Positions 1 through 64,000 of a stretch of 64,000 bases of DNA are shown piece after piece. The notes beneath the pieces are model-generated. The model was not told the origin of the DNA. It was given only the letters and a program-made list of their open reading frames with translations, and did no database searches. Made by a program: the position numbers and the translations under genes. The first letter of the stretch is position 1; each line of letters starts with the position of its first letter. This stretch comes from Candidatus Omnitrophota bacterium (GTDB taxonomy: Bacteria; Omnitrophota; Gorgyraeia; 1-14-0-20-64-10): contig JAMWCF010000001.1 of NCBI GenBank assembly GCA_023818695.1, positions 211,306 to 275,305 on the forward strand, read 5' to 3'.

Positions 1-1
1 C

Positions 2-601
2 CCGGCGGAGAATTTCGGGGTCCGGGTGATGTCGATGGGGTTCCTCATAGGGCCGGAGGAGGCAGTTGTCTGGCGGGGGCCGATGCTTCACGGTGCGGTC
101 AACAAGTTTCTCAAGGAGGTGCTTTGGGGGGAGCTGGATTACCTGATCGTCGATCTGCCTCCCGGAACAGGAGACGTCCAACTTTCTCTCGCACAGTCGA
201 TTCCTCTTTCCGGTGCCTTGATCGTTACCACTCCGCAGGATGTGGCTCTTCAGGATGTCCGGCGGGCGATCTCCATGTTCGAGAAGCTGAAGGTTCCCAT
301 CCTCGGCATTGTGGAGAACATGTCCTCCTTTTTCTGCCCCCATTGCGGGAAAGAGACCGAGATCTTTTCTAAAGGAGGCGGGCAGAGGGCGGCCGAATCG
401 GCCGGCGTCCCGTTCCTTGGGAAGATCCCGCTGCTGCTGGATGTGCGGATCGGATCCGATACGGGCCACCCGGTGGTGCTGACCCACCCGGACTCCCCGG
501 CCTCGATCGCTTTGTGGGAAACGGCTCAAAACCTCGCGGCTCAACTGTCGATCCTGGCCCAAAAAGAGCAGGAGCGATTTAAAGAGGTATGGAAGGTTTA
601 A
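2..601 (+). CDS. mrp: Mrp/ApbC/NBP35-family Fe-S cluster carrier ATPase, 5'-truncated by the window edge
   Basis: The frame is open from the window edge. Motifs DYLIVDLPPGTGD and CPHCG are present, with typical Mrp C-terminal architecture. Confidence 0.85.
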   Translation, partial: PAENFGVRVMSMGFLIGPEEAVVWRGPMLHGAVNKFLKEVLWGELDYLIVDLPPGTGDVQLSLAQSIPLSGALIVTTPQDVALQDVRRAISMFEKLKVPILGIVENMSSFFCPHCGKETEIFSKGGGQRAAESAGVPFLGKIPLLLDVRIGSDTGHPVVLTHPDSPASIALWETAQNLAAQLSILAQKEQERFKEVWKV

Positions 602-831
602 AAGCGGATCATATCCTCGACTGCTACGGCCTCCTGTGCCCCCTGCCGGTGCGGAAGACCGCGCAGGCCCTCAAGGAGATTCGAGCGGGGCAGATCCTCG
701 AGGTGATCGCCACCGATGAGTGGTTTGGCCCGGACTTGGAAGCATGGCTTCGCCATCAACCCCATCGCCTGCTGGCCTTCCATCGGACAGGAACCGAATA
801 TCACGCCCTGCTCCAGAAAAGGACCCCCTAG
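589..831 (+). CDS. TusA/SirA-family sulfurtransferase-like protein
   Basis: 80 aa with the family signature LDCYGLLCPLPV (CPxP active-site Cys). It overlaps the mrp stop. Confidence 0.75.
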   Translation: MEGLKADHILDCYGLLCPLPVRKTAQALKEIRAGQILEVIATDEWFGPDLEAWLRHQPHRLLAFHRTGTEYHALLQKRTP

Positions 832-847
832 GTACCGCTGTTATCGC

Positions 848-874
848 CACCGGGGGAACCCCTGTGTCATTTTT
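848..874 (+). terminator. Candidate intrinsic terminator after the tusA-like gene
   Basis: Hairpin cac-c-gggg/gaa/cccc-t-gtg (848-866) followed by a T5 run at 870-874. Confidence 0.5.
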
Positions 875-970
875 GTATAAGCGACTTTATGCCAGCAATT
901 AAAAGAAATTAAATTATGGTTTCCTGTTGATTGTAGAATAAAAAACAGCCACACTTAAAACGGAAACACG

Positions 971-1044
971 AAAAGGCACGGGGAAAATCCCCACGCAAAG
1001 CTACGGGTCGAATTCGCACAGATCGATCGCCGGGCTGCCGAAAG
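971..1044 (+). promoter_or_regulatory. Candidate c-di-GMP-I (GEMM-I) riboswitch aptamer
   Basis: In order: GGCA (975-978), hairpin 980-983/989-992, ACGCAAAGC (993-1001), hairpin 1006-1011/1023-1028, GCCGGGCUGCCGA (1029-1041). GGCA can pair with UGCC (1036-1039). The order and sequence match my recollection of GEMM-I conserved segments. This was not verified with a covariance model. Confidence 0.5.
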
Positions 1045-1081
1045 TCACAAAAGAATAGAAAATCGGCAGCCCGATTTTTTT
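1031..1081 (+). terminator. Intrinsic terminator whose 5' arm overlaps the 3' side of the putative aptamer
   Basis: Perfect 11-bp stem, cgggctgccga (1031-1041) with tcggcagcccg (1063-1073), followed by a T7 run at 1075-1081. It lies 40 nt upstream of the ATG at 1122. Confidence 0.7.
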
Positions 1082-1121
1082 ATCCACTTGGTTTGGGCTT
1101 TAAAAAGCGAGGAGAAAACCA

Positions 1122-3842
1122 ATGAGTGCACGCAAAGCGGTTGCTTGGATATTGATGGGATGCATCTGGAACTGCGCGGTACCGGTACACGCCGGGACCT
1201 TTGACCTCCGCGAAGGGGATATCAGCGTGATCCCCTCTGGGTCCGACGGAGTGAAGCCGGACGAAACACATCCCGCCTTCGCCGTTATGGCGATCCAGGA
1301 CGCCGTAATGAACCAGATGCCCGATCCCGTCTCCATAGAGGATGAAGTCTTCTGGAAGGCGGCAACACAGGCCGTCGCGGCATTCCTGCACGTGGATCCC
1401 GCCGAGATTCAGTCCATCCATGTTCCGTTTCCCGGGATTGAGCACTCGCCGGTCGATGTGGAGATGCATGACGGGCGCCATTTTATCGGCGAACTCTCCA
1501 GTTCGATGATGGTGACCGATCCGGCCCCCTATGATATGCCGAGCTACATTTCCTATGAGGTCCGGGTTCATTTTCTCATCGATTCCAACGCCGGCATCGG
1601 GACAATCCATAATATCGCCGGCTACCTGGGGATTTCATCAGAAGAGATTGCCGGCATTCGGGTGTCGGATGTCCAGATCGCCGTTTATCCGCCGCCTCCG
1701 CTGGATGTCACTGTTACTTTGAAAGACGGCGCGGAGTACACCGGCACCCTGTCGCCCGCCTACTTTGTCGGCCCCCGGACCGACGGCACCGTTCAGATGA
1801 CCGACGCCCTCGGCTACCTGATCTACCGGGTGGACTATTTGGAGGTTGTCGGCCCGGATGAAATCCCGTATGCGCGGCTGATTGCTGAATATCTCGGGAT
1901 TTCCGCGGACCAGATCGAATCGGTGGATGTGACAGTTGTCAACCCCGGGGACAAGATGTCTCCCCTGCATGTGCAGGTGAAGACCAAGGACGGCAAGGAA
2001 TACGCCGGCCAGTTGGTCGCCATCGGGATTGCCATCCACCCGCCAGGCGATAAGAACGGCGTGGGACCGGATACGGTCTTCTACGGGGTGGACTGGCTGA
2101 TCGAGTCCAACATCAATGCCGGCGGCGTCATGGCCATCGCCGAGCATCTGGAGGTGGATGTCCGTGAGATCTCTTCTGTCCGGATGTCCTGGGACGATTT
2201 TGCCGCGGAGGTCCGTCTGCGCGACGGCAGCAGGTTCATCGGTCAGCTTGTGGTCGGCGTCGTCGATTATTTTCAGGGAAATGACGGCGGATATTTCTAT
2301 GGAGTTGATTGGTTTGTTCGGGTATCCGGCAACATGGGAGTCGGATTCGGAACGGTTCAAAACATCGCCGGATTCCTGGGGATAAATGCTTCGGAGATCG
2401 CCTCGGTTGAAACGCCGGAACTGATGATCGCTGTTTGGCCGCCGCCGAAGTTGCCGGTCGCGGTGATCCTCCGAAGCGGTGCTGAATACAAAGGAGAGCT
2501 GTTCTACCCATACTACCGGTACGATCAGCCCGCTCTGACCGTAGTAGAAGGAGACCCGGGGGATATGTGGTGGCCGTATCCGGTGGACAGTTTGGGCTAT
2601 GTCATCCTGGAGGTTTCCTTCCTGCAGCCGGCCAGCCCGTATGCCGACCTGATCGCCGAATACCTGGGAATCAGCGCGGATCGGATTGAGGCGGTGGAAG
2701 TGACGCCCGTTTATCCCCGAGACCCCATGTCACCGTTGGACGTGCGGGCGAAGACCACGGATGGCAAGCTATACGTCGGGCGGCTTATCGTTGTCGGAAC
2801 AGCTATCCATGCGCCGGGAGACCCGGTTAACGGGGTAGGGCCGGACACCGTTTTCTACGGCGTGGATTGGCTGGTGGAATCCAACCTTGAGGCTGACGCT
2901 ATCTTGACGATCGCCGATTATTTGAAAATTGATGTCGATAGTCTCGTCTCTGTTATAGGTGCGAGAGGAGCCCCCCTTTCCGTGGAGGTTCGCACTGCTG
3001 ACGGTAAGACTTTTGTCGGGAACCTGGCCATCCTTGTTGTCGACTATCTCGATGGGATATCTGATGAATTCTACTTTGTGGACTGGCTGGTGGAGTCGGC
3101 GGTCGGCATCGGAACTGTCAGAAATATCGCTGCTCACCTCGGTATCCAGCCGCGGGATTTGGCTCTTATCACCGGTTCCTTTCCCCGCATTCTGAATGCC
3201 GCCGCCACCATTCAGGTGATCCTGAAGGATGGCCGGAGATTTATCGGCCGCATTTCATCCCATAACAACGGGGAAATCGATGAGTTTGGAGATCCGGTTT
3301 ACAGGGTGGTTTTTCTGATCCAAACAAATCTGGATATGGAATCGGTGGCGAGAATCGCCGTTTTCCTCGGCATCGGAGATGACAGGATATCCTCTATTCA
3401 TACGGAGGCGGCGTTCGGAGGGTTAGCGACGGAAGTCAACTTGAGGGAGGGGGCCCGTTTCATCGGGATTCTTTTCTCAAGCGACGGCGGATTCTCTTAC
3501 AAGGTAAGCTGGTTGGTGAGCGTGCCGACAGAGATCGGGGTCAGCACAGTGAAGAACATAGCGGCAGCCATCGGCGTCGGTCCGGAGAGGTTCAGTGCTA
3601 TCACCATAGAGAGCAGGACCTCGACGGGTCATCTGGTCATGCGTGTTCGGTTTTTTGACGGCACGCTTTACAGGGCCAAGCTTGCGCCGAGAGCGCGGCT
3701 CCGGGAGTACTTCGGCACAGCCGTCTGGAACGTCACTGCGCTTTGGAAACAGCATTTCAGAAAAAACGGTTCCTGGGTCTGGTGGCGGATTTTATTAAAT
3801 CCGTTTCCGGTTGTATCACCCGCCTCCCATCCGATACAATGA
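1122..3842 (+). CDS. Secreted tandem-repeat protein, uncharacterised family
   Basis: 906-aa ORF with SD gaggag upstream. N-terminal signal peptide (cleavage around VHA/G). About 10 copies of a module with the pattern IAxxLGIxxxxIxSV ... V.V..DG..Y.G.L ... Y.VDWL. Confidence 0.85.
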   Translation: MSARKAVAWILMGCIWNCAVPVHAGTFDLREGDISVIPSGSDGVKPDETHPAFAVMAIQDAVMNQMPDPVSIEDEVFWKAATQAVAAFLHVDPAEIQSIHVPFPGIEHSPVDVEMHDGRHFIGELSSSMMVTDPAPYDMPSYISYEVRVHFLIDSNAGIGTIHNIAGYLGISSEEIAGIRVSDVQIAVYPPPPLDVTVTLKDGAEYTGTLSPAYFVGPRTDGTVQMTDALGYLIYRVDYLEVVGPDEIPYARLIAEYLGISADQIESVDVTVVNPGDKMSPLHVQVKTKDGKEYAGQLVAIGIAIHPPGDKNGVGPDTVFYGVDWLIESNINAGGVMAIAEHLEVDVREISSVRMSWDDFAAEVRLRDGSRFIGQLVVGVVDYFQGNDGGYFYGVDWFVRVSGNMGVGFGTVQNIAGFLGINASEIASVETPELMIAVWPPPKLPVAVILRSGAEYKGELFYPYYRYDQPALTVVEGDPGDMWWPYPVDSLGYVILEVSFLQPASPYADLIAEYLGISADRIEAVEVTPVYPRDPMSPLDVRAKTTDGKLYVGRLIVVGTAIHAPGDPVNGVGPDTVFYGVDWLVESNLEADAILTIADYLKIDVDSLVSVIGARGAPLSVEVRTADGKTFVGNLAILVVDYLDGISDEFYFVDWLVESAVGIGTVRNIAAHLGIQPRDLALITGSFPRILNAAATIQVILKDGRRFIGRISSHNNGEIDEFGDPVYRVVFLIQTNLDMESVARIAVFLGIGDDRISSIHTEAAFGGLATEVNLREGARFIGILFSSDGGFSYKVSWLVSVPTEIGVSTVKNIAAAIGVGPERFSAITIESRTSTGHLVMRVRFFDGTLYRAKLAPRARLREYFGTAVWNVTALWKQHFRKNGSWVWWRILLNPFPVVSPASHPIQ
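1593..3103 (+). repeat. Two tandem ~750-760-nt intragenic super-repeats (1593-2342 and 2343-3103), each encoding three modules
   Basis: Collinear protein and DNA similarity. For example, 1866-2112 and 2637-2885 encode PYARLIAEYLGISADQIESVDV...FYGVDWLIESN and PYADLIAEYLGISADRIEAVEV...FYGVDWLVESN. A third, more diverged copy follows from 3104. Confidence 0.8.
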
Positions 3843-3861
3843 GGGGTGACGGTAAACTCTT

Positions 3862-4674
3862 TTGTCCGGGGAAACCGCATCTCACAATCCAAGCCAGCCA
3901 AGTCGGCGCATCTATATCGACGTCGGGGGCCAGACCTGCCCGACGAAGGGTTCCGCACTCTTTCTAGAGAAGCTGAAGGCCGCCGTGCGCGAGGCCGGCT
4001 TGGAGGGGAGCGTGGAGGTGATCCCCAGAGGGTGTTTCGGACTGTGTCGACTGGCTCCGAACCTGTATGTAGAACCCGACGATGTCTGGTACTCGAAGTT
4101 CACGCTGCGGGACGTTTCAGTCATCGTCCGCCAGCATCTTCGCGAGGGCAGACCGGTCAAGCGCTTGATTCATTATCCGGATCAGGATAAAAAGGGAGGT
4201 GGCGTCATGACGCAGGTAGCGGCAGCGCGGGAAATTGAAGTGGGCGAGGCGGCGCCGGATTTTACGTTGAAGGATGAGGGGGGAAACCCGGTGACCCTCT
4301 CCAGTTTCCATGGAAAGAAAAACGTGGTCCTTCTGTTCTATCCTTTCGACTGGAGCCCGGTCTGCACGACCGAGAATTGCGCGGTCAACGACGATCTGCC
4401 GAAATTCGATTCGAAAGAAACGACCGTACTCGGCATCAGCTGCGATTCCCATTTTTGTCACCGGGCATGGAAGGAGAAAATGGGCTTCAAGCACACCCTT
4501 TTGAGCGACCAGCTTCGTGAGGTGTCGAAAAAGTACGGCCTTTACCTGCCGGACCTGAACTGCTCCAAGCGGGCGACGGTGGTCGTCAACAAAGAGGGAA
4601 AGGTCACCTATAAGAAGGTCCAGGAGCTCAAGACCGCCCGCAGCACCAGCGAGATCCTTTCCGCTCTGCGCTAG
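3862..4674 (+). CDS. Fusion of a thioredoxin-like [2Fe-2S] ferredoxin domain and a peroxiredoxin (AhpC/TSA, Bcp-like)
   Basis: TTG start. The N-terminal domain has GCFGLCRLAP and VWY...HL.EGRPVKRL, typical of thioredoxin-like ferredoxins. The C-terminal domain has PDFTL...VLLFYPFDWSPVCTTE. An internal SD-plus-ATG lies at 4207. Confidence 0.75.
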   Translation: MSGETASHNPSQPSRRIYIDVGGQTCPTKGSALFLEKLKAAVREAGLEGSVEVIPRGCFGLCRLAPNLYVEPDDVWYSKFTLRDVSVIVRQHLREGRPVKRLIHYPDQDKKGGGVMTQVAAAREIEVGEAAPDFTLKDEGGNPVTLSSFHGKKNVVLLFYPFDWSPVCTTENCAVNDDLPKFDSKETTVLGISCDSHFCHRAWKEKMGFKHTLLSDQLREVSKKYGLYLPDLNCSKRATVVVNKEGKVTYKKVQELKTARSTSEILSALR

Positions 4675-4689
4675 GCCAGGAACTCCCGC

Positions 4690-6909
4690 ATGACAAGGAA
4701 AGCGTTGGCCCTCGCGGCCGCGTGCGCAGCGGCGTTTATCTGCGGCTGCCGCGGTTCACCACCGGCTTCTGCCGATAGAAAACAGGTTGTGATGAACCGA
4801 CTCAATAACTCGACAAGCGCGTATCTGCGGTCCGCCGCTGACCAGCCGGTCGGCTGGTACGAATGGTCCGATGAGGCCTTCGCCGCCGCCAGGGAGCAAA
4901 ATAAGCCGGTCCTCCTGGACATCGGGGCCGTTTGGTGCCACTGGTGCCATGTGATTGACCGGGAATCGTATGAAAACCAGGCGATCGCCGAGATCATCAA
5001 CAGGGAATTCATCCCGATCAAGGTGGACGTGGATGTTCGGCCGGACATCGACCGCCGCTATCAGGAAGTGGTCCAGGCGATGACCGGCCACGGCGGTTGG
5101 CCCCTGACAGTCTTTTTGACCCCCGATGGCCAGGTGATCTACGGCGGGACCTATTTCCCTCCGGAGGACCGGATGGGGATGCCCGGCATGAAAACGATTT
5201 TAAACCGCGTGGCTGAGGTTTACCGAACTCAGACGAAAGAGGTTACGGCCCAAGCGCACAGGATTCATCAGGAAATCGCGCAGTTCGCCGCCGAGCAGAT
5301 CGAATCCGGCGATCTGGCCATCGATCTGGTCTCCCAGATTCTCGATGATTCCCTGAAAGGATTTGATCCTGAACAGGGAGGATTCGGGCAGGCCCCTAAA
5401 TTCCCGGCCCCGACCCTGCTGGAATTGCTGCTGCGCAGGGCTGTCGTGACCGGCGACAAGAAATATCTCGACGCAGCGACCCGGACGCTGGACGCCATCG
5501 CGGCCGGCGGCATCCGGGACCAGTTGGGAGGCGCCATCCACCGTTATTCAACGGACCGCTCCTGGAGGGTTCCGCACTTCGAGGTCATGCTTTATCTCAA
5601 CGGCGAACTGTTGAAGGTCTATTCGCTGGCGTACCAGATCACCGGTTCAAAGCGGTATGAAGAGGTCGTCCGAGGGCTTCTCGGCTACGTCAAGGGGACC
5701 CTTTCCGATCAGAGCAGAGGGGGGTTTTACGGAAGCCAGGATGCCGATTACTCCCTGGAGGACGACGGGGATTATTGGACCTGGACCGTTCAGGAGGCGA
5801 AAGCCGCGCTGACGCAGGAGGATTTTCCGGTCCTGGCCCGCTATTACGGGATCGAAGAGCAGGGGGAGATGCGGGAGAATCCCGCCAAGAACGTCCTTTA
5901 TGAAGCGGTTTCCAAGGAACGGCTGGTTCAGGAAACGGGTCAATCGATCGAGAAAATAGAGGCAACCATCCAGCGGGGCAGGCAGGCGATGCTGGCCGCC
6001 AGGGAGAAACGGCAACGGCCATTCGTCGACAAAACGATCTACACGAACTGGAACGCCTTAATGGTTTCCGGTTTTCTGGCCGCCTCCGTCGCCCTGGATG
6101 AGGAGGAACCCAAGACCTTCGCATTGAGAACGCTCAACCGGATATGGAAGGAGGGCACCGATTCACATGGCCGGCTTTATCACGTGATCCAGGAGGAGGG
6201 GCATTCGGTGAAGGGGTTCCTGGAAGATTACGCGTATCTGGCCAACGCTTTCCTGGATGCCTTTGAGGTCACCCAGCAGCCGGTCTACCTTGAGCGGGCG
6301 AAATCGCTGGCTGACCGGATGGTGGCCCTCTTCGGCGACAATGAAAAGGGTGGTTTTTTTGACGGGGAACTCCCCGAGGGCGGGATTGCCGTCCTGCAGA
6401 CCAGGCGCAAGCCGATTCAGGACGCTCCCACCCCGGCGGGCAACGGTATCGCCGCTCTTGTCATGTCCCGGCTCTTCCATTACACTAACGAGAATATTTA
6501 TTCCCAGGTCGCGGCGGACACGCTGCGCTCCTACGCAAAGACGGCAGGTGAATACGCTCTTTTCGCAGCCAGTTTCGGCATTGCGCTGGAGTCATACGCG
6601 GAGGAGCCGCTTCATGTGGTGCTGGTGGGGTCCGATCAGGATCCTAAGAAAGGATCTCTCTTGAAAGCGGTCTGGGCCGCCGGGCGGCCCCACAAAACTG
6701 TGAGGGTCATCTCTTCGGGTCAGGCGCCTGGGGACCTGCCTGAAGCACTGGAGGTATTGGTCAAAAACGTCGGGATGAGAAAGGAATCAACCGTCTTCAT
6801 CTGTTCCGGGTCCAGCTGCGCGCAGCCGACCTCGGATCCTCTTCAGGTCAAGCGCCTGATGGAATCTTTCGGTCTGTCCGGATCGGGGGCGGTGCATGGC
6901 AGGCGGTAA
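4690..6909 (+). CDS. YyaL/DUF255 thioredoxin-domain protein (SSP411-like), probable lipoprotein or exported protein
   Basis: Signal or lipobox-like N-terminus (AAFICGC). Motif [16 protein letters not shown]...[14 protein letters not shown], followed by a long alpha-toroid-like C-terminal region. Confidence 0.8.
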
Positions 6910-9334
6910 GATTTTGTTGAACCCGACCGAGGAATCGGTGCTGGAGCAGGAGGTCCGCCGCCATGTCCTGATCACTCCGTGGGACAAGCTGATCGATCTG
7001 GTTGTCGACCCGGTCTACAACTGGGGCCGTCGGAATTCCCTGTGGCCCCTCCAGTTCGGACTGGCCTGCTGTGCCATCGAGATGATCTGCACCGCCGCCA
7101 GCCGCTACGACATAGCCCGTTTCGGAGCGGAGCTTTTCCGGGCCTCTCCCAGGCAGGCGGACCTGATGATCGTTTCCGGGACGGTCACCAAAAAGATGGT
7201 CCCGATGATCGTCCGTCTGTACGACCAGATGCCGGAGCCCAAGTATGTGATCTCCATGGGGGCCTGCGCCACCGCTGGTGGACCTTTCAAAGAGGGATAC
7301 AACGTTGTTTCCGGGATCGACAAATTTCTTCCCGTCGACGTTTACATCGCCGGCTGTCCCCCGACCCCGCAGGCCCTTCTGCACGCGCTGATCACCCTCC
7401 AGGAAAAGATCAGCCGCCAGTCGGTACGGGATGTGCGCTGGTACAAACCGGGTCCCGCGCATGAGATCCCGGTGCCGGTTCTGGGGCCGGATCTGATCGA
7501 TGTCCGCCGGACGGATGAGATCCGGGCCTGCGTCGCCCCGGTTTCCACCCCCGCTCCCCCCGCTTTCATTGCGGCGCCGAAATTGACGGCCGCAGCGGCT
7601 GATGGAGCTTCTGTGAGAGCTGTGGAAGTAGCCTCCCGCCTCAATGAAGCCATCGGGGCAGGAGGTGCTGTGCCGTCCGGGCAGTCTGTGGTAGTGGATC
7701 CCGAACTGCTGGACAAAGCAGGCAGATACCTGAAGCTTCAACCGGACCTGAATTACGATTACCTCGCCAATCTGACCTGCGTTGACTACCAGGACTGCTA
7801 CGAGCTTGTCTATCACCTCTATTCCATCGGCCGGCCTTCGTCAGACCCCCTGTGCCTGAAAGCCAGGGCCGACAAGAGGAACCCGCACGCCATCTCCCTG
7901 ACGGGGGTATGGCCCGGCGCCGACCTTCAGGAGAGGGAAGTGTGGGACCTGTACGGCGTTCGGTTCCACGGGCATCCGAACCTGAAACGAGTCCTGATGT
8001 GGGAAGGGTTTGAAGGGCACCCGATGCGTCGGGATTACCTGGAGCCGTATTATGAGGCCGCTGGGAAAATCTTTCCGAGCCGCTGGAAGGAAGGGCGCCA
8101 TCAAAGGGCGGAGGAAAGGGTTCCCCTGGGGGACAACGTGAAATACCCGCCCGGTTTCGATCCCTCGGCGTACCGCCCCCAGCCGGAGCTGTTTAAGCCG
8201 GTCACTTCGAAATCAGTAGACCGGCTGAAGACCGACATGATCGCCGTCAATCTCGGTCCCCAGCATCCCTCCACACACGGCGTTTTTAGAATGCGTGTCG
8301 TCCTGGACGGGGAAAGGATCCGGGCGCTGGAGCCGGTGATGGGCTACATGCACCGCAACCACGAAAAGATCGGCGAACGAAACACCTACATCATGAACTT
8401 CCCCTACACCGACCGGCTTGATTACATCTGCTCCATGTCCAATAACCTGGGCTACGCCGTGACCGTGGAGAAGATGATGGGGGTCAAGCCCTCCGAACGG
8501 GCGGAGTACATCCGGGTCATCATGGCGGAGCTGACCCGCTTAGTCAACCATTTCTGGTCCATCGGGTTTCTCCTGAACGACCTGGGCGCCTTCTTCACCC
8601 CGGCCCTGTATGCCATTGAAGAGAGGGAGTTGATCCTCGATCTGTTTGAAATGGCGGCCGGCTCCCGAATGATGTGCAATTACATGCGGTTCGGTGGTGT
8701 GGCGGCGGATTTGCCGGAAGAGTTTCTTCCCATGGCCGACCGACTCGTCCGAGAGCGCCTGCCCAGGGCCATCGAGACGCTGGATGGCTATCTCACCAGG
8801 AACGATATTCTGCTGGACCGATGCAAGGGGGTCGGCATACTTCCAAAAGACGCAGCCGTCGCTTTTTCCGCAGCCGGGCCGGTTCTTCGGGGTTCCGGCG
8901 TGGCGTACGATGTCCGGCGGGCCGAACCGTATTCCATCTATGACCGCTTCAAGTTCGATATCCCCTCATTACCGGACGGAGACGTCTACGCCCGGTACAG
9001 GATCCGGATCGCCGAGATGCGGGAATCGCTGAAGATTCTCCAGCAGGCGATCCGGGAGATCCCCTCCGCCGCCGGGGAAGCGGAGCCGGCCAAGAAGCTC
9101 TGGAACATTCGGGTTCCCGCGGGCGAATACTACGGGCGGGTCGAGAACCCGAAAGGGGAACTTGGCTTCTACATCGTCAGCGACGGGACCGACCACCCGT
9201 ACCGTTACCACGTGCGGGCTCCTTCCTTTATCAATCTGACCGCGCTGGAACTGATGTGCAAGGGACATTTGGTGGCGGACGTGGTCGCCATCCTTGGATC
9301 GATCGATATCGTCCTGGGAGAGACAGACCGATGA
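6896..9334 (+). CDS. nuoBCD: Fused NADH:quinone oxidoreductase subunits B, C and D (NuoBCD)
   Basis: NuoB motifs ([28 protein letters not shown]), a NuoC-like segment (TCVDY...ERE.WDLYG..F.GHP) and NuoD motifs ([12 protein letters not shown]...), all in a single 812-aa ORF. Confidence 0.9.
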
Positions 9335-9963
9335 AAATCTACGGTCTGGAGCTGATCCGCGGTTTAGGCATCACGATGGGCCGGTTCATTACCACCTATA
9401 CGGTCGGGTTTCGCCGGACCTTCTCAAATCGGCTCCGGGGGCATGTCCGGCAGGATGTCTCCCAGAAAGGGATTTTCACGGTCCAATACCCGGAGGAGCG
9501 GCTGCAACTCCCGGAGCGGTTTCGGGTTCTGCCGGTTCTGATCTTCGATGGTAAAGAGGGTGAGCGATGGAGTCAGGAAACGGAACGATGCACGGCCTGT
9601 GGGATCTGCGCCAAAGTCTGCCCGCCGCAGTGCATCTGGATCGTACAGGGCAAGGATGCTTCGGGCAAGGCAGTCCCGAAGGCCTCCGAGTTCACCATCG
9701 ACACCGATGTTTGCATGAACTGTGGGCTCTGCGCCGAATTCTGTCCCTTCGATGCGATCAAGATGGATCACCGCTTCGAGATTGCCACCGAGGAGCGCTG
9801 GGTGTCGCATATTCACGATATCGATAAGCTTCATGTCTCAACGGAGTATTACGCTAAAACCCACCCAAAGGCGTGGGCGAAGGAAGAGGCCAAGAGGCAC
9901 GCTGAAGCGCAGAGGAAAGCGGCCGCTGCCGCGGCAGCAAAAAATGTGGAAAAGAAAGCATGA
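9331..9963 (+). CDS. nuoI: NADH:quinone oxidoreductase subunit I (2x[4Fe-4S])
   Basis: ATGA overlap with nuoBCD. Motifs [12 protein letters not shown] and [12 protein letters not shown]. The ORF-track start at 9256 lies inside nuoBCD and is rejected. Confidence 0.85.
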
Positions 9964-10325
9964 GTGACTACCGGATTTACCTGTTTTTAGCTCTGTTTAT
10001 GATCGGCGCGCTGGTGGTGCCGGTTCTGCCGATCGCGGTCGCCCGCTTTATCGCCCCCAGAAAACCCGGGTCGATTAAAACGGAGCCGTACGAATGCGGA
10101 ACGGTCACCGAGGGGGACGTTTGGGTCCAGTTCAAGCTGCAGTATTACATCTTCGCGATCCTCTTCGTTGTCTTCGACGTGGAGGCCCTCTTCCTGTTTC
10201 CCTGGGCGGTGGTGTTCAAGGAGGTGGGGCCGGAAGGGTTGATCGCCATGGTGGTTTTTATCGGCATCCTGACTCTAGGACTGATCTATGCATGGCAGGA
10301 GGGGGTCCTGGAATGGGAGACATAA
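9960..10325 (+). CDS. nuoA: NADH:quinone oxidoreductase subunit A
   Basis: 121-aa membrane protein with the EPYECG motif. ATGA overlap with nuoI. Confidence 0.85.
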   Translation: MSDYRIYLFLALFMIGALVVPVLPIAVARFIAPRKPGSIKTEPYECGTVTEGDVWVQFKLQYYIFAILFVVFDVEALFLFPWAVVFKEVGPEGLIAMVVFIGILTLGLIYAWQEGVLEWET

Positions 10326-11434
10326 TGCCCCAGTGGTTCTCGATCGTTCTGCTGGATATCCTCAAGATGGCCCTCATCCTGGCGGTGGTCCCGCCTTGCA
10401 TGATGTACACGACCCAGCTGGAACGCAAGGCGATCGCCCGGATCCAGGACCGGTTTGGTCCGAACCGGGTCGGCCCGTACGGCCTCGCCCAGCCCTTCGC
10501 CGACATGATCAAAATGCTGGTCAAGGAGGACATCGTCCCGAAGGGCTCCGACAAACTATGCCACCTGCTGGCCCCCCTGCTCATTGTCGTTCCGTCCCTT
10601 TTCTTGTTCACCCTGCTGCCGTTCGGACCGGGCTTCATCGCAGCCCCCATCTCAACCGGCCTGCTTTTTTTTATGGCGCTCGGGTCGACGGGAACGCTGG
10701 CGATTTTTACCGCCGGATGGACCTCCCGGTCCGCTTTCCCCCTTTTGGGGGCCATCCGCAACGCCGCCCAGCTGATCGCCTACGAAGTGCCGTTCGTGCT
10801 GGCGTCGGCGGTGATCCCCATGATCGTCGGTTCCCTGCGAATGACCGATATCGTTATGGCCCAGTCGGTTTCCGGCTGGTTCATTTTCACCCCCTGGGGG
10901 TTCACCGCGTTTCTGCTGCTTTTCACCGCGGGCTTAGCGGAAGTCAACAGGACGCCGTTCGATCTGCCGGAAGCGGAGTCGGAGCTTGTGGGCGGTTTCC
11001 ACACCGAGTACAGCGGCATGAAGTTCGGACTTTTCTATCTGGCGGAATACGTCAGCACCATCGCCCTGGCGGTCCTTCTGTCCGTTCTTTTCTTCGGCGG
11101 ATGGGCCGGGCCGAGGATCCCGTTTCTGCCGGCCCTGGGCAGCGCCATCCTCTGGATCAGCATGAAATCGTTTCTCCTCGTTTTCGTGACCATCTGGATT
11201 CGAGGAACATGGCCCCGCTTCCGCGTGGACCGGCTGATGGGCTTCGCCTGGAAGGTCATGATCCCCGTGGCGCTGGCGAATCTTGTGGGCGCGGCGGTCT
11301 GGTTCTATTGCCCCGGTTTTATCGGAACGGCGGTTTCCGCTGTGCTGGTCGTATCTGTTTTCCTGCTGACTAGCCAACTGTGGGCTGCTCCGAAACCGGT
11401 TTTAACCACCACATGGGCGGACCAGACCAGCTAG
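10325..11434 (+). CDS. nuoH: NADH:quinone oxidoreductase subunit H
   Basis: Polytopic membrane protein with RVGPYGLAQPFADMIKMLVKEDIVP. The start at 10325 overlaps the nuoA stop (TAATG). An alternative in-frame ATG lies at 10313. Confidence 0.85.
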   Translation: MPQWFSIVLLDILKMALILAVVPPCMMYTTQLERKAIARIQDRFGPNRVGPYGLAQPFADMIKMLVKEDIVPKGSDKLCHLLAPLLIVVPSLFLFTLLPFGPGFIAAPISTGLLFFMALGSTGTLAIFTAGWTSRSAFPLLGAIRNAAQLIAYEVPFVLASAVIPMIVGSLRMTDIVMAQSVSGWFIFTPWGFTAFLLLFTAGLAEVNRTPFDLPEAESELVGGFHTEYSGMKFGLFYLAEYVSTIALAVLLSVLFFGGWAGPRIPFLPALGSAILWISMKSFLLVFVTIWIRGTWPRFRVDRLMGFAWKVMIPVALANLVGAAVWFYCPGFIGTAVSAVLVVSVFLLTSQLWAAPKPVLTTTWADQTS

Positions 11435-11486
11435 CGGAGTTGACAAAAGAGGGAAGCTTTGGGAACATAACAAAGTTGCGCGTTGC

Positions 11487-11801
11487 ATGGGAAAATTCGT
11501 CAAAGTCGCTAGAATTCAAGATGTCCCCTCCGGGCAGGGCACCATGGTTGAGGTCGAAGGTCTGCAGATTGGCCTCTTCAATAGTGATGGAACTTTTTAT
11601 GCCATCGACAACGTTTGCACCCATGCGGGCGGGTCCCTGTCGGTAGGGTTGGTTGAGAACGGCAGGGTGGCGTGTCCGTGGCATGGCGCCTGGTTCGACC
11701 TCAAAACCGGGGCCGCTTTGTCGCCGCCGGCGTCGGAAGGGGTCCGATTTTACCCGACGCGGGTTCAGGGAACCGACATTGAAATAGAGCTTGAGGATTG
11801 A
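11487..11801 (+). CDS. Rieske [2Fe-2S] ferredoxin-type protein
   Basis: 104 aa with the Rieske ligands CTHAGG...CPWHG. Confidence 0.8.
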   Translation: MGKFVKVARIQDVPSGQGTMVEVEGLQIGLFNSDGTFYAIDNVCTHAGGSLSVGLVENGRVACPWHGAWFDLKTGAALSPPASEGVRFYPTRVQGTDIEIELED

Positions 11802-11847
11802 AGGAAGCCGGCATTTATCTCACTTACAACAAGGGGGGAAAGAGCGA

Positions 11848-12159
11848 ATGGCCTATGTGATTACAGGAAAGTGCTTGGGTGAACAATATGCCTCCTGCGT
11901 CGAGGTCTGCCCTGTCGATTGCATCTACCCCGGAGACTACAAGGGGGAGAAGTTTATGGTCATCGACCCAGAAATCTGCATCACCTGCGGCGCTTGTCTG
12001 CCTGTGTGCCCAATCGGCGCTATCGTCGAATCGGAAGATTACGATCAGGCATTCGCGAAAATAAACGCGGAGCTGGCCCCGAGTTTCAAGGGGAATCCAA
12101 AAGTGACACCCCGGCCCTCCAACGATCCTCCCAAGAAACCGACCAACAAGCTGGTTTAG
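11848..12159 (+). CDS. 7Fe-type (3Fe-4S plus 4Fe-4S) ferredoxin, FdxA-like
   Basis: Sequence MAYVITGKC...SCVEVCPVDCIY...CITCGACLPVCP. SD aaggggggaaagag lies upstream of the ATG at 11848. Confidence 0.8.
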   Translation: MAYVITGKCLGEQYASCVEVCPVDCIYPGDYKGEKFMVIDPEICITCGACLPVCPIGAIVESEDYDQAFAKINAELAPSFKGNPKVTPRPSNDPPKKPTNKLV

Positions 12160-12179
12160 GAAGTTTGTTCTCGATCCTC

Positions 12180-12222
12180 CGCGGGCTTCTTCCCGGACGA
12201 AGGGGGAAGAGGCCCGCGTTTT
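12180..12222 (+). terminator. Strong intrinsic terminator closing the nuo-like/ferredoxin unit
   Basis: 15-bp stem (12180-12194 with 12204-12218, one G-U pair), then TTTT at 12219-12222. Confidence 0.75.
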
Positions 12223-12236
12223 AATCTTGGAAGAAA

Positions 12237-13163
12237 ATGACCGATTTCCCGGAGTCCGGAATACGCCTTTCTTTCCCTGACAGGACTGTCACATCCGCCC
12301 AGCTGAAAATGATCGCCCGGCTCGTTACGGAGGAAGCGGGGGACCGGGCCGACATCCACGGCAGCGGGCAGATCGTGATCGACGGCATTCTCCCGTCGAA
12401 GAGGGAGGTTCTCCTGGGGGAATTGGCGGCGGCGGGTGTTCAAACCGCCGGTCCCGCGGGGGTGGAGCCGGCGGATGTCCAGAGGGATACGGCAGGCATA
12501 CGGGAGCAGTCCCATTCGGAGCTGTTTTCTATCGGAATTCCGGTCCCGCTGGCCCGGCTTTCCGGCGCGCAGCTTCGCAAGGCGGCTGACGCGGCGGAGC
12601 GGTACGGTGTCGGCACGATCCGGTTAACGAAGGAGGGGGTTCTGGTTTTTCCGGATGTGTCCAAAGAGAAGGTGGCCAACCTTCTGGAAGGCCTTCAAGG
12701 CGTCGGTCTGGGAGTGGACGTTCCTGCCATTGTGCGGGGGGCCTCTGTCTGCGTCGATACCCCCTTCCAGGGAGGCGTGGTGAATGAAGCCAAGCGTTTC
12801 TTGAAGGGGATCGTCGATCACCTGCAGGCGAGGGTTCCATTGAGCGAGCCGTTTAGCATTCGTTTATGTGCGCATACCCACGATTGCTCGTTCGTGGGTA
12901 CCGCGCATATCGGATTGGCGGCGCGTCGGCCGGAGGGAAGCGCGCAGACCTCCTGGTTGTTCGATCTGACGGCCGGCGGTCGGCCGGTTGCACAGGGGAT
13001 CTCCGGCGCCGAGATCATCGTCCGTCTAGAGCATCTGCTGGCCGGTTACAAGAAGTCCAGGAAACCGGGCGAGGATTTCCATCTGTTCTGCGCGAGGGTT
13101 GGCGAGGAGCATCTCCAAAAGATATCGGAGCTGGCTCACCCAGAACCGGATGCGGTTGCATGA
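12237..13163 (+). CDS. Nitrite/sulfite-reductase-like protein with two ferredoxin-like half-domain repeats; function unknown
   Basis: Two segments resemble NIR_SIR ferredoxin-like half domains (GIRLSFPDRTVTSAQLKMIARL... and RLSGAQLRKAADAAERYGVGTIRLTKEGVLVF). One CxxxxxC (CAHTHDC) is present, but no complete siroheme/4Fe-4S Cys pattern is evident. Confidence 0.4.
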   Translation: MTDFPESGIRLSFPDRTVTSAQLKMIARLVTEEAGDRADIHGSGQIVIDGILPSKREVLLGELAAAGVQTAGPAGVEPADVQRDTAGIREQSHSELFSIGIPVPLARLSGAQLRKAADAAERYGVGTIRLTKEGVLVFPDVSKEKVANLLEGLQGVGLGVDVPAIVRGASVCVDTPFQGGVVNEAKRFLKGIVDHLQARVPLSEPFSIRLCAHTHDCSFVGTAHIGLAARRPEGSAQTSWLFDLTAGGRPVAQGISGAEIIVRLEHLLAGYKKSRKPGEDFHLFCARVGEEHLQKISELAHPEPDAVA

Positions 13164-14284
13164 AGACGATTATTGTCGGAGCCGGGGTCATCGGGCTGGC
13201 GGTCGCGGATGAGCTGTGCCGTCGCGGCGTCGAAGTTGTCGTCCTGGACAAGGCCCCGGGATTTGGTACGGAGGCCTCCGCGGCCGCCGCTGGAATCTTG
13301 TCCCCCCAAGGGGAAGCCAAGGGGCCAGGACCTTTCTTCGATCTTTTGACGGCCGGCTTTCAGCTGATCCCTGAAACCGTCGCTCGTCTTCAGGCCGTGA
13401 CCGGCGTCGATATCGAATACAAGGCTAACGGGATGCTAGGACTGGCCATGTCCGATGATGACGAGAAGGAGTTTGAGTACCAGATGGACTGGCAGAAACA
13501 GATCGGCGTTCGGTTCGAACGCCTGACCCGCGAACAGGTGCGGGATATGGAGCCGGCCGTGGACGGCCCGGTCCGCTGGGGGGTTTGGTGGCCGCAGACA
13601 GCGCAGATGAACAACCGGAAAATGGCGCAGGCCTATGCCCTCGCCGTTGAAGCGCAGGGTGGGACCATCCGACCTTCCGTGGGAGCGATCAGGTTCCTCT
13701 CCCGCGGATCCCGGGTGACAGGGGTGGCCACGGAGCAGGGGTTGGTGGAAGGGGATTGGGTGGTGAACTGCGCCGGGGCCTGGGCCGGTTTTGACGGCTC
13801 CCTGGGGTTCGATCTTCCACTGATTCCGGTCAGGGGGCAGATCATTGAATTTCAAACATCCGTCCCCCTCATCCGGCGGGTCGTGAAAACGCCGGCGTCA
13901 TACCTCGTTCAGCGGTCCAATGAACGGTTGATTGCCGGAACGACGGTGGAGAAGGCGGGATTCGACAAAAGGGTCACCGAGGAAGGGAAAAAACAGATCC
14001 GAAAAGGGGTCATCGAAATGGTTTCACGGGTCGCCTCCCTGCCGGAAAACCAGGCGTGGGCCGGTTTGAGGCCGGGAACGCCGGACGGCCGGCCGATTTT
14101 AGGCCGGACGCCTTTGGACGGCCTGCTGGTCGCTGCGGGGCATTACAGGAACGGTGTTCTCCTGGCGCCGCTGACCGGCCGGCTCATCGCGGATCTGATT
14201 GCAAAAGGAACATGTTCCATTGATTTGATGCCGTTTTCAGCGTCACGGTTTCAAAAACAGGATTCATTGTCAAAAGGAGGGTAA
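13160..14284 (+). CDS. thiO: FAD-dependent oxidoreductase, glycine oxidase ThiO-like
   Basis: ATGA overlap with the upstream gene. Motifs IVGAGVIGLAVADEL (GxGxxG) and C-terminal GHYRNGVLLAPLTG. Confidence 0.6.
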   Translation: MKTIIVGAGVIGLAVADELCRRGVEVVVLDKAPGFGTEASAAAAGILSPQGEAKGPGPFFDLLTAGFQLIPETVARLQAVTGVDIEYKANGMLGLAMSDDDEKEFEYQMDWQKQIGVRFERLTREQVRDMEPAVDGPVRWGVWWPQTAQMNNRKMAQAYALAVEAQGGTIRPSVGAIRFLSRGSRVTGVATEQGLVEGDWVVNCAGAWAGFDGSLGFDLPLIPVRGQIIEFQTSVPLIRRVVKTPASYLVQRSNERLIAGTTVEKAGFDKRVTEEGKKQIRKGVIEMVSRVASLPENQAWAGLRPGTPDGRPILGRTPLDGLLVAAGHYRNGVLLAPLTGRLIADLIAKGTCSIDLMPFSASRFQKQDSLSKGG

Positions 14285-14287
14285 CAC

Positions 14288-14851
14288 ATGGTGACAGTAG
14301 GACAGAAAGTTCCAGATTTCGAGATTCAGGCATATCATGCTGGTGACATCCAATGGATCCGTTCATCCGACTACAGGGGAAAATGGATTGTTCTCATTTT
14401 CTATCCGGCGGATTTCACCTTCGTCTGCCCGACCGAACTGGAGGAGGCCGCGGAACTGTATGAAGAGTTCAAGAAACTCGGCGCTGAGATTTTGAGCGTC
14501 AGCACCGACACGGCTTACGTCCACAAGGCGTGGCACGATCAATCTCCGTCTATCAAGAAGATCAAATTCCCGATGGTGGCCGATCCCACTGGCAATCTGT
14601 GCAGAACGTTCGGCACCTACCTGGAGGACAAGGGCCTCTCCTTGAGAGGGTCCTTCATCATCGATCCGGACGGTGTCCTGAAGACGGTCGAAATTCACGA
14701 CAACTCGATCGGCCGCAGCGGTCAGGAGCTGCTCCGGAAGCTGCAGGCGGCGATCTTCGTCAGGGAAAACCGCGGCGAGGTGTGTCCCGCTAGCTGGCGT
14801 CCGGGCAAGCAGGCCATGAAGCCCAGTCTCGACCAGGTGGGGAAGATATAG
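14288..14851 (+). CDS. Typical 2-Cys peroxiredoxin (AhpC/Prx1 type)
   Basis: Peroxidatic motif FTFVCPTE and resolving motif EVCPASW. Confidence 0.9.
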   Translation: MVTVGQKVPDFEIQAYHAGDIQWIRSSDYRGKWIVLIFYPADFTFVCPTELEEAAELYEEFKKLGAEILSVSTDTAYVHKAWHDQSPSIKKIKFPMVADPTGNLCRTFGTYLEDKGLSLRGSFIIDPDGVLKTVEIHDNSIGRSGQELLRKLQAAIFVRENRGEVCPASWRPGKQAMKPSLDQVGKI

Positions 14852-14854
14852 GAA

Positions 14855-14877
14855 CCGGCCCCGCGCCGGCTCTTTTT
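14855..14877 (+). terminator. Candidate intrinsic terminator after the peroxiredoxin gene
   Basis: 5-bp GC stem (14855-14859 with 14865-14869), then cTCTTTTT. Confidence 0.45.
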
Positions 14878-14935
14878 AGGCAACCTCCGATTTCCTGTGA
14901 TATATACTACAGGGAAAGGAGGTTGCCTCTTTTTT
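14878..14935 (+). promoter_or_regulatory. Extended hairpin and T-run abutting the dsbA-like start codon; a possible promoter lies in the apical loop
   Basis: Perfect 11-bp stem (14878-14888 with 14918-14928), an inner 8-bp stem with one bulge, and T6 at 14930-14935. The ATG is at 14937. The 3' arm contains the GGAGG SD. The loop carries TGaTATATAct (14898-14908). Confidence 0.55.
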
Positions 14936-14936
14936 A

Positions 14937-15605
14937 ATGAAAAACGCGCATAAGCCGGGCGCTTCGGGACTTTATTTCGGAGCTGGTCTCTTCCTGCTCG
15001 GGGCTTTGACCACGTTCATCGTCATCTCCAACAGCAAGATGCCTCCCGAAAAACCGCTCATCACTGCTCCGGCCGTTGCATCCCTCGCCGCCGGGCGAAG
15101 CGCAGGAGACCCCTCGGCCCCGATCCAGATCATCGAGTACAGCAACTTCCACTGCAAGGGCTGCGCTTTCATGCAGCCGTATGTAGAGTCTCTCCTCAAG
15201 GAGCACGGGTCGAAAATCTACTACCAGTACAGGCATTTCTCCCATCCGAGGGACAAAAAGACCTTCCTGGCCCACATGGCGGCCCAGGCCGCCGCTCAGC
15301 AGGGAAAATTCTTCCCATACAAGAAAAAACTGTATGAATCCCAGGAAGAGTGGATGGCGGTCGAGGACCCGATCCCGCTTTTCATGAAGTACGTGGAAGA
15401 ACTTCATTTGGACCGCACTGCTTTCCTCCGGGCCGTGAAGGACAAGGGAACCCAAAAAATCATTCTTGCCGATCTGGAAGAGGCCAGAAAGGTTGGGATC
15501 CGCGTCACCCCCTCGTTCATCATCAACGGCGAGGTCGCGATGGGCGGCAAAGCGTTTAAAGAAAGGATCTCCCAGCTTCTTGGAGAACCAGTTGAAAAAA
15601 ACTGA
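14937..15605 (+). CDS. DsbA-family thiol:disulfide oxidoreductase, membrane-anchored or exported
   Basis: N-terminal hydrophobic segment, CxxC (HCKGC) and a DsbA-like C-terminal motif (RVTPSFIING). Confidence 0.8.
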   Translation: MKNAHKPGASGLYFGAGLFLLGALTTFIVISNSKMPPEKPLITAPAVASLAAGRSAGDPSAPIQIIEYSNFHCKGCAFMQPYVESLLKEHGSKIYYQYRHFSHPRDKKTFLAHMAAQAAAQQGKFFPYKKKLYESQEEWMAVEDPIPLFMKYVEELHLDRTAFLRAVKDKGTQKIILADLEEARKVGIRVTPSFIINGEVAMGGKAFKERISQLLGEPVEKN

Positions 15606-16053
15606 ACCCCTCCTGCTCCTGACAGCGCGGTTCATGATGGGCGGCGTTTTCGCGTACGCCGGTTTCGCCAAACTCCGGGAGCCGCCGGAATGGTTTCTCC
15701 AGGTGCTGGAACAATATGCCCTCATCCCCCACGTCGCGGTGCCGGTTTTGGCCCGAGTTATCCCGTGGCTAGAGTGGTTGCTCGGCGCCATGCTGCTGTC
15801 GGGTTATCTGTGCCGGTTCAGCGCTCTTTCTCTGTCAGTTTTTTCCCTCTTTTCAATCGTCTTGACGGGCTACCAGTTTTTTGCCGGTCAACTGCCGGAG
15901 GAATGCGGTTGTTTTGGGTCAGGCACCATCGAGCTGACGCCGGCCCAATCGATCTCCCTTAACTTGTTCTTGGTTTTCTCCGGTCTTCTTCTCTTCATGA
16001 GGACCAACCACCCTTACTCCCTTGATGCCGTTATTCGGAAAAGAGCCGCGTAA
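15592..16053 (+). CDS. MauE/DoxX-family membrane protein
   Basis: Four hydrophobic segments and the family motif ECGCFGSG. The start is uncertain (TTG 15592 or ATG 15634). The ORF-track start at 15466 lies inside the dsbA-like gene. Confidence 0.65.
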   Translation: MKKTEPLLLLTARFMMGGVFAYAGFAKLREPPEWFLQVLEQYALIPHVAVPVLARVIPWLEWLLGAMLLSGYLCRFSALSLSVFSLFSIVLTGYQFFAGQLPEECGCFGSGTIELTPAQSISLNLFLVFSGLLLFMRTNHPYSLDAVIRKRAA

Positions 16054-18232
16054 TCTCCCGTTCTGGTTGCCGGCCGCCGGCTTCCTGTTTTTGTCCATCC
16101 TTTATTTCTACCGCCATATTTTTCTGGGGATGACCTCTTTTGCCGATGATCTTTCTTATTTTCATTTCTTTGAGAAGTCTTTATACGCGCGGGAGATCCG
16201 TAGCGGGATCGTTCCGCTTTGGAACCCGCACATCTTCGGCGGGACTCCGCACCTGGCGAACGTCAACAACGCATGCTTTTACCCGTTTAACCTGTTTTTT
16301 CTGCTGGGGCCTTTCCACGCCGTCCTGACCCTCTATTTGGCTCTCCATTTGTGCATTGCTGGCTTGTCCGTCTACTTGTGGGGGAGAAAACTCGGTTTCT
16401 CCAGATTTGCTTCCTTCCTCAGCGGCCTCCTATACATGTTCAGCGGCGTTTTTGCGACCGAGAACATCCATCTGGGATACTTCGCAGCGCTGGCCTGGAC
16501 ACCGGCCGTGTTTTACGCCATGGAGATATGGCTGGAAGAGAGGGCAATCCGTCCTGCAATTGCCGTTGGCCTGCTTCTGTCCCTGATCCTGATGAGCGGG
16601 GCCCCGCAATTCCTGCTGATCACCGGCTACTGCCTTGTTTTTTACACCATCTTTCGGTTGATGGAACCAGGACAAGGGGTCCGCGGCCGCATGGATGGAT
16701 TGGCTGTCCTTATCGTCGGCGCGGGGCTTGGTCTGATGGCGGCTGCGGTCCAGCTGCTTCCTGCCATGGAATTCATAAAAGATGGCGGCCGCCCCTATGC
16801 GACCGATTACCAGTTTGCCGTCTCTTTCTCTTCTTATTGGAAACAGCTCCTTTCCAGGCCGTTCGCGCCGGTCGGCCATGGGTGGACCGGCGCGGCCGCT
16901 CTGTTTTTCGCCGCGTGGGCCCTGCTTTTCATGCGCAGCCGGGCGGTGGCGACCCTGTTTCTGCTGGCATTGGCAACCGCTCTTTTGAGTCTGGGCGACG
17001 ACGGCTTTTTGTTTAAAGTGGCTCACCGTTTTCTGCCTGGATTTCAGCTTTTCAGGGCACCGTACCGGTTTGCCCTCTACGCTGTCCTTTTCATCGTCCT
17101 GATGTCTGGGGCCGGGATTGACTCCGTTATCCGCTCTTCCGTCTCACGCTGGCGGCGTTTCGGCCTCAGTTTCATCGCGCTGTTCCTTGGATGGGGCATC
17201 TGGAGCTGCTTTCATGCGGAGGGAAGCATTGAAAGACTCTGGAAATCGACGGCGTGGCTGTTGCTGATCTATGGGCTGGTCCGGCTCTTCCTGAAAGCGC
17301 AGATTCGGGAGGCCCTTTTCAAGGCGGGACTCTGTCTCTTCCTCCTTCTGGAGGTGACGCAGGAGTTGACAACCCTGGGCGGCGTCCACCCTTTGACCAA
17401 GCCCTCTTTCTACCGCTTCCTCCAGGAACAGCCGATTTTTGACGAGCTAAAAAAACAGGAAGAAACGCACCGAATCTATCTCTCGAACGACGATGGAATA
17501 GCATGCCTGGAATATCCCCTCAAGGACGGTCGTTATTTCCCCTTCAGCCCGAATCTAGGGGAGCTGTATGGATTTGAAAACGTCAGTGGCTACGAACAGA
17601 TGATGCTTCGGCGCTACATCCGTTTCATCCAGGAAACACCCCCTTACTGGAGCATGGCCCTCTTCAACGTCCGGTATCTCTTGACACGGGGTGATCTAAG
17701 CGGTCTGCCCGGTCTGAAGCTTGTCCTGGCGGTTCCTGCTGGCCGGCTGTACAGGATGGAATGGACAATTCCGAGATATTTTATGGCTGCCAGTGCCAGG
17801 TTCACCGACCGGCCGGAGAATTTTTTTGAATCGGTCCGCGACCCGGCGTTTAATCCTTACACACAGCTCATCCTGGAGGGAGATCCGCCCGCCGTCACAG
17901 GACAGCCACCTCTTCGGAGCTACGAGATCAACGTTTTGAAACGAACCTCTCGCGATCAGCTTCTGGAAGTCAAGCTTGATGGTCACGGCTACCTGGTTTG
18001 CAGCGAGCCATACGAGAAGGGATGGAAAGCGTTCATCGACGACCAGCCGGCCTCGCTGTGGCCGGCATTCCACTTGCTCCGGGCGGTTTACCTTCCGCCC
18101 GGAAAGCACCTGGTCCGCTTTTACTATGATCCGCCCTCTTTCAACCTGGGCCTGGGGATCAGTCTCATCTCCTTCGCGGTGATCCTGGCAATCTCTCTCT
18201 TGAGTCGGCGGAGGCAGCGCAGCGCAGCTTGA
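16025..18232 (+). CDS. YfhO-family polytopic membrane protein (putative glycosyltransferase)
   Basis: About 735 aa. The N-terminal region LPAAGFLFLSILYFYRHIF...PLWNPHIFGGTPHLAN is typical of YfhO. It has many TM segments and a C-terminal TM anchor. Confidence 0.7.
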   Translation: MPLFGKEPRNLPFWLPAAGFLFLSILYFYRHIFLGMTSFADDLSYFHFFEKSLYAREIRSGIVPLWNPHIFGGTPHLANVNNACFYPFNLFFLLGPFHAVLTLYLALHLCIAGLSVYLWGRKLGFSRFASFLSGLLYMFSGVFATENIHLGYFAALAWTPAVFYAMEIWLEERAIRPAIAVGLLLSLILMSGAPQFLLITGYCLVFYTIFRLMEPGQGVRGRMDGLAVLIVGAGLGLMAAAVQLLPAMEFIKDGGRPYATDYQFAVSFSSYWKQLLSRPFAPVGHGWTGAAALFFAAWALLFMRSRAVATLFLLALATALLSLGDDGFLFKVAHRFLPGFQLFRAPYRFALYAVLFIVLMSGAGIDSVIRSSVSRWRRFGLSFIALFLGWGIWSCFHAEGSIERLWKSTAWLLLIYGLVRLFLKAQIREALFKAGLCLFLLLEVTQELTTLGGVHPLTKPSFYRFLQEQPIFDELKKQEETHRIYLSNDDGIACLEYPLKDGRYFPFSPNLGELYGFENVSGYEQMMLRRYIRFIQETPPYWSMALFNVRYLLTRGDLSGLPGLKLVLAVPAGRLYRMEWTIPRYFMAASARFTDRPENFFESVRDPAFNPYTQLILEGDPPAVTGQPPLRSYEINVLKRTSRDQLLEVKLDGHGYLVCSEPYEKGWKAFIDDQPASLWPAFHLLRAVYLPPGKHLVRFYYDPPSFNLGLGISLISFAVILAISLLSRRRQRSAA

Positions 18233-19059
18233 AAGAGGCCCAGTTTGATCTCCACGCGGCAATAGAAGAAAAACATTGGTGGTTTCTGGGACGGCGGGAG
18301 ATCGTTCGCCGGATTGTGGAGAGCCTGCCTCCGGAAACCGCTGCCTGGCCGGTTGTGGACATCGGTTGCGGGACTGGCGCCAACATCGCCTCTTTTGCAA
18401 AAGGGCGGCGAGGTATCGGGATCGACAGCTCGCCGGAAGCGATCCAAAGGGCCTCGGCAAGGTTTCCGCAGATCCGGTTCCTCTGCGAGCGGCCGCAGGA
18501 GGCCATCCGGAGACTTGACCGGGAACCGGCCGTCTTCCTCCTGATGGATGTCATCGAACATGTGGAGGACGATTTCATGTTCCTATCGGAACTGCTGGCG
18601 CTCATGGAACCCGGGAGCCGCCTGGTGATCACGACCCCGGCGAATCCGGCCCTCTGGAGTGAACACGATGTGAGCTTCGGTCATTACCGCCGATATACCC
18701 CGCCGCGGCTGCGGATGATCTGGGAGGGACTGCCTGTCTCGGTCGAGCTGTTCTCCCATTTCAACACGTACCTCTATCCGGTCGCCACAGCGTTCCGTTT
18801 CATGAGCCGGATTAGAAAACGGCCCAGCGGCAAAGCAGGAACCGACTTCTGGGTCCCGGCCAGGCCGGTCAACCTGCTCCTGAAAACGGTCATGGCATCG
18901 GAAGCGGGATTTCTTCTCCGCCGGCTCCGCAAGGGAACCGGCGACGGCTTCCGGTTCGGGGTCAGTCTGATCGCCGTCCTGAAGCGGAACGAGGGGTCGG
19001 TGCCGGTAAGAGCCAAACCGGCCGGCCTGCCTCCGGACCCCCACAACCCTCGCAAATAG
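18229..19059 (+). CDS. Class I SAM-dependent methyltransferase
   Basis: TTG start overlapping the yfhO-like stop. Motifs HWWFLGRR and VVDIGCGTGAN. Confidence 0.75.
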   Translation: MKEAQFDLHAAIEEKHWWFLGRREIVRRIVESLPPETAAWPVVDIGCGTGANIASFAKGRRGIGIDSSPEAIQRASARFPQIRFLCERPQEAIRRLDREPAVFLLMDVIEHVEDDFMFLSELLALMEPGSRLVITTPANPALWSEHDVSFGHYRRYTPPRLRMIWEGLPVSVELFSHFNTYLYPVATAFRFMSRIRKRPSGKAGTDFWVPARPVNLLLKTVMASEAGFLLRRLRKGTGDGFRFGVSLIAVLKRNEGSVPVRAKPAGLPPDPHNPRK

Positions 19060-19148
19060 AAGGGGGGCTCAAGGTTCAACTGCCGATATAATGGAAGAAT
19101 GGAAGCGCTGACCGGGTGGGCATGAACAGATCCAAAACAGGGGGCAGC

Positions 19149-19679
19149 ATGATGTCAAATCAGCAAGAAGCCGCGGCGATCTACCAGATTCTGGAGCAGG
19201 CGAAAGAGCGGGTTATCATCACCAATAAGGGGGGGATGATCGTGTACGTGAATCCCGCTTTCGAGCGGATCACCGGATATTCCAAAGAGGAAGTGATCGG
19301 CAAAATGACCCCCAGAATCTTGAAATCCGGCCAGTACGACAGCCAATTCTACTCGATGTTATGGAAGACACTGCTATCGGGTAAGTCCTTCCACGCGAGG
19401 TTCCTCAACAAAAAGAAAGATGGTTCCCTGTATTACGAAGAACAGAGCATCAGCCCCGTCAAGAACCAGAAAGGGGAGATAACCCACTTCGTGTCCACTG
19501 CGGAAGACCTCACTCCTCTGCTTTCGGAACAGGACGCGAAAAAGCTCGCCCAGGAAAGCTACCAGTACCTCAAGGAGGTGAGCATGGAGCGGGAGGCCCG
19601 GATCAGCGAATTGAAGCTGGAAGTGAACAACCTTTTAAAGCGGCTCGGTGAAACACCGAAATACGTTATTCCGGAGTGA
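19149..19679 (+). CDS. Stand-alone PAS sensor protein with a C-terminal coiled-coil tail
   Basis: PAS S-box (YVNPAFERITGYSKEEVIGK...KKDGSLYYEEQSISPV). The ATG at 19149 is preceded by SD caggggg. Alternative upstream starts lie at 19116 and 19122. Confidence 0.8.
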   Translation: MMSNQQEAAAIYQILEQAKERVIITNKGGMIVYVNPAFERITGYSKEEVIGKMTPRILKSGQYDSQFYSMLWKTLLSGKSFHARFLNKKKDGSLYYEEQSISPVKNQKGEITHFVSTAEDLTPLLSEQDAKKLAQESYQYLKEVSMEREARISELKLEVNNLLKRLGETPKYVIPE

Positions 19680-21451
19680 TGATGAATAAAAATGCGTCGG
19701 TCGAAAAGTGGGTGGAGGAGACGGCCCGGCTCACGCGGCCCGACCGCATTGTCTGGCTAACCGGTTCGGACGCGGAGTATGAGCAGCTGCTGGCCGAGGG
19801 GGTTCGCCTAAACCAGCTCATCCCGCTTGATTCGGCGAAACATCCGGGTTCCTACCTGCACCGGTCACACCCGGAAGATGTTGCCCGAACTGAACAGAAC
19901 ACCTACATTTGCACCCCGGTCAGGGGGGACGCGGGTCCCACCAACAACTGGATGGATCCCGCGGAGGCGTATGATAAGCTTCGGCGGCTTTTCTCCGGGG
20001 TCATGAAGGGCAGGACCATGTACGTGATTCCCCACTTGTTGGGACCACCCGGGTCTCCATTCAGCAAGGTGGGCGTAGAATTGACCGACAGCGTCTACGT
20101 GGCCATCAACATGCAGATCATGACCCGCCTGGGCACCGTCGCCCTGGAACATCTGGGAGATTCACACTCGTTTCTGAAAGGGCTTCATTCCTGCGGCACC
20201 CTGGACCCTCGGCAGCGCTACATCTGCCACTTTCCTCAGGATCTGACCGTCTGGAGCATCAACTCCGGCTATGGCGGCAACGCACTTTTAAGCAAGAAGT
20301 GCTTCGCCCTGCGGATCGCGAGCTGGCTTGGGAGACAAGAGGGATGGCTGGCCGAGCACATGTTCATTACCGGAATCGAAGACCCGAAGGGACAAGTGAC
20401 CTATATCGCGGGGGCTTTTCCGTCCGCCTGCGGCAAGACGAACCTAGCGATGCTGCGCCCCACCGGCGCCTACAGCGGCTATAAAATTTGGTGCGTCGGC
20501 GATGACATCGCCTGGCTTCGCGTCGGGATTGACGGCCGGCTCTATGCGACAAACCCGGAAGCCGGGTTTTTCGGCGTGGCCCCCGGGACAAGCCCCCAGA
20601 CCAACCCAAATATGATGGCGGCGATCGCCAAGAACACGATCTTCACCAATGTTGCCCTGGCTCCGGATCGCACGGTTTGGTGGGAAGGGCTTGACCTTCC
20701 GGCCGACATAAAGGGATTCCTGGACTGGCAGGGAAGGCCCTGGAGTCCAAACAGCGGCCAGAAGGCGGCCCACCCGAATTCCCGGTTCACGACGCCGATC
20801 AAGCAATCTCCGGTCTTCACGCCGAAGTGGAACAGCCCGGAAGGGGTCCCGATCTCCGCGATCCTCTTCGGTGCTAGACGGTCCACGCTTGTGCCGCTGG
20901 TCTGCGAGGCGTTTAACTGGCAGCATGGAGTCTATCTGGGCGCCACGATGAGTTCCGAGACGACTTCCGCCGCGGCCGGCGCCACCGGTGTCCTGCGGCA
21001 GGATCCCATGGCGATGCTGCCTTTCTGCGGCTATAACATGGCCGACTACTTCGGGCACTGGCTGAAGATCGGCAGGCGGCTCAAAGCGCCGCCGAAGATT
21101 TTTCGGGTTAACTGGTTCCGGCGGGATGCGCACGGCAGGTTCCTCTGGCCCGGTTTCGGGGACAACATGAGGGTGCTCAAGTGGATCATCGACCGGTGCT
21201 ACGGGACGGCTGGCGCGCAGGAGACTCCGATCGGGTATCTGCCGTCCATCAATTCATTGGATACAGATGGATTGAATCTTTCCGGGCAGGGAATGGAGGA
21301 GCTGCTTGCTGTGGACCGAGAGTCATGGTTTAAGGAGGCACGCCGACAGACCGAGTTCTTCGGAAAATTCGGCACGAGGATGCCGGCCGAACTGCTGCTG
21401 GAGCAGCAAATGCTGATCGATCGGTTAAGTGTGCAGGCGCAACGAACATGA
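19679..21451 (+). CDS. pckG: Phosphoenolpyruvate carboxykinase (GTP)
   Basis: About 590 aa with the GTP-PEPCK kinase motif FPSACGKTNLAML. Start codons are clustered (GTG 19676, ATG 19679, ATG 19682) and overlap the PAS gene stop. Confidence 0.9.
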   Translation: MMNKNASVEKWVEETARLTRPDRIVWLTGSDAEYEQLLAEGVRLNQLIPLDSAKHPGSYLHRSHPEDVARTEQNTYICTPVRGDAGPTNNWMDPAEAYDKLRRLFSGVMKGRTMYVIPHLLGPPGSPFSKVGVELTDSVYVAINMQIMTRLGTVALEHLGDSHSFLKGLHSCGTLDPRQRYICHFPQDLTVWSINSGYGGNALLSKKCFALRIASWLGRQEGWLAEHMFITGIEDPKGQVTYIAGAFPSACGKTNLAMLRPTGAYSGYKIWCVGDDIAWLRVGIDGRLYATNPEAGFFGVAPGTSPQTNPNMMAAIAKNTIFTNVALAPDRTVWWEGLDLPADIKGFLDWQGRPWSPNSGQKAAHPNSRFTTPIKQSPVFTPKWNSPEGVPISAILFGARRSTLVPLVCEAFNWQHGVYLGATMSSETTSAAAGATGVLRQDPMAMLPFCGYNMADYFGHWLKIGRRLKAPPKIFRVNWFRRDAHGRFLWPGFGDNMRVLKWIIDRCYGTAGAQETPIGYLPSINSLDTDGLNLSGQGMEELLAVDRESWFKEARRQTEFFGKFGTRMPAELLLEQQMLIDRLSVQAQRT

Positions 21452-21771
21452 AGAGGAGGAACCAGATGGACCATTTGGGGAGGAAAGCTGTCGTGGGACT
21501 GTTTGTCGGGGTTGCCGTTTTACTGACCTCGGCTAGCGCCTGGGGAAAGCAAACGCAGGACACGAAACCAAAGATCGCGGCCTATCGCCACGCCGCCAAT
21601 GAGGCGAGGGTGAAGGCCGTTTTTCACCAGACGCAGGCGAAAAATTCCAAGGATCAGACGAGAAGGCAAAGGCGGACGCTCCGCTACCACCTGAACCAAG
21701 CCGATTACTATCGGAAGCTTGCCGATAAGCTCGAATTGGCCGCCAACAATCTTGAGAGAGTTTCGAGATGA
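21448..21771 (+). CDS. Small hypothetical exported protein
   Basis: ATGA overlap with pckG. Signal-like segment AVVGLFVGVAVLLTSASAWG followed by a basic helical region. No family recognised. Confidence 0.45.
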   Translation: MKRRNQMDHLGRKAVVGLFVGVAVLLTSASAWGKQTQDTKPKIAAYRHAANEARVKAVFHQTQAKNSKDQTRRQRRTLRYHLNQADYYRKLADKLELAANNLERVSR

Positions 21772-21900
21772 GACCGGGAGTTGCTGTTCCCCGGTTTGAT
21801 CGCCAGAAACGATGGGAGGGGTATCTGCCTGCGGGCTGATCGCTCGCAGAAAAAACCATCGCCGGGTCAGACGCCGAAAGAGATGAGGTAACGACCAGTT

Positions 21901-22545
21901 TTGACGAAGAAATTTCTGGTTGCGGTCGCTGTCTGTGTGATCCTGTACGTTGCCGCGGCCATCCTACTGGGTCCTCCTGGCCGTCCGGAACATCATTTTC
22001 ATCACGAACAGGGGTACGTGACGGTGCTGTCGGCCCTTTTATTGGCAATGGCTTCGGGTTTTGCCGGCGCCTCTTTTCTGCTGGAACAAAATCCCACCGG
22101 GCGGTCACGTCTTTTCTGGTCGCTGGCCTTCCTCTCCTTTCTGTACCTCTCCTTTGATGAGCTGCTGGAATTCCATGAAAGGATGGGGGAATTGATCTTG
22201 GGAAGCGTCGTTGGCCCCGTCCCCCTTTTCCGGAACTGGAATGATGTCATCGTCATTGGATACGGCATGATGGCCTTCCTTACTTTTCTCTATTTCCTCC
22301 CAGTCATTCGGGCGTATCCGGGTTTCGAGAAACGGATTGCGCTGGCCGCCGGTTTCTACGTCCTCCATACGCTCATCGATTCGACTCAACAGAGAACGAG
22401 TTTGTCGATTATTCTGGAAGAGTCGGCCAAGCTCTTCTGTTCGGCCTTTGCCGCGTCAGCGATGCTCTTCGGGATGGCCGCGTGCTGGAGGGAAGGGCGA
22501 CCCCCCGGCGAAGGTCGGTTGCAGCGATCGCAAGGACCTGGTTGA
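21901..22545 (+). CDS. Hypothetical polytopic membrane protein
   Basis: TTG start. About 6 hydrophobic segments and the motif FDELLEFHERMGE. No family recognised. Confidence 0.5.
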   Translation: MTKKFLVAVAVCVILYVAAAILLGPPGRPEHHFHHEQGYVTVLSALLLAMASGFAGASFLLEQNPTGRSRLFWSLAFLSFLYLSFDELLEFHERMGELILGSVVGPVPLFRNWNDVIVIGYGMMAFLTFLYFLPVIRAYPGFEKRIALAAGFYVLHTLIDSTQQRTSLSIILEESAKLFCSAFAASAMLFGMAACWREGRPPGEGRLQRSQGPG

Positions 22546-23594
22546 TGAGGCGGCTGGCTTTTCTTCTGGCTGTCGTGGCGGGAATGACGTGCTCTTCCGG
22601 CTTCGGGATCGCCGCGGAGGATGCCATTCCTTTCACGATCGCCGACATGGTCGGGCCGGTCAATCTCAGCGATGAGGCCCTTTGGCTCTTTGTGGTTCCT
22701 GACGGGAGAGATTCGCCAGTCTTGTCCATCGAGCGGCGTCAAGAGCTGCTCGCCGGCCGCCTCGATGTACGCCGGCCAAACCTTCCAGTCGAATGGCGGA
22801 CGATTCTCACGGGCAGGGAATTGGGCACTTCAGGGATAGCTGACCACTGGCACATTTTCGCGCACGGGGCTCATTGGATTGTCGTGTCGACCCCCGCCGG
22901 CAGTTTCCTGCTGAAACTGGACCCGGATTTTCGTCGGCTTGGGCTCTTCCGCGTTGCGCCGGAAGGTGATCGTGGGTCGGGTGGTGTGGTGACAAATGAC
23001 ATGTTTTTGGTCGCTGAACTGAAGGGTGTGGCGGTCGGCCATTTTCTGCCGGGGTTTGGACACCGTATTTATCGATTCGGCATGGATGGCACCTCGGGCG
23101 ATCCTATCGACTTCGGCGGTGGCTTATACCGGCATGCCAACGGCGCCTCGGCGGAACGTGTCCCGGCTGGGTTCCTCGTTTTTGCGCCGATGAGCCTCAA
23201 TCCGCTCATGCGGAGCTCAATCCGATTGATCCGGACCGATGAAAACTGGCGGCCAAACCGCGTGGTAGAGGCCATTGCGGAGGATGGCATGAACATCGTA
23301 ATGCCAAGCAGCGTCACTCTCCCATCGGGCTACCGGATCGTCCACGCGCGTGTCCGTGTTGTGGGCAACGGGGAAAATGAACCCGGCCCTGGTCATGGCC
23401 AGAGGCATTCGGACGACGGGATGATTGTCCGCTACGTGCTCGACCCCAATTTCACGGTTGTCTCCCGACAGGTTATTGTGTCCCATTCGGGGAACCGTCC
23501 TCACACAGCCCTCTTCGGCAACCTGCTGCTGACCTCCTGGGACGGCGACGGTGTCTGGCTTCGCGTGGATCGGCTGTCGGGTGAAGTTCATTAA
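22545..23594 (+). CDS. Hypothetical exported protein
   Basis: The ATG overlaps the upstream stop (TGATG). Signal peptide [21 protein letters not shown]. The remainder looks beta-rich. No family recognised. Confidence 0.55.
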
Positions 23595-23626
23595 GACCGC
23601 CTGCGGAACTATGGGAGGGGGAAGAG

Positions 23627-24670
23627 ATGGTGAGTAGAAGTGTGAGGGACGGTATGCAGCTGGTGTTTGAACTTTTGCCGGATGCGGTCATTTTGGTTGA
23701 CCGCCAGGGCCGTATCGTCCAAGTCAACGCGCAGACCGAAGTGCTGTTCGGCTGCGCGCCAGGGGAATTGCTGAACCAGTCTGTCGAGATGTTGATCCCG
23801 GAGCGCTTTCGTCAGCAGCATGCGAAAGATCGCCAGGGTTACGTCTTGCAGCCGACCAAGCGGTTGATGGGTCAGCGGGACAGGGAATTATGGGGCAGAC
23901 GGAAGGACGGCGGCGAATTTCTAGCGGATGTCGCCATCGGTCCCCTTTTTCTTGAAGAAATGGAGAAGGAACCGCTTATCTTGGCGATCATACGGGATAT
24001 CACAGAGTATGGTAGGCGAAGAGATCAGCGCGTCTTTGCGGAACGTGCAATCACGCGCCTTCTCATCGAATCCGATAGCTTTGACGGGGCGATTCCGGGT
24101 GTCCTTCGGGAAGTCTGCCAGGTTCTCGACTGGGACGTGGGGGCGATTTGGCTCGTTGATGAGGCGGCAAATGTGCTGCGATGTGCCGGGTTCTGGCATT
24201 CGCCTGCCGTTACCGTTGCCGAGTTTGAAGATATCTCCCGCAGGATTACCTTCAATCCGGGAATTGGATTGCCCGGACGAGTCTGGAGCAGTCGCCAACC
24301 GGCTTGGATTCAAAACGTGGTTTTGGACAGCAACTTTCCCCGTGCTCCGTTTGCAGCGAAAGATGGGTTGCATGGGGCGTTCGGATTTCCAATCCTGATT
24401 CAAGATCATGTCTTTGGAGTTATGGAGTTTTTCAGCCGAGAGATTCGAAAACCTGATGAGGTGCTGCTCCAGATGTTCGGAGCTGTCGGTAACCAGATCG
24501 GCTTGTTTGTGCAGCGCAAGCTGGCCGAAGAGGCTGCCGAACGTGAAAGAAAAGAGCTAAAGAGGATGAACGACTTGATGATGGGAAGGGAGGAGCGGAT
24601 ACTTGAGCTTAAGAATGAGGTCAACAATCTACTCAAGGAGATGGGCAAGCCGCTAAAATACCAGGTCTAA
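23627..24670 (+). CDS. PAS-GAF sensor protein with a C-terminal coiled-coil tail and no output domain
   Basis: Strong SD (gggagggggaagag). PAS segment ([24 protein letters not shown]), GAF segment ([21 protein letters not shown]...GLPGRVW) and tail [25 protein letters not shown]. Confidence 0.8.
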
Positions 24671-24826
24671 AATGACATCATGCCTGCCATGATGCTATAA
24701 GTCACGCCGCATGATTCCTTCGCCAGCAGGATGGGAAGTGGCGGATGTGCACCGATTTTTCATGGATCCGCGGAGGGGCCGTAAATAATGCCCTGGAGCC
24801 GCGCTTCGGGTAATCGGAGGGAATGA

Positions 24827-25168
24827 GTGAAGACGATCGTTTTACTGCTGTTTTCAAACATTTTTATGACGTGGGCATGGTATGGGCATCTCAAGACGCT
24901 GCCCAACAAGCCTCTTGTGGTCGCCATTTTTGCCAGCTGGACCATCGCATTTTTTGAATACTGCTTTCAGGTTCCTGCCAACCGGTTTGGGTATGGCCTA
25001 TTCTCGCTTCAGCAGCTCAAAGTTCTTCAGGAGATCATTACGATGGTCGTTTTTGCCGCTTTTTCCGTCTGCTATATGGGCGAGCGTTTGACATGGGATT
25101 TCCTATGGGCGGGGCTGTGTCTCTCCGCCGCCGCTTTCTTCATGTTTCGCGGTTTTTCGGGAATCTAG
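24827..25168 (+). CDS. DMT-superfamily small membrane protein (DUF486-like)
   Basis: GTG start with SD ggaggga. The N-terminus MKTIVLLLFSNIFMTWAWYGHLK is typical of DUF486. Confidence 0.65.
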   Translation: MKTIVLLLFSNIFMTWAWYGHLKTLPNKPLVVAIFASWTIAFFEYCFQVPANRFGYGLFSLQQLKVLQEIITMVVFAAFSVCYMGERLTWDFLWAGLCLSAAAFFMFRGFSGI

Positions 25169-25202
25169 CGGGTGAGGGATTGGGAACTGTTCCGGACGGC
25201 GG

Positions 25203-25445
25203 TTGGCAGGGTTGTCGATGAGGTGGTTGATTGCGCCGCAGAAATTCCTGTTCAGACCCGAAACCCGCCTGTTCTGGATGGTGGGGTTGCTGGGAGCGTT
25301 TACGATGTTCTCCGCGTTTATCTGTGAAAGTCGGCGGCTGATGCAGGATGGGGAGTTCGCGCTGGCGGGTATGAATCTGATGGGCGGCATGCTCCCCGGT
25401 GTGGTTGCCTTGTGGGTTGGACATGTGGTTGCGTCGATTTTGTAA
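25203..25445 (+). pseudogene. crcB: CrcB/FluC fluoride-channel homologue, C-terminal half only
   Basis: RLFWMVGLLGAFTMFSAF...LMQDGEF..A..N..GG....VALWVG aligns with the C-terminal two TM segments of CrcB (GGxTTFSTF...LxxxG motif). No N-terminal half is evident in any frame upstream. Confidence 0.45.
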
Positions 25446-25611
25446 CCGGCGAGGTGGCGTATGATGAGGTGTCGCGTGAAGGCACATCGCTGCGGATTTT
25501 CATCGGCGAGAAAATCCGATTGTTCCTGGATGCTTCTGTATCGGGCGAACTGGGTGACGAGTACCGCGTAGAAACCCAAATCTCGATGAGGTTCCCGCTC
25601 CGCGTTACAAT

Positions 25612-26979
25612 GTGATGATGAAAAAAACTATCTACGTGCAATCGTTTGGATGTCAGATGAATGTCCGGGATGCGGAGGAGGTGACCGGCCTCCTGTTGGA
25701 GAGGGGATACCGGCTGACCGACTCCGAGAAGACAGCGGACGTGGTGCTGTTCAACACCTGTTCAGTCCGGGAACACGCAGAGGACAAGGTTTGGTCGCTG
25801 TTGGGGGCGATGCGCAATTTGAAAGCCAAGAACCCCTCACTGGTGGTCGGGGTGATGGGTTGTATGGCCAAGGCGCAGAAAGGAAAAATCTTCCAGCGGG
25901 CGCCGCATGTGGATTTCATCTCCGGGCCGTCCCAGCTTTATGAGGTGCCTGAGCTGATCGAGGCGGTCTACAAGAACCGTCAGCCGGCCGAAAGCCAGGG
26001 CAACTGCGAAAAGGTTGGCCGGCTCCAGCCGATCGCGGCGATCCAGCAGAAGCGGCGGGCGGAGTTCAAGACGGTCTCCTACCATTCCGGACCGGTCAGC
26101 GCGTTTGTGACGATCATGGAGGGATGTGACAAGGTCTGCAGTTACTGTATCATCCCTTACACCCGGGGACCGGAGGTCAGCCGGCCGCCGCAGCAGATTC
26201 TCGAGGAAGTGAAGCGGTTGGCGGATCAGGGGTACAAGGAGGTGACCCTGTTGGGGCAGAACGTCAACTCCTACGGCAAACGGTTTGCCCCTCAAACCTC
26301 TTTTGCCGACCTGCTGGCGCAGGTCAATGCCGTTCCGGGGATCGAGAGGATCCGGTTCACCACCTCCCATCCGTGGGATGCGGTGGAGGAGCTATTCGAC
26401 GCGATGAAGGATCTCGAGCACGTCTGCGAGCACCTGCACCTGCCGGTTCAGTCCGGGTCGGACAGGGTGCTGGAGCGAATGCGGCGGGGCTACGCCGCGG
26501 ATGAGTATGTGAGGAAGCTGGAGCTTCTCCGGCAGAAAGTGCCGGGAGTGGCGGTCACCACCGACATCATTGTCGGCTTCCCGGGGGAAACCGAGGCCGA
26601 TTTCGAGGCGACGGTTCGCCTGATGGAGCGGTGCCGATTCGACTCCGCCTTCATGTTCAGCTATTCGCCCCGCCCCTATGCTGCATCCACCCGCTGGCCG
26701 GACGATATTCCGCAGGAGGTAAAGGACAGGCGCCTGCAGACCATCCTGCGCCTGCAGGAACGAATCACTCGCGAGGAGGGGGAAAAGGCGTTGAACCAGA
26801 CGGTCGAGGTGCTGGTCGAAGAAGCCGATCGCCTGTCGGCACGGCAGGGGATGGGCCGCAGCCGGACCAACCGGAAAGTCTATTTTGAGGCGGACGGATT
26901 GAAGGCGGGGGATCTGGTCCGCGTCCATGTAGAATCGATCCGGGGACACAGTTTTATCGGATGGGCTTTGCCGCGCTGA
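25612..26979 (+). CDS. miaB: tRNA-2-methylthio-N6-dimethylallyladenosine synthase
   Basis: Motifs SFGCQMN and radical-SAM CDKVCSYCIIPY, with a TRAM-like C-terminus. Confidence 0.9.
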   Translation: MMMKKTIYVQSFGCQMNVRDAEEVTGLLLERGYRLTDSEKTADVVLFNTCSVREHAEDKVWSLLGAMRNLKAKNPSLVVGVMGCMAKAQKGKIFQRAPHVDFISGPSQLYEVPELIEAVYKNRQPAESQGNCEKVGRLQPIAAIQQKRRAEFKTVSYHSGPVSAFVTIMEGCDKVCSYCIIPYTRGPEVSRPPQQILEEVKRLADQGYKEVTLLGQNVNSYGKRFAPQTSFADLLAQVNAVPGIERIRFTTSHPWDAVEELFDAMKDLEHVCEHLHLPVQSGSDRVLERMRRGYAADEYVRKLELLRQKVPGVAVTTDIIVGFPGETEADFEATVRLMERCRFDSAFMFSYSPRPYAASTRWPDDIPQEVKDRRLQTILRLQERITREEGEKALNQTVEVLVEEADRLSARQGMGRSRTNRKVYFEADGLKAGDLVRVHVESIRGHSFIGWALPR

Positions 26980-27905
26980 ACAAACGGATCATCGCCCTGG
27001 TGGGGCCGACCGGCATCGGCAAGACCGAGACTGCCGCCGCCCTGGCCAAAACCCTCTCGGCGAAGGTTGTGGTGGCTGACTCGATGCAGGTCTACCAGGG
27101 GATGGACGTCGGCACCGGCAAACCGGACAAAGCTCTTCTGCGGGAGATCGCCCATTATGGGATCGACCTGGTTCCTCCCACCGCGGAGTTCAGCGCCGCC
27201 GATTACGTCCGGACGGTTCGGCCGGTCATGGAGAAGCTGCTGGCCAGGGATGATTTCGTCGTGCTGACCGGTGGTTCTGGGCTGTATGTCCGGGCCCTGC
27301 TGGACGGGATTTGCGAGGCACCGTCGGCGAACCGGTTCTACAGGGAGCAACTCCTGGAGGAAGGACAGAAGACCGGTTGGAGCGCCATGCACCGGAGGTT
27401 GCAGGAGGTGGATCCCGAAGCGGCCCGTCGGATCCATCCCCACGATAAGAAGCGGATCATCCGGGCGCTGGAGGTTTTCCACGACAGCGGCCAACCGCTG
27501 ACCGCCCTTCAGAAGAAGGCGGCCGGTTTCTTTGAAAACAAGGCGGAGATCTCCTTTTTCGGGCTGACCTGCCACCGGGAGACTCTTTACCAGCGGATCG
27601 AGGAGCGGATCGACCGGTGGCTGGCGTCCGGCTGGAAAGAGGAGGCGCAGATGCTCCTGCAAAAAGGTTTGAGCAAAACCAGCGCCGAGGCGCTTGGCTA
27701 CAAGGAGCTTTACGCCTATCTAAAAAATGAGACCAGCTGGGAGGAAACGGTTCGCCTGATCAAGCGCAACAGCCGGCATTACGCCAAAAGGCAGATCACC
27801 TGGTTCCACCACGATCCTCGGATCCGGTGGATTCCGGTCGAGGATCGGTCCCCCCGCGAGCTGGCCCTCGTGCTGGCGGAGGATCGGATCAAGAACGGAA
27901 AATGA
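26961..27905 (+). CDS. miaA: tRNA dimethylallyltransferase
   Basis: P-loop GPTGIGKT and the motif VVADSMQVYQGMDVGT. Confidence 0.9.
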   Translation: MGFAALNKRIIALVGPTGIGKTETAAALAKTLSAKVVVADSMQVYQGMDVGTGKPDKALLREIAHYGIDLVPPTAEFSAADYVRTVRPVMEKLLARDDFVVLTGGSGLYVRALLDGICEAPSANRFYREQLLEEGQKTGWSAMHRRLQEVDPEAARRIHPHDKKRIIRALEVFHDSGQPLTALQKKAAGFFENKAEISFFGLTCHRETLYQRIEERIDRWLASGWKEEAQMLLQKGLSKTSAEALGYKELYAYLKNETSWEETVRLIKRNSRHYAKRQITWFHHDPRIRWIPVEDRSPRELALVLAEDRIKNGK

Positions 27906-29188
27906 AAACAGCAACCATCATCACCCAGGCCCTGCCGGAACGGGCCCTGGCCGTCACGATCCGTTTTTGGAACCACGCCTACCGAGATCCCTGGCCGGAG
28001 GAGGAAAGCGCCAGGGAACTGAAGGAGCTGATCAGCTCCTGTGGCCTGCAGGTCGTCCGGGAGCATACCGTCAAGAGCGAAGACCCCCATCCGGGCCACC
28101 TGATCGGGACAGGCAAGGCCCAGGAGATCCACCAGATCTGCCACGACCATCATCTGAACGTCGTGATCTTGAGCGAGAACCTTTCCGCCGCCCAGCAGGG
28201 GAACCTGGAGGATCTGGTGGGGGTCAAGGTGATCGACCGGACCCAGCTGATTTTGGACGTTTTCGCGCAGAGGGCCACGTCGCAGGAAGGGAAGGTGCAG
28301 GTGGAGCTGGCCCAGTTGGAATATCTCCTGCCCCGGCTGGCCGGCAAGGGGGTCCTGCTTTCCCGGTTGGGAGGCGGCATCGGGACCAGAGGACCCGGCG
28401 AACAGAAGCTTGAGATGGACAGACGGCGGATCCGCCAGCGGATCAACCGCTTGAAGAAAGAGCTCCAGATGATCCACCGACGGCGCTGGACTGCCCGCCG
28501 CAAACGGGAAGAGGAGGATGTCCCGACCGCAGCGCTGATCGGCTACACCAACGCCGGCAAATCGACCCTTCTGAACCGGTTGACCGACGCCGGGGCGGTG
28601 GCCGAAAATCGGCTTTTCTCCACGCTGGACCCGCTTGCCCGCCGGCTTATTCTGCCGAACCACCAGGCGGTCCTCCTTTCCGACACCGTTGGGTTCATCC
28701 ACCGGATCCCGCACGACCTAATCGAATCGTTCAAGGCCACCCTGGAGGAGGTGACTGAAAGCCACCTGCTGATCCACGTGATCGACTCCTCCCACCCGGT
28801 GATGGAACAGCAGATGGAGGCGGTGGAGGAGGTCCTGAAGGAACTCCAGGCCGACAGGAAACCGCGCTTGCTCGTCTTCAATAAGATCGACCGGATCAGC
28901 CGGGAGTCGCAGCGGCAGACCCAGAAACGGTACCCCGAAGGGATCTTCATATCCGCCGCGTCAGGGGAGGGGGTCCAGGTGATCGTCGACCGGCTCTGTA
29001 GTTCCTTGAGCCACCGGATGCGCCAGGCCAAAATCCTCTTGCCCGGCGAATCGAGGCATTGGCTTGAAAAGGTCTACGAGCACGGGGTGGTACTTTCCCG
29101 CCACGAGACCGACAAGGGGCTGCAACTCGAGGCCCGGATTCCTCTTCGTCTCTACGGCCAGATGGAAAAAGCTGGTCTTCTGAAGTAG
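27902..29188 (+). CDS. hflX: GTPase HflX
   Basis: ATGA overlap with miaA. Motifs GPGE.KLE.DRR and G1 GYTNAGKSTLLN. Confidence 0.9.
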   Translation: MKTATIITQALPERALAVTIRFWNHAYRDPWPEEESARELKELISSCGLQVVREHTVKSEDPHPGHLIGTGKAQEIHQICHDHHLNVVILSENLSAAQQGNLEDLVGVKVIDRTQLILDVFAQRATSQEGKVQVELAQLEYLLPRLAGKGVLLSRLGGGIGTRGPGEQKLEMDRRRIRQRINRLKKELQMIHRRRWTARRKREEEDVPTAALIGYTNAGKSTLLNRLTDAGAVAENRLFSTLDPLARRLILPNHQAVLLSDTVGFIHRIPHDLIESFKATLEEVTESHLLIHVIDSSHPVMEQQMEAVEEVLKELQADRKPRLLVFNKIDRISRESQRQTQKRYPEGIFISAASGEGVQVIVDRLCSSLSHRMRQAKILLPGESRHWLEKVYEHGVVLSRHETDKGLQLEARIPLRLYGQMEKAGLLK

Positions 29189-29201
29189 ATCCCTTTTCCT
29201 C

Positions 29202-29229
29202 TTGACACGCACCTTTGTTATGGTATCCT
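29202..29229 (+). promoter_or_regulatory. Sigma-70-type promoter of the hrcA operon
   Basis: TTGACA (29202-29207), a 16-nt spacer, then extended -10 TGgTATCCT (29221-29229). Confidence 0.6.
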
Positions 29230-29238
29230 TGTTAATGG

Positions 29239-29265
29239 TTAGCACTCATTATTATTGAGTGCTAG
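29239..29265 (+). promoter_or_regulatory. CIRCE operator (HrcA binding site)
   Basis: TTAGCACTC-N9-GAGTGCTAG matches the CIRCE consensus TTAGCACTC-N9-GAGTGCTAA at 17 of 18 positions. It lies directly upstream of hrcA. Confidence 0.9.
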
Positions 29266-29286
29266 TAATAAGGCGAGCATAGAGAA

Positions 29287-30333
29287 GTGACTGTAAATCA
29301 TTTAAAATCAAGAAGTCATAAAATTCTTGAGGCGATCATCCTGACCTACGCGGAGTCGGCGACGCCGGTAGGGTCCGAGTTACTGTGGGAGCGGTACGAT
29401 TTTCAGGTCTCTCCGGCAACCATCCGAAACGCCATGGCGGAACTGGAATCTTTGGGTCTCATCACGCATCCTCACACCTCCGCCGGGCGGGTTCCGACCG
29501 ATCTGGGATATCGCTACTACGTCGACATTCTGATGGAGCCGAAACGGCTGACCCCGCAGGATGAGGAAAAAATTCGGCAGCTGGGATCCCTCGGGGCGGA
29601 AGAGCCGGTCGAATTCCTGAAGCAGGCGGCGAAGACCCTTTCGGATTTGACGCAGGTGGCCGCCATCGTGCTGGTGCCTTTGCTGTCGGACAGCTCCTTC
29701 CGCCTGCTGAAGCTGATCCCCTTGGGGCCGGATGAGGTGATGGCGGTCCTGATCACCGGCGAGGGGATAGTTAAACACGCTTTGCTGGATTTCGGGGAGC
29801 TGACCGAGACCGGCCTGCTGGAGGAGCTGGAATCGTTCCTGAACGGGGAACTGGCTGGGATGCCGCTTTCGAAAATCCCCTCCTACCTGGAATCGCTGAC
29901 GCAGCAGTACGCCGAGAAGCCGATCTCCGCCATGCTGATCCGGACGGCGCAGAATCTGCTTGCGCGGCCTCCGTTCCTGGAGCAGAACACCACCCTCCTG
30001 CTGGAGGGGGCTAGCAAAATTCTCCACGCTCCGGAGTTCAAGGATATCGAGAAGGCCAGGCGGCTCCTCTCCGCGTTGGAAAACAGGGAGGGGTTGGTCG
30101 ACATCCTCAAGCGGGATCTGGCGGGGGATGAGGTGAAGGTCCATATCGGCTTCGAGAACAAGGGGCAGTTTCTGGAGGACTGTACCATCGCGGCGGCACC
30201 CTATCGGCTGCGCAGCGGGATCGCCGGCGCGCTGGGTGTGATGGGGCCGACCCGTATGGATTACCCTCGAGTGACGACTCTGCTGACTCGAATGGCGCAG
30301 ACGGTGACAAGATCTTTTCAGGAGAGGGAATGA
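29287..30333 (+). CDS. hrcA: Heat-inducible transcription repressor HrcA
   Basis: GTG start. Motif VSPATIRNAMAELESLGLITHPHTSAGRVPTDLGYRYYVD. Confidence 0.9.
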   Translation: MTVNHLKSRSHKILEAIILTYAESATPVGSELLWERYDFQVSPATIRNAMAELESLGLITHPHTSAGRVPTDLGYRYYVDILMEPKRLTPQDEEKIRQLGSLGAEEPVEFLKQAAKTLSDLTQVAAIVLVPLLSDSSFRLLKLIPLGPDEVMAVLITGEGIVKHALLDFGELTETGLLEELESFLNGELAGMPLSKIPSYLESLTQQYAEKPISAMLIRTAQNLLARPPFLEQNTTLLLEGASKILHAPEFKDIEKARRLLSALENREGLVDILKRDLAGDEVKVHIGFENKGQFLEDCTIAAAPYRLRSGIAGALGVMGPTRMDYPRVTTLLTRMAQTVTRSFQERE

Positions 30334-30884
30334 CATCACAGGAGTACCCGGAGCAGGAGAAAAGCGAACAGGAGGGGAGGGCGGAACAGCCGAAGGAGGC
30401 GGAGCAGCCGAAAGAAGCAGAGCAGCTGAAGGACCAGCTCCTGCGGCTGCGGGCCGATTTCGAGAACGCCAAAAAACGGTGGCATAAGCAGGAAGCGGAG
30501 ATCAGACAGTGGGCCAACAAGGATATTTTGGAGCAGCTGCTTGATATTTATGACGATTTTCAGAGAGCGCTGGCGGTCTCTTCCGGGGAAAATCCAAACG
30601 GCGGCTTCAAGGCCGGTGTGGAGATGATCGCCAAACAGCTTGAAGATCTTTTGAAATCATACGGGGTGGCCCCTATCGAAGCGCAGGGGAAGAGGTTCGA
30701 TCACTCCCTGCATGAAGCGGTGGCCCATGAGGAAACGGAGGCGGTGCCGGAATCGACCGTGCTGGCAGAATTGCGAAAAGGATACACCTTGAACGGCAGG
30801 GTATTGAGACATTCCATGGTGAAAGTGGCCGTGAAACCGGCGCCTAAACAGGAACCACTTGAAGGAGGATGTTCCAATGGCTAA
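30330..30884 (+). CDS. grpE: Nucleotide exchange factor GrpE
   Basis: ATGA overlap with hrcA. Motifs [12 protein letters not shown] and HEAV. Confidence 0.9.
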
Positions 30885-32778
30885 AGCAATCGGAATTGAT
30901 CTCGGCACATCGAACTCCGCGGCCTCGGTCGTGGAAGGGGGACGGCCCGCCATCATCCCGTCCGCGGAGGGGCTGACGGTGGGAGGCAAGGCTTTCCCCT
31001 CCATTGTGGCTTTCACCAAGGACGGTCAGCGGCTCGTGGGGGAACCGGCCAGGCGCCAGGCGGCCATCAACCCGGAGGGAACGGTCCTCGCCGCTAAAAG
31101 GAAGATGGGGACGAATCACACCTATTCGATCCACGGCAGGAGTTTCACCCCCCAGCAGATCTCGGCCTTCATCCTGCAGAAGATAAAACAGGATGCCGAG
31201 GCTTTCCTGAACGACCAGGTCAACGAAGCGGTGATCACGGTCCCGGCCTACTTCAACGACAACCAGAGGCAGGCCACCAAGGACGCGGGGGAGATCGCCG
31301 GCCTGAAAGTTCTTCGGATCATCAATGAGCCGACCGCCGCATGCCTGGCCTACGGGCTGGACAAGGCGGAGCAGGAGCAGAAGATCCTGGTATTCGACTT
31401 GGGAGGGGGTACCCTGGACGTCACGATTATGGAGATGTACTACGTCAAGGAGGAAAAGACCTCCGGGTTTGAGGTACTGGCGACCAACGGGGATACTCAA
31501 CTGGGTGGCACCGACATGGATACCGCCCTGATCGACTTCATCGCCATGGAGTTCAAGAAGGAGAGCGGCATCGATGTCCGCAACGACAAGATGGCCTATC
31601 AGCGGATCCGGGAAGCGGCGGAGAAGGCGAAGATCGAGCTTTCCAACGTCCTGCAGACCGACATCAACCTTCCATTCATCACGGCGGACGCTTCCGGGCC
31701 GAAGCACCTGACCATGACGATTACGCGGGCCAAGCTGGAGGAGCTGGTCGGCCCGATCGTGGAGCGTTGCCGCAGGCCTCTGGAGCAGGCCCTAGCCGAC
31801 GCCAAACTGGGCGCAGAGGCCATCGATAAGGTGATCCTGGTGGGAGGCCCCACCCGGATGCCGATCGTCCAGAAATTCGTCGAGGATTACGTGGGTCCAA
31901 AGAAGGTGGCCCGCGGGATCGACCCAATGGAGTGCGTGGCGATGGGAGCGGCCATCCAGGCGGCCGCCCTCAAGGGGGAGATCAAGGACATCCAGCTCCT
32001 GGATGTCACACCGCTGTCGCTGGGGATCGAAACGCTGGGCGGGGTTTTCACCAAGCTGATCGAACGCAACACCACCATTCCGACCCGTAAGTCGCAGGTT
32101 TTCTCCACCGCGGAGGACAACCAGCCGGCGGTGACGGTGAGGGTCCTTCAGGGGGAGCGGGCGATGGCCAACGACAACGTGGAGCTGGGCCGGTTCGACC
32201 TGGTCGGCATCCCGCCGGCCCCTCGGGGGGTTCCGCAGATCGAAGTCACCTTCGACATCGATGCTAATGGGATTGTGCATGTCTCCGCGAAGGACAGGGG
32301 AACCGGCAAGGAGCAGTCGATCCGGATCACCGCTCCGCACAAGCTGGACCAGTCTGAAATCGAGAAGATGATCAAGCAGGCGGAGCAGTTCGCCAGCGCC
32401 GATGAGAAGAAGCGGCAGGAGGTCGAGGTCAAGAACAAGGCGGACGCTTTCGCCTACTCCACCGAGAAATCGTTGAAGGATTACGGGGAGAAGATCCCAG
32501 CCGCTGACCGGGTCAAGGTAGAGGAGAAGCTGAAGACCCTCAAGGAAACCCTGAAGGGCTCCGACACCGCGGCGATTGAGAAGGCAATGCAGGAGCTGAT
32601 GGAAGCCTCCCACAAACTGGCGGAAGAGGTGTACAAGGCCTCCGCGCAAAAAGGGCAGGGAGCGGAAAGCCCCGGGCAGGAGTCGGGCAGCAGGGAGCAC
32701 GGCAACGGCCAGGGCAAGAAGAAAGATGACGAAGGAGTTATCGACGCGGAGTTCAAAGTCGACGACAACAAAAAATAA
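30877..32778 (+). CDS. dnaK: Molecular chaperone DnaK (Hsp70)
   Basis: [14 protein letters not shown] preceded by SD gaaggagga. The ORF-track start at 30859 is less likely. Confidence 0.95.
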
Positions 32779-32783
32779 ATAAG

Positions 32784-33950
32784 ATGCCAGTAGCCAAGAG
32801 GGATTATTACGAAGTCCTCGGGGTTGAGAAAACCGCCTCGGAGGAGGAGATCAAGAAGGCCTTTCGCCGGTTGGCGATGAAGCACCACCCGGACCGCCAC
32901 CATGAGACCAACAAGAAGGAGGCGGAGGAGAAATTCAAGGAGATCTCCGAGGCGTACGAGGTCTTGAGCGATCCGAAGAAGCGGGCCGCCTACGACCAGT
33001 ACGGTCACGCGGGGATGGAAGGGGCCTTCCGGCACGGAAACTTCAGCTGGGAAGATTTCACCCACTTCGAAGATATCTCCGACATCCTGGGGGGCGGGCT
33101 GGAGGAACTGTTCGCCACTTTCGGGTTGGGAGATGTTTTTAGATCCGGCGGACGGGGCCGCTCTCACAGGCGTTTTACCGGAGCGGACCTGGAGACCTCT
33201 GTCGACATTGAACTCGCTGACCTTCTGAATGAGAAAGAGGTTCCTCTGTCGTTCCGCAGGAGGGAACCTTGCGGCGTGTGCCACGGGCAGGGGACGAAAC
33301 CTGGGACAAAACCGGAAACCTGCTCAAGCTGCGGAGGGCAGGGACAGGTCAGGGTCTCGCAGGGATTTTTCGTCATGGCAAGCACCTGCGCCCGCTGTTC
33401 GGGGACGGGAACGGTCATCAAGGAGAAATGCCCTTCCTGCCGGGGAGACGGATTGACCGAGAAGCAGAGAGACTTGAAGGTGAAAATCCCCGCCGGCATC
33501 GAGGACGGGATGCGCCTGAAGCTGGCCGGCGAGGGGGAAAGGGGCCCCAGAGGGGCGGAGCCGGGGGATCTCTACGTGCGGGTACGGGTTAGGCCCCATC
33601 CTTTCTTCCAGAGGGACGGCAGCCACCTGTACTGTGAGGTGCCGGTCAACATGGTGCAGGCCTCACTGGGGTGCGAGCTGGAAATCCCGACCCTCTCCGG
33701 CACCGTTCGGATGAAGGTACCGCCCGGAACTCAACCAGGGGAGGTCCTGCGGCTGCGGGGGATGGGACTGCCCTCCCTGCGCGGATCGCAAAGAGGGGAC
33801 CAGTTCGTCAGGATCAAGGTGGAAATTCCATCGAGAGTCTCGATGGCGCAGAGAAAGATGCTTGAAGAGTTCGAGCGGTTAAGTGATAATGGCATTTTTC
33901 CAGCGGTCCAGAGGTTCTGGGAGCAGGCCAGACGCTGGCTGAAAAAGTGA
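32784..33950 (+). CDS. dnaJ: Molecular chaperone DnaJ
   Basis: J domain (DYYEVLGV...HPD), a G/F region and four CxxCxGxG zinc motifs. Confidence 0.95.
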
Positions 33951-33970
33951 GAGCGCGGAGGGATTGAGGA

Positions 33971-34279
33971 ATGCCGACTTACGAATACGAATGCAGGTCC
34001 TGCGGTCATCAGTTCGAAAAGTTCCAGCCGATCACCGCCCGGCCTAGCACACTCTGCCCGAAGTGCAGGCGAACGTCGCGCCGCCTGATCTCCGCAGGCG
34101 GAGGGGTTCTTTTTAAGGGATCCGGCTTCTATATCACCGACTATCGATCCGCCAGTTATAAGAAGCGGGCTTCGGAAGAGGCAAAGGGTTCCTCCTCCTG
34201 CTCCGGTAAGAGCCCTTCCAGCTGCGCAAGCGGGGCGGGCTCTTGCTCCGCCGGCACCAAAGGAAATTCGAAGGCGTAA
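33971..34279 (+). CDS. FmdB-family zinc-ribbon protein
   Basis: MPTYEYECRSCGHQFE...CPKC, followed by a Ser/Cys/Gly-rich tail. Confidence 0.8.
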   Translation: MPTYEYECRSCGHQFEKFQPITARPSTLCPKCRRTSRRLISAGGGVLFKGSGFYITDYRSASYKKRASEEAKGSSSCSGKSPSSCASGAGSCSAGTKGNSKA

Positions 34280-34290
34280 ACCTATCTTCC

Positions 34291-35529
34291 GTGCCGCACA
34301 TCGCACCCTTTAAAGGTCTCCGGTACAATACGCGCCGGGTGGGATCCCTTGCCAAGGTGGTCACGCCCCCCTACGACGTCATCTCTCCCAAAGGTCAGCA
34401 GGGGTATTACAGGAAGCATCCTTACAACTTCATCCGGGTCGTGTTTGGGAAGGAGTACAGGTCCGACAGCGCTCGGAACAACCGGTACACTCGGGCGAAG
34501 GAGACGCTGGAGCGCTGGATTTCGGAAGGGATCCTGGTGCAGGATAAAACCCCGGCTCTCTACCCCCACCTCCAGGAGTATGTCATCGATGGCAAGCGTT
34601 GCCGGAGATGGGGGTTGATTTCGCTGGTCCGGCTTGATTCCAGGATCTCTCCGCATGAGGAGACGAGGACAAAACCGAAGCAGGACCGGATCAAACTTCT
34701 GCAGACTGTCCATGCCTCGCTCTCTCCAATCTTCGGTTTGATCCCCGACACCGGTGACCGGTACCGGAACGCCATCCAACAAGCCTGCAGGAACCGGCGT
34801 CCGATCGCCTCCATCCGGCTGGACGGGGTCCTGCACCGGCTCTGGAGGATCGATGAACCGACCTGGATCCGACGGTTCACCCGCCTGCTGGAGAAAAAGG
34901 AGCTGGTGATCGCCGACGGACATCACCGGCTGGAGGCGGCCCTGTATGTCCGCAACGCGCGCCGCCGGACGGATCCCCGGTTCTCGCTCCGGTCCCCTTA
35001 CAACTACACCATGTTTTTCCTGGCGGCAGCCGGGGAGGAGGAACCGGGTTTGCTGCCGACCCACCGGGTCGTGCACGGTGGCCGGCGGGACCGACTTCAC
35101 CGGATGGCGGCCGAAGCGGCCGGCACCATGACCGTGGAATCGGTCGAAGATATTCCCCGGCTCGTCCACCGGTTGCGGCAGCTGCGGTGCGTCAACCAGA
35201 TTGGCATCGGGTTATATACCGGCAACGGCGGGGGCTATCTCCTGCGCCCCGCGTCGCAGGGTTTCCATCAGCTTGACGTGGAGTGGCTCCATGAGGAGAT
35301 CGTGCCGGAATGGATCGGTCCCAGAGCCGACATCTCATTCACCCAGGATATTCGGGAAGGGCTGCGTTTACTGAAAACCGGCCGGGCCAAGGCGCTGTTC
35401 CTCACCCAGCCGCCAAGTCTGCAGGAGGTTTTCAATCGGGCCAGGGCCTCGCGCCGCATGCCGGGGAAAACGACATACTTCTACCCCAAGCCGCTGGCCG
35501 GCCTGGTGGAATATAAATTCGAGGAATAA
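34291..35529 (+). CDS. DUF1015 family protein
   Basis: The GTG start at 34291 avoids overlap with fmdB. Sequence VPHIAPFKGLRYN...VVTPPYDVIS. Confidence 0.75.
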   Translation: MPHIAPFKGLRYNTRRVGSLAKVVTPPYDVISPKGQQGYYRKHPYNFIRVVFGKEYRSDSARNNRYTRAKETLERWISEGILVQDKTPALYPHLQEYVIDGKRCRRWGLISLVRLDSRISPHEETRTKPKQDRIKLLQTVHASLSPIFGLIPDTGDRYRNAIQQACRNRRPIASIRLDGVLHRLWRIDEPTWIRRFTRLLEKKELVIADGHHRLEAALYVRNARRRTDPRFSLRSPYNYTMFFLAAAGEEEPGLLPTHRVVHGGRRDRLHRMAAEAAGTMTVESVEDIPRLVHRLRQLRCVNQIGIGLYTGNGGGYLLRPASQGFHQLDVEWLHEEIVPEWIGPRADISFTQDIREGLRLLKTGRAKALFLTQPPSLQEVFNRARASRRMPGKTTYFYPKPLAGLVEYKFEE

Positions 35530-35531
35530 AG

Positions 35532-36377
35532 ATGCCCCTGTTCGGACCGAAATACACCAACGTCAAGGTCAAGTCGAAGAAGGTGGAGATCCCGGAGGGG
35601 CTCTGGACGAAGTGCGAGGAGTGCGGCGAAATCATCTACAATAAAACCCTCGAAGAAAATCTGAAGGTCTGCCCAAAGTGCGATTACCACTTTACCCTCA
35701 CCGCCTACGAACGAATCCAGATGCTGATCGACAGCGGCACCTTCCAGGAGTTCGACAGCCAGCTGCGATCCGGGGACCCGCTCGAGTTCAAGGGACCCAA
35801 AGCCTATAAGGAAAAGATACAGCTTGATCAGGTGGCCACCGGGATGCCGGAGGCGGCTGTCAGCGGGGAAGGGAAGATCGCCGGCCACCGGGTCATCATC
35901 ACCGTGACCGACGCCCGGTTCATCATGGGCTCGATGGGGTCGGTGGTGGGGGAGAAGATCACACGGGCCATCGAGCGCTCGATCCGATCGGGCATTCCAC
36001 TGGTCATCGTTTCCGGCTCCGGCGGGGGAGCCCGTATGTACGAGGGGATGTTCTCCCTCATGCAGATGTCGAAAACCTCGGTCGCCCTGGCCCAGCACCA
36101 TGCCGCCGGGTTGCCGTTCATCTCGATTCTGACCAACCCGACCATGGCCGGGGTCATGGCGAGCTTCGCCAGCCTGGGCGATATCATCATCGCGGAACCG
36201 AAAGCGCTGATCGGCTTCACCGGTCCCAGGGTCATTGAGCAGACGATCCGACAGCGTCTGCCGGACGGGTTTCAGAGATCGGAATTTTTGCTTGAACACG
36301 GGCAGGTTGATAAGGTGGTGCACCGCAAGGAGATGAAAGAAACTGTGGCGCACCTCCTGGAATACTTTGAAAAGTAG
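35532..36377 (+). CDS. accD: Acetyl-CoA carboxylase carboxyltransferase subunit beta
   Basis: Zinc ribbon CEECGEIIY...CPKCDYH and the carboxyltransferase motif GGARMYEG. Confidence 0.9.
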   Translation: MPLFGPKYTNVKVKSKKVEIPEGLWTKCEECGEIIYNKTLEENLKVCPKCDYHFTLTAYERIQMLIDSGTFQEFDSQLRSGDPLEFKGPKAYKEKIQLDQVATGMPEAAVSGEGKIAGHRVIITVTDARFIMGSMGSVVGEKITRAIERSIRSGIPLVIVSGSGGGARMYEGMFSLMQMSKTSVALAQHHAAGLPFISILTNPTMAGVMASFASLGDIIIAEPKALIGFTGPRVIEQTIRQRLPDGFQRSEFLLEHGQVDKVVHRKEMKETVAHLLEYFEK

Positions 36378-36409
36378 TACAATAATCGCTTAAAAAGGTC
36401 CAACAAAAG

Positions 36410-37516
36410 ATGGCCCACGTTTCCATACAGGAAGTCACGAAGATCTACCCGCACGGGAATGAACTGGCCGTGGACAAGGTCAGTCTGGATATCGAATCCA
36501 AGGAGTTCCTGGTACTGGTCGGCCCTTCCGGGTGCGGTAAGTCGACGACCCTGCGGATGGTGGCGGGGCTTGAGGAGATTACCTCCGGGAAGATCTACAT
36601 CGGGGATCGGCTGGTCAACGACGTTCCCGCGAAGGACAGGGACATCGCCATGGTCTTCCAGACTTACGCCCTCTATCCTCACATGACCGCCTTTGAAAAC
36701 ATGGCTTTTGGCCTGACCTTGAGGCGCTACCCGAAATGGGAGATCACCAACCGGGTCAAGGAGGCAGCGGAGATATTGAGCATTTCCAAACTGTTGAACA
36801 GGAAGCCTCGAGAACTCTCCGGCGGCGAGCGCCAGCGGGTCGCCCTGGGGCGGGCGATCGTCAGGAAACCAGCCGTCTTCCTGTTCGACGAACCGCTGTC
36901 CAATCTGGACGCCAAGATGCGGGTCCAGATGCGCACGGAGTTGAACAAGCTCTACAACAAACTTCAATCTACCATGCTCTATGTCACACACGACCAGACC
37001 GAGGCGATGACCCTCGGCAACCGGATCGCTGTGATGCACCAGGGGGTGATCCAGCAGGTAGCCGATCCGGCCAACATCTACACCCATCCGGCCAACAAAT
37101 TCGTCGCCGGCTTCATCGGGTCGCCTCCCATGAATTTCATAAATGGCCGCGTGATTCGCCGCAACGGCAAGTTCTACTTTGAGGAAGGCGCCTTCCGGGT
37201 GAAGATCGTCGATGAGATGGTCCCGAAGCTGGCACCTTACGATGGCAAACAGGTCACGCTCGGCATTCGGCCCGAATCGATCTACGACAAGCTTTTCGTC
37301 CAGTATGCCCCCCCCGAGAACACCGTCACGGCGACGGTCGACGTCGTCGAGCCGATGGGATCGGAAGTCTACCTGCACCTGCTTCTTGGAACGCACGCCG
37401 TGACGGCCCGCGTGGGCGGTCACGAACGGCCGAAAGTGAATCAGGACATGGATCTTGTTTTCGACATGTCAAAGGTGCATTTCTTTGACCCTGATTCCGA
37501 AGCGGCTATCGTCTGA
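36410..37516 (+). CDS. Sugar-type ABC transporter ATP-binding protein (MalK/UgpC-like); no cognate permease adjacent
   Basis: Walker A GPSGCGKST, signature LSGGERQRVALGRA, Walker B FLFDEPLSNLD and a MalK-like C-terminal regulatory domain. Confidence 0.85.
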   Translation: MAHVSIQEVTKIYPHGNELAVDKVSLDIESKEFLVLVGPSGCGKSTTLRMVAGLEEITSGKIYIGDRLVNDVPAKDRDIAMVFQTYALYPHMTAFENMAFGLTLRRYPKWEITNRVKEAAEILSISKLLNRKPRELSGGERQRVALGRAIVRKPAVFLFDEPLSNLDAKMRVQMRTELNKLYNKLQSTMLYVTHDQTEAMTLGNRIAVMHQGVIQQVADPANIYTHPANKFVAGFIGSPPMNFINGRVIRRNGKFYFEEGAFRVKIVDEMVPKLAPYDGKQVTLGIRPESIYDKLFVQYAPPENTVTATVDVVEPMGSEVYLHLLLGTHAVTARVGGHERPKVNQDMDLVFDMSKVHFFDPDSEAAIV

Positions 37517-38951
37517 TCCTGCCTTCCCTCTTCCCAGAAAACCCTGGCTCTGGCTCCTCCTGTTGGCCACGACCTTTTTTCTGCTTTGGCTCTCCCCTCT
37601 GGGCTCGCCCGACGTTCCCGCCTCCGTCCCGTCACTGACGGTCCTTTCCTACCTGCTGGCCCCTCTGATCCTCTGGATCTGGCTGTCCCAGGGGACCGGC
37701 TGGGGATTGGCGACAGCGATCTGGTCCTGCCTGCTGGCGGGGTTTATCGCTCTCGCGTCCCGCCAGGAGATCCTTTTCTGGCTGCCCGTCGAGTTAATCG
37801 CCCTTTCACTGGTCACGCATTATGGGATCACGCGATGGCAGAGGCAGGTGAAGATCCGGGCGGTGGAGGTAGAACACCTGGAAGCGAATTCCAACACATC
37901 GATCCAGACCCTGGGCAGGATGCTGAGGTTGGAAACGGGGCTACGGTTTCGGCTCGAACGGTACCAGAAACTCCGGCAGACGGCGAACACCTTCGGCGCC
38001 ACCCTACCTCTGGAGCAGCTGGTTGAACAGATCACCCTCGGCGTTTTGGAGCTGATCCAGGACGCCGACAACGCACTCCTGTACTTGGTGGATTCCAAGA
38101 CGCTCTCTCTGGAGCTGAAGCAGGCAACGGGACGAGGGGGCGGTAAACCGATCGTCAAAACGAAAACCGGGGACTTGTTCGACCATTGGGTCATGCGCCA
38201 GGCCCAGCCCCTGCTGGTCGAGGACGTAAAAAAAGATTTCCGTTTTTCCGAGATGTTTGCCGGGAAAACCCAAAGGCCCTTGGGATCACTGATCGGGGTT
38301 CCTCTGATGACGGAGAACCGATGCCTGGGGGTCTTGAGGGCTGAGGCGAACGACTCGGAAAAGCTCAGCTCGGACGACCTGCGGCTCCTGCGGATTATCG
38401 GGGACCTCGCCGCCTTGAGTATCGAGAACAGCCGCCTCTACAGCCGCATGAGCGAACTGGCGCTGACGGACGACCTGACGAAGCTATATGTCCGGCGGTA
38501 TTTTGAAAAACGCCTGGAAGAGGAGCTGGTCAGGGCCCGCCGGTTCAAAAGTCCGCTGTCCCTGCTGATCATCGATATCGACCGGTTCAAACAGTACAAC
38601 GACACCTTCGGTCATTCAGCCGGCGACAAGATGCTTCGCTACGTGGGGATTCTCCTGAAACAGGCCCAGCATGCCGGCGAGGTCGTGGCCCGTCTGGGCG
38701 GCGAGGAGTTTGCCTGGCTTCTGCCGAACACGGCAGCGGACGCCGCGGTGCAGAAGGCGGAGGATTTCCGCCGCCAGATGGAATCGGCCCATCTGGCGTT
38801 AAGAAGAGCCATGACGGGCGCTACCGTCTCCATTGGCATAGCTGTCTTCCCAAAGGACGGAGAGAATGTTCAGGCTCTTCTGAAAGCGGCCGATCAGCAG
38901 CTCTATCGGGCGAAAGTTGGCGGCCGCAACAAGGTTTGTTTTGCCGAATGA
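37455..38951 (+). CDS. Membrane-anchored GAF-GGDEF diguanylate cyclase
   Basis: N-terminal TM segments, a GAF region and a GGDEF domain with RLGGEEF. The start is uncertain: ATG 37455 overlaps the upstream gene by 62 nt, and alternative non-ATG starts exist after 37516. Confidence 0.75.
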   Translation: MFSTCQRCISLTLIPKRLSSDPAFPLPRKPWLWLLLLATTFFLLWLSPLGSPDVPASVPSLTVLSYLLAPLILWIWLSQGTGWGLATAIWSCLLAGFIALASRQEILFWLPVELIALSLVTHYGITRWQRQVKIRAVEVEHLEANSNTSIQTLGRMLRLETGLRFRLERYQKLRQTANTFGATLPLEQLVEQITLGVLELIQDADNALLYLVDSKTLSLELKQATGRGGGKPIVKTKTGDLFDHWVMRQAQPLLVEDVKKDFRFSEMFAGKTQRPLGSLIGVPLMTENRCLGVLRAEANDSEKLSSDDLRLLRIIGDLAALSIENSRLYSRMSELALTDDLTKLYVRRYFEKRLEEELVRARRFKSPLSLLIIDIDRFKQYNDTFGHSAGDKMLRYVGILLKQAQHAGEVVARLGGEEFAWLLPNTAADAAVQKAEDFRRQMESAHLALRRAMTGATVSIGIAVFPKDGENVQALLKAADQQLYRAKVGGRNKVCFAE

Positions 38952-40135
38952 AAACGTATGTGGCAGCGGTCTGGCTGTTTCTGCTGGCGGCGGCCGTCGC
39001 CTCGCAGGAGAGGGCTTCCTGGTGGCTGGGATGGATGATTCTGCCGATCGCGGCGGCGGGATTCCTGCATGGGCCGGCTCACTCCTTCCTGCTGGCGGTA
39101 TTCAGCTCGCTGGCCGCGGCGGTCTTGCTGGTTGTCAGGACGCCGCCGGATTTCGCCGCCGGTGTCTGGGCCCCCTTCGGACTGCTGCCCTTCATTCTCT
39201 GGAACAAGCGGCTTCTGATCAGCGCCGAGATCGAGTCGTGGAACGTGAAAAAAACCGCTCTTGAAAACCAGATCCGGGAGATCGAACGGGAGACTAAAGG
39301 AATTCAATCGATCAACAAGGAGCTGGAGGATTCCATCCACCGAATCACGGAACTGTATGGGCTTTCGAAGCAGTTTCTCGCCACGCTGGAGGAGGATACG
39401 GCGATCCGAATCACGGAGGAATCGATCCAAAAGTGGCTCACCGATATTCCGAAAGAGAAGCAGCAATTGATTGTTCAGAAAGCCAGAGAACTGCTGGAAA
39501 CCGGTCCGGCGGCGGTCAAAGACCTGGTCCAATTCTTCCCGGAAGAAAGACCTGGAACGGAGGCCAGGGAAAAGTGGGGGATCATGGTCGGCCAGCTGGC
39601 CCTGGGTCTCCAAAGGGTGGCGCTCTACAAGCAGATCCAGAGATTGGCCATCCACGATAGCCTGACCGGCTTGATGGTTCGCCGGCATTTCATGGAGCGG
39701 TTGGAGGAGGAGGTGGCCCGTTCCAAACGGCTTTCAAAGGAGCTGGCATTCCTGATGATTGACCTGGACGAATTTAAAAAGGTCAACGACACTTACGGGC
39801 ATCTGGTGGGCGACGTCGTCCTGCGCGAGGTGGCTGAACGTCTGCAGAAATCGGTCCGGGAGGTGGATCTCGTGGGCCGCTATGGGGGAGAGGAGTTCGG
39901 CGTTGTCCTGCCGGAAACCGACATGCCGATGGGCGCCCAGGTGGCCGAAAGAATCAGACAAACAGTTGAACAGACGCCTATTCCGGCATACGATGAGAGG
40001 ATTCGGATGACCGTTTCCGTGGGGGTCAGTGTGCTTGGCACGGCCAACGGAGAGATCGTGAAACTGATCGAAATGGCCGATGAGGCCCTTTACAAAGCGA
40101 AAAACAGCGGGCGCAACAGAGTCGTCTGTTCATGA
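38948..40135 (+). CDS. Membrane-anchored coiled-coil GGDEF diguanylate cyclase
   Basis: ATGA overlap with the upstream gene. TM segments, a coiled coil, and a GGDEF domain with RYGGEEF and an RxxD I-site (REVD) five residues upstream. Confidence 0.8.
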   Translation: MKTYVAAVWLFLLAAAVASQERASWWLGWMILPIAAAGFLHGPAHSFLLAVFSSLAAAVLLVVRTPPDFAAGVWAPFGLLPFILWNKRLLISAEIESWNVKKTALENQIREIERETKGIQSINKELEDSIHRITELYGLSKQFLATLEEDTAIRITEESIQKWLTDIPKEKQQLIVQKARELLETGPAAVKDLVQFFPEERPGTEAREKWGIMVGQLALGLQRVALYKQIQRLAIHDSLTGLMVRRHFMERLEEEVARSKRLSKELAFLMIDLDEFKKVNDTYGHLVGDVVLREVAERLQKSVREVDLVGRYGGEEFGVVLPETDMPMGAQVAERIRQTVEQTPIPAYDERIRMTVSVGVSVLGTANGEIVKLIEMADEALYKAKNSGRNRVVCS

Positions 40136-41103
40136 GCGAAAACACCGGTTGGACAATAGGCATCGACATCGGCGGCACCTTCGTCAAATACGGCTTGGTG
40201 AAGGGCGGCCGCGTCGCCGGTGAAAGGAGCTTTTCCACAAGCCGGTTTTCGTCTCCACGCCAACTGCAGGACCGGCTGGTCCTGGCCGCGCGGGAGCTCA
40301 TTGGCGGCCACCGGGGGGTGGCCGGGGTCGGCATCGGCATCCCCGGTCTGGTCAAATACCCGGAAGGGATCGTCAAAACCTGCGTGAACATACCAGGGTG
40401 GAAGAATGTTCCCCTGCGGCGGCTTCTCCAAAAACGCCTGCATGTTCCGGTACAGGTGGAGAATGACGTCAACGTGATGACGCTCGCCGAGTGGCGGTAT
40501 GGAGCGGGGCGGGGGGCCGACGACCTTCTGTGCATGACGCTCGGGACCGGGGTTGGCGGAGGGTTGGTCCTTAACGGCCGGTTTTACCGCGGCTGGGGAG
40601 GGACGGCCGGAGAGGTGGGCCATATGCCCTTGCAGATGGACGGGATCCGGTGCGCCTGCGGCGGGCGGGGATGCCTGGAGCGGTACGTCGGTAACCGGGA
40701 GATCATCGCATGGGTCCGTCAGCAGATCCGGCAGGGACGGCAAAGCATCCTGATCCGCCTGACCGGCGGCCGACCGTCAGGAATCACTCCGGAGATTATC
40801 GATGCGGCCTGCGCCAAAGGGGACCGACTGGCTCGGGAGACATGGGAAAGGGTCGGCACCCACATCGGCACCACCCTGGCCGGGGTGGTGAACCTCTTAA
40901 GCCCGGAAAAGATCGTCATCGGCGGCGGCATCTCGAAGGCGGGGAAGTGGCTGTTCGAGCCGATTCGCCGCACGGTCCGGGAAAGGGTCATGCGCGGTGT
41001 CCAGCCCGTCTCGATTGTGCCGGCCCTCCTGGGAGGATCGGCGGGGATCATCGGCGCGGGGCTCCTCATCCGGGAATGGCTGGACTCGCAGCGGAACGCA
41101 TGA
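40132..41103 (+). CDS. glk: ROK-family glucokinase
   Basis: ATGA overlap with the upstream gene. Motifs IGIDIGGT and ROK zinc motif CACGGRGCLE. Confidence 0.8.
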   Translation: MSENTGWTIGIDIGGTFVKYGLVKGGRVAGERSFSTSRFSSPRQLQDRLVLAARELIGGHRGVAGVGIGIPGLVKYPEGIVKTCVNIPGWKNVPLRRLLQKRLHVPVQVENDVNVMTLAEWRYGAGRGADDLLCMTLGTGVGGGLVLNGRFYRGWGGTAGEVGHMPLQMDGIRCACGGRGCLERYVGNREIIAWVRQQIRQGRQSILIRLTGGRPSGITPEIIDAACAKGDRLARETWERVGTHIGTTLAGVVNLLSPEKIVIGGGISKAGKWLFEPIRRTVRERVMRGVQPVSIVPALLGGSAGIIGAGLLIREWLDSQRNA

Positions 41104-43385
41104 ATACGAAACCGGTTTTTAAAGCGGCTTTCATCCTGTCTCTGTTTTCCTTTCTTCCCAACCCTGTCTTCGCTTCCGACGATCCGGTGCAGGTCAAAGG
41201 GGACCAGGTCGAATTCTTCGACAACCTGCAGAAAGTGGTCGCCTCCGGCAACGTCGTGGCGACCTACCAGGACAGCACGCTGACCTGCGACCAGGCGATC
41301 ATCTACATGGCCACCAAGGACGCTTACCTTCGGGGCGGCGTTCGGCTGTCGCAGCCGGGCGGACTCGTCAAGGGTGAAGAGGTCGTCTACAACTTCGAGA
41401 CCCGCAAGGGGATCGTCATCCAGCCGGAAGGGACGTCGGGACCATTCCGGTCCGCCGGGGAAAGGGCGCTGAAGGTCGGTGGAACCGAATATCTCTTCAA
41501 GAACGGCTACATCTCAACCTGCGATTTCGAGAACCCCCATACCCGGCTGCAGGCGAAGGAGATCTCCATTTTTCTGGACGACAAGCTGGTTCTGAAGAAC
41601 GTCCTGCTCTACATCGGCGGCGTTCCGGTCATGTACCTGCCTTCCTATACTCATCCGCTGGACGACAAGCGGCCACGTGTCACGCTGCTGCCGGGCAAGA
41701 GGGAACCCTGGGGGGGATTCCTCCTGACCTCCTGGCGGGCGTACTTTAACGAAAACCTGCAGGGGCGCGTGTTTATGGACTTCAGAGAGAAGAAGGGGGT
41801 CGCCGGCGGCTCCGACCTGCGCTACGAGCTCCCGGAAGGTGGCGAGGGGATCATCCGTACCTATTTCACCGACGAGGATGACGTCTTCTATTTCCGGAAG
41901 GACGAAGAGGAAGTAGTCAAGCGCCGGTACAGGGAGCGTGTCCAGTTCCGGCACCTCTGGGACATCGATAAACAGACGAAGCTGACTGCCGAGGTCCACC
42001 AGGCCAAAGACGCCACGGTCATCAAAGATTTCTTCCCGGACGAGTTCGAGGCGGACGAAAACCCGCAAACCTACCTTCAGATCATTCGGGCAACCCCCCA
42101 GTACGGCCTGACCTTCCTGGTCAGGCAGAGGGTCAACGCGTTCGAAACAGTCACGCAAAACTGGCCGCAGATCAACCTGCAACTGCGGCCGATCCCGGTG
42201 CCGTGGCTGCCGGCGCTGCGCAAACGGGCCTCCTCCGATCCCGCCGACATCTCCCAGCCGGGATGGTATTACCAGTCCAATTATGACTACAACCATACCA
42301 ACCTGTCGGCGGAGGGGGAGACGGCCAGCTCCCAGATCAAGGTGTCGACCTTGCAGGAGCTTTTCTACCTCGTGAAGGTGATGAACTGGCTGAACATCCG
42401 TCCCTTTTTCCAGTTCCAGACCGCCTTCTTCTCCCGGCGAGCCACCAGTCCCGGCAACGTCTGGAGGCAGGCCGGCGCGGTTGGCTTTGACATGAGCACG
42501 AGGTTCTTTCGGGTGTTTAACATCGAAACCGATTTCGCGGGGATGGACATCCATAAGCTGCGCCACATCATCAACCCGACCATCACCTACAAATTCCAGG
42601 GGGACCCCACCGTCCCGGCAAGCAGTTTATTCACAGAGACCGGGGGTTTGGCCAAATCCAACACCATCTCTCCGTCCATCGAACAAAAACTTCAAACCAA
42701 GCGGTTGATCGAGGGAAAGTGGCAGCAGGTCGACCTGGCCCGCCTCCTCCTGTCCTTCCCGTATGACCTGGAAGGGCCGGGAGGGTCCGGAGGACGTCCG
42801 GGGAACATCGACATGGACCTGGAAACGAAGCCGTACCCCTGGCTGTACTTCGAGTCGGACGCCCGATTCAACACCGAGATGGGCCAGTTCCAGACGATCA
42901 ACGCCGACATCCTGGCGATCCCGGTCAACGACAAGGCTCCTATTGAAACCACAATCCAGGGATCAACCGGTCTGCGCGAGTACAACAGGAGCGCGGAAGG
43001 TTTCTACAGTCTGCCCTGGGGCGTCGGCCTCGGCTGGCGGTACCAGAGGAATACCAGCGCGCAGCTGGTGTTCGAGACCGAGTTCGACCTGGATCCGAAA
43101 TGGCGGGTCGGGATCTACCAGGCATTCGATGTTAAGCGCTTCGTCACCGAGGTGGACCCTGCCGGCAATTCCAGGACCGTCAAGAGGATCTACACCTCCC
43201 CGGATCTGTCTTACCGCCTGCGCCGGGATCTCCATGAGTGGACCGGCGAGCTGGTTTTCTCCAGGGCCCGCGGGGAAGGGACCGCCCTGCTCCTGCTCTT
43301 CCGGCTGAAGGATTTCCCCGAGCTGCCCATCGAGCTGGAGCGTCATTACAACCAGCCGAAGGCCGGGAAAAAATATCTCCGGTGA
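41100..43385 (+). CDS. lptD: LptD/OstA-like outer-membrane LPS-assembly protein
   Basis: ATGA overlap with the upstream gene. Signal peptide, OstA-like N-terminal domain (VQVKGDQVEFFDNLQKVVASGNV) and a long beta-barrel-like C-terminus. The ORF-track start at 40710 lies inside glk. Confidence 0.7.
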   Translation: MNTKPVFKAAFILSLFSFLPNPVFASDDPVQVKGDQVEFFDNLQKVVASGNVVATYQDSTLTCDQAIIYMATKDAYLRGGVRLSQPGGLVKGEEVVYNFETRKGIVIQPEGTSGPFRSAGERALKVGGTEYLFKNGYISTCDFENPHTRLQAKEISIFLDDKLVLKNVLLYIGGVPVMYLPSYTHPLDDKRPRVTLLPGKREPWGGFLLTSWRAYFNENLQGRVFMDFREKKGVAGGSDLRYELPEGGEGIIRTYFTDEDDVFYFRKDEEEVVKRRYRERVQFRHLWDIDKQTKLTAEVHQAKDATVIKDFFPDEFEADENPQTYLQIIRATPQYGLTFLVRQRVNAFETVTQNWPQINLQLRPIPVPWLPALRKRASSDPADISQPGWYYQSNYDYNHTNLSAEGETASSQIKVSTLQELFYLVKVMNWLNIRPFFQFQTAFFSRRATSPGNVWRQAGAVGFDMSTRFFRVFNIETDFAGMDIHKLRHIINPTITYKFQGDPTVPASSLFTETGGLAKSNTISPSIEQKLQTKRLIEGKWQQVDLARLLLSFPYDLEGPGGSGGRPGNIDMDLETKPYPWLYFESDARFNTEMGQFQTINADILAIPVNDKAPIETTIQGSTGLREYNRSAEGFYSLPWGVGLGWRYQRNTSAQLVFETEFDLDPKWRVGIYQAFDVKRFVTEVDPAGNSRTVKRIYTSPDLSYRLRRDLHEWTGELVFSRARGEGTALLLLFRLKDFPELPIELERHYNQPKAGKKYLR

Positions 43386-43389
43386 CCCG

Positions 43390-43398
43390 TGCTATAAT
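43390..43398 (+). promoter_or_regulatory. Extended -10 promoter element upstream of ugd
   Basis: TGcTATAAT at 43390-43398. The -35 region is AT-rich and weak. Confidence 0.45.
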
Positions 43399-43419
43399 GC
43401 CGCTCTCGGAGTCCCAAAC

Positions 43420-44724
43420 ATGAACCTTTGTATCATCGGCGCCGGCCATGTCGGCCTGGTGACGGCGGCTTGTTTCGCCGAGCTGGGCCATCGAGTCGTC
43501 TGCGTCGACAATGACAAGAAAAAGATCGCGCTTCTGAAAAAAGGAAAGGTCACCTTCTACGAGCCGGGACTCTCGGAGCTCGTCAGGCGAAACCTCTCCA
43601 GGAAGCGGCTGCTGTTCACGGACCGCGTCTCGGAAGGGGTCACGCGGTCCCAGGTAATCTTCATCGCTGTAGGGACCCCCCCTTTGTCATCCGGAGAGGC
43701 CGACCTGACGGCGGTGGAGCAGGTTTCCCGGGAGATCGCCCGGTCGATGACCTCCTACCGGCTGGTTGTCGAGAAATCGACCGTTCCAGTGGAAACAGGC
43801 AAGTGGGTCAAAAAGACGCTCGAGCATTCAGTCCGAAAGAGGGTTGGCTTCGACGTCGCTTCGAACCCGGAGTTTCTCCGGGAGGGGTCGGCGGTTCACG
43901 ATTTTCTCCATCCCGACCGGATCGTCATCGGGGTTGAATCCGAAAAAGCGCGCGCCCTCTTGAGCGAGCTGTATCGCCCCTTCAAGGCGCCGCTGGTCGT
44001 GACCGACATCGCCAGCTCCGAACTGATCAAGCACGCCTCCAACGCCTTTCTCGCGACGAAGATCTCCTTCATCAACGCGATTGCCTGCATCGCGGAAAAG
44101 GTGGGGGCCGACGTGACGAAGATCGCGCACGGCATGGGGCTGGATCCCCGGATCGGCCCCGCTTTCCTGAACGCCGGCGCCGGTTTCGGCGGCTTCTGCT
44201 TTCCCAAGGACGTGGAGGCCTTCATACGGATCGCCGAGAAGATCGGCTACGACTTCGATCTTCTCAAGGCCGTCAAACGAATCAACGAGGAACAGAGGCG
44301 GCGGATCGTCAAAAAAATCGAGCGGCAGATGTGGAACCTCAAAGGGAAAAGGATCGGCGTCCTGGGGCTCGCATTCAAGCCGGACACCGATGACCTGCGT
44401 TTCGCGCCCGCCCTGGACGTGATCGCCGCTCTCCAAAAGGAAGGATCCGACGTTCGCTGTTATGATCCGGTCGCCATGCCGGAAGCGAAAAAAATACTCA
44501 AAGGGGTTCGTTTCGCGCCCTCCGCCGCCCAGGCGGCCCAGCAGGCGGATTGCCTCGTGCTGATGACCGAGTGGGCGGAGTTCAAAAAACTGGACTTCCG
44601 GAAGCTGAAAGGAACGATGCGCCAGGCGGTCCTGGTGGACGCCAGGAACATGATCGATCCGGCCATCCCCCGAAAAGCCGGGTTCCGCTACGTCGGCGTC
44701 GGAAGGGGGGACGACTCCGCGTGA
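43420..44724 (+). CDS. ugd: UDP-glucose 6-dehydrogenase
   Basis: Rossmann motif IIGAGHVGLVTAACFAELGH, the GFGGFCFPKD catalytic Cys motif, and a length typical of Ugd. Confidence 0.85.
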   Translation: MNLCIIGAGHVGLVTAACFAELGHRVVCVDNDKKKIALLKKGKVTFYEPGLSELVRRNLSRKRLLFTDRVSEGVTRSQVIFIAVGTPPLSSGEADLTAVEQVSREIARSMTSYRLVVEKSTVPVETGKWVKKTLEHSVRKRVGFDVASNPEFLREGSAVHDFLHPDRIVIGVESEKARALLSELYRPFKAPLVVTDIASSELIKHASNAFLATKISFINAIACIAEKVGADVTKIAHGMGLDPRIGPAFLNAGAGFGGFCFPKDVEAFIRIAEKIGYDFDLLKAVKRINEEQRRRIVKKIERQMWNLKGKRIGVLGLAFKPDTDDLRFAPALDVIAALQKEGSDVRCYDPVAMPEAKKILKGVRFAPSAAQAAQQADCLVLMTEWAEFKKLDFRKLKGTMRQAVLVDARNMIDPAIPRKAGFRYVGVGRGDDSA

Positions 44725-45449
44725 AGGGGATCATCCTCGCCGGGGGGCTGGGAACCCGCTTGAGACCCCTGACAAACGTCACGAACAAGCACCTTCTGCC
44801 GGTCTACGACAAGCCGATGATCTATTATCCTCTCCTGACCCTCGTGGATGCGGGAATCAAAGACATTCTTCTGGTCACCGGCGGAAATAACGCTGGCGAT
44901 TTCCTGCGGCTGATCGGCAACGGGAGTGCCTTCGGGCTGAAACACGTCAACTACACCTACCAGAAGGGGGAGGGAGGGATCGCGGAGGCGCTGGGGCTCG
45001 CCGAGCATTTCGCCGACGGCGAAAAGGTGGTCGTTATCCTGGGGGACAACATCATCGAGGGCTCCATCCGTTCCACGGTGGAGGCCTTCAAGCGCCAGCG
45101 TGCCGGCGCGAGGATCCTGATCAAGAAGGTCCCCGACCCCGAAAGGTTCGGCGTCGTCGTTTTCAAAAAAGGGAAAATTGCCAGGGTGGAGGAGAAGCCG
45201 AAGCGTCCGAAATCGAGCTACATCGTCACGGGGATCTACATGTACGACGCTCGCGTCTTCGACATCATCAGGACACTGAAACCCTCCCGACGGGGCGAGC
45301 TGGAGATCACCGACGTTAACAACGACTACATCAGGAAGAACCAGATGGAGTACGACATCCTCAAGGGGTGGTGGAGCGACTGCGGCGCTTTCGACTCCCT
45401 GTTGAAGGCGAGCAATCTGGTAGCCGGCAAAAGCAGGAAAACCGGATGA
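44721..45449 (+). CDS. rmlA: Sugar-phosphate nucleotidyltransferase (glucose-1-phosphate thymidylyltransferase-like, short form)
   Basis: GTGA overlap with ugd. Motif GIILAGGLGTRLRPLT. Confidence 0.7.
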   Translation: MKGIILAGGLGTRLRPLTNVTNKHLLPVYDKPMIYYPLLTLVDAGIKDILLVTGGNNAGDFLRLIGNGSAFGLKHVNYTYQKGEGGIAEALGLAEHFADGEKVVVILGDNIIEGSIRSTVEAFKRQRAGARILIKKVPDPERFGVVVFKKGKIARVEEKPKRPKSSYIVTGIYMYDARVFDIIRTLKPSRRGELEITDVNNDYIRKNQMEYDILKGWWSDCGAFDSLLKASNLVAGKSRKTG

Positions 45450-46423
45450 AGAGGATCCTCGTCACCGGCGGGGCGGGGTTCATCGGCTCCAATTTTATCC
45501 GGTTCCTCCTGAAGGAGCGGGTCGGCGCGCATGTCACCAATCTGGACAAGCTCACTTACGCCGGCAACCGGGAGAACCTGCGGGAACTGGAGGGGAACCC
45601 CTGCTACCGATTCATCCAGGGGGACATCGCCGATCCCGGGACCGTCAACGCGGCGCTGAAGGAGTGCGACACGGTCGTCCATTTTGCCGCCGAGAGTCAC
45701 GTGGACCGGTCGATTCGGGATGCCTCCGCTTTTCTTCAGACAAACGTTCTGGGGACCCACAACCTCCTGGAGGCGGCCAAAAATCAGGGGATTCAGAGAT
45801 TTATTCACATCTCCACGGACGAGGTGTACGGATCCTTGGAGCGGGGAACCGCATCGGAGTCCTCCCCGCTGTCTCCCAGCAACCCCTACGCCGCCAGCAA
45901 GGCAGCCTCGGACCACCTGGTGCGCTCTTACTACGTTACCTTCGGCCTGCCGGCGCTCGTCATCCGGGGCACGAATAACTTCGGTCCGTACCAGTTCCCG
46001 GAAAAATTCATCCCGCTGATGATCACGCAAGCGCTGCGTGGCGATCCAATACCGGTCTACGGCGATGGGAAATACACCAGGGAATGGATCTACGTGGCCG
46101 ACTTCTGCTCGGCCATCCTTCTGCTCCTGGAAAAAGGGGCGCCTGGCGAGATCTATAACGCCGGTTCCGGGGACCGGCGGGAAAACTTGGCCGTGGTGGA
46201 GACCGTCCTGTCGGAACTGAAGAAGCCGAAAACCCTCGTCAAACACGTCGCCGATCGGCTGGGCCACGACAGGCGGTATGCGATCGATTCTTCCAAGATC
46301 AGGAAGCTGGGATGGAAACCGGCATCCGACTTTGAGACGGCCATCCGGGAAACCATCCGGTGGTACCGGGACAACCCCCGCTGGTGGAACCCTCTCACAG
46401 AACGCGCTAAGCTGGTGGGATGA
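45446..46423 (+). CDS. rmlB: dTDP-glucose 4,6-dehydratase
   Basis: ATGA overlap with rmlA. Motifs VTGGAGFIGSNF and YAASKAASD. Confidence 0.85.
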   Translation: MKRILVTGGAGFIGSNFIRFLLKERVGAHVTNLDKLTYAGNRENLRELEGNPCYRFIQGDIADPGTVNAALKECDTVVHFAAESHVDRSIRDASAFLQTNVLGTHNLLEAAKNQGIQRFIHISTDEVYGSLERGTASESSPLSPSNPYAASKAASDHLVRSYYVTFGLPALVIRGTNNFGPYQFPEKFIPLMITQALRGDPIPVYGDGKYTREWIYVADFCSAILLLLEKGAPGEIYNAGSGDRRENLAVVETVLSELKKPKTLVKHVADRLGHDRRYAIDSSKIRKLGWKPASDFETAIRETIRWYRDNPRWWNPLTERAKLVG

Positions 46424-47325
46424 AGATCCTCGTCATCGGATCGACCGGCCTTCTGGGCACCGATCTGTGCAGGGTCCTCTCCAGGAATCATGAGCTGATC
46501 GGCTGGGCCCGCAAACCCGCTTCATCCCCGCGCAACCTGCCGGAGCGACTGCTGTTTGAAACGGTCGACATCACGGACAGGGAACGGGTTGCCGATGGGA
46601 TCCGGCGCCACCGGCCGGCCGTGACCATCCTCACCGCGGCCATGAGTGACGTGGACGCCTGTGAGAAAGAGCCATCCTTGGCCATGAAGATCAATGCCCA
46701 CGCAGTCCAGCACGTCGCCGAAGGATGCGCTGCAGCCGGATCTCTGCTGGTCGCGATCAGCACCGACTACGTCTTCGACGGCCTGGCGGGCCGCGCCTAC
46801 AAGGAATCGGACTCCCCTCATCCCATCAATCAATACGGCCTCTCCAAGCTGGAAGGGGAAAAGATGGTCCTGTCGGCCGGCGCCAGGTCGGTCGTGATTC
46901 GGGTCAGCGGGTTATTCGGAAACGGGCGGCTCAACTTCGTTTCCTCCGCCGCCGAAGCGTTCCTCAACAACCGGCCGGTCCGGGTGGTCACCGACCAGAT
47001 CAACTCCCCCTCCTCAACGGCCGACTTGGCCTTGGCTCTGGAGGCCTTCGTGAGCCAGATCGCGGAGGATCCGGCCCTGCCCACAGTTCTCCACCTGGCT
47101 AACACCGGCGCGGCCTCCCGGCTGGATGTCGCCGAAGAAATCGCCTCTGTCCTGAAAAAACCAGCCTCCTTGATCGAGAAGACCACTTGGCCGCAGCTGA
47201 ACAGGCCCGCCAAGAGACCCACATACACCGAACTGGATAGTCGGCTCTTCACACGCTTGACCGGGTTCGCCATGAAACCCTGGCGGCAGGCCTTGCGCGA
47301 GTACCTCCTGCAGAACTATTCCTAG
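46420..47325 (+). CDS. rmlD: dTDP-4-dehydrorhamnose reductase
   Basis: ATGA overlap with rmlB. Motifs IGSTGLLG and YGLSKLEGE. Confidence 0.8.
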   Translation: MKILVIGSTGLLGTDLCRVLSRNHELIGWARKPASSPRNLPERLLFETVDITDRERVADGIRRHRPAVTILTAAMSDVDACEKEPSLAMKINAHAVQHVAEGCAAAGSLLVAISTDYVFDGLAGRAYKESDSPHPINQYGLSKLEGEKMVLSAGARSVVIRVSGLFGNGRLNFVSSAAEAFLNNRPVRVVTDQINSPSSTADLALALEAFVSQIAEDPALPTVLHLANTGAASRLDVAEEIASVLKKPASLIEKTTWPQLNRPAKRPTYTELDSRLFTRLTGFAMKPWRQALREYLLQNYS

Positions 47326-47860
47326 CAGCCCATCCCACCTCCGGGAGGCAGTGGTCCCATTTGAAACCCGGCTCCTGTCATTCGTCCAGCGGGCCGAGGT
47401 TCACAGACACACTCGGCCGGCCCGGCGTGCCGGCCTCGCTCGGTTTTCTCGGTCGCTCTCCGGCCTTCCTGAAACAGTCACAAACGAAAGACCCTCCCCG
47501 GTGGATAAAACGAGGAAGCCGGAACCGTGCCCGCTGCCTCGAAAGACGGTTTGCTCACCCCGGTCCCGCCGGCCGATGTGCCGGAGCACCCGGCGGTGCC
47601 GGGGCCCCCGCGAGGAGTTGGCCCGCGCGCGGATGCTCATAAGGCCAGGGCGGGCACGGTGTCCCCGTCGGACTTTCCGTCAGGGGACGAGCCCGGCCGA
47701 ATGCGCGAGTGAGGCCTGCCTCGCTGGGGCAGGCCGAACGGTCCGCAGCGGACCACCCCGAATCAGGGGCGGCACCGGTGTGGTTGCTGAAATGGACCCG
47801 CTACCGTGGGTGCGGATCTCTTGATGAAGCGACTGCGCGTTGCTATACTATCTGGCCATT
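47326..47860. other. 535-nt GC-rich apparently non-coding gap of unknown nature (structured RNA or decayed gene)
   Basis: All three + frames are open over long stretches but translate to Arg/Pro-rich low-complexity sequence. Several perfect local hairpins are present. The GC-richness contrasts with the AT-rich composition of other intergenic regions in the window. Confidence 0.5.
47821..47849 (+). promoter_or_regulatory. Candidate sigma-70 promoter
   Basis: TTGATG, a 17-nt spacer, then TATACT. The predicted TSS would leave only a ~5-nt leader before the ATG at 47861. Confidence 0.4.
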
Positions 47861-49180
47861 ATGCCCCACAAAATTCCTGAATCCCTGGTTTCCAAAATAC
47901 GCGAGAGAAAAGCCCACCTGGCCGTTATCGGCCTGGGCTATGTCGGCCTGCCTTTGGCGGTCGAGTTCGCCAAGGTCGGCTTCCGGGTGACCGGCATCGA
48001 CCTAGACAAGGGGCGGGTGCAGTCCCTCAACCGGGGAATCTCTTACATCCCGGACATCGCCTCCGAAGAGGTCAGGGTTTTAGTGAAGGAGGGCCGGCTC
48101 AAGGGAACCACGGCGTTCGATGTCCTGCGGTCGATCGACGCGATGATGATCTGCGTCCCCACGCCGCTGCGCAAAACAAGGGACCCGGACATCTCCTACA
48201 TTGTGGCGACGGCCGAATCGATCGTCAAATACATCCACCGTCATCAAGTGATCGTGCTGGAATCCACGACCTATCCGGGCACGACAAACGAGCTGGTCCT
48301 TCCTATGCTTGAAAAATCGGGTCTAAAGGTCGGGACCGATTTCTTCCTGGGTTTTTCTCCGGAGCGGATCGATCCCGGAAACAAGATTTACACCACCACC
48401 ACGATTCCCAAGGTGGTCGGTGGCGTGACGCCGGCCTGCTCGAAAGCGATCCAGCTGCTTTACAGCCAGGCGATCAAAAAGGTGATCCCCGTCTCCTCCC
48501 CCCAAGTGGCTGAGATGGTGAAACTGCTGGAAAACACCTTTCGCGCGGTCAACATCGGGCTGGTGAACGAGATTGCGCTGATGTGCCACCATTTGGGCGT
48601 CAACGTTTGGGAGGTAATCGAGGCGGCGAAATCAAAACCGTTCGGCTTTATGCCTTTTTACCCGGGGCCGGGATTAGGGGGGCATTGCATTCCGATCGAT
48701 CCTCTGTACCTCTCCTGGAAGGCGAAACTGCTGGGATTCGACCCCCGCTTCATCGATCTGGCAGACCAGATCAACTCCGCCATGCCATCCCACGTGGTCG
48801 AAAGGGTCGGCCTGGCGCTGAATGAAAAGGGCAAGCCAGTCAAAGGATCCAGGATCTTCGTGCTTGGGGTCGCCTACAAAAAGGATGTGGGGGACATGCG
48901 GGAGTCCCCGGCGATCGAGATCATCGAACGCCTGCAGAAGCATGGCGCGAAGGTCAGTTTCCATGATCCGTTCGTTCCGGTCCTAAAGGAAGAGGAGCTT
49001 CTTTTGAAATCTGTCCCTCTGACAGTGCCGCAGATTTCCTCCGCCGACTGTGTCGTCATCGTGACGGACCATGAAGAGGTCGATTACAAGACCGTCGTCC
49101 GATACGCCCGCCTGATCCTTGACACGCGCAATATCCTGGCGCGCCTTTCCCTGCGATCGGGGAAGGTGATCACCCTGTAG
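47861..49180 (+). CDS. Nucleotide-sugar dehydrogenase (UDP-N-acetyl-D-hexosamine 6-dehydrogenase-like, WbpA/WecC type)
   Basis: Motif AVIGLGYVGLPLAVEFAKVG and the catalytic region GPGLGGHCIPIDP. The ORF-track start at 47840 falls within the putative promoter. Confidence 0.75.
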   Translation: MPHKIPESLVSKIRERKAHLAVIGLGYVGLPLAVEFAKVGFRVTGIDLDKGRVQSLNRGISYIPDIASEEVRVLVKEGRLKGTTAFDVLRSIDAMMICVPTPLRKTRDPDISYIVATAESIVKYIHRHQVIVLESTTYPGTTNELVLPMLEKSGLKVGTDFFLGFSPERIDPGNKIYTTTTIPKVVGGVTPACSKAIQLLYSQAIKKVIPVSSPQVAEMVKLLENTFRAVNIGLVNEIALMCHHLGVNVWEVIEAAKSKPFGFMPFYPGPGLGGHCIPIDPLYLSWKAKLLGFDPRFIDLADQINSAMPSHVVERVGLALNEKGKPVKGSRIFVLGVAYKKDVGDMRESPAIEIIERLQKHGAKVSFHDPFVPVLKEEELLLKSVPLTVPQISSADCVVIVTDHEEVDYKTVVRYARLILDTRNILARLSLRSGKVITL

Positions 49181-49190
49181 CCGATGTGAT

Positions 49191-50138
49191 ATGAAAGCTC
49201 TGGTTACCGGCGGCGCCGGATTCATTGGTTCGCACCTCACGGAGGCCCTCGTCCACAGGGGACACAGGGTTCGGGTGCTGGATGATCTCTCCAGCGGGAC
49301 CCTGCGGAACCTCGTATCGGTCAAAGACCGGGTTGAGTTCATTCGGGGGGATATTCGGAACCACCGTCTGGTCGGCCGGGCCGTCAAAGGGATGGATGTC
49401 GTCTTCCACCAGGCGGCGCTGCGCTCCGTCCCGAAATCGGTCGAAGACCCTGTCTCTTTCCATGAGGTTAACGTCACGGCCACCCTCCAGCTTTTCCTGG
49501 CCGCCCGCGCGGCGAAGGTGAAGAGGGTTGTTTACGCCTCTTCCAGCTCCGTCTACGGGGAATGCCCGAAACCCCAGATCGAGTCCAAACTGACCATCCC
49601 TCTGTCCCCTTACGCCTGCTCCAAGCTGGCCGACGAAATCTACGGGAAGATGTTCACCCGGCTCTACGGGCTGGAGACGGTTGGGCTGCGGTATTTCAAT
49701 GTGTTCGGACCCCGCCAGTCCCTCGAAAACGAGTACGCGGTGGTGATCCCGAAATTCATCGTCTGCTATCTCAAGAATCAGCCGCCGCCAATCCACGGCG
49801 ACGGCCTGCAGACGAGGGATTTCACCTATGTCGAAAACGTCGTCCAGGCGAACCTGAAGGCGGCCGCCAGCAGGAAGGCGGCGGGACACGTGTTCAACGT
49901 GGCCTCTGGAACCTCCCATTCCGTCAAGGAACTGGCCGACCTGATCCGCAGACATCTGAAGTCCGACATCAAGCCGGTCCACACCCCGACCCGCAGAGGG
50001 GACGTCCGCCACACCTGCGGGGACCCGCAGCTGGCTGGGAAACTCCTGGGATTCAGAGTCACGGTGCCGTTCCTAGAGGGACTCAAGCGGACCATCGCCT
50101 GGTTCCAAGAGCACCCTGAAACATGGACCGGCCGCTGA
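49191..50138 (+). CDS. NAD-dependent nucleotide-sugar epimerase (SDR family)
   Basis: Motifs VTGGAGFIGSHL and YACSKLADE. Confidence 0.75.
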   Translation: MKALVTGGAGFIGSHLTEALVHRGHRVRVLDDLSSGTLRNLVSVKDRVEFIRGDIRNHRLVGRAVKGMDVVFHQAALRSVPKSVEDPVSFHEVNVTATLQLFLAARAAKVKRVVYASSSSVYGECPKPQIESKLTIPLSPYACSKLADEIYGKMFTRLYGLETVGLRYFNVFGPRQSLENEYAVVIPKFIVCYLKNQPPPIHGDGLQTRDFTYVENVVQANLKAAASRKAAGHVFNVASGTSHSVKELADLIRRHLKSDIKPVHTPTRRGDVRHTCGDPQLAGKLLGFRVTVPFLEGLKRTIAWFQEHPETWTGR

Positions 50139-51256
50139 TCCCATTCCTTGATTTAACACGTCAAACCAGAATCCTCCTGCCTGAACTCGAGAAAGCTGCC
50201 AGGAGGGTCCTCACCTCCGGCCGCTTCATCCTGGGCAGGGAAGTCGCCTTCTTCGAAAAGGAGTTTGCCCGCTTCTGCGGCACCCGGTACGCGGTCGGCG
50301 TGGCCTCCGGGACCGATGCCCTGGAGCTGGCCTTGCGCTCCTGCGGGATCGGCGCCGGCGACGCCGTCGCGACGGTCTCCTTCTCGTTCCTCGCCACCGC
50401 AGACGCCATTCTCCACGTTGGTGCCAAACCGCTCTTCATCGATGTGGAGCCGGCCACCTATACCTTGGATCCGGCCGATTTGAGAAGGAGACTCAAGGCC
50501 ATGCCTCCCTCCAAACGCCGGCAGGTGAAAGCGGTGATCCCGGTTCATCTGTTCGGACACCCCTGTCGGATGGACACCCTGGCGGCCGTGGCGCGGGAAT
50601 TCGGCCTGAAGATCATCGAGGACGCGGCCCAGGCCGCGGGGGCCCGTTGGAATGGAAGGCCGGTTGGTTCTTTCGGAACAGCATCCTGTTTTAGTTTCTT
50701 CCCGACAAAAAACCTAGCCGCTTTCGGTGACGGGGGCATCGTCGCCACCAACTCGCCGGCGATCCGGGAGAGGATCCTGCTCTTGCGGGTGCACGGCCGG
50801 TCCGGCCGCAACGGCCTGCAGGTGGCGCTGGGGCGCAACAGCCGGCTCGATGAGCTGCAGGCGGCCTTCCTGCGGGTCAAACTGCGACGTCTGCCCGGCT
50901 GGATTCACAAACGCCGGCAGCTGGCCCGGCTCTATGAAAGGGAACTCACCGGCCTGTCGGCCGTTCAATGCCAGGCGACCCTTCCGGGGGCCGCGCATGC
51001 TTTTCATCTCTTTGTCATCCGGACGAAAAAGAGGGATTTTCTGCGAAAACGGCTGGCCGAAAAGGGGGTTGCCAGCCAGGTCTATTACGGGGTCCCAATA
51101 CACCGTCAGCCGGTTTACCGGAAAATCGCCGGCGCTGTTCATCTGCCGGTCACCGAACGGCTGTCCCGCGAAACGCTGGCCCTGCCTCTTTACCCGGAGA
51201 TGCGCAGTTTCCATGTCCTGAAAATCTGCTCCCTGATCCGAACGATCCTCGCTTGA
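50123..51256 (+). CDS. DegT/DnrJ/EryC1/StrS-family sugar aminotransferase
   Basis: The N-terminus IPFLDLTRQ is typical of the family. PLP-lysine region FFPTKNLAAFGDGG. Confidence 0.8.
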   Translation: MDRPLIPFLDLTRQTRILLPELEKAARRVLTSGRFILGREVAFFEKEFARFCGTRYAVGVASGTDALELALRSCGIGAGDAVATVSFSFLATADAILHVGAKPLFIDVEPATYTLDPADLRRRLKAMPPSKRRQVKAVIPVHLFGHPCRMDTLAAVAREFGLKIIEDAAQAAGARWNGRPVGSFGTASCFSFFPTKNLAAFGDGGIVATNSPAIRERILLLRVHGRSGRNGLQVALGRNSRLDELQAAFLRVKLRRLPGWIHKRRQLARLYERELTGLSAVQCQATLPGAAHAFHLFVIRTKKRDFLRKRLAEKGVASQVYYGVPIHRQPVYRKIAGAVHLPVTERLSRETLALPLYPEMRSFHVLKICSLIRTILA

Positions 51257-51301
51257 GTCGTCACGGAGGTCGCGGAGCCATCATTCGGCCGAGAATTCAG
51301 C

Positions 51302-51330
51302 TTTATAAGCACCTGTCTGCGTGCTAAAAT
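51302..51330 (+). promoter_or_regulatory. Candidate promoter in the AT-rich break of the glycan cluster
   Basis: TTTATA, a 17-nt spacer, then extended -10 TGcTAAAAT (51322-51330). It is flanked by the inverted repeat ATAAGCA (51305-51311) and TGCTTAT (51331-51337). Confidence 0.35.
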
Positions 51331-51372
51331 GCTTATGCCTATCATATTGTCTAACAGGGAGTTAACATCATC

Positions 51373-52317
51373 ATGCGGTATCTGGTGACCGGGGGGGCCG
51401 GTTTTCTTGGTTCTCATCTGTGTGAAAAGTTGTTATCCCAAAAACACCAAGTAATTTGTGTGGATAACCTGCTCACAGGATTCAGGGAAAACATCGAGCA
51501 TCTTCTTTCAAACCCCGGTTTCGAGTTTGTTCATGCGGACGTCTCAAAACCGATTGAGGTCAATGGAGGACTGGATGGGATTTACCACCTGGCCTCGGTG
51601 GCTTCCCCGGTCCATTACACCCGATACCCGATTCAAACCCTGAAATCAGGGGCTCTAGGCAGCCACAACACGCTCGGGCTGGCCAAAGCCAAGGGGGCGA
51701 CATACCTGTTGGCTTCCACCAGCGAGGTGTACGGGGATCCTCTGGAACATCCGCAGAAGGAGAGTTACTGGGGCAACGTGAACCCGATCGGCATCCGGGG
51801 GGCCTATGATGAGTCCAAGCGTTTCGCCGAGGCGCTGGCCACGGCTTACTGGCGCATGCATAAGGTCCGGATCCGGATCGCCCGGATCTTCAATACCTAC
51901 GGCCCCAGAATGGCGCTCAACGATGGGCGGGTGATACCGACCTTCATCGGCCAAGCCCTGCGGGGAGAGGGGATCACCGTTCATGGAGACGGCTTACAGA
52001 CCCGGTCGCTGTGCTATGTCTCCGATCTGATCGAGGGCTTGACGCGGCTGATGGAGAGCGGGCCCCCCGAACCGGTCAACCTCGGGAACCCGCAGGAGCT
52101 GACGATCCGGGAGATCGCTGAACGGATCATCCGACTCTCTGGCAGTGCCAGCCGGCTGACCTACGTGGATCGTCCTGCGGACGATCCGGAAAAACGCAGA
52201 CCCGACATCTCGAAAGCGAAGAAAGAGCTGGGATGGGAACCGCGGGTTTCTCTTGAGGAAGGGTTGACGACAACCATCTCCTGGTTCAAACAAAAACTTT
52301 CCATGGCGCACAGATGA
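51373..52317 (+). CDS. uxs: UDP-glucuronate decarboxylase (UDP-xylose synthase)
   Basis: Motifs [12 protein letters not shown] and YDESKRFAE, with a UXS-like overall pattern. Confidence 0.8.
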
Positions 52318-53354
52318 AAAAGGCGCTGATCACCGGCATCACGGGACAGGACGGATCGTACCTGGCGGAGCTGCTGTTGAACAAAGGGTACGAGGTGCAC
52401 GGCATCATCCGGCGCTCCAGCTCCTTCAACACCGCGAGGATCGACCATATTTATGCCGATCCCCACCAGAAAAGCTTCTTGAAGCTGCACTACGGGGAGC
52501 TGACCGACGACAGCTCCCTGAACAGGATCCTGCGGATCATTCAGCCGGATGAGATTTACAATCTGGGCGCCCAGAGCCACGTTCGAACCAGCTTCGACAC
52601 GCCGGTCGACACCAGCAACATCGTCGCACTCGGGACGGTCCGCCTGCTGGAAGCAATCCGGGACACCGGCATTCGGCCGAAGTTCTATCAGGCCTCTTCC
52701 AGCGAGCTGTACGGCAAGGCGCTGGAATCTCCCCAGAAAGAGACAACCCCCTTCTATCCCCGATCCCCCTATGCCTGCGCGAAGGCGTACGCCTTCTACA
52801 TCACGCGGAATTACCGGGAGGCCTACGGCCTCTTCGCCTGCAACGGCATTCTGTTCAACCACGAGTCGCCCCGCCGCGGAGAGACGTTCGTCACGCGGAA
52901 AATCACCCGAGCGGCCACCCGGATCAAGGTCGGCCTGCAGGAGACCTTATACCTCGGCAACCTGGAGGCCAAACGGGATTGGGGATACGCGCCGGAATAC
53001 GCCGAGGCGATGTGGCTGATGCTTCAGCAGGAGAAGCCGGATGATTACGTGATCGCCACCGGCGAGGCGCATTCCGTCCAGGAGTTCGTCGAGGAAACAT
53101 TCGGTCTGCTCGGTCTTGACTGGACAAAGCATGTCAGGAAAGACCCGAGATACCTGCGGCCTTCGGAGGTCGATTTCCTGCTGGGAGACTTCGCCAAAGC
53201 GAAGAAACAGCTCGGCTGGAGCCCGAAGACAACCTTCAAGGATCTGGTCAGGATCATGGTTGAGGCGGATATGAAGCTCGCCGAAAAGGAGGCGTTCGCC
53301 GCGCAATTTCCGGGGAAAAAGAACCCGGTTCCGTGGGAGGTAAAACCGCAATGA
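52314..53354 (+). CDS. gmd: GDP-mannose 4,6-dehydratase
   Basis: ATGA overlap with uxs. Motifs [17 protein letters not shown] and YACAKAYAF. Confidence 0.9.
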
Positions 53355-54193
53355 AACAATCGGTCGAAACCGCCATTCCGGAAATCGTCATCCAGCCTTC
53401 CAGCGGTTGGTCCTCCCGTTTTCTGAAAGAGCTCTGGAGCGGCAGGGAACTGCTTTATTTTCTTGTCTGGCGGGACATCAAGGTCCGGTACAAACAGACC
53501 GCGCTCGGGGCGGCGTGGGCCGTCCTCCAGCCGTTTCTGACGATGGTCGTCTTCTCGATCTTCTTCGGGCAGCTGGCCAAGGTGCCATCCGACGGCATTC
53601 CGTATCCCATCTTCGCCTACTGCGCCCTTCTGCCGTGGCAGCTCTTTGCTTTTGCCCTGACCGAGTCCAGCAACAGTCTCGTCGCCAACCAGAACCTCGT
53701 CACAAAGGTCTATTTCCCCAGGATGCTGATCCCGATCGCCGCCGTCGTGGCGGGGCTGGTCGATTTCATGATCGCCTTTGTTATCCTGATCGGCATGATG
53801 TTTTTTTACGGCACCACCCCAACACCCTCGGCGGTGGCGCTGCCTCTGTTCGTGGTAATGGTCCTGATGGCCGCGTTCGCGATCGGGATCTGGCTCTCGG
53901 CGCTCAACGTGAAGTACAGGGATGTCCGCTATACGATCCCGTTTCTAACCCAGCTGTGGCTTTTCCTGACGCCGATCGCCTACCCTGCAAGTCTGGTCCC
54001 GGACGTGTGGCGGCCTCTGCTGGGCCTGAACCCCATGGCCGGGGTGGTGGAAGGTTTTCGCTGGGCTCTTCTCGGCACAACGCAGGGACCGGGACCTTTG
54101 CTCTGGGTCTCGATCGTGGTGGTGCTGATTCTGCTGGTCAGCGGGATCTTTTACTTCAAACGAACCGAGAAGTTTTTCGCGGACATCATCTAG
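53351..54193 (+). CDS. wzm: ABC-2-type polysaccharide export permease (Wzm-like)
   Basis: ATGA overlap with gmd. Six TM segments and the ABC-2 N-terminal motif [26 protein letters not shown]. Confidence 0.8.
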
Positions 54194-55503
54194 TGGCTCC
54201 TCTGCGCGTTTTTCTCATATCCTCCGCTATTCCAGATGCCGGTGGGCACGCGGTCCACGTCGTGATGGATCAGACCATAAAAGGGTTGCTGCAGGCAGGC
54301 CACCGGGTCATCTATCAGCGGGTCGTCCGCAGCACCGGAGATCTTTCATGCGGAGATGAGAAAGCGCTCCATGGAGCCGCAGCCAAAGGGGTAGAGGTGC
54401 TTCCTCTCCTGATTGCCCCAGCACCGATGGGAGGGCGGTGGAGGAGAATGATTGCGCCCACCCTGAAAGATCTTTATCCTGAAACCGCGCTGGCGGCGGA
54501 GGTGGAATCGCGGATCCGGAGAACGGGGTGTGACGTCGCTTTCATCTTCTGGAATCCCGAAGGACTTGGCGCGACCTACGGGATCAAGGCGGTCCCCAAA
54601 TTCGTCTATTACGGTATGCCGGACCACTCCGCGGGAGAGAACCGCTTCCTGCATCCAGAGTTGTTCGATCTGCCCAGGGGGAACCTCCTGAACACCGTCC
54701 GGCTGAAACTCTGGATTCGCCAGAACCGGATCCGCGGCGCGTTTCACATGCGTTTGATGCGGGACTGCCAGAGTATCAGCAATCTGTGCGCCTACCATGC
54801 CGGTCTTTATTCCAGGATGGGGCATCCCCGCTCCCTCTATATCCAGAACACCTGGCCGGACGCGGCCGGACATCTTCTGGCTGCGCGCGAGACACTCAAG
54901 CCGATGGACCGCTTCAAACTGATGGGATCTCTCGGATCCCTTCAGACGACAGGAAACACGTTCGGCCTGCATTATCTTGGCGCGGAGGTGCTGCCTCTCT
55001 TAAGGCGGATCCTGGTGTCCAAACCGTTTGAGATTCACATCTACGGTGACGGCCAACCGCACACGTCGGTGGCACGGGTCCTCTGCGGGCCGGAAATCAG
55101 ATGGAGGGGATGGGTGCCGGACATCGACAGGGAGATCCTCTCCTCCCACCTTTTCCTCATCATGAACAACGTCGGCAGCTACAAAGGGGTCCACACCCGG
55201 TTCCTGCATGCCTGGTCTCTGGAATCGTGCGTCGTCGCCCATCAGGACAACGCCAGAGGAATGCCGGAGATGCGCCACCTCGAAAACGTTCTGTTGGGAA
55301 GAACCCCTGAAGAGATAGCGGACTGGATCGCCACCGCCCTGGAAGACGCGGGACTTCGCACCCGCATAGCGCGGGGAGGCCGCCAAACTTACGAAACCCA
55401 CTTCACGCCGGCAATCGTTGTTGGGAAAATCATCAGGGAACTGGAACATCTGGCCTCCGGAAGCAAGGCGCCGGTGCCGGAAAGAAGCTATCAGCTACAG
55501 TGA
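54193..55503 (+). CDS. Putative GT-B-fold glycosyltransferase
   Basis: The GTG start overlaps the wzm stop by 1 nt. The N-terminus VFLISSAIPDAGGHAVHV and the C-terminal half resemble GT4-like enzymes. The ORF-track start at 53407 is an out-of-gene extension across wzm. Confidence 0.5.
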   Translation: MAPLRVFLISSAIPDAGGHAVHVVMDQTIKGLLQAGHRVIYQRVVRSTGDLSCGDEKALHGAAAKGVEVLPLLIAPAPMGGRWRRMIAPTLKDLYPETALAAEVESRIRRTGCDVAFIFWNPEGLGATYGIKAVPKFVYYGMPDHSAGENRFLHPELFDLPRGNLLNTVRLKLWIRQNRIRGAFHMRLMRDCQSISNLCAYHAGLYSRMGHPRSLYIQNTWPDAAGHLLAARETLKPMDRFKLMGSLGSLQTTGNTFGLHYLGAEVLPLLRRILVSKPFEIHIYGDGQPHTSVARVLCGPEIRWRGWVPDIDREILSSHLFLIMNNVGSYKGVHTRFLHAWSLESCVVAHQDNARGMPEMRHLENVLLGRTPEEIADWIATALEDAGLRTRIARGGRQTYETHFTPAIVVGKIIRELEHLASGSKAPVPERSYQLQ

Positions 55504-55529
55504 AGATTGTGTTCACATGAAAATCAGAC

Positions 55530-56219
55530 ATGCTTGATTCCAGGAAAGGCAATAGGGCCCTCTATCTCGGCTGGGCAGAAAACCCCGCATCGGAAGCTGT
55601 CTTGACGGTCCTGAAGAAGAGATTCAAAGTGGTTTACGCTGGACACTTTCGTTTCGGCGAGGGACCGGACCAGAGAAAGCTCGCGGCGATGAAAGCTGAC
55701 TATCTTTTCACTTTCGGCCCTGTTTTGGTGAAAGAGAGGTTAATTCGGTCGATCCAGAAGGCCGCAGTCAATTTTCATACCGGCCCGCCGGAATGGCCGG
55801 GACGGGGTTCCTGTTCATTCGCCTTGCTTCATGGTGACAAGCAGTTTGGCGTGACAGCTCATTTGCTGACGAAAGAGATTGATGCCGGTCCCATTCTGAT
55901 GGTTCGGCGCTTTCCTATTCATTTAGATGACATCGCCGAAACACTCCATGCGCGGACACTTCGGGAAATCCCGCGGCTCGCTAGAGCGGTGGCCGACCGT
56001 TTGAAAAATTCCGGGGGACAGCTGGTGCCCAGCAGAGAATGGTGGGCCAGAAAAGCGCTGCGCATGAAGGATATGCTAGTCGCAATGAAAATCGGGGAAT
56101 CGGACTCACGGGAGATTTTCGAAAGGAAGATCAGGGCCTTCTCGTACTCAGGAAAGTTGGGGCCGTACTTGGTTCGGCATGGTCGAACCTTCTGGTACAT
56201 GCACGGGAAAGACCGATGA
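55530..56219 (+). CDS. Formyltransferase-domain protein (putative sugar N-formyltransferase)
   Basis: The segment NFHTGPPEWPGRGSCSFALLHGDKQFGVTAHLLTKEIDAGPIL matches the catalytic N/H/D pattern of the formyltransferase core. Confidence 0.65.
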   Translation: MLDSRKGNRALYLGWAENPASEAVLTVLKKRFKVVYAGHFRFGEGPDQRKLAAMKADYLFTFGPVLVKERLIRSIQKAAVNFHTGPPEWPGRGSCSFALLHGDKQFGVTAHLLTKEIDAGPILMVRRFPIHLDDIAETLHARTLREIPRLARAVADRLKNSGGQLVPSREWWARKALRMKDMLVAMKIGESDSREIFERKIRAFSYSGKLGPYLVRHGRTFWYMHGKDR

Positions 56220-57484
56220 GACAAAAACAGATTGAACTTTTCATTGTCGGTGGCTGCGGTCACGTAGGCCTGCCGCTGGGCATCATGCTGGCGGATGCCG
56301 GCATCAAAGTTAAACTTTACGACTTGAATGCCAGCCGGACGGAATTGGTTCGCGCTGGGAAAATGCCTTTTATCGAGTATGGGGCAGACCCGATTCTGGG
56401 GCGCGTGATCAACAAAAACCTGTTTATAGCCGACTCTCTGTCGGAGCTGCGCGAGGCCAACGGAATCATCGTCACCATAGGAACCCCGGTGGATGAATAC
56501 CATAACCCAAAAACTGGCCCTTTGTTCAAAATGGTCCAGGACATTACCCCCTACTTGAAGAACGGTCAGCACCTGATTATTCGGAGCACCGTTTGTCCTG
56601 GCATGACCCGCGAGTTAAAGCGAGTTCTGGACGATCTGCCGGTCAAGCTCCACGTTTCGAATTGTCCGGAAAGGATTTCCCAGGGGTACGCAATCCGGGA
56701 ATTGAAAGAACTGCCTCAGATCGTCTCCGGTTTCTCAAAAGAGGCGGTGGAATTCGCCAGTGCGGTTTTCCGAAAACTGGGTTGCAAGATCACGCTGCTG
56801 GCAGTAGAAGAAGCGGAACTGGTCAAACTTTTCCTGAACGCCTGGCGCTATATCCAATTCTCAATCTCCAATCAGTTCTATGTCATGGCGTCGCGGAAGG
56901 GAATCAATTATCTGAAAATTCACGAAGCGATGACGGAGGGCTATGAGCGGGGCAAGGGAATCCCCCGCCCCGGTTTTACCGCGGGCCCCTGCCTACTGAA
57001 GGATACCCTGCAGCTCTCTGCCATGACGAGCGGCAACTTCCCTCTCGGGCAGGCCGCCATGCTGATCAATGAAGGCCTGCCTTCATTCCTCGTGGAGGAG
57101 CTGCGCAGGGAGACGGATCTTTCAAAGGAGACGGTGGGGATCCTGGGAATGGCGTTCAAGGCCAACGTCGATGACACGCGGGACTCGCTGGCGTTCAAAC
57201 TGCGCAAACAGCTGCTTTTTTACGGCGCCACGGTGCTCTGCTCGGACGCCTTGATTCGTGACCCGGCATTCGTGTCGACCGATGAGCTTCTCCGGCGGTG
57301 CCGGATCATCATCATCGGCGCCCCCCACGACGCCTACAAATCGCTGCGGTTCCCAGCCGGCAAGAAGGTGATCGACATCTGGGGGATGTCGACCGAAAAG
57401 AAACGGCTATTGAGGGGTGAACCGGACGGCGCCCGGAAACAAATCGCGGCGTCCGGTGCAGGCATGAAAAAGAGAGCCATATGA
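56216..57484 (+). CDS. UDP-glucose/GDP-mannose dehydrogenase-family nucleotide-sugar dehydrogenase
   Basis: ATGA overlap with the upstream gene. Rossmann motif FIVGGCGHVGLPLG and the catalytic region FTAGPCLLKD. Confidence 0.75.
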   Translation: MRQKQIELFIVGGCGHVGLPLGIMLADAGIKVKLYDLNASRTELVRAGKMPFIEYGADPILGRVINKNLFIADSLSELREANGIIVTIGTPVDEYHNPKTGPLFKMVQDITPYLKNGQHLIIRSTVCPGMTRELKRVLDDLPVKLHVSNCPERISQGYAIRELKELPQIVSGFSKEAVEFASAVFRKLGCKITLLAVEEAELVKLFLNAWRYIQFSISNQFYVMASRKGINYLKIHEAMTEGYERGKGIPRPGFTAGPCLLKDTLQLSAMTSGNFPLGQAAMLINEGLPSFLVEELRRETDLSKETVGILGMAFKANVDDTRDSLAFKLRKQLLFYGATVLCSDALIRDPAFVSTDELLRRCRIIIIGAPHDAYKSLRFPAGKKVIDIWGMSTEKKRLLRGEPDGARKQIAASGAGMKKRAI

Positions 57485-58617
57485 ACCCTTCGAAAACCGG
57501 AGCAGTCGGTCCATCGAAAAAGACGATCCCCTGGTGGGAGCCCTCCATCGGCCCCAAGGTAAAAGACCGTGTGTTTCGAGTAATTGAGAGCGGTTATCTG
57601 AACGATGGGGAAGTGACCGCCGAACTGGAAAAGCGGCTGATGGAGCTGACCGGCTCCGCTCATGCGGTGGGGGTCAGCAGCGGGACGGCCGGTCTCTTTC
57701 TCTCCCTGGTTGCCTGCGGGGTGGGGCCGGGGGATGAGGTGCTGGTGCCGGACGTCACCTTTATCGCCACCGCCAACGCCGTCTCGCTGGCCGGCGCCAC
57801 GACGGTTTTAGTGGATGTTCGCCGGGAGGATTTCAGCATCGATCCGGAGAAGATCGCCGAGGCGCTGACTCCGAAGACAAGAGCGATCCTGCCGGTCCAC
57901 GTGAACGGGCGAAGCGCCGACATGGATGCAATTCTGTCGATCGCCCGCGCGCATGGCCTGAAGGTGGTCGAGGATGCTGCCGAAACCCTCGGCGCCTCCT
58001 GGAAAAAGAGATCCCTGGGGACGCTGGGGGATGCCGGCGCCCTTTCCTTCGCCTCCTCCAAACTGGTGACGACTGGCCAGGGAGGGGCGGTCCTGACGAA
58101 CAACCACAAGGTGAGGGACCGGATCAAAGAGCTCAAGGACCAGGGACGGCTTCACACCGGCACCGGCGGCGACGACAAACACCCGGTCGTCGGCTACAAC
58201 TTCAAGCTGACGAACCTCCAGGCGGCGGTGGCGCTGGCCCAGTTGGAGGAGATCGAGGAGCGGACCACCCATTTGAGGAACCTGTACGAATGGTACCGGC
58301 AAGGCCTGGCGGGGATTAAAGGACTGCGGCTTCTCCCCTTCGACTTCGCCTCCGGACAGCAGCCGCAGTGGATCGACGTCATGACGCCGCGCAGGGATCA
58401 GCTGGCGGAATTCCTCCTGCGCAGGGGGATCCGGACCCGGAAGTTCTGGTTTCCCCTGCACACCCAGCCCCCGTACCGGGACAGGGAGGACCGTTTCCCG
58501 AACGCCTCCGCCGTCTGCCGGGAAGGGCTCTGGCTGCCATCGTCGGTGACACTGCGCCGGCAGGAGGTCGCCAGGGTGACGGAAGCGATCCGGGAATTCT
58601 TTTTAAAAGGTTCCTAG
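57481..58617 (+). CDS. DegT/DnrJ/EryC1/StrS-family sugar aminotransferase
   Basis: ATGA overlap with the upstream gene. PLP-lysine region FASSKLVTTGQGGAV. Confidence 0.8.
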   Translation: MNPSKTGAVGPSKKTIPWWEPSIGPKVKDRVFRVIESGYLNDGEVTAELEKRLMELTGSAHAVGVSSGTAGLFLSLVACGVGPGDEVLVPDVTFIATANAVSLAGATTVLVDVRREDFSIDPEKIAEALTPKTRAILPVHVNGRSADMDAILSIARAHGLKVVEDAAETLGASWKKRSLGTLGDAGALSFASSKLVTTGQGGAVLTNNHKVRDRIKELKDQGRLHTGTGGDDKHPVVGYNFKLTNLQAAVALAQLEEIEERTTHLRNLYEWYRQGLAGIKGLRLLPFDFASGQQPQWIDVMTPRRDQLAEFLLRRGIRTRKFWFPLHTQPPYRDREDRFPNASAVCREGLWLPSSVTLRRQEVARVTEAIREFFLKGS

Positions 58618-59718
58618 ATGCAGAAAATTTTTGCCCCTTACGTGAAAGAAATCCTGGCCTCCCTTGGGGAGCCGCTGATCTACGTGGATGTCGGAGCCCG
58701 CAATGGGATGTTTGAGCTGGCCGGAATCGCTCCCTTCGTGAAGGCCTACGGTTTTGAGCCGAACCCGGAGGAGTTCGTGAAGCTGGAGAGAGGAGACACC
58801 GACGTCTCCTGGCTGGGCGTTGCTGCTCCCCGCTACGCCCAGAGCCGGTACGCCCCTTACGCGATCAGCAACGTCGATGGGACGCGAACCTTTTACGTGA
58901 CGAAAGGGCCTGGAGCCGCCGGAATGATCGAGCCAAACATCGAACGCCTGCGGGAGATCATCTGGAAAGGGATGCGCTACTATCCGAACTTCGGGGATCA
59001 GGTTTTTCCGGTCAAAGAGGTCATCCCGGTGGAAACAAAGACCCTCGCCTCTTTCGCGCGGGAGGGCGGCCTGAACTGGATCGATTTCCTGAAGATCGAC
59101 GTGGAGGGGATGGAGTACGAGGTGCTGGAGGGGGCGGGGAACCTGCTGCGCTCCACGGCGGTCATTAAAGTGGAGGTCTGTTTCATCCCTTTCAGAAAAA
59201 ACCAGAAGCTCTTTTCCCACGTCGATCTTCTATTGAGGAATTACGGTTTCGACCTGTTGAAGTTCGAGACCACGCAGGGTCAGGTCGGCTACAAGGAACG
59301 GGAGTCCCATTTCAGCATCGGGCCGGCCATCGGATGGCCCGACCGGTATGGCCAGGCCCTCTCTTGTGATGCGATCTACGTCAACCGGGATCTGATGGGG
59401 CCCAGAGCGGCGGCCCAAGCGGTGGTGCTGATCGAGAAGAATTACCTGGATGAGGCCCTTTTCATTCTGAAGCGTAAGACCGATATTCGGAATGAACAGT
59501 TGTTTGAACTTCTGAAGAACTGGCGAGGGGGATGGAAAACCTGGTTGTTCGACGCCTTTATCGCTCTTTTCCTGAAGGCCGTATCGCTGCGCAGACCGTG
59601 GAAATCCTTTCGCCGGTGGCTGGGATGGAGGAAACTGCGCAGGGCCGGAAGGGTGCCGCCGGTGAAGCCGGTCCAGCGGCCGGTTTCCGAAACGACCGAA
59701 TCGGTGTGGGCAAAATGA
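58618..59718 (+). CDS. FkbM-family methyltransferase
   Basis: Motifs VDVGARNG, DGTRTFYV and IDFLKIDVEGMEYEVLEGA. Confidence 0.75.
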   Translation: MQKIFAPYVKEILASLGEPLIYVDVGARNGMFELAGIAPFVKAYGFEPNPEEFVKLERGDTDVSWLGVAAPRYAQSRYAPYAISNVDGTRTFYVTKGPGAAGMIEPNIERLREIIWKGMRYYPNFGDQVFPVKEVIPVETKTLASFAREGGLNWIDFLKIDVEGMEYEVLEGAGNLLRSTAVIKVEVCFIPFRKNQKLFSHVDLLLRNYGFDLLKFETTQGQVGYKERESHFSIGPAIGWPDRYGQALSCDAIYVNRDLMGPRAAAQAVVLIEKNYLDEALFILKRKTDIRNEQLFELLKNWRGGWKTWLFDAFIALFLKAVSLRRPWKSFRRWLGWRKLRRAGRVPPVKPVQRPVSETTESVWAK

Positions 59719-60271
59719 AAGACCGGACCCTCCGGAAACCGAAGATAGCCGGCAAGAGGGTCAGGTACAAATCTCCCTGGATCCATCTGATCGAGAAATC
59801 AGTTCTCTATCCAGGGGAGTCGAAATCCCGGAAATACGTTTCCGTCAAGGCCAGGGAGTACTGCACCGTCCTGGCCGTGACGCCGAAGAACAAGGTTGTG
59901 CTGGTCAGGCAGTACAGGCCGATCGTTGAAAATTTCACCCTGGAACTGCCCAGCGGGTGCATCGACGGCAAGGAATCTCCGATGGCAGCCGCCGTGAGGG
60001 AACTGACCGAGGAAACCGGTTTCCGGCCGACCGGAAGGATGGAGTTCCTCGGCGCCCTGTACCCTGATTCGGGACGCCTGGAAAACCGAATGTGGTCTTA
60101 TTTCGCGCGCAGCGTGGTACCGGCGAGGGGAGCCAGCCATCGGGAAAAGGGGGTGGAGACTGTCCTGTGCACCTGGACGGAGGTCAAAGAGATGATACGC
60201 GAGGGCCGGATCCTGCATGGTCCTCACCTGGGCGTCATAGCCTTGGCGCTGCTTTCGGGGAGACTGCGGCT

Positions 60272-60275
<4 letters not shown>
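59715..60275 (+). CDS. Nudix hydrolase
   Basis: ATGA overlap with the upstream gene. Nudix box GCIDGKESPMAAAVRELTEETGF. Confidence 0.8.

Positions 60276-64000
<3,725 letters not shown>

Follow-up and report, generated by a model that had tools for sequence, protein, structure and literature searches.

The window analyzed here, a 64-kb stretch of DNA, carries fused nuoBCD, nuoI, nuoA, and nuoH genes followed by two ferredoxin genes. This BCD-I-A-H set raises the question of whether it encodes a stand-alone, non-pumping quinone reductase or one half of a split complex I, a choice that an earlier note on this DNA had left open. We lean toward the split: with a probability of about one-half, the locus encodes the proximal half of a complex I that has no NADH module and is linked to ferredoxin, and its dedicated nuoJ-to-nuoN (J-N) genes lie elsewhere in the genome.

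Gene content of the locus

Pfam and NCBIfam models assign positions 6896 to 11434 to NuoBCD, NuoI, NuoA, and NuoH, and the genes downstream of nuoH encode a Rieske ferredoxin and then a 7Fe ferredoxin, with a strong hairpin terminator after them (Table 1). Together with RNA folding, these assignments confirmed the arrangement described in the earlier note. The first gene is a single 812-amino-acid (aa) ORF with Oxidored_q6 (NuoB), Complex1_30kDa (NuoC), and Complex1_49kDa (NuoD) domains. All four nuo ORFs are intact and translationally coupled, with start/stop codon overlaps at 9331, 9960, and 10325, and the start of nuoBCD overlaps the stop of the DUF255 gene by 14 nt. NuoH is 42% identical to E. 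coli NuoH and fully identical to MCM8811640.1, a protein encoded on a contig of 697,180 bp. The hairpin has 15 bp (12180 to 12218), followed by UUUU (−39.3 kcal/mol; z = −2.66); a generic terminator scan made no call at this position.

Table 1. Features of the locus and its surroundings (window coordinates)
Feature	Position	Strand	Basis
Mrp/NBP35 (NUBPL/Ind1-type P-loop Fe-S carrier), 5′ end cut by window	1..601	+	PF10609 ParA/NUBPL, E = 1.7e-69
TusA-like sulfur carrier	589..825	+	tblastn with L001 TusA, 59% identity, E = 2e-31
Small NuoE-like (thioredoxin-fold ferredoxin-like) domain fused to BCP-type peroxiredoxin	3862..4674	+	AhpC/TSA, E = 7e-38
DUF255 thioredoxin-domain protein	4690..6909	+	PF03190, E = 7e-69
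NuoBCD fusion, Q module (N2 cluster and quinone site)	6896..9334	+	Three Pfam domains, one ORF
NuoI, 2x[4Fe-4S], Lys/Ala-rich C-terminal tail	9331..9963	+	TIGR01971 and Fer4
NuoA	9960..10325	+	PF00507, E = 4e-36
NuoH	10325..11434	+	PF00146, E = 3e-108
Small Rieske-type [2Fe-2S] ferredoxin	11487..11801	+	PF00355, E = 4e-19; CxH...CxxH motifs
7Fe-type ([3Fe-4S][4Fe-4S]) ferredoxin, basic Pro/Lys tail	11848..12159	+	Cys pattern, PDB matches
Intrinsic-terminator-like hairpin + UUUUAAUCUU	12180..12229	+	RNA fold
Shortened sulfite/nitrite-reductase-like protein, DAO-family flavoprotein, 2-Cys peroxiredoxin	12237..14851	+	Pfam

When all 13 E. coli Nuo proteins were compared with the 64 kb by tblastn, only B, CD, I, A, and H gave matches, and Pfam searches, which covered most predicted genes and every one of at least 300 aa except one, found no PF00361, PF00499, PF00420, or NuoF/G domains. 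NuoJ, NuoK, and NuoL/M/N are therefore absent from the window by both methods, a result that applies to the locus. NuoF and NuoG are likewise absent from the 64 kb, and the only N-module-like part is a sub-threshold NuoE-like domain (3862 to 4200, the N-terminal 113 aa of the peroxiredoxin fusion; PF01257, E = 0.004), which aligns with residues 93 to 163 of E. coli NuoE (hhalign E = 6e-4) and has three of the four NuoE cluster cysteines. Homologs of 87 to 117 aa lie 5′ of nuoBCD in the related loci L001, L091, and L092. Because of this weak domain, the earlier statement that the window has no nuoEFG or nuoJKLMN stands for F, G, and J-N and, for NuoE, only for the canonical protein.

Conserved residues and likeness to known systems

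In an alignment with E. coli NuoB, all four Cys ligands of cluster N2 (CC...C...CP) were kept in the window and in related clusters of types a to d. The quinone-site His and Tyr of NuoD, whose conservation the earlier note had proposed to check, are both present, as the motifs QHPSTHG and RLDY align with H224 and Y273 of E. coli NuoCD. NuoI has the CxxCxxCxxxCP motif twice, and 10 of 40 residues in its tail are Lys or Arg. NuoH retains residues equivalent to E36, D63, E71, and E157, as well as the TM5-6 loop, and NuoA retains the FDVE motif (E. coli D79/E81). Types a, b, and d retain the acidic residues of FDVE and the E157 equivalent of NuoH without exception; in the Sericytochromatia version (type c), D79 of NuoA is replaced by Ser. 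NuoH and NuoA of clusters that end at nuoH (H-terminated clusters) diverge from outgroups no more than the copies in full operons and show no rate acceleration (H/D identity ratios to outgroups, 0.91 to 1.05 versus 0.95 to 1.10).

Phylogenetic placement of the NuoD part, also suggested earlier, put it in a fused-BCD clade (distance-based neighbor joining, no bootstrap) whose sister comprises unfused, EFG-less A-B-C-D-I-H-J-K-L-M-M-N operons, i.e., 2M-type complex I from Verrucomicrobiota and Acidobacteriota. A full A-B-C-D-I-H-J-K-L-M-N operon in the Omnitrophota relative L094 likewise places NuoI before NuoH. The description of the locus as re-ordered holds for the position of nuoA and for the B-C-D fusion but is overstated for NuoI, since NuoI before NuoH is the usual order of the closest relatives. 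The locus resembles 2M-type complex I (Chadwick 2018) in lacking nuoEFG and in having a NuoD of the same or sister clade, and it shares the B-C-D fusion with Chloroflexi 2M members. The 2M type is defined by a second NuoM and a NuoL lengthened by a lateral-helix insertion; the window has no L or M gene. Complex I of 11 subunits without the N module (Moparthi and Hagerhall 2011, PMC3144371; Desulfitobacterium, PMC11238625) is similar in having a Q module and membrane subunits without NuoEFG and a probable donor other than NADH, but its 11 genes normally form one operon, whereas here six subunits are encoded in four genes. The enzyme most likely belongs to the clade that holds the 2M and 11-subunit complexes, a family whose genes are often split.

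Cyanobacterial and plastid NDH-1 is ferredoxin dependent, lacks NuoEFG, and has genes scattered over several small operons. Its breakpoints (ndhCKJ, ndhAIGE, and ndhH) differ from that of the locus, and its ferredoxin site is formed by oxygenic-specific Ndh subunits; the window NuoD scores higher on bacterial NuoD than on NdhH models. Ech and Mbh (group 4 [NiFe] hydrogenases) are also small, ferredoxin-driven, complex-I-like enzymes with homologs of NuoB, C, D, I, and H. The locus differs from them in having NuoA, and to our knowledge, Ech always includes at least one antiporter-like subunit. A hydrogenase identity was rejected: the NiFe cysteine motifs are absent from NuoD, whose C terminus reads DIVLGETDR, the N- and C-terminal CxxC motifs being replaced by complex-I-type sequence, and the quinone His/Tyr pair is kept. 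F420H2 dehydrogenase (Fpo) failed on NCBIfam scores (FpoD, 331 bits against a cutoff of 600; FpoH, 244 against 475), and Pfam scans of the window found no FpoF-like gene. The Q-module/ND1 intermediate of mitochondria has matching content (49-kDa, 30-kDa, PSST, and TYKY with ND1 and ND3) and is paired with NUBPL/Ind1, as the locus is with an Mrp/NBP35-type Fe-S factor; the mitochondrial assembly is a transient intermediate, neither a gene cluster nor a finished enzyme.

Split complex I or complete small enzyme

BCD-I-A-H without nearby J-N genes recurs in Omnitrophota-labelled MAGs, on a 3-Mb contig, and in Sericytochromatia, and the arrangement is conserved at 58% to 79% BCD identity in several phyla; this gene order was not found in the literature searched. 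An unfused A-B-C-x-D-I-H cluster also exists. At least four lineages have H-terminated clusters, which come in two architectures (fused in types a, b, and c, unfused in L095), with the breakpoint after nuoH common to fused and unfused lineages. Nine distinct related clusters of this kind, some of them on contigs of 0.25 to 3 Mb, have no J-N genes within 10 kb. Isosphaeraceae, including the cultured Singulisphaera sp. Ch08, have BCD-I-A-H-J-K with a single NuoN-like subunit, a pattern more suggestive of stepwise loss than of random splitting. Twenty-eight Anaerolineae loci have BCD-I only, in agreement with a passage of PMC7117926 (citing Chadwick 2018) that describes nuoBCDI of Chloroflexi 2M complex I as separate from the rest of the operon. 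The Chloroflexi arrangement resembles the locus in its break at the edge of a module and in having ferredoxin as the proposed partner, but in the window nuoA and nuoH stay with BCD-I, and the breakpoint follows H rather than I.

Several features of these clusters run counter to a split, namely, the lack of J-N genes both in the 64 kb and within 10 kb of the nine related clusters, the recurrence of the post-nuoH breakpoint in fused and unfused lineages, the apparent stepwise loss in Isosphaeraceae, and the Ser at D79 in Sericytochromatia.

The Chloroflexi split, the retained channel residues of NuoH and NuoA, and their normal rates suggest, short of proof, that the J-N genes are located outside the window, on the 697-kb source contig or in another part of the genome, as is reported for Chloroflexi members. 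The description of a minimal complex-I-like set in the earlier note fits the locus but may not fit the organism. As the proximal half of a split complex I, the locus would supply an electron wire and quinone site (NuoBCD and NuoI) and a membrane heel that completes the quinone cavity (NuoH and NuoA). Reduced 7Fe ferredoxin would dock by NuoI, aided by the basic NuoI tail, and could itself be reduced by a 2-oxoacid:ferredoxin oxidoreductase (OFOR), which a close relative encodes in the same operon. Electrons would pass from NuoI clusters N6a/N6b to N2 and on to (mena)quinone between NuoD, NuoB, and NuoH, and a conformational and charge signal via the conserved acidic residues of NuoH and NuoA would reach NuoJ, NuoK, and the antiporter-like subunits, leading to proton pumping.

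It is possible, if rather unlikely, that NuoBCD, NuoI, NuoA, and NuoH form a complete small enzyme (Q module plus ND1/ND3), a stand-alone, non-pumping ferredoxin:quinone oxidoreductase that feeds low-potential electrons to the quinone pool without a proton gradient, e.g., for fast redox balancing or oxygen/peroxide defense. The gene set is exactly what an electron wire with a closed quinone cavity requires, and the recurrence of H-terminated clusters across at least four lineages and two architectures fits such an enzyme, as do the Isosphaeraceae cluster, whose one antiporter-like subunit suggests a truncation series, and the Ser at NuoA D79 in type c. The clusters also adjoin genes for peroxiredoxins, thioredoxin-like proteins, hemerythrin, and nitroreductase. 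Moreover, a stable Q-module/ND1 subcomplex forms during the assembly of complex I in mitochondria, and the enzyme without its distal pump modules is still active. The strict retention of membrane-buried acids in NuoA and NuoH (types a, b, and d) is, however, hard to explain without NuoJ and NuoK, the two proteins show no rate acceleration, and losing the ∼350 mV of ferredoxin-to-quinone driving force would be costly in energy-poor groundwater; the split described for the sister lineage in the above-mentioned passage of PMC7117926 also weighs against completeness.

Ferredoxins, neighboring genes, and the electron donor

The Cys pattern of the 7Fe ferredoxin (Cx7Cx3CP ... CxxCxxCxxxCP) predicts its cluster content, and its top PDB matches are 1frk, 1bc6, and 2v2k, the closest solved structures being Azotobacter, Bacillus, and Mycobacterium 7Fe ferredoxins. 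Its gene lies directly 3′ of nuoH in all four distinct type-a loci (the window, L001, L091, and L092), with 77 to 90% identity. The Rieske ferredoxin has a homolog in the equivalent position only in L091 (56% identity). The tightly packed operon of L091 includes OFOR alpha/gamma and beta genes, nine loci from three phyla have OFOR homologs within 10 kb of the cluster, and Lys-rich NuoI tails were found. For 2M complex I, coupling to ferredoxin has been put forward before (PMC6606698). This comparative context, i.e., the 7Fe ferredoxin 3′ of NuoH, the L091 OFOR, and the family-level proposal, supports the view of the earlier note that the enzyme would be ferredoxin coupled rather than NADH driven.

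That the 7Fe and Rieske ferredoxins are neighbors only, serving sulfur/thiamine genes (sulfite-reductase-like, DAO, and Thi4) while the complex uses another donor, is improbable. Sulfite/nitrite-reductase-like and DAO genes do follow the ferredoxin in the window, in L001 (where the whole trio with the 2-Cys peroxiredoxin recurs), and in L091 (a full 504-aa reductase, DAO, and OFOR), Thi4 follows it in L092, and TusA is encoded upstream; no ferredoxin gene adjoins the cluster in types b, c, and d, and the Rieske gene is present in just two of the four type-a loci. The window terminator, however, lies between the ferredoxin and the reductase-like gene and leaves the former grouped with nuoH, the reductase-like protein is shortened and has lost cluster cysteines, and in L092 the ferredoxin stays with nuoH while the reductase is absent. 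The downstream trio may work with the nuo genes or independently.

The Mrp/NBP35 gene, the truncated first ORF of the window, lies 6.3 kb 5′ of the nuo genes, and between it and nuoBCD are TusA, a 906-aa protein, the ferredoxin-like/peroxiredoxin fusion, and the DUF255 protein (with a homolog in the same position in L092). Its product is 72% identical to that of L001, and full-length copies (L001 and L008) have ParA/NUBPL and N-terminal FeS_assembly_P domains. The Mrp-TusA pair also occurs in L001 and L091, and all type-a loci, like 19 Anaerolineae loci, have an Mrp gene linked to fused nuoBCD. This linkage across phyla, in Omnitrophota-labelled as well as Anaerolineae loci, strengthens the earlier remark that the Mrp/NBP35 family includes a complex I Fe-S assembly factor of mitochondria, and synteny points to a possible role of the gene in complex I assembly. 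The nuo genes share a long same-strand gene string with Mrp/NBP35, TusA, the NuoE-like mini-ferredoxin, and thiol peroxidases, an arrangement suggesting that the Fe-S-rich module has its own machinery for cluster insertion and for protection from oxidative stress.

We also consider it quite improbable that BCD-I-A-H serves as an additional, ferredoxin-accepting head and heel for the NuoJ-N distal arm of a different, canonical complex I whose genes lie elsewhere, giving one pump with two interchangeable electron-input ends. Fused BCD-I pairs do lie directly 5′ of a canonical nuoA-B-... operon in L007 (where the contig ends) and of nuoA-B-CD-E-F-G-H in L021, and Sericytochromatia genomes often have several copies of some complex I genes (PMC8235220). 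Yet no genome is shown to have both a canonical operon and BCD-I-A-H, and the NuoJ/K of a distant paralogue would need to be compatible with NuoH and NuoA. Exchangeable modules in cyanobacterial NDH-1 favor a shared arm, but these are distal ones, and we know of no precedent for module exchange at the proximal end of complex I. The missing J-N genes could also mark a decaying, functionless operon remnant, for which we see hardly any chance, as the four ORFs are intact, every catalytic residue is kept, and the arrangement is conserved across several phyla.

Should the BCD-I-A-H enzyme be complete in itself, the fused-BCD clade would contain a natural truncation series of complex I, with pump subunits decreasing from three or four in full operons to one in Isosphaeraceae, including Singulisphaera, and to none in the window, other Omnitrophota-labelled MAGs, and Sericytochromatia.

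The gene set and its electron-transfer residues

Open reading frames and Pfam/NCBIfam matches bear out the gene order proposed in the earlier note, in which a fused nuoBCD, nuoI, nuoA and nuoH are followed by two ferredoxin genes and a terminator (see table). The best solved relatives of the second ferredoxin are the 7Fe ferredoxins of Azotobacter, Bacillus and Mycobacterium. The terminator hairpin was overlooked by a generic scan because of its 9-nt loop. A tblastn search of the 64-kb window with the complete set of E. coli Nuo proteins matched B, CD, I, A and H only. Pfam was applied to most of the predicted genes (of those with at least 300 aa, all but one) and recognised none of NuoF, G, J, K, L, M and N; the genes scanned include chaperones, cyclic di-GMP enzymes, phosphoenolpyruvate carboxykinase and sugar-nucleotide genes. 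The claim that the window lacks both the NADH module (EFG) and the membrane-arm genes nuoJ to nuoN (J-N) thus holds for F, G and J-N but not fully for nuoE, as a weak NuoE-like domain lies at the N terminus of a peroxiredoxin fusion.

All four cysteines of the N2 cluster are kept in NuoB, both 4Fe-4S motifs are present in NuoI, and the conserved acidic residues and TM5-6 loop of NuoH and the FDVE of NuoA are retained. The quinone-site His and Tyr of NuoD, a point raised in the earlier note, align with H224 and Y273 of E. coli NuoCD. Judged from these motifs, BCD-I-A-H has every feature required for electron transfer to quinone. The large subunit has no NiFe-binding cysteines and is therefore not that of a hydrogenase; Ech/Mbh hydrogenase and Fpo identities were ruled out by motifs and scores.

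Features of the window and of the compared loci (L-numbers)
Feature	Locus	Position	Strand	Remarks
Mrp/NBP35	window	1-601	+	first ORF, cut by window edge; 6.3 kb upstream of nuo genes
906-aa protein	window	1122-3842	+	between TusA and ferredoxin-like/peroxiredoxin gene
NuoE-like domain-peroxiredoxin fusion	window	3862-4674	+	N-terminal 113 residues weakly resemble NuoE family
NuoBCD fusion	window	6896-9334	+	single 812-aa ORF with NuoB, NuoC and NuoD domains
NuoI	window	9331-9963	+	start/stop codon overlap with neighbour
NuoA	window	9960-10325	+	start/stop codon overlap with neighbour
NuoH	window	10325-11434	+	start/stop codon overlap with neighbour
Rieske protein, 104 aa	window	11487-11801	+	52 nt after NuoH
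7Fe-type ferredoxin, 103 aa	window	11848-12159	+	46 nt after Rieske gene; 7Fe cysteine pattern
Terminator-like hairpin	window	12180-12229	+	15 bp, G+C-rich, then UUUU; directly 3' of ferredoxin gene
Sulfite/nitrite-reductase-like protein, 308 aa	window	12237-13163	+	
Its counterpart, 504 aa	L091	15031-16545		
DsbA-like and MauE/DoxX proteins	window	14937-16053		right after second peroxiredoxin
NuoE-like domain	L001	9187-9540		
NuoE-like domain	L091	9711-10004		
NuoE-like domain	L092	6698-6961		
Hexapeptide-repeat protein	L092	9543-10061		just 5' of nuoBCD
Hexapeptide-repeat protein	L089	8934-9494		just 5' of nuoBCD
~115-aa four-Cys protein	L008	within 13020-14418		Anaerolineae
~115-aa four-Cys protein	L016	within 13056-14501		Anaerolineae
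NuoI with extension	L004	12424-13353		
NuoI with extension	L088	12493-13473		
NuoI with extension	L089	12481-13494		
Apparent NuoA-NuoH fusion	L004	13744-14200		rejected
Unfused nuo cluster	L095	4937-11272		
Cluster with one NuoN-like subunit	L087	10001-18937		
Cluster with one NuoN-like subunit	L090	about 4180-13436		

Family placement and neighbouring genes

The fused NuoBCD has thousands of homologs, the closest (65-79% identity) in MAGs labelled Candidatus Omnitrophica; a search of genome contigs gave no relative closer than 63% among the matches listed. The window NuoH is MCM8811640.1, on a 697,180-bp contig of a MAG with the same label. We compared about 90 related loci and placed the NuoD part in a neighbour-joining tree, where the fused proteins form one clade whose sister comprises unfused, EFG-less A-B-C-D-I-H-J-K-L-M-M-N operons of Verrucomicrobiota and Acidobacteriota. 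In this group, then, NuoI ordinarily precedes NuoH. The locus fits best within the known EFG-less (2M/11-subunit) complex I family, as a variant with a new gene order and split, 2M denoting a second NuoM.

Fused loci take the form BCD-I-A-H in the window and its close relatives (type a) and in Sericytochromatia (Blackallbacteria; type c), BCD-I-x-A-H on a 3.03-Mb and a 553-kb contig (type b), BCD-I-x-A-H-J-K with a single NuoN-like subunit in Isosphaeraceae, including the cultured Singulisphaera sp. Ch08 (type d), and BCD-I only in Anaerolineae (type e); one Anaerolineales locus has a full A-BCD-H-I-J-K-L-M-N. The Isosphaeraceae clusters (L087, L019 and L090, the last from the complete genome CP155447.1) read BCD-I-(88 aa)-A-H-J-K; a lone NuoN-like antiporter subunit and a HEPN-like protein of 135 aa are also encoded, and neither NuoL nor NuoM occurs within 10 kb. 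These clusters could be explained by a complex I with one pump or by a further split. On the 3.03-Mb contig, what looks like a fusion of NuoA and NuoH was rejected: the NuoA C terminus is put out of frame by a frameshift at a T5 run, as is typical of long-read assemblies, and nuoA and nuoH are separate genes on the sister contig L093.

Two Omnitrophota-labelled MAGs carry unfused genes. Ca. Abzuiibacterium (L094) has a complete A-B-C-D-I-H-J-K-L-M-N operon, and L095 (GCA_016196405.1) has A-B-C-(229 aa)-D-I-H, ending after nuoH with unrelated genes next. Succinate dehydrogenase genes lie 6 kb downstream of the latter. The L095 NuoH (MBI3324279) is only ~2,000 accession numbers from a type-a NuoH (MBI3322241), and one MAG may therefore hold both partial clusters. 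An Omnitrophota complete-genome preprint (10.64898/2026.06.07.730766) gives only "fragmentary complex I" and no per-subunit tables.

The Mrp/NBP35 gene placed upstream by the earlier note is real, but its position is amended to that of a truncated first ORF some way off. Genes of this NUBPL/Ind1-type Fe-S carrier accompany fused nuoBCD throughout type a and are absent from unfused 2M loci, and in 19 Anaerolineae loci (L008, L016 and 17 further) BCD-I is followed by a ~115-aa protein with two CxxC pairs and no Pfam family, and then by Mrp, PSP1 and PIG-L genes. This conserved synteny supports the suggestion that Mrp may act as an Ind1-like assembly factor.

All window genes from Mrp through the second peroxiredoxin (Prx) lie on one strand. 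The order in L001 is Mrp-TusA-ferredoxin-like-Prx-BCD-I-A-H-Fd-reductase-like-DAO (a flavoprotein family)-Prx; compared with it, the window has gained genes for a 906-aa protein, a DUF255 protein and the Rieske protein, and its ferredoxin-like and peroxiredoxin genes are fused. The 906-aa protein looks secreted and consists of about ten diverged ~80-aa modules with a recurring "IA.YLGI....I.SV" motif; Pfam matches are only faint (LSM-like), and no tandem repeat was found in its gene at the DNA level. Upstream of nuoBCD, every type-a locus encodes the NuoE-like thioredoxin-fold domain, which in the window is fused to a peroxiredoxin. Of the four cluster cysteines it has only three: the position of E. 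coli NuoE C92 is non-Cys in the window (Val by count), and its TCPTKGS motif puts Ser five residues past the first conserved Cys, at the second-Cys place of the CxxxxC motif. Two distant lineages (L092 and L089) encode hexapeptide-repeat, gamma-carbonic-anhydrase-like proteins with 42% identity, reminiscent of the gamma-CA subunits in plant complex I; the window encodes no such protein.

Downstream, the 308-aa reductase-like protein lacks the first catalytic half of its L091 counterpart, its cluster cysteines are lost or re-spaced, and it is probably not an active reductase. The genes for a DsbA-like thioredoxin-fold protein and a MauE/DoxX membrane protein add to the thiol-redox flavour of the neighbourhood.

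The electron donor

The proposal that the enzyme is driven by ferredoxin gains support for the window's lineage. A 7Fe ferredoxin gene (77-90% identity) lies directly 3' of nuoH in all four distinct type-a loci, and in the window the terminator leaves it on the nuo side. In L091, the order BCD-I-A-H-Rieske-ferredoxin-sulfite reductase-DAO-OFOR, with gaps of 4-35 nt, adds a 2-oxoacid:ferredoxin oxidoreductase (OFOR). Nine loci (L060, L049, L059, L066, L008, L018, L023, L024 and L091) have OFOR homologs no more than 10 kb away; they represent three phyla, namely Acidobacteriota, Anaerolineae and one Omnitrophota-labelled MAG. The Rieske gene is present in two of the four type-a loci and types b to d have no ferredoxin neighbour; the ferredoxin link is therefore good for the window's lineage and not general.

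The window NuoI ends in a Lys/Ala-rich tail of 27 residues. In types b and c the tail reaches about 165 residues; the C-terminal extensions of NuoI there span about 140-170 residues, abound in Lys, Ala and Glu and contain exact internal repeats (e.g., AEKPAKKVLSDEEKAALKEAALKKAAELKAKKEAEKAA, twice). Such a tail could attract acidic carriers, and the Lys-rich FpoI tail of Methanosaeta offers a parallel. Ferredoxin coupling has already been proposed for 2M complex I (PMC6606698).

A split system or a stand-alone enzyme

We give a probability of about 0.5 to a split system, in which dedicated J-N genes lie elsewhere. Types a, b and d strictly conserve the membrane-buried acidic residues with which NuoA and NuoH touch NuoJ/K in solved structures. 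NuoH and NuoA of H-terminated clusters have diverged from outgroups no more than those of full operons, and loss of the ferredoxin-quinone potential gap would be expensive. In Chloroflexi 2M complex I, nuoBCDI lies apart from the remaining operon, according to a passage in PMC7117926 citing Chadwick et al. 2018; on that description, the family is prone to splits at module boundaries with all subunits retained. With the split already in that passage (PMC7117926), which accounts for type e, we dropped the Anaerolineae BCD-I-only loci as evidence of truncation.

Against a split, no J-N genes were found within 10 kb of nine distinct H-terminated clusters, clusters break off after nuoH in fused and unfused lineages alike, the Isosphaeraceae cluster, with N but without L or M, resembles an internal deletion more than a translocation, and type c has Ser in place of NuoA D79. 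A stand-alone, pump-less enzyme made of BCD-I-A-H has a real but minority chance. A search of metagenome contigs with the L094 NuoJ returned five weak loci; in one of them, L100, J-K-L-M-N stands without a recognisable nuo gene over the preceding 10 kb (small ORFs aside), but as it stems from a 30%-GC organism it does not bear on the window. It is improbable that BCD-I-A-H is an alternative head on a distal arm shared with another complex I, and other outcomes, such as a decaying remnant, take up the remainder. These estimates cover the split question; the electron donor is a separate axis.

If the pump genes lie elsewhere, as in the split system, the locus is one more operon split of an EFG-less, ferredoxin-type complex I, and its value is mainly in annotation, where pipelines label these genomes "partial complex I" and wrongly name the fused protein "subunit D." Either way, an Ind1/NUBPL-type Mrp syntenic with Q-module genes in two phyla offers a bacterial handle on the insertion of N2, N6a and N6b, and the recurrent ferredoxin and OFOR neighbours are concrete candidates for the electron donor of the family. 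Should BCD-I-A-H turn out to be complete as it stands, it would be the first quinone reductase of the complex I type to lack antiporter-like subunits altogether; with it and the one-pump version from culturable Singulisphaera, one could test directly which parts serve quinone chemistry and which serve coupling.

What the first reader, a model, noticed from the sequence alone, without database searches (positions are those of the whole stretch)
19149..24670. Two output-less PAS/GAF sensor proteins share a conserved C-terminal peptide and bracket PEPCK plus three unknown exported/membrane proteins
The PAS protein ends with MEREARISELKLEVNNLLKRLGETPKYVIPE (nt 19584-19676). The PAS-GAF protein ends with [30 protein letters not shown] (nt 24578-24667). 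By my count, 18 of about 29 aligned residues are identical, although the rest of the two proteins differ.

Neither protein has a kinase, cyclase, DNA-binding or other output domain. The shared tail, RE(E/A)RIxELKxEVNNLLKxxGxxxKY, could be a docking or oligomerisation helix for a common partner.

The PAS gene stop overlaps the pckG start codons, which suggests coupling to central carbon metabolism. I cannot name this motif from memory.
Basis: seen in the sequence. Interest (0 to 1): 0.6.

Follow-up and report, generated by a model that had tools for sequence, protein, structure and literature searches.

The report
Conserved terminal helix on sensor proteins
Two small sensor proteins in this window end in the same ~40-residue helix, which is a widespread conserved module absent from the family libraries searched; it sits where a kinase or other output domain would normally begin and probably couples stand-alone sensors to separate histidine kinases.

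Summary
The PAS protein (19116-19679) and the PAS-GAF protein (23627-24670) share 18 of 27 tail residues but only 60% of the bases, so this is old, selected similarity. Neither gene is truncated: orthologues stop at the same place.

A tail profile finds 6,656 protein clusters among 1.84 billion representatives, in more than 15 phyla including an archaeon. About 85-95% of copies are C-terminal. They follow PAS, REC, HAMP, GAF, PocR, Cache or CHASE domains. Pfam, NCBIfam, PDB and text searches return nothing for the tail.

AlphaFold2 models it as one continuous helix running on from the sensor domain. The PAS "DIT" aspartate lies exactly 28 residues (4 heptads) before the invariant arginine in 105 of 124 cases.

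In 80 genomes the next gene is usually on the same strand and often overlaps. It is a histidine kinase in 37 of 63 cases. That gene often carries a second unannotated helix motif (SRRALLSxxED) whose subtype covaries with the tail subtype. Fused versions exist.

I infer a trans-coupling helix for accessory sensors. The link to PEPCK and the "bracketing" of three unknown genes are not conserved. No kinase lies in this window, so the local partner is unknown.

The parts
19116..19679 (+). Gene for a 187-aa (176 aa from the ATG at 19149) flavin-type PAS protein with the C-terminal module and no output domain.
   Evidence: ORF. Pfam finds PAS only. The closest solved sequences are MmoS 3ewk (E = 1e-25) and the NifL FAD-PAS 2gj3. 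The AlphaFold2 model has pLDDT 96.
19182..19508 (+). PAS core of the first protein. It is NifL/MmoS/LOV-like and lacks the LOV cysteine.
   Evidence: Pfam PAS covers residues 23-131. NCBIfam gives NifL, YtvA and DibA partial matches. Foldseek matches short LOV proteins and NifL PAS1.
19545..19670 (+). C-terminal module, copy 1: ...YQYLKEVSMEREARISELKLEVNNLLKRLGETPKY. It is part of one continuous helix (nt 19512-19643) followed by a short non-helical tail.
   Evidence: Local HMM of the tail scores 68.6 bits. AlphaFold2 helix spans residues 122-165, then coil. The distance from the 'DLT' Asp to the invariant Arg is 28 residues (direct count; family statistic).
23627..24670 (+). Gene for a 347-aa PAS-GAF protein with the C-terminal module and no output domain.
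   Evidence: ORF. Pfam finds PAS and GAF only. It is 100% identical to a 'Candidatus Omnitrophica bacterium' MAG protein. AlphaFold2 pLDDT is 93.6.
23654..24001 (+). PAS domain of the second protein.
   Evidence: Pfam PAS covers residues 10-125.
24077..24511 (+). GAF domain of the second protein.
   Evidence: Pfam GAF_2 covers residues 151-295.
24539..24667 (+). C-terminal module, copy 2: [43 protein letters not shown].
   Evidence: Local HMM scores 75.4 bits. The AlphaFold2 helix spans residues 278-338 and runs on from the last GAF helix. Orthologues P0002, P0003, P0004, P0006 and P0017, and the PAS-only homologues P0056, P0083 and P0094, end the same way.
19676..21451 (+). pckG (GTP-dependent PEPCK). 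Its start overlaps the PAS stop. The adjacency is not conserved, so I judge it not part of the system.
   Evidence: Pfam PEPCK_N and PEPCK_GTP. Overlap seen in the sequence. PEPCK is absent downstream of four PAS orthologues.
21448..23594 (+). Three ORFs of unknown function (107 aa with a signal-peptide-like N-terminus; 214 aa, multi-TM; 370 aa with a hydrophobic N-terminus). They are not conserved next to either sensor gene elsewhere.
   Evidence: No Pfam or NCBIfam match. No tblastn match in 87 related loci.
24827..25168 (+). DMT_6 (DUF486) small membrane protein. It is the only neighbour conserved with the PAS-GAF-module gene, in one other genome.
   Evidence: Pfam DMT_6, E = 7e-44. Same arrangement in L001, with 70% identity.

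Best explanation
The shared tail is a real, widespread module that none of the family libraries searched annotates. It is about 40 residues long, with consensus L..ELER(F/W/M)(N)..M.GREER(I/V)LELK.EVN.LL.ELG(R)PP.Y.

Shown:
- It terminates sensor-only proteins, or sensor units inside larger proteins.
- It is modelled as one continuous alpha-helix running on from the last helix of the PAS or GAF domain.
- It is locked in heptad phase with that domain.

Inferred:
- The helix forms a dimeric coiled coil whose conformation is set by the sensor domain.
- Its second seam docks on a partner, most probably a separately encoded histidine kinase. This would let a stand-alone sensor add an input to that kinase in trans.
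- A candidate docking site is the co-occurring kinase helix 'SRRALLSxxEDxxxA'. Together the two could form a HAMP-like four-helix junction, either in trans (split genes) or in cis (fused proteins and the module-PocR-motif2 cassette).

In this window the flavin-type PAS protein (probably a redox sensor) and the PAS-GAF protein are orphan members of this class. Their partner is not encoded within the 64 kb. The overlap with pckG is best read as local operon packing, not a functional link.
For: Family size and position:
- 6,656 clusters at E<=1e-3, and 204 at E<=1e-10.
- 136 of 163 copies lie within 15 residues of the C-terminus. In genome loci, 102 of 108 lie within 36 residues of the stop.

Domain context:
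- Upstream domains are sensors or receivers only: PAS in 70 of 95 proteins, REC 14, HAMP 11, GAF 7, then PocR, Cache and CHASE.

Helix properties:
- Invariant positions are R18, K26 and N30; E19, R21, E28, L32 and Y42 are kept in 90% or more of copies.
- Continuous helix at pLDDT about 96 in both AlphaFold2 models.
- PAS 'DIT' Asp to R18 is exactly 28 residues in 105 of 124 cases, and a multiple of 7 in 115 of 124. Where a canonical ERT signalling helix precedes the module, its Arg lies 21 residues before R18 in 6 of 17 cases, and a multiple of 7 in 11 of 17.

Genome context (80 loci, more than 15 phyla):
- The downstream gene is on the same strand in 79 of 89 cases, with a gap under 50 nt or an overlap in 59 of 89.
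- 37 of 63 non-module downstream genes are HisKA plus HATPase kinases.
- Examples: Lamprocystis purpurea DSM 4197 has dCache-PAS-module followed by 5TMR_LYT-PAS-GAF-PAS-HK-REC. Colwellia sp. has ETR1_N-module followed by an HK.

Fusions:
- Module, then linker or PocR, then HisKA-HATPase-REC-Hpt, in L042, L050 and L078.

Motif 2:
- Present in the first downstream gene in 24 of 65 cases, against 8 of 447 other genes (Fisher 2e-17).
- 11 of 17 internal modules are followed by motif 2, at 203-226 residues with PocR in between (7 cases) or at 20-47 residues (3 cases).
- Module subtype covaries with motif-2 subtype (Fisher 1e-7).
Against: - No kinase, receiver or motif 2 lies anywhere in this window, or next to the closest orthologues.
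- Co-occurrence and covariation of the module and motif 2 could reflect shared descent of one operon family rather than contact. The statistics are not phylogenetically corrected.
- In P0188, motif 2, an ERT helix and the module lie on what looks like one uninterrupted helix. So motif 2 may simply be the entry element, and the module the exit element, of one kind of coiled coil.
- The structure models are monomers. No oligomer or complex could be predicted here.
- About 40% of downstream neighbours are not kinases.
Confidence: 0.5

Rival explanations
1. The module is only a homodimerisation cap. It closes and stabilises the coiled coil of sensor-only proteins and has no partner of its own. These proteins would then act through their PAS or GAF domains, by heterodimerising with other PAS proteins or buffering a ligand.
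For: It is a continuous helix with a clean a/d heptad pattern. Short LOV proteins, which are Jalpha coiled-coil dimers without an effector domain, are the closest structures. No kinase lies near the window genes.
Against: Sequence conservation is far stronger than dimerisation needs: invariant or near-invariant R18, E19, R21, K26, E28, N30 and Y42 across more than 15 phyla. There is a conserved second seam outside the a/d core. R21 (g position) and K26 (e position) would repel each other in a simple parallel homodimer. The adjacency to kinase genes and to motif 2 is tight.
Confidence: 0.22
2. The tails mediate hetero-oligomerisation among module-bearing paralogues themselves, so that several sensors assemble into mixed coiled coils.
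For: Module genes cluster. There are two within 5 kb here, two adjacent in L002/L003, two in L001, and tandem arrays of 3 to 6 or more in L037, L046, L065, L069, L074 and L075.
Against: Clustering is also expected from tandem duplication. The arrays still end in a kinase gene with motif 2 (L046, L074, L075). No test of pairing specificity was possible.
Confidence: 0.15
3. The two proteins are local regulators of PEPCK and of the enclosed membrane or exported proteins, tying a redox or ligand signal to central carbon metabolism.
For: The PAS stop overlaps the pckG start. All genes from 16022 to 25168 are on the same strand, with short gaps.
Against: PEPCK is absent downstream of all four PAS orthologues examined, whose neighbours are pirin, another module gene or an antitoxin-like gene. 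None of PEPCK, the three unknown genes, the methyltransferase or YfhO recurs in 87 related loci.
Confidence: 0.05
4. The genes are kinases truncated by frameshift or misassembly, and the motif is a generic linker upstream of kinase domains.
For: The motif does occur inside a few giant hybrid kinases.
Against: Orthologues from independent assemblies stop 2-3 residues after the conserved Tyr. Three in-frame stops follow the PAS gene and a complete pckG follows directly. No kinase-like sequence occurs in any frame of the window. 85-95% of copies are C-terminal. Profile-profile comparison with canonical ERT linkers gives no similarity: hhalign probability 1.3%.
Confidence: 0.02
5. The helix binds nucleic acid in the manner of a bZIP.
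For: Sub-threshold Pfam bZIP_2 matches on two isolated tails, E = 0.13 and 5.6.
Against: There is no basic region. The segment is net acidic or balanced, and the matches are far below the Pfam cut-off. The conserved polar residues flank the hydrophobic face instead of forming a basic surface.
Confidence: 0.02

Closest known systems
Signalling helix (S-helix) of Anantharaman, Balaji and Aravind 2006 (PMC1592074)
   Same: It is about 40 residues, or five heptads. It follows PAS, GAF, HAMP, PocR and REC domains. [quoted passage not shown] It stays in heptad register with upstream helices.
   Different: The signature is (G/D)RE rather than ERT. hhalign finds no profile similarity, with probability 1.3%. 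[quoted passage not shown] It has its own cap, LG(R)PP.Y. In some proteins a canonical ERT helix directly precedes it, so it is an additional element and not a substitute.
Short LOV proteins (PpSB1-LOV, PpSB2-LOV, PF5-LOV, SBW25-LOV) and their Jalpha coiled coil
   Same: They are the best structural matches to the PAS protein model (Foldseek E about 1e-12, TM 0.6-0.7). They are flavin-PAS cores with a C-terminal helix and no effector domain. By published structures the helix forms the dimer coiled coil.
   Different: There is no sequence similarity in the helix: the PDB searches with the tail profile are empty. The window PAS lacks the LOV cysteine and is closer to the NifL/MmoS FAD-PAS. The module is not restricted to LOV or PAS, and it is linked to kinase operons.
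MopJ, the single-domain PAS protein of Caulobacter (PMC4432633)
   Same: It is a sensor-only PAS protein that acts in trans on a histidine kinase. By the paper's abstract, MopJ interacts with DivJ.
   Different: No homology with the tail was tested or claimed. MopJ is the precedent for the mode of action only.
HAMP domain (from established knowledge; Pfam PF00672)
   Same: The proposed working analogy is two amphipathic helices joined by a flexible connector. They would form a four-helix junction in the dimer that relays conformational signals to a kinase.
   Different: The module does not match the Pfam HAMP model. Here the two helices (module and motif 2) are usually on different polypeptides, or are separated by a PocR domain. 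The four-helix junction is a hypothesis and has not been observed.

Membership tests
S-helix (signalling helix) | Conserved 'ERT' signature at positions c, d and e of the central heptad | tested here: not met
   The central heptad reads (G/D/N)-R-E. The Arg at 'd' is kept, but Glu replaces Thr and there is no Glu at 'c'. hhalign of the module profile against 20 ERT helices gives probability 1.3%.
S-helix (signalling helix) | About 40 residues or 5 heptads of parallel coiled coil downstream of sensor domains | tested here: inconclusive
   The heptad pattern L1, L8, M15, R18, I22, L25, V29, L32, L36 and the upstream PAS, GAF, HAMP and REC domains fit. The helix is continuous in the AlphaFold2 monomer models. 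Parallel dimer geometry could not be tested.
S-helix (signalling helix) | Lies between two signalling domains, typically sensor then catalytic output | tested here: not met
   136 of 163 copies and 102 of 108 copies lie at the C-terminus with nothing downstream. Internal copies are followed by a flexible linker.
Histidine kinase DHp (HisKA) | H-box with a phospho-acceptor His; match to Pfam HisKA | tested here: not met
   There is no conserved His: position 27 is variable (Q, R, K or E commonest), and N or L in the window. No HisKA match on tails even at E<=10.
HAMP | Match to Pfam HAMP; two helices plus a connector within one roughly 50-residue unit | tested here: not met
   No HAMP match on either window protein or on isolated tails. 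The models show a single continuous helix.
LOV photoreceptor (short LOV) | Flavin-binding PAS with the conserved adduct-forming Cys (GxNCRFLQ) | tested here: not met
   The window sequence at that site is GKMTPRILKSG, with no Cys. The best sequence matches are the FAD-PAS domains of MmoS and NifL. The fold match to short LOV proteins is good.
NifL/MmoS-type FAD-binding PAS (redox sensor) | Sequence and fold similarity to NifL PAS1 and MmoS PAS-A; flavin binding | tested here: inconclusive
   Similarity is met: 3ewk E = 1e-25, 2gj3 E = 9e-16, Foldseek TM 0.9 on the target. Cofactor binding cannot be tested here.

The most novel reading that the evidence does not exclude
The C-terminal module and the 'SRRALLSxxED' helix are a cognate pair of docking helices. 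They would assemble a HAMP-like four-helix junction between separately encoded 'plug-in' sensor subunits and histidine kinases. The same junction would form in cis around PocR domains. If so, this is a widespread, previously undescribed way of building modular, multi-input two-component sensors from split genes, found in bacteria and in some archaea.
Probability: 0.3. Interest if true: 0.8.

Novelty: new variant of a known kind. Interest (0 to 1): 0.62.

Why it matters
Sensor proteins without an output domain are common in genomes and are usually left unexplained. This work gives thousands of them a shared, recognisable output element. It also gives a concrete, testable partner class: the adjacent histidine kinases and a second conserved helix.

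If the docking model holds, it explains how bacteria add extra inputs to a kinase without fusing domains. It would let annotation pair accessory sensors with their kinases. It would also offer a small portable helix pair for engineering split or multi-input sensor kinases.

For this window specifically, the result removes a tempting but unsupported link between PAS sensing and PEPCK.

Tried and rejected
- **Word-indexed search with the tail alone.** It found no candidate, because the query was too short.
- **Pfam and NCBIfam on the whole proteins, and Pfam on ten isolated tails at E<=10.** Only noise matches appeared: ZSWIM1-3_C, bZIP_2 and GAAD, all far below their cut-offs.
- **PDB sequence search with two tail profiles.** Nothing below E = 0.2.
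- **Literature string searches for both motifs.** No relevant paper.
- **Helical hairpin (pseudo-DHp) idea.** Rejected, because AlphaFold2 gives one uninterrupted helix even through the Gly.
- **'Kinase-less decoy paralogue' idea.** Rejected, because most module proteins show no BLAST similarity to their downstream kinase.
- **Membership of the canonical S-helix family.** Rejected by hhalign.
- **Search for a kinase, receiver or motif 2 in the window.** tblastn, phmmer with 605 locus proteins and the motif-2 HMM found none. The only other signalling genes are two GGDEF proteins at 37.5-40.1 kb.
- **Promoter and terminator scan of 15.7-25.7 kb.** It gave no more sites than shuffled sequence, so operon boundaries stay undefined.
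- **Conserved non-signalling neighbour across the 80 loci.** None recurs in more than 4 loci.

Full report
**1. The observation**

The region holds a same-strand run of genes:
- YfhO-like membrane protein (16022-18232)
- class-I methyltransferase (18229-19059)
- PAS protein (19116-19679)
- GTP-dependent PEPCK (19676-21451)
- three ORFs without any Pfam or NCBIfam match (21448-21771, 21901-22545, 22482-23594)
- PAS-GAF protein (23627-24670)
- DMT_6/DUF486 protein (24827-25168)

The two sensor proteins have no recognised output domain. Their tails align at 18/32 identities (E = 3e-7 for the pair), whereas their PAS cores are only 22% identical. Over the 27-residue core, 18 residues are identical, only 8 of those share a codon, and DNA identity is 60%. 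The similarity is therefore old and maintained at the protein level. No third copy exists in any frame of the window.

The PAS stop (TGA, 19677-19679, followed by two more in-frame TGA codons) overlaps the GTG/ATG/ATG start cluster of pckG. Every factual element of the finding is confirmed.

**2. The genes are complete**

The PAS-GAF protein is 100% identical to a protein of a 'Candidatus Omnitrophica bacterium' MAG on a 697-kb contig. Its orthologues at 51-66% identity (P0002, P0003, P0004, P0006, P0017), and the PAS-only homologues P0056, P0083 and P0094, all end in M.GREER(V/I)LELK..(V/I)N.LLKELGRPP.Y plus one or two residues. The PAS protein's orthologues (P0271-P0274, 52-63% identity) do the same. 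Truncation by frameshift or misassembly is excluded.

**3. A large family that the libraries searched do not annotate**

A 44-column profile of ten tails was searched exhaustively against 1.84 billion representative proteins. It found 6,656 clusters at E<=1e-3 and 204 at E<=1e-10.

*Position.* Among the best 150 proteins, 136 of 163 module copies lie within 15 residues of the C-terminus. In 80 genome loci, 102 of 108 copies lie within 36 residues of the stop.

*Upstream domains.* In 95 of these proteins the domains N-terminal to the module are PAS (70), REC (14), HAMP (11), GAF (7), PocR, Cache, CHASE and CHASE4. No catalytic output appears among the frequent families.

*Taxonomy.* The genome scan covers Pseudomonadota, Verrucomicrobiota, Planctomycetota, Lentisphaerota, Bacteroidota, Ignavibacteria, Chloroflexota, Omnitrophota, Nitrospinota, Acidobacteriota, Actinomycetota, Armatimonadota, Margulisiibacteriota, Cloacimonadota, Leptospirales and a Methanosarcinales archaeon. 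Cultured strains include Lamprocystis purpurea DSM 4197 and Colwellia sp. C1TZA3.

*Databases.* Pfam and NCBIfam on the whole proteins, Pfam on isolated tails, PDB sequence searches with two profiles and exact-string literature searches all return nothing.

**4. Anatomy**

The consensus is L..ELER(F/W/M)N..M.GREER(I/V)LELK.EVN.LL.ELGRPP.Y. R18, K26 and N30 are invariant. E19, R21, E28, L32, G37 and Y42 are kept in about 80-99% of copies.

AlphaFold2 models both window proteins with high confidence (pLDDT 96 and 93.6). In each, the module is one continuous helix running on from the last element of the PAS or GAF domain: residues 122-165 of 176, and 278-338 of 347. A 9-11-residue non-helical tail carrying the conserved Tyr follows.

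[quoted passage not shown] A second seam at positions b and e (M16, E19, L23, K26, N30, L33) carries most of the other invariant residues. The least conserved positions (20, 27, 31, 34) lie on the opposite face. This reading is my inference.

The module is phase-locked to the sensor. The Asp of the PAS 'DIT' motif lies exactly 28 residues before R18 in 105 of 124 cases, and a multiple of 7 before it in 115 of 124. This holds for the window PAS protein by direct count. Where a canonical ERT signalling helix precedes the module, its Arg is most often 21 residues before R18.

**5. Relation to the S-helix**

The S-helix is defined as roughly five heptads with an 'ERT' signature at c, d and e of the central heptad. 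The Arg sits at 'd', and the helix lies 'almost always between two signalling domains' (PMC1592074).

The module shares the design: five heptads, a central 'd' Arg, and the same upstream domains. It fails the defining features. The signature is (G/D)RE, the position is terminal, and there is no profile similarity (hhalign probability 1.3%). It can also follow a true ERT helix in the same chain. It works like a signalling coiled coil but is not a member of that family.

**6. Genomic and architectural context**

*Neighbouring genes.* Across the 80 loci, the gene downstream of a module gene is on the same strand in 79 of 89 cases, and within 50 nt or overlapping in 59 of 89. Of 63 downstream genes that lack a module, 37 are HisKA plus HATPase_c kinases, often with PAS, REC and Hpt domains. 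Most begin with transmembrane or signal sequences.

*Examples.*
- Lamprocystis purpurea: dCache-PAS-module, then 5TMR_LYT-PAS-GAF-PAS-HisKA-HATPase-REC.
- Pontiellaceae B12227: two module genes, then a PAS-HisKA-HATPase-REC kinase with a hydrophobic N-terminus.
- Colwellia: a 184-aa ETR1_N-module protein, then a separate HisKA-HATPase kinase.

*Fused forms.* In L042, L050 and L078 the module lies inside giant hybrid kinases. It is followed by a linker, or by PocR or NMT1 sensor domains, before the kinase core. In multi-copy proteins, sensor-module units are concatenated.

*Other points.* Module proteins are usually not paralogues of their downstream kinase. No non-signalling neighbour recurs in more than 4 loci. 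Module genes also cluster with each other: two in this window, two in L001, two in L002/L003, and arrays of 3 to 6 or more in L037, L046, L065, L069, L074 and L075.

**7. A second motif**

The downstream kinases often carry another unannotated helix, SRRALLS(L/I/V)(L/M/V)ED...A, placed after the membrane or PocR sensor and before PAS or S-helix elements.

- With a local HMM it is present in the first non-module downstream gene in 24 of 65 cases, against 8 of 447 other genes (Fisher 2e-17).
- It is absent from all of the PAS and PAS-GAF homologues retrieved, many of which are kinases.
- Eleven of 17 internal modules are followed by it, at 203-226 residues with a PocR domain between (7 cases) or at 20-47 residues (3 cases).
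- Module subtype covaries with motif-2 subtype. W at position 11 goes with 'EDQ/EDE', and F/M-N goes with 'MEDA/L'. That is 37 of 41 concordant pairs (Fisher 1e-7), and both subtypes occur in Verrucomicrobiota.

These statistics are not corrected for shared ancestry. In P0188, motif 2, an ERT helix and the module lie in a single helical stretch. Direct contact is therefore a hypothesis and not a result.

**8. Interpretation**

*Shown.* There is a widespread terminal helix module, not annotated in the libraries searched, that is phase-locked to sensor domains. It is carried by sensor-only proteins that are typically co-encoded with, and sometimes fused to, histidine kinases.

*Inferred.* The sensor domain sets the conformation of a dimeric coiled coil. 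The conserved second seam and the Tyr-bearing tip contact a partner, most plausibly the kinase. Motif 2 is the candidate site, giving a four-helix junction analogous to HAMP.

*Precedent.* MopJ, a single-domain PAS protein that interacts with the DivJ kinase, is a precedent for sensor-only PAS proteins acting on kinases in trans (PMC4432633).

*Rivals.* The alternatives are a pure dimerisation cap and hetero-oligomerisation among paralogues. Neither is excluded.

**9. What this means for the window**

The PAS core is closest to the FAD-binding PAS domains of MmoS (3ewk, E = 1e-25) and NifL (2gj3). In fold it is closest to short LOV proteins, but it lacks the LOV cysteine. A flavin-based redox sensor is likely, though untested.

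Neighbours with redox functions recur: pirin next to orthologues in L002/L003 and L085, and DAO and DsbA-like genes upstream both here and in L002.

PEPCK is not downstream of any of four orthologues. None of PEPCK, the three unknown ORFs, the methyltransferase or YfhO occurs in any of 87 related loci. Only DMT_6 is conserved next to the PAS-GAF orthologue, in one genome.

The window contains no kinase, receiver or motif 2. The only other signalling genes are two GGDEF proteins at 37.5-40.1 kb. The two proteins are therefore orphan members of the class, and their partner is unknown.

**10. Verdict**

The 'docking or oligomerisation helix' reading is supported as the leading hypothesis. The metabolic-coupling and bracketing readings are not supported.

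The element is best classed as a new variant of a known kind, a signalling coiled coil. It has a distinct signature, a terminal position and a characteristic genomic association.

I cannot exclude that it has been described somewhere outside the libraries searched.

Noticed in passing
proteins P0042, P0044, P0046, P0047, P0049, P0051 and others: Many ~489-aa PAS-GAF homologues of the window protein end in a different conserved Cys-rich tail, LLPICA.CKK(I/V)RDD.G.W..IE.Y...RS.A.FTHGICP.C..K. This is another small C-terminal element in place of a catalytic output.
   Followed up: no
window 6896-11434: One 812-aa ORF fuses the NADH-dehydrogenase 20-kDa, 30-kDa and 49-kDa subunits (NuoB-C-D). A 4Fe-4S protein and a NuoH-like gene follow it.
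   Followed up: no
window 37455-40135: Two tandem diguanylate cyclases, GAF-GGDEF and GGDEF. They are the only other signalling genes in the window. No histidine kinase or receiver was found in the 64 kb.
   Followed up: partly
window 19677-19685: The PAS gene ends in three consecutive in-frame TGA codons. These overlap the GTG/ATG/ATG start cluster of pckG.
   Followed up: yes
L070 5578-7632 (Colwellia sp. C1TZA3): A 184-aa protein made of an ethylene-receptor-like ETR1_N membrane domain plus the module. A separate HisKA-HATPase kinase gene follows 27 nt later. It looks like a split ethylene-receptor-type kinase.
   Followed up: partly
L065, L067, L069, L072, L073, L080, L081, L084 (Omnitrophota): A variant of the module, [23 protein letters not shown](R/K). 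It keeps the GREER.LELK core but lacks N30 and the PP.Y tail.
   Followed up: no
L074 3600-12117 (Margulisiibacteriota MAG): A tandem array of at least six module-bearing genes, several of them ~260 aa with hydrophobic N-termini. It ends in a gene with motif 2 and the start of a HisKA domain.
   Followed up: partly
P0126, P0130, P0157, P0188, P0232, L066, L078: A recurrent cassette of module, then a PocR domain, then motif 2. The spacing from module to motif 2 is tight, at 203-226 residues.
   Followed up: partly
L002/L003 7042-7997; L085 1424-1606; window 12866-15602: Pirin genes flank PAS-module orthologues in two lineages. DAO and DsbA-like genes lie upstream both in the window and in L002. 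This partial synteny of redox genes fits a flavin-PAS redox sensor.
   Followed up: partly
window 24827-25168 and L001 9146-9493: A DMT_6 (DUF486) small membrane-protein gene directly follows the PAS-GAF-module gene in both genomes, at 70% protein identity. It is the only conserved neighbour of either window sensor.
   Followed up: partly
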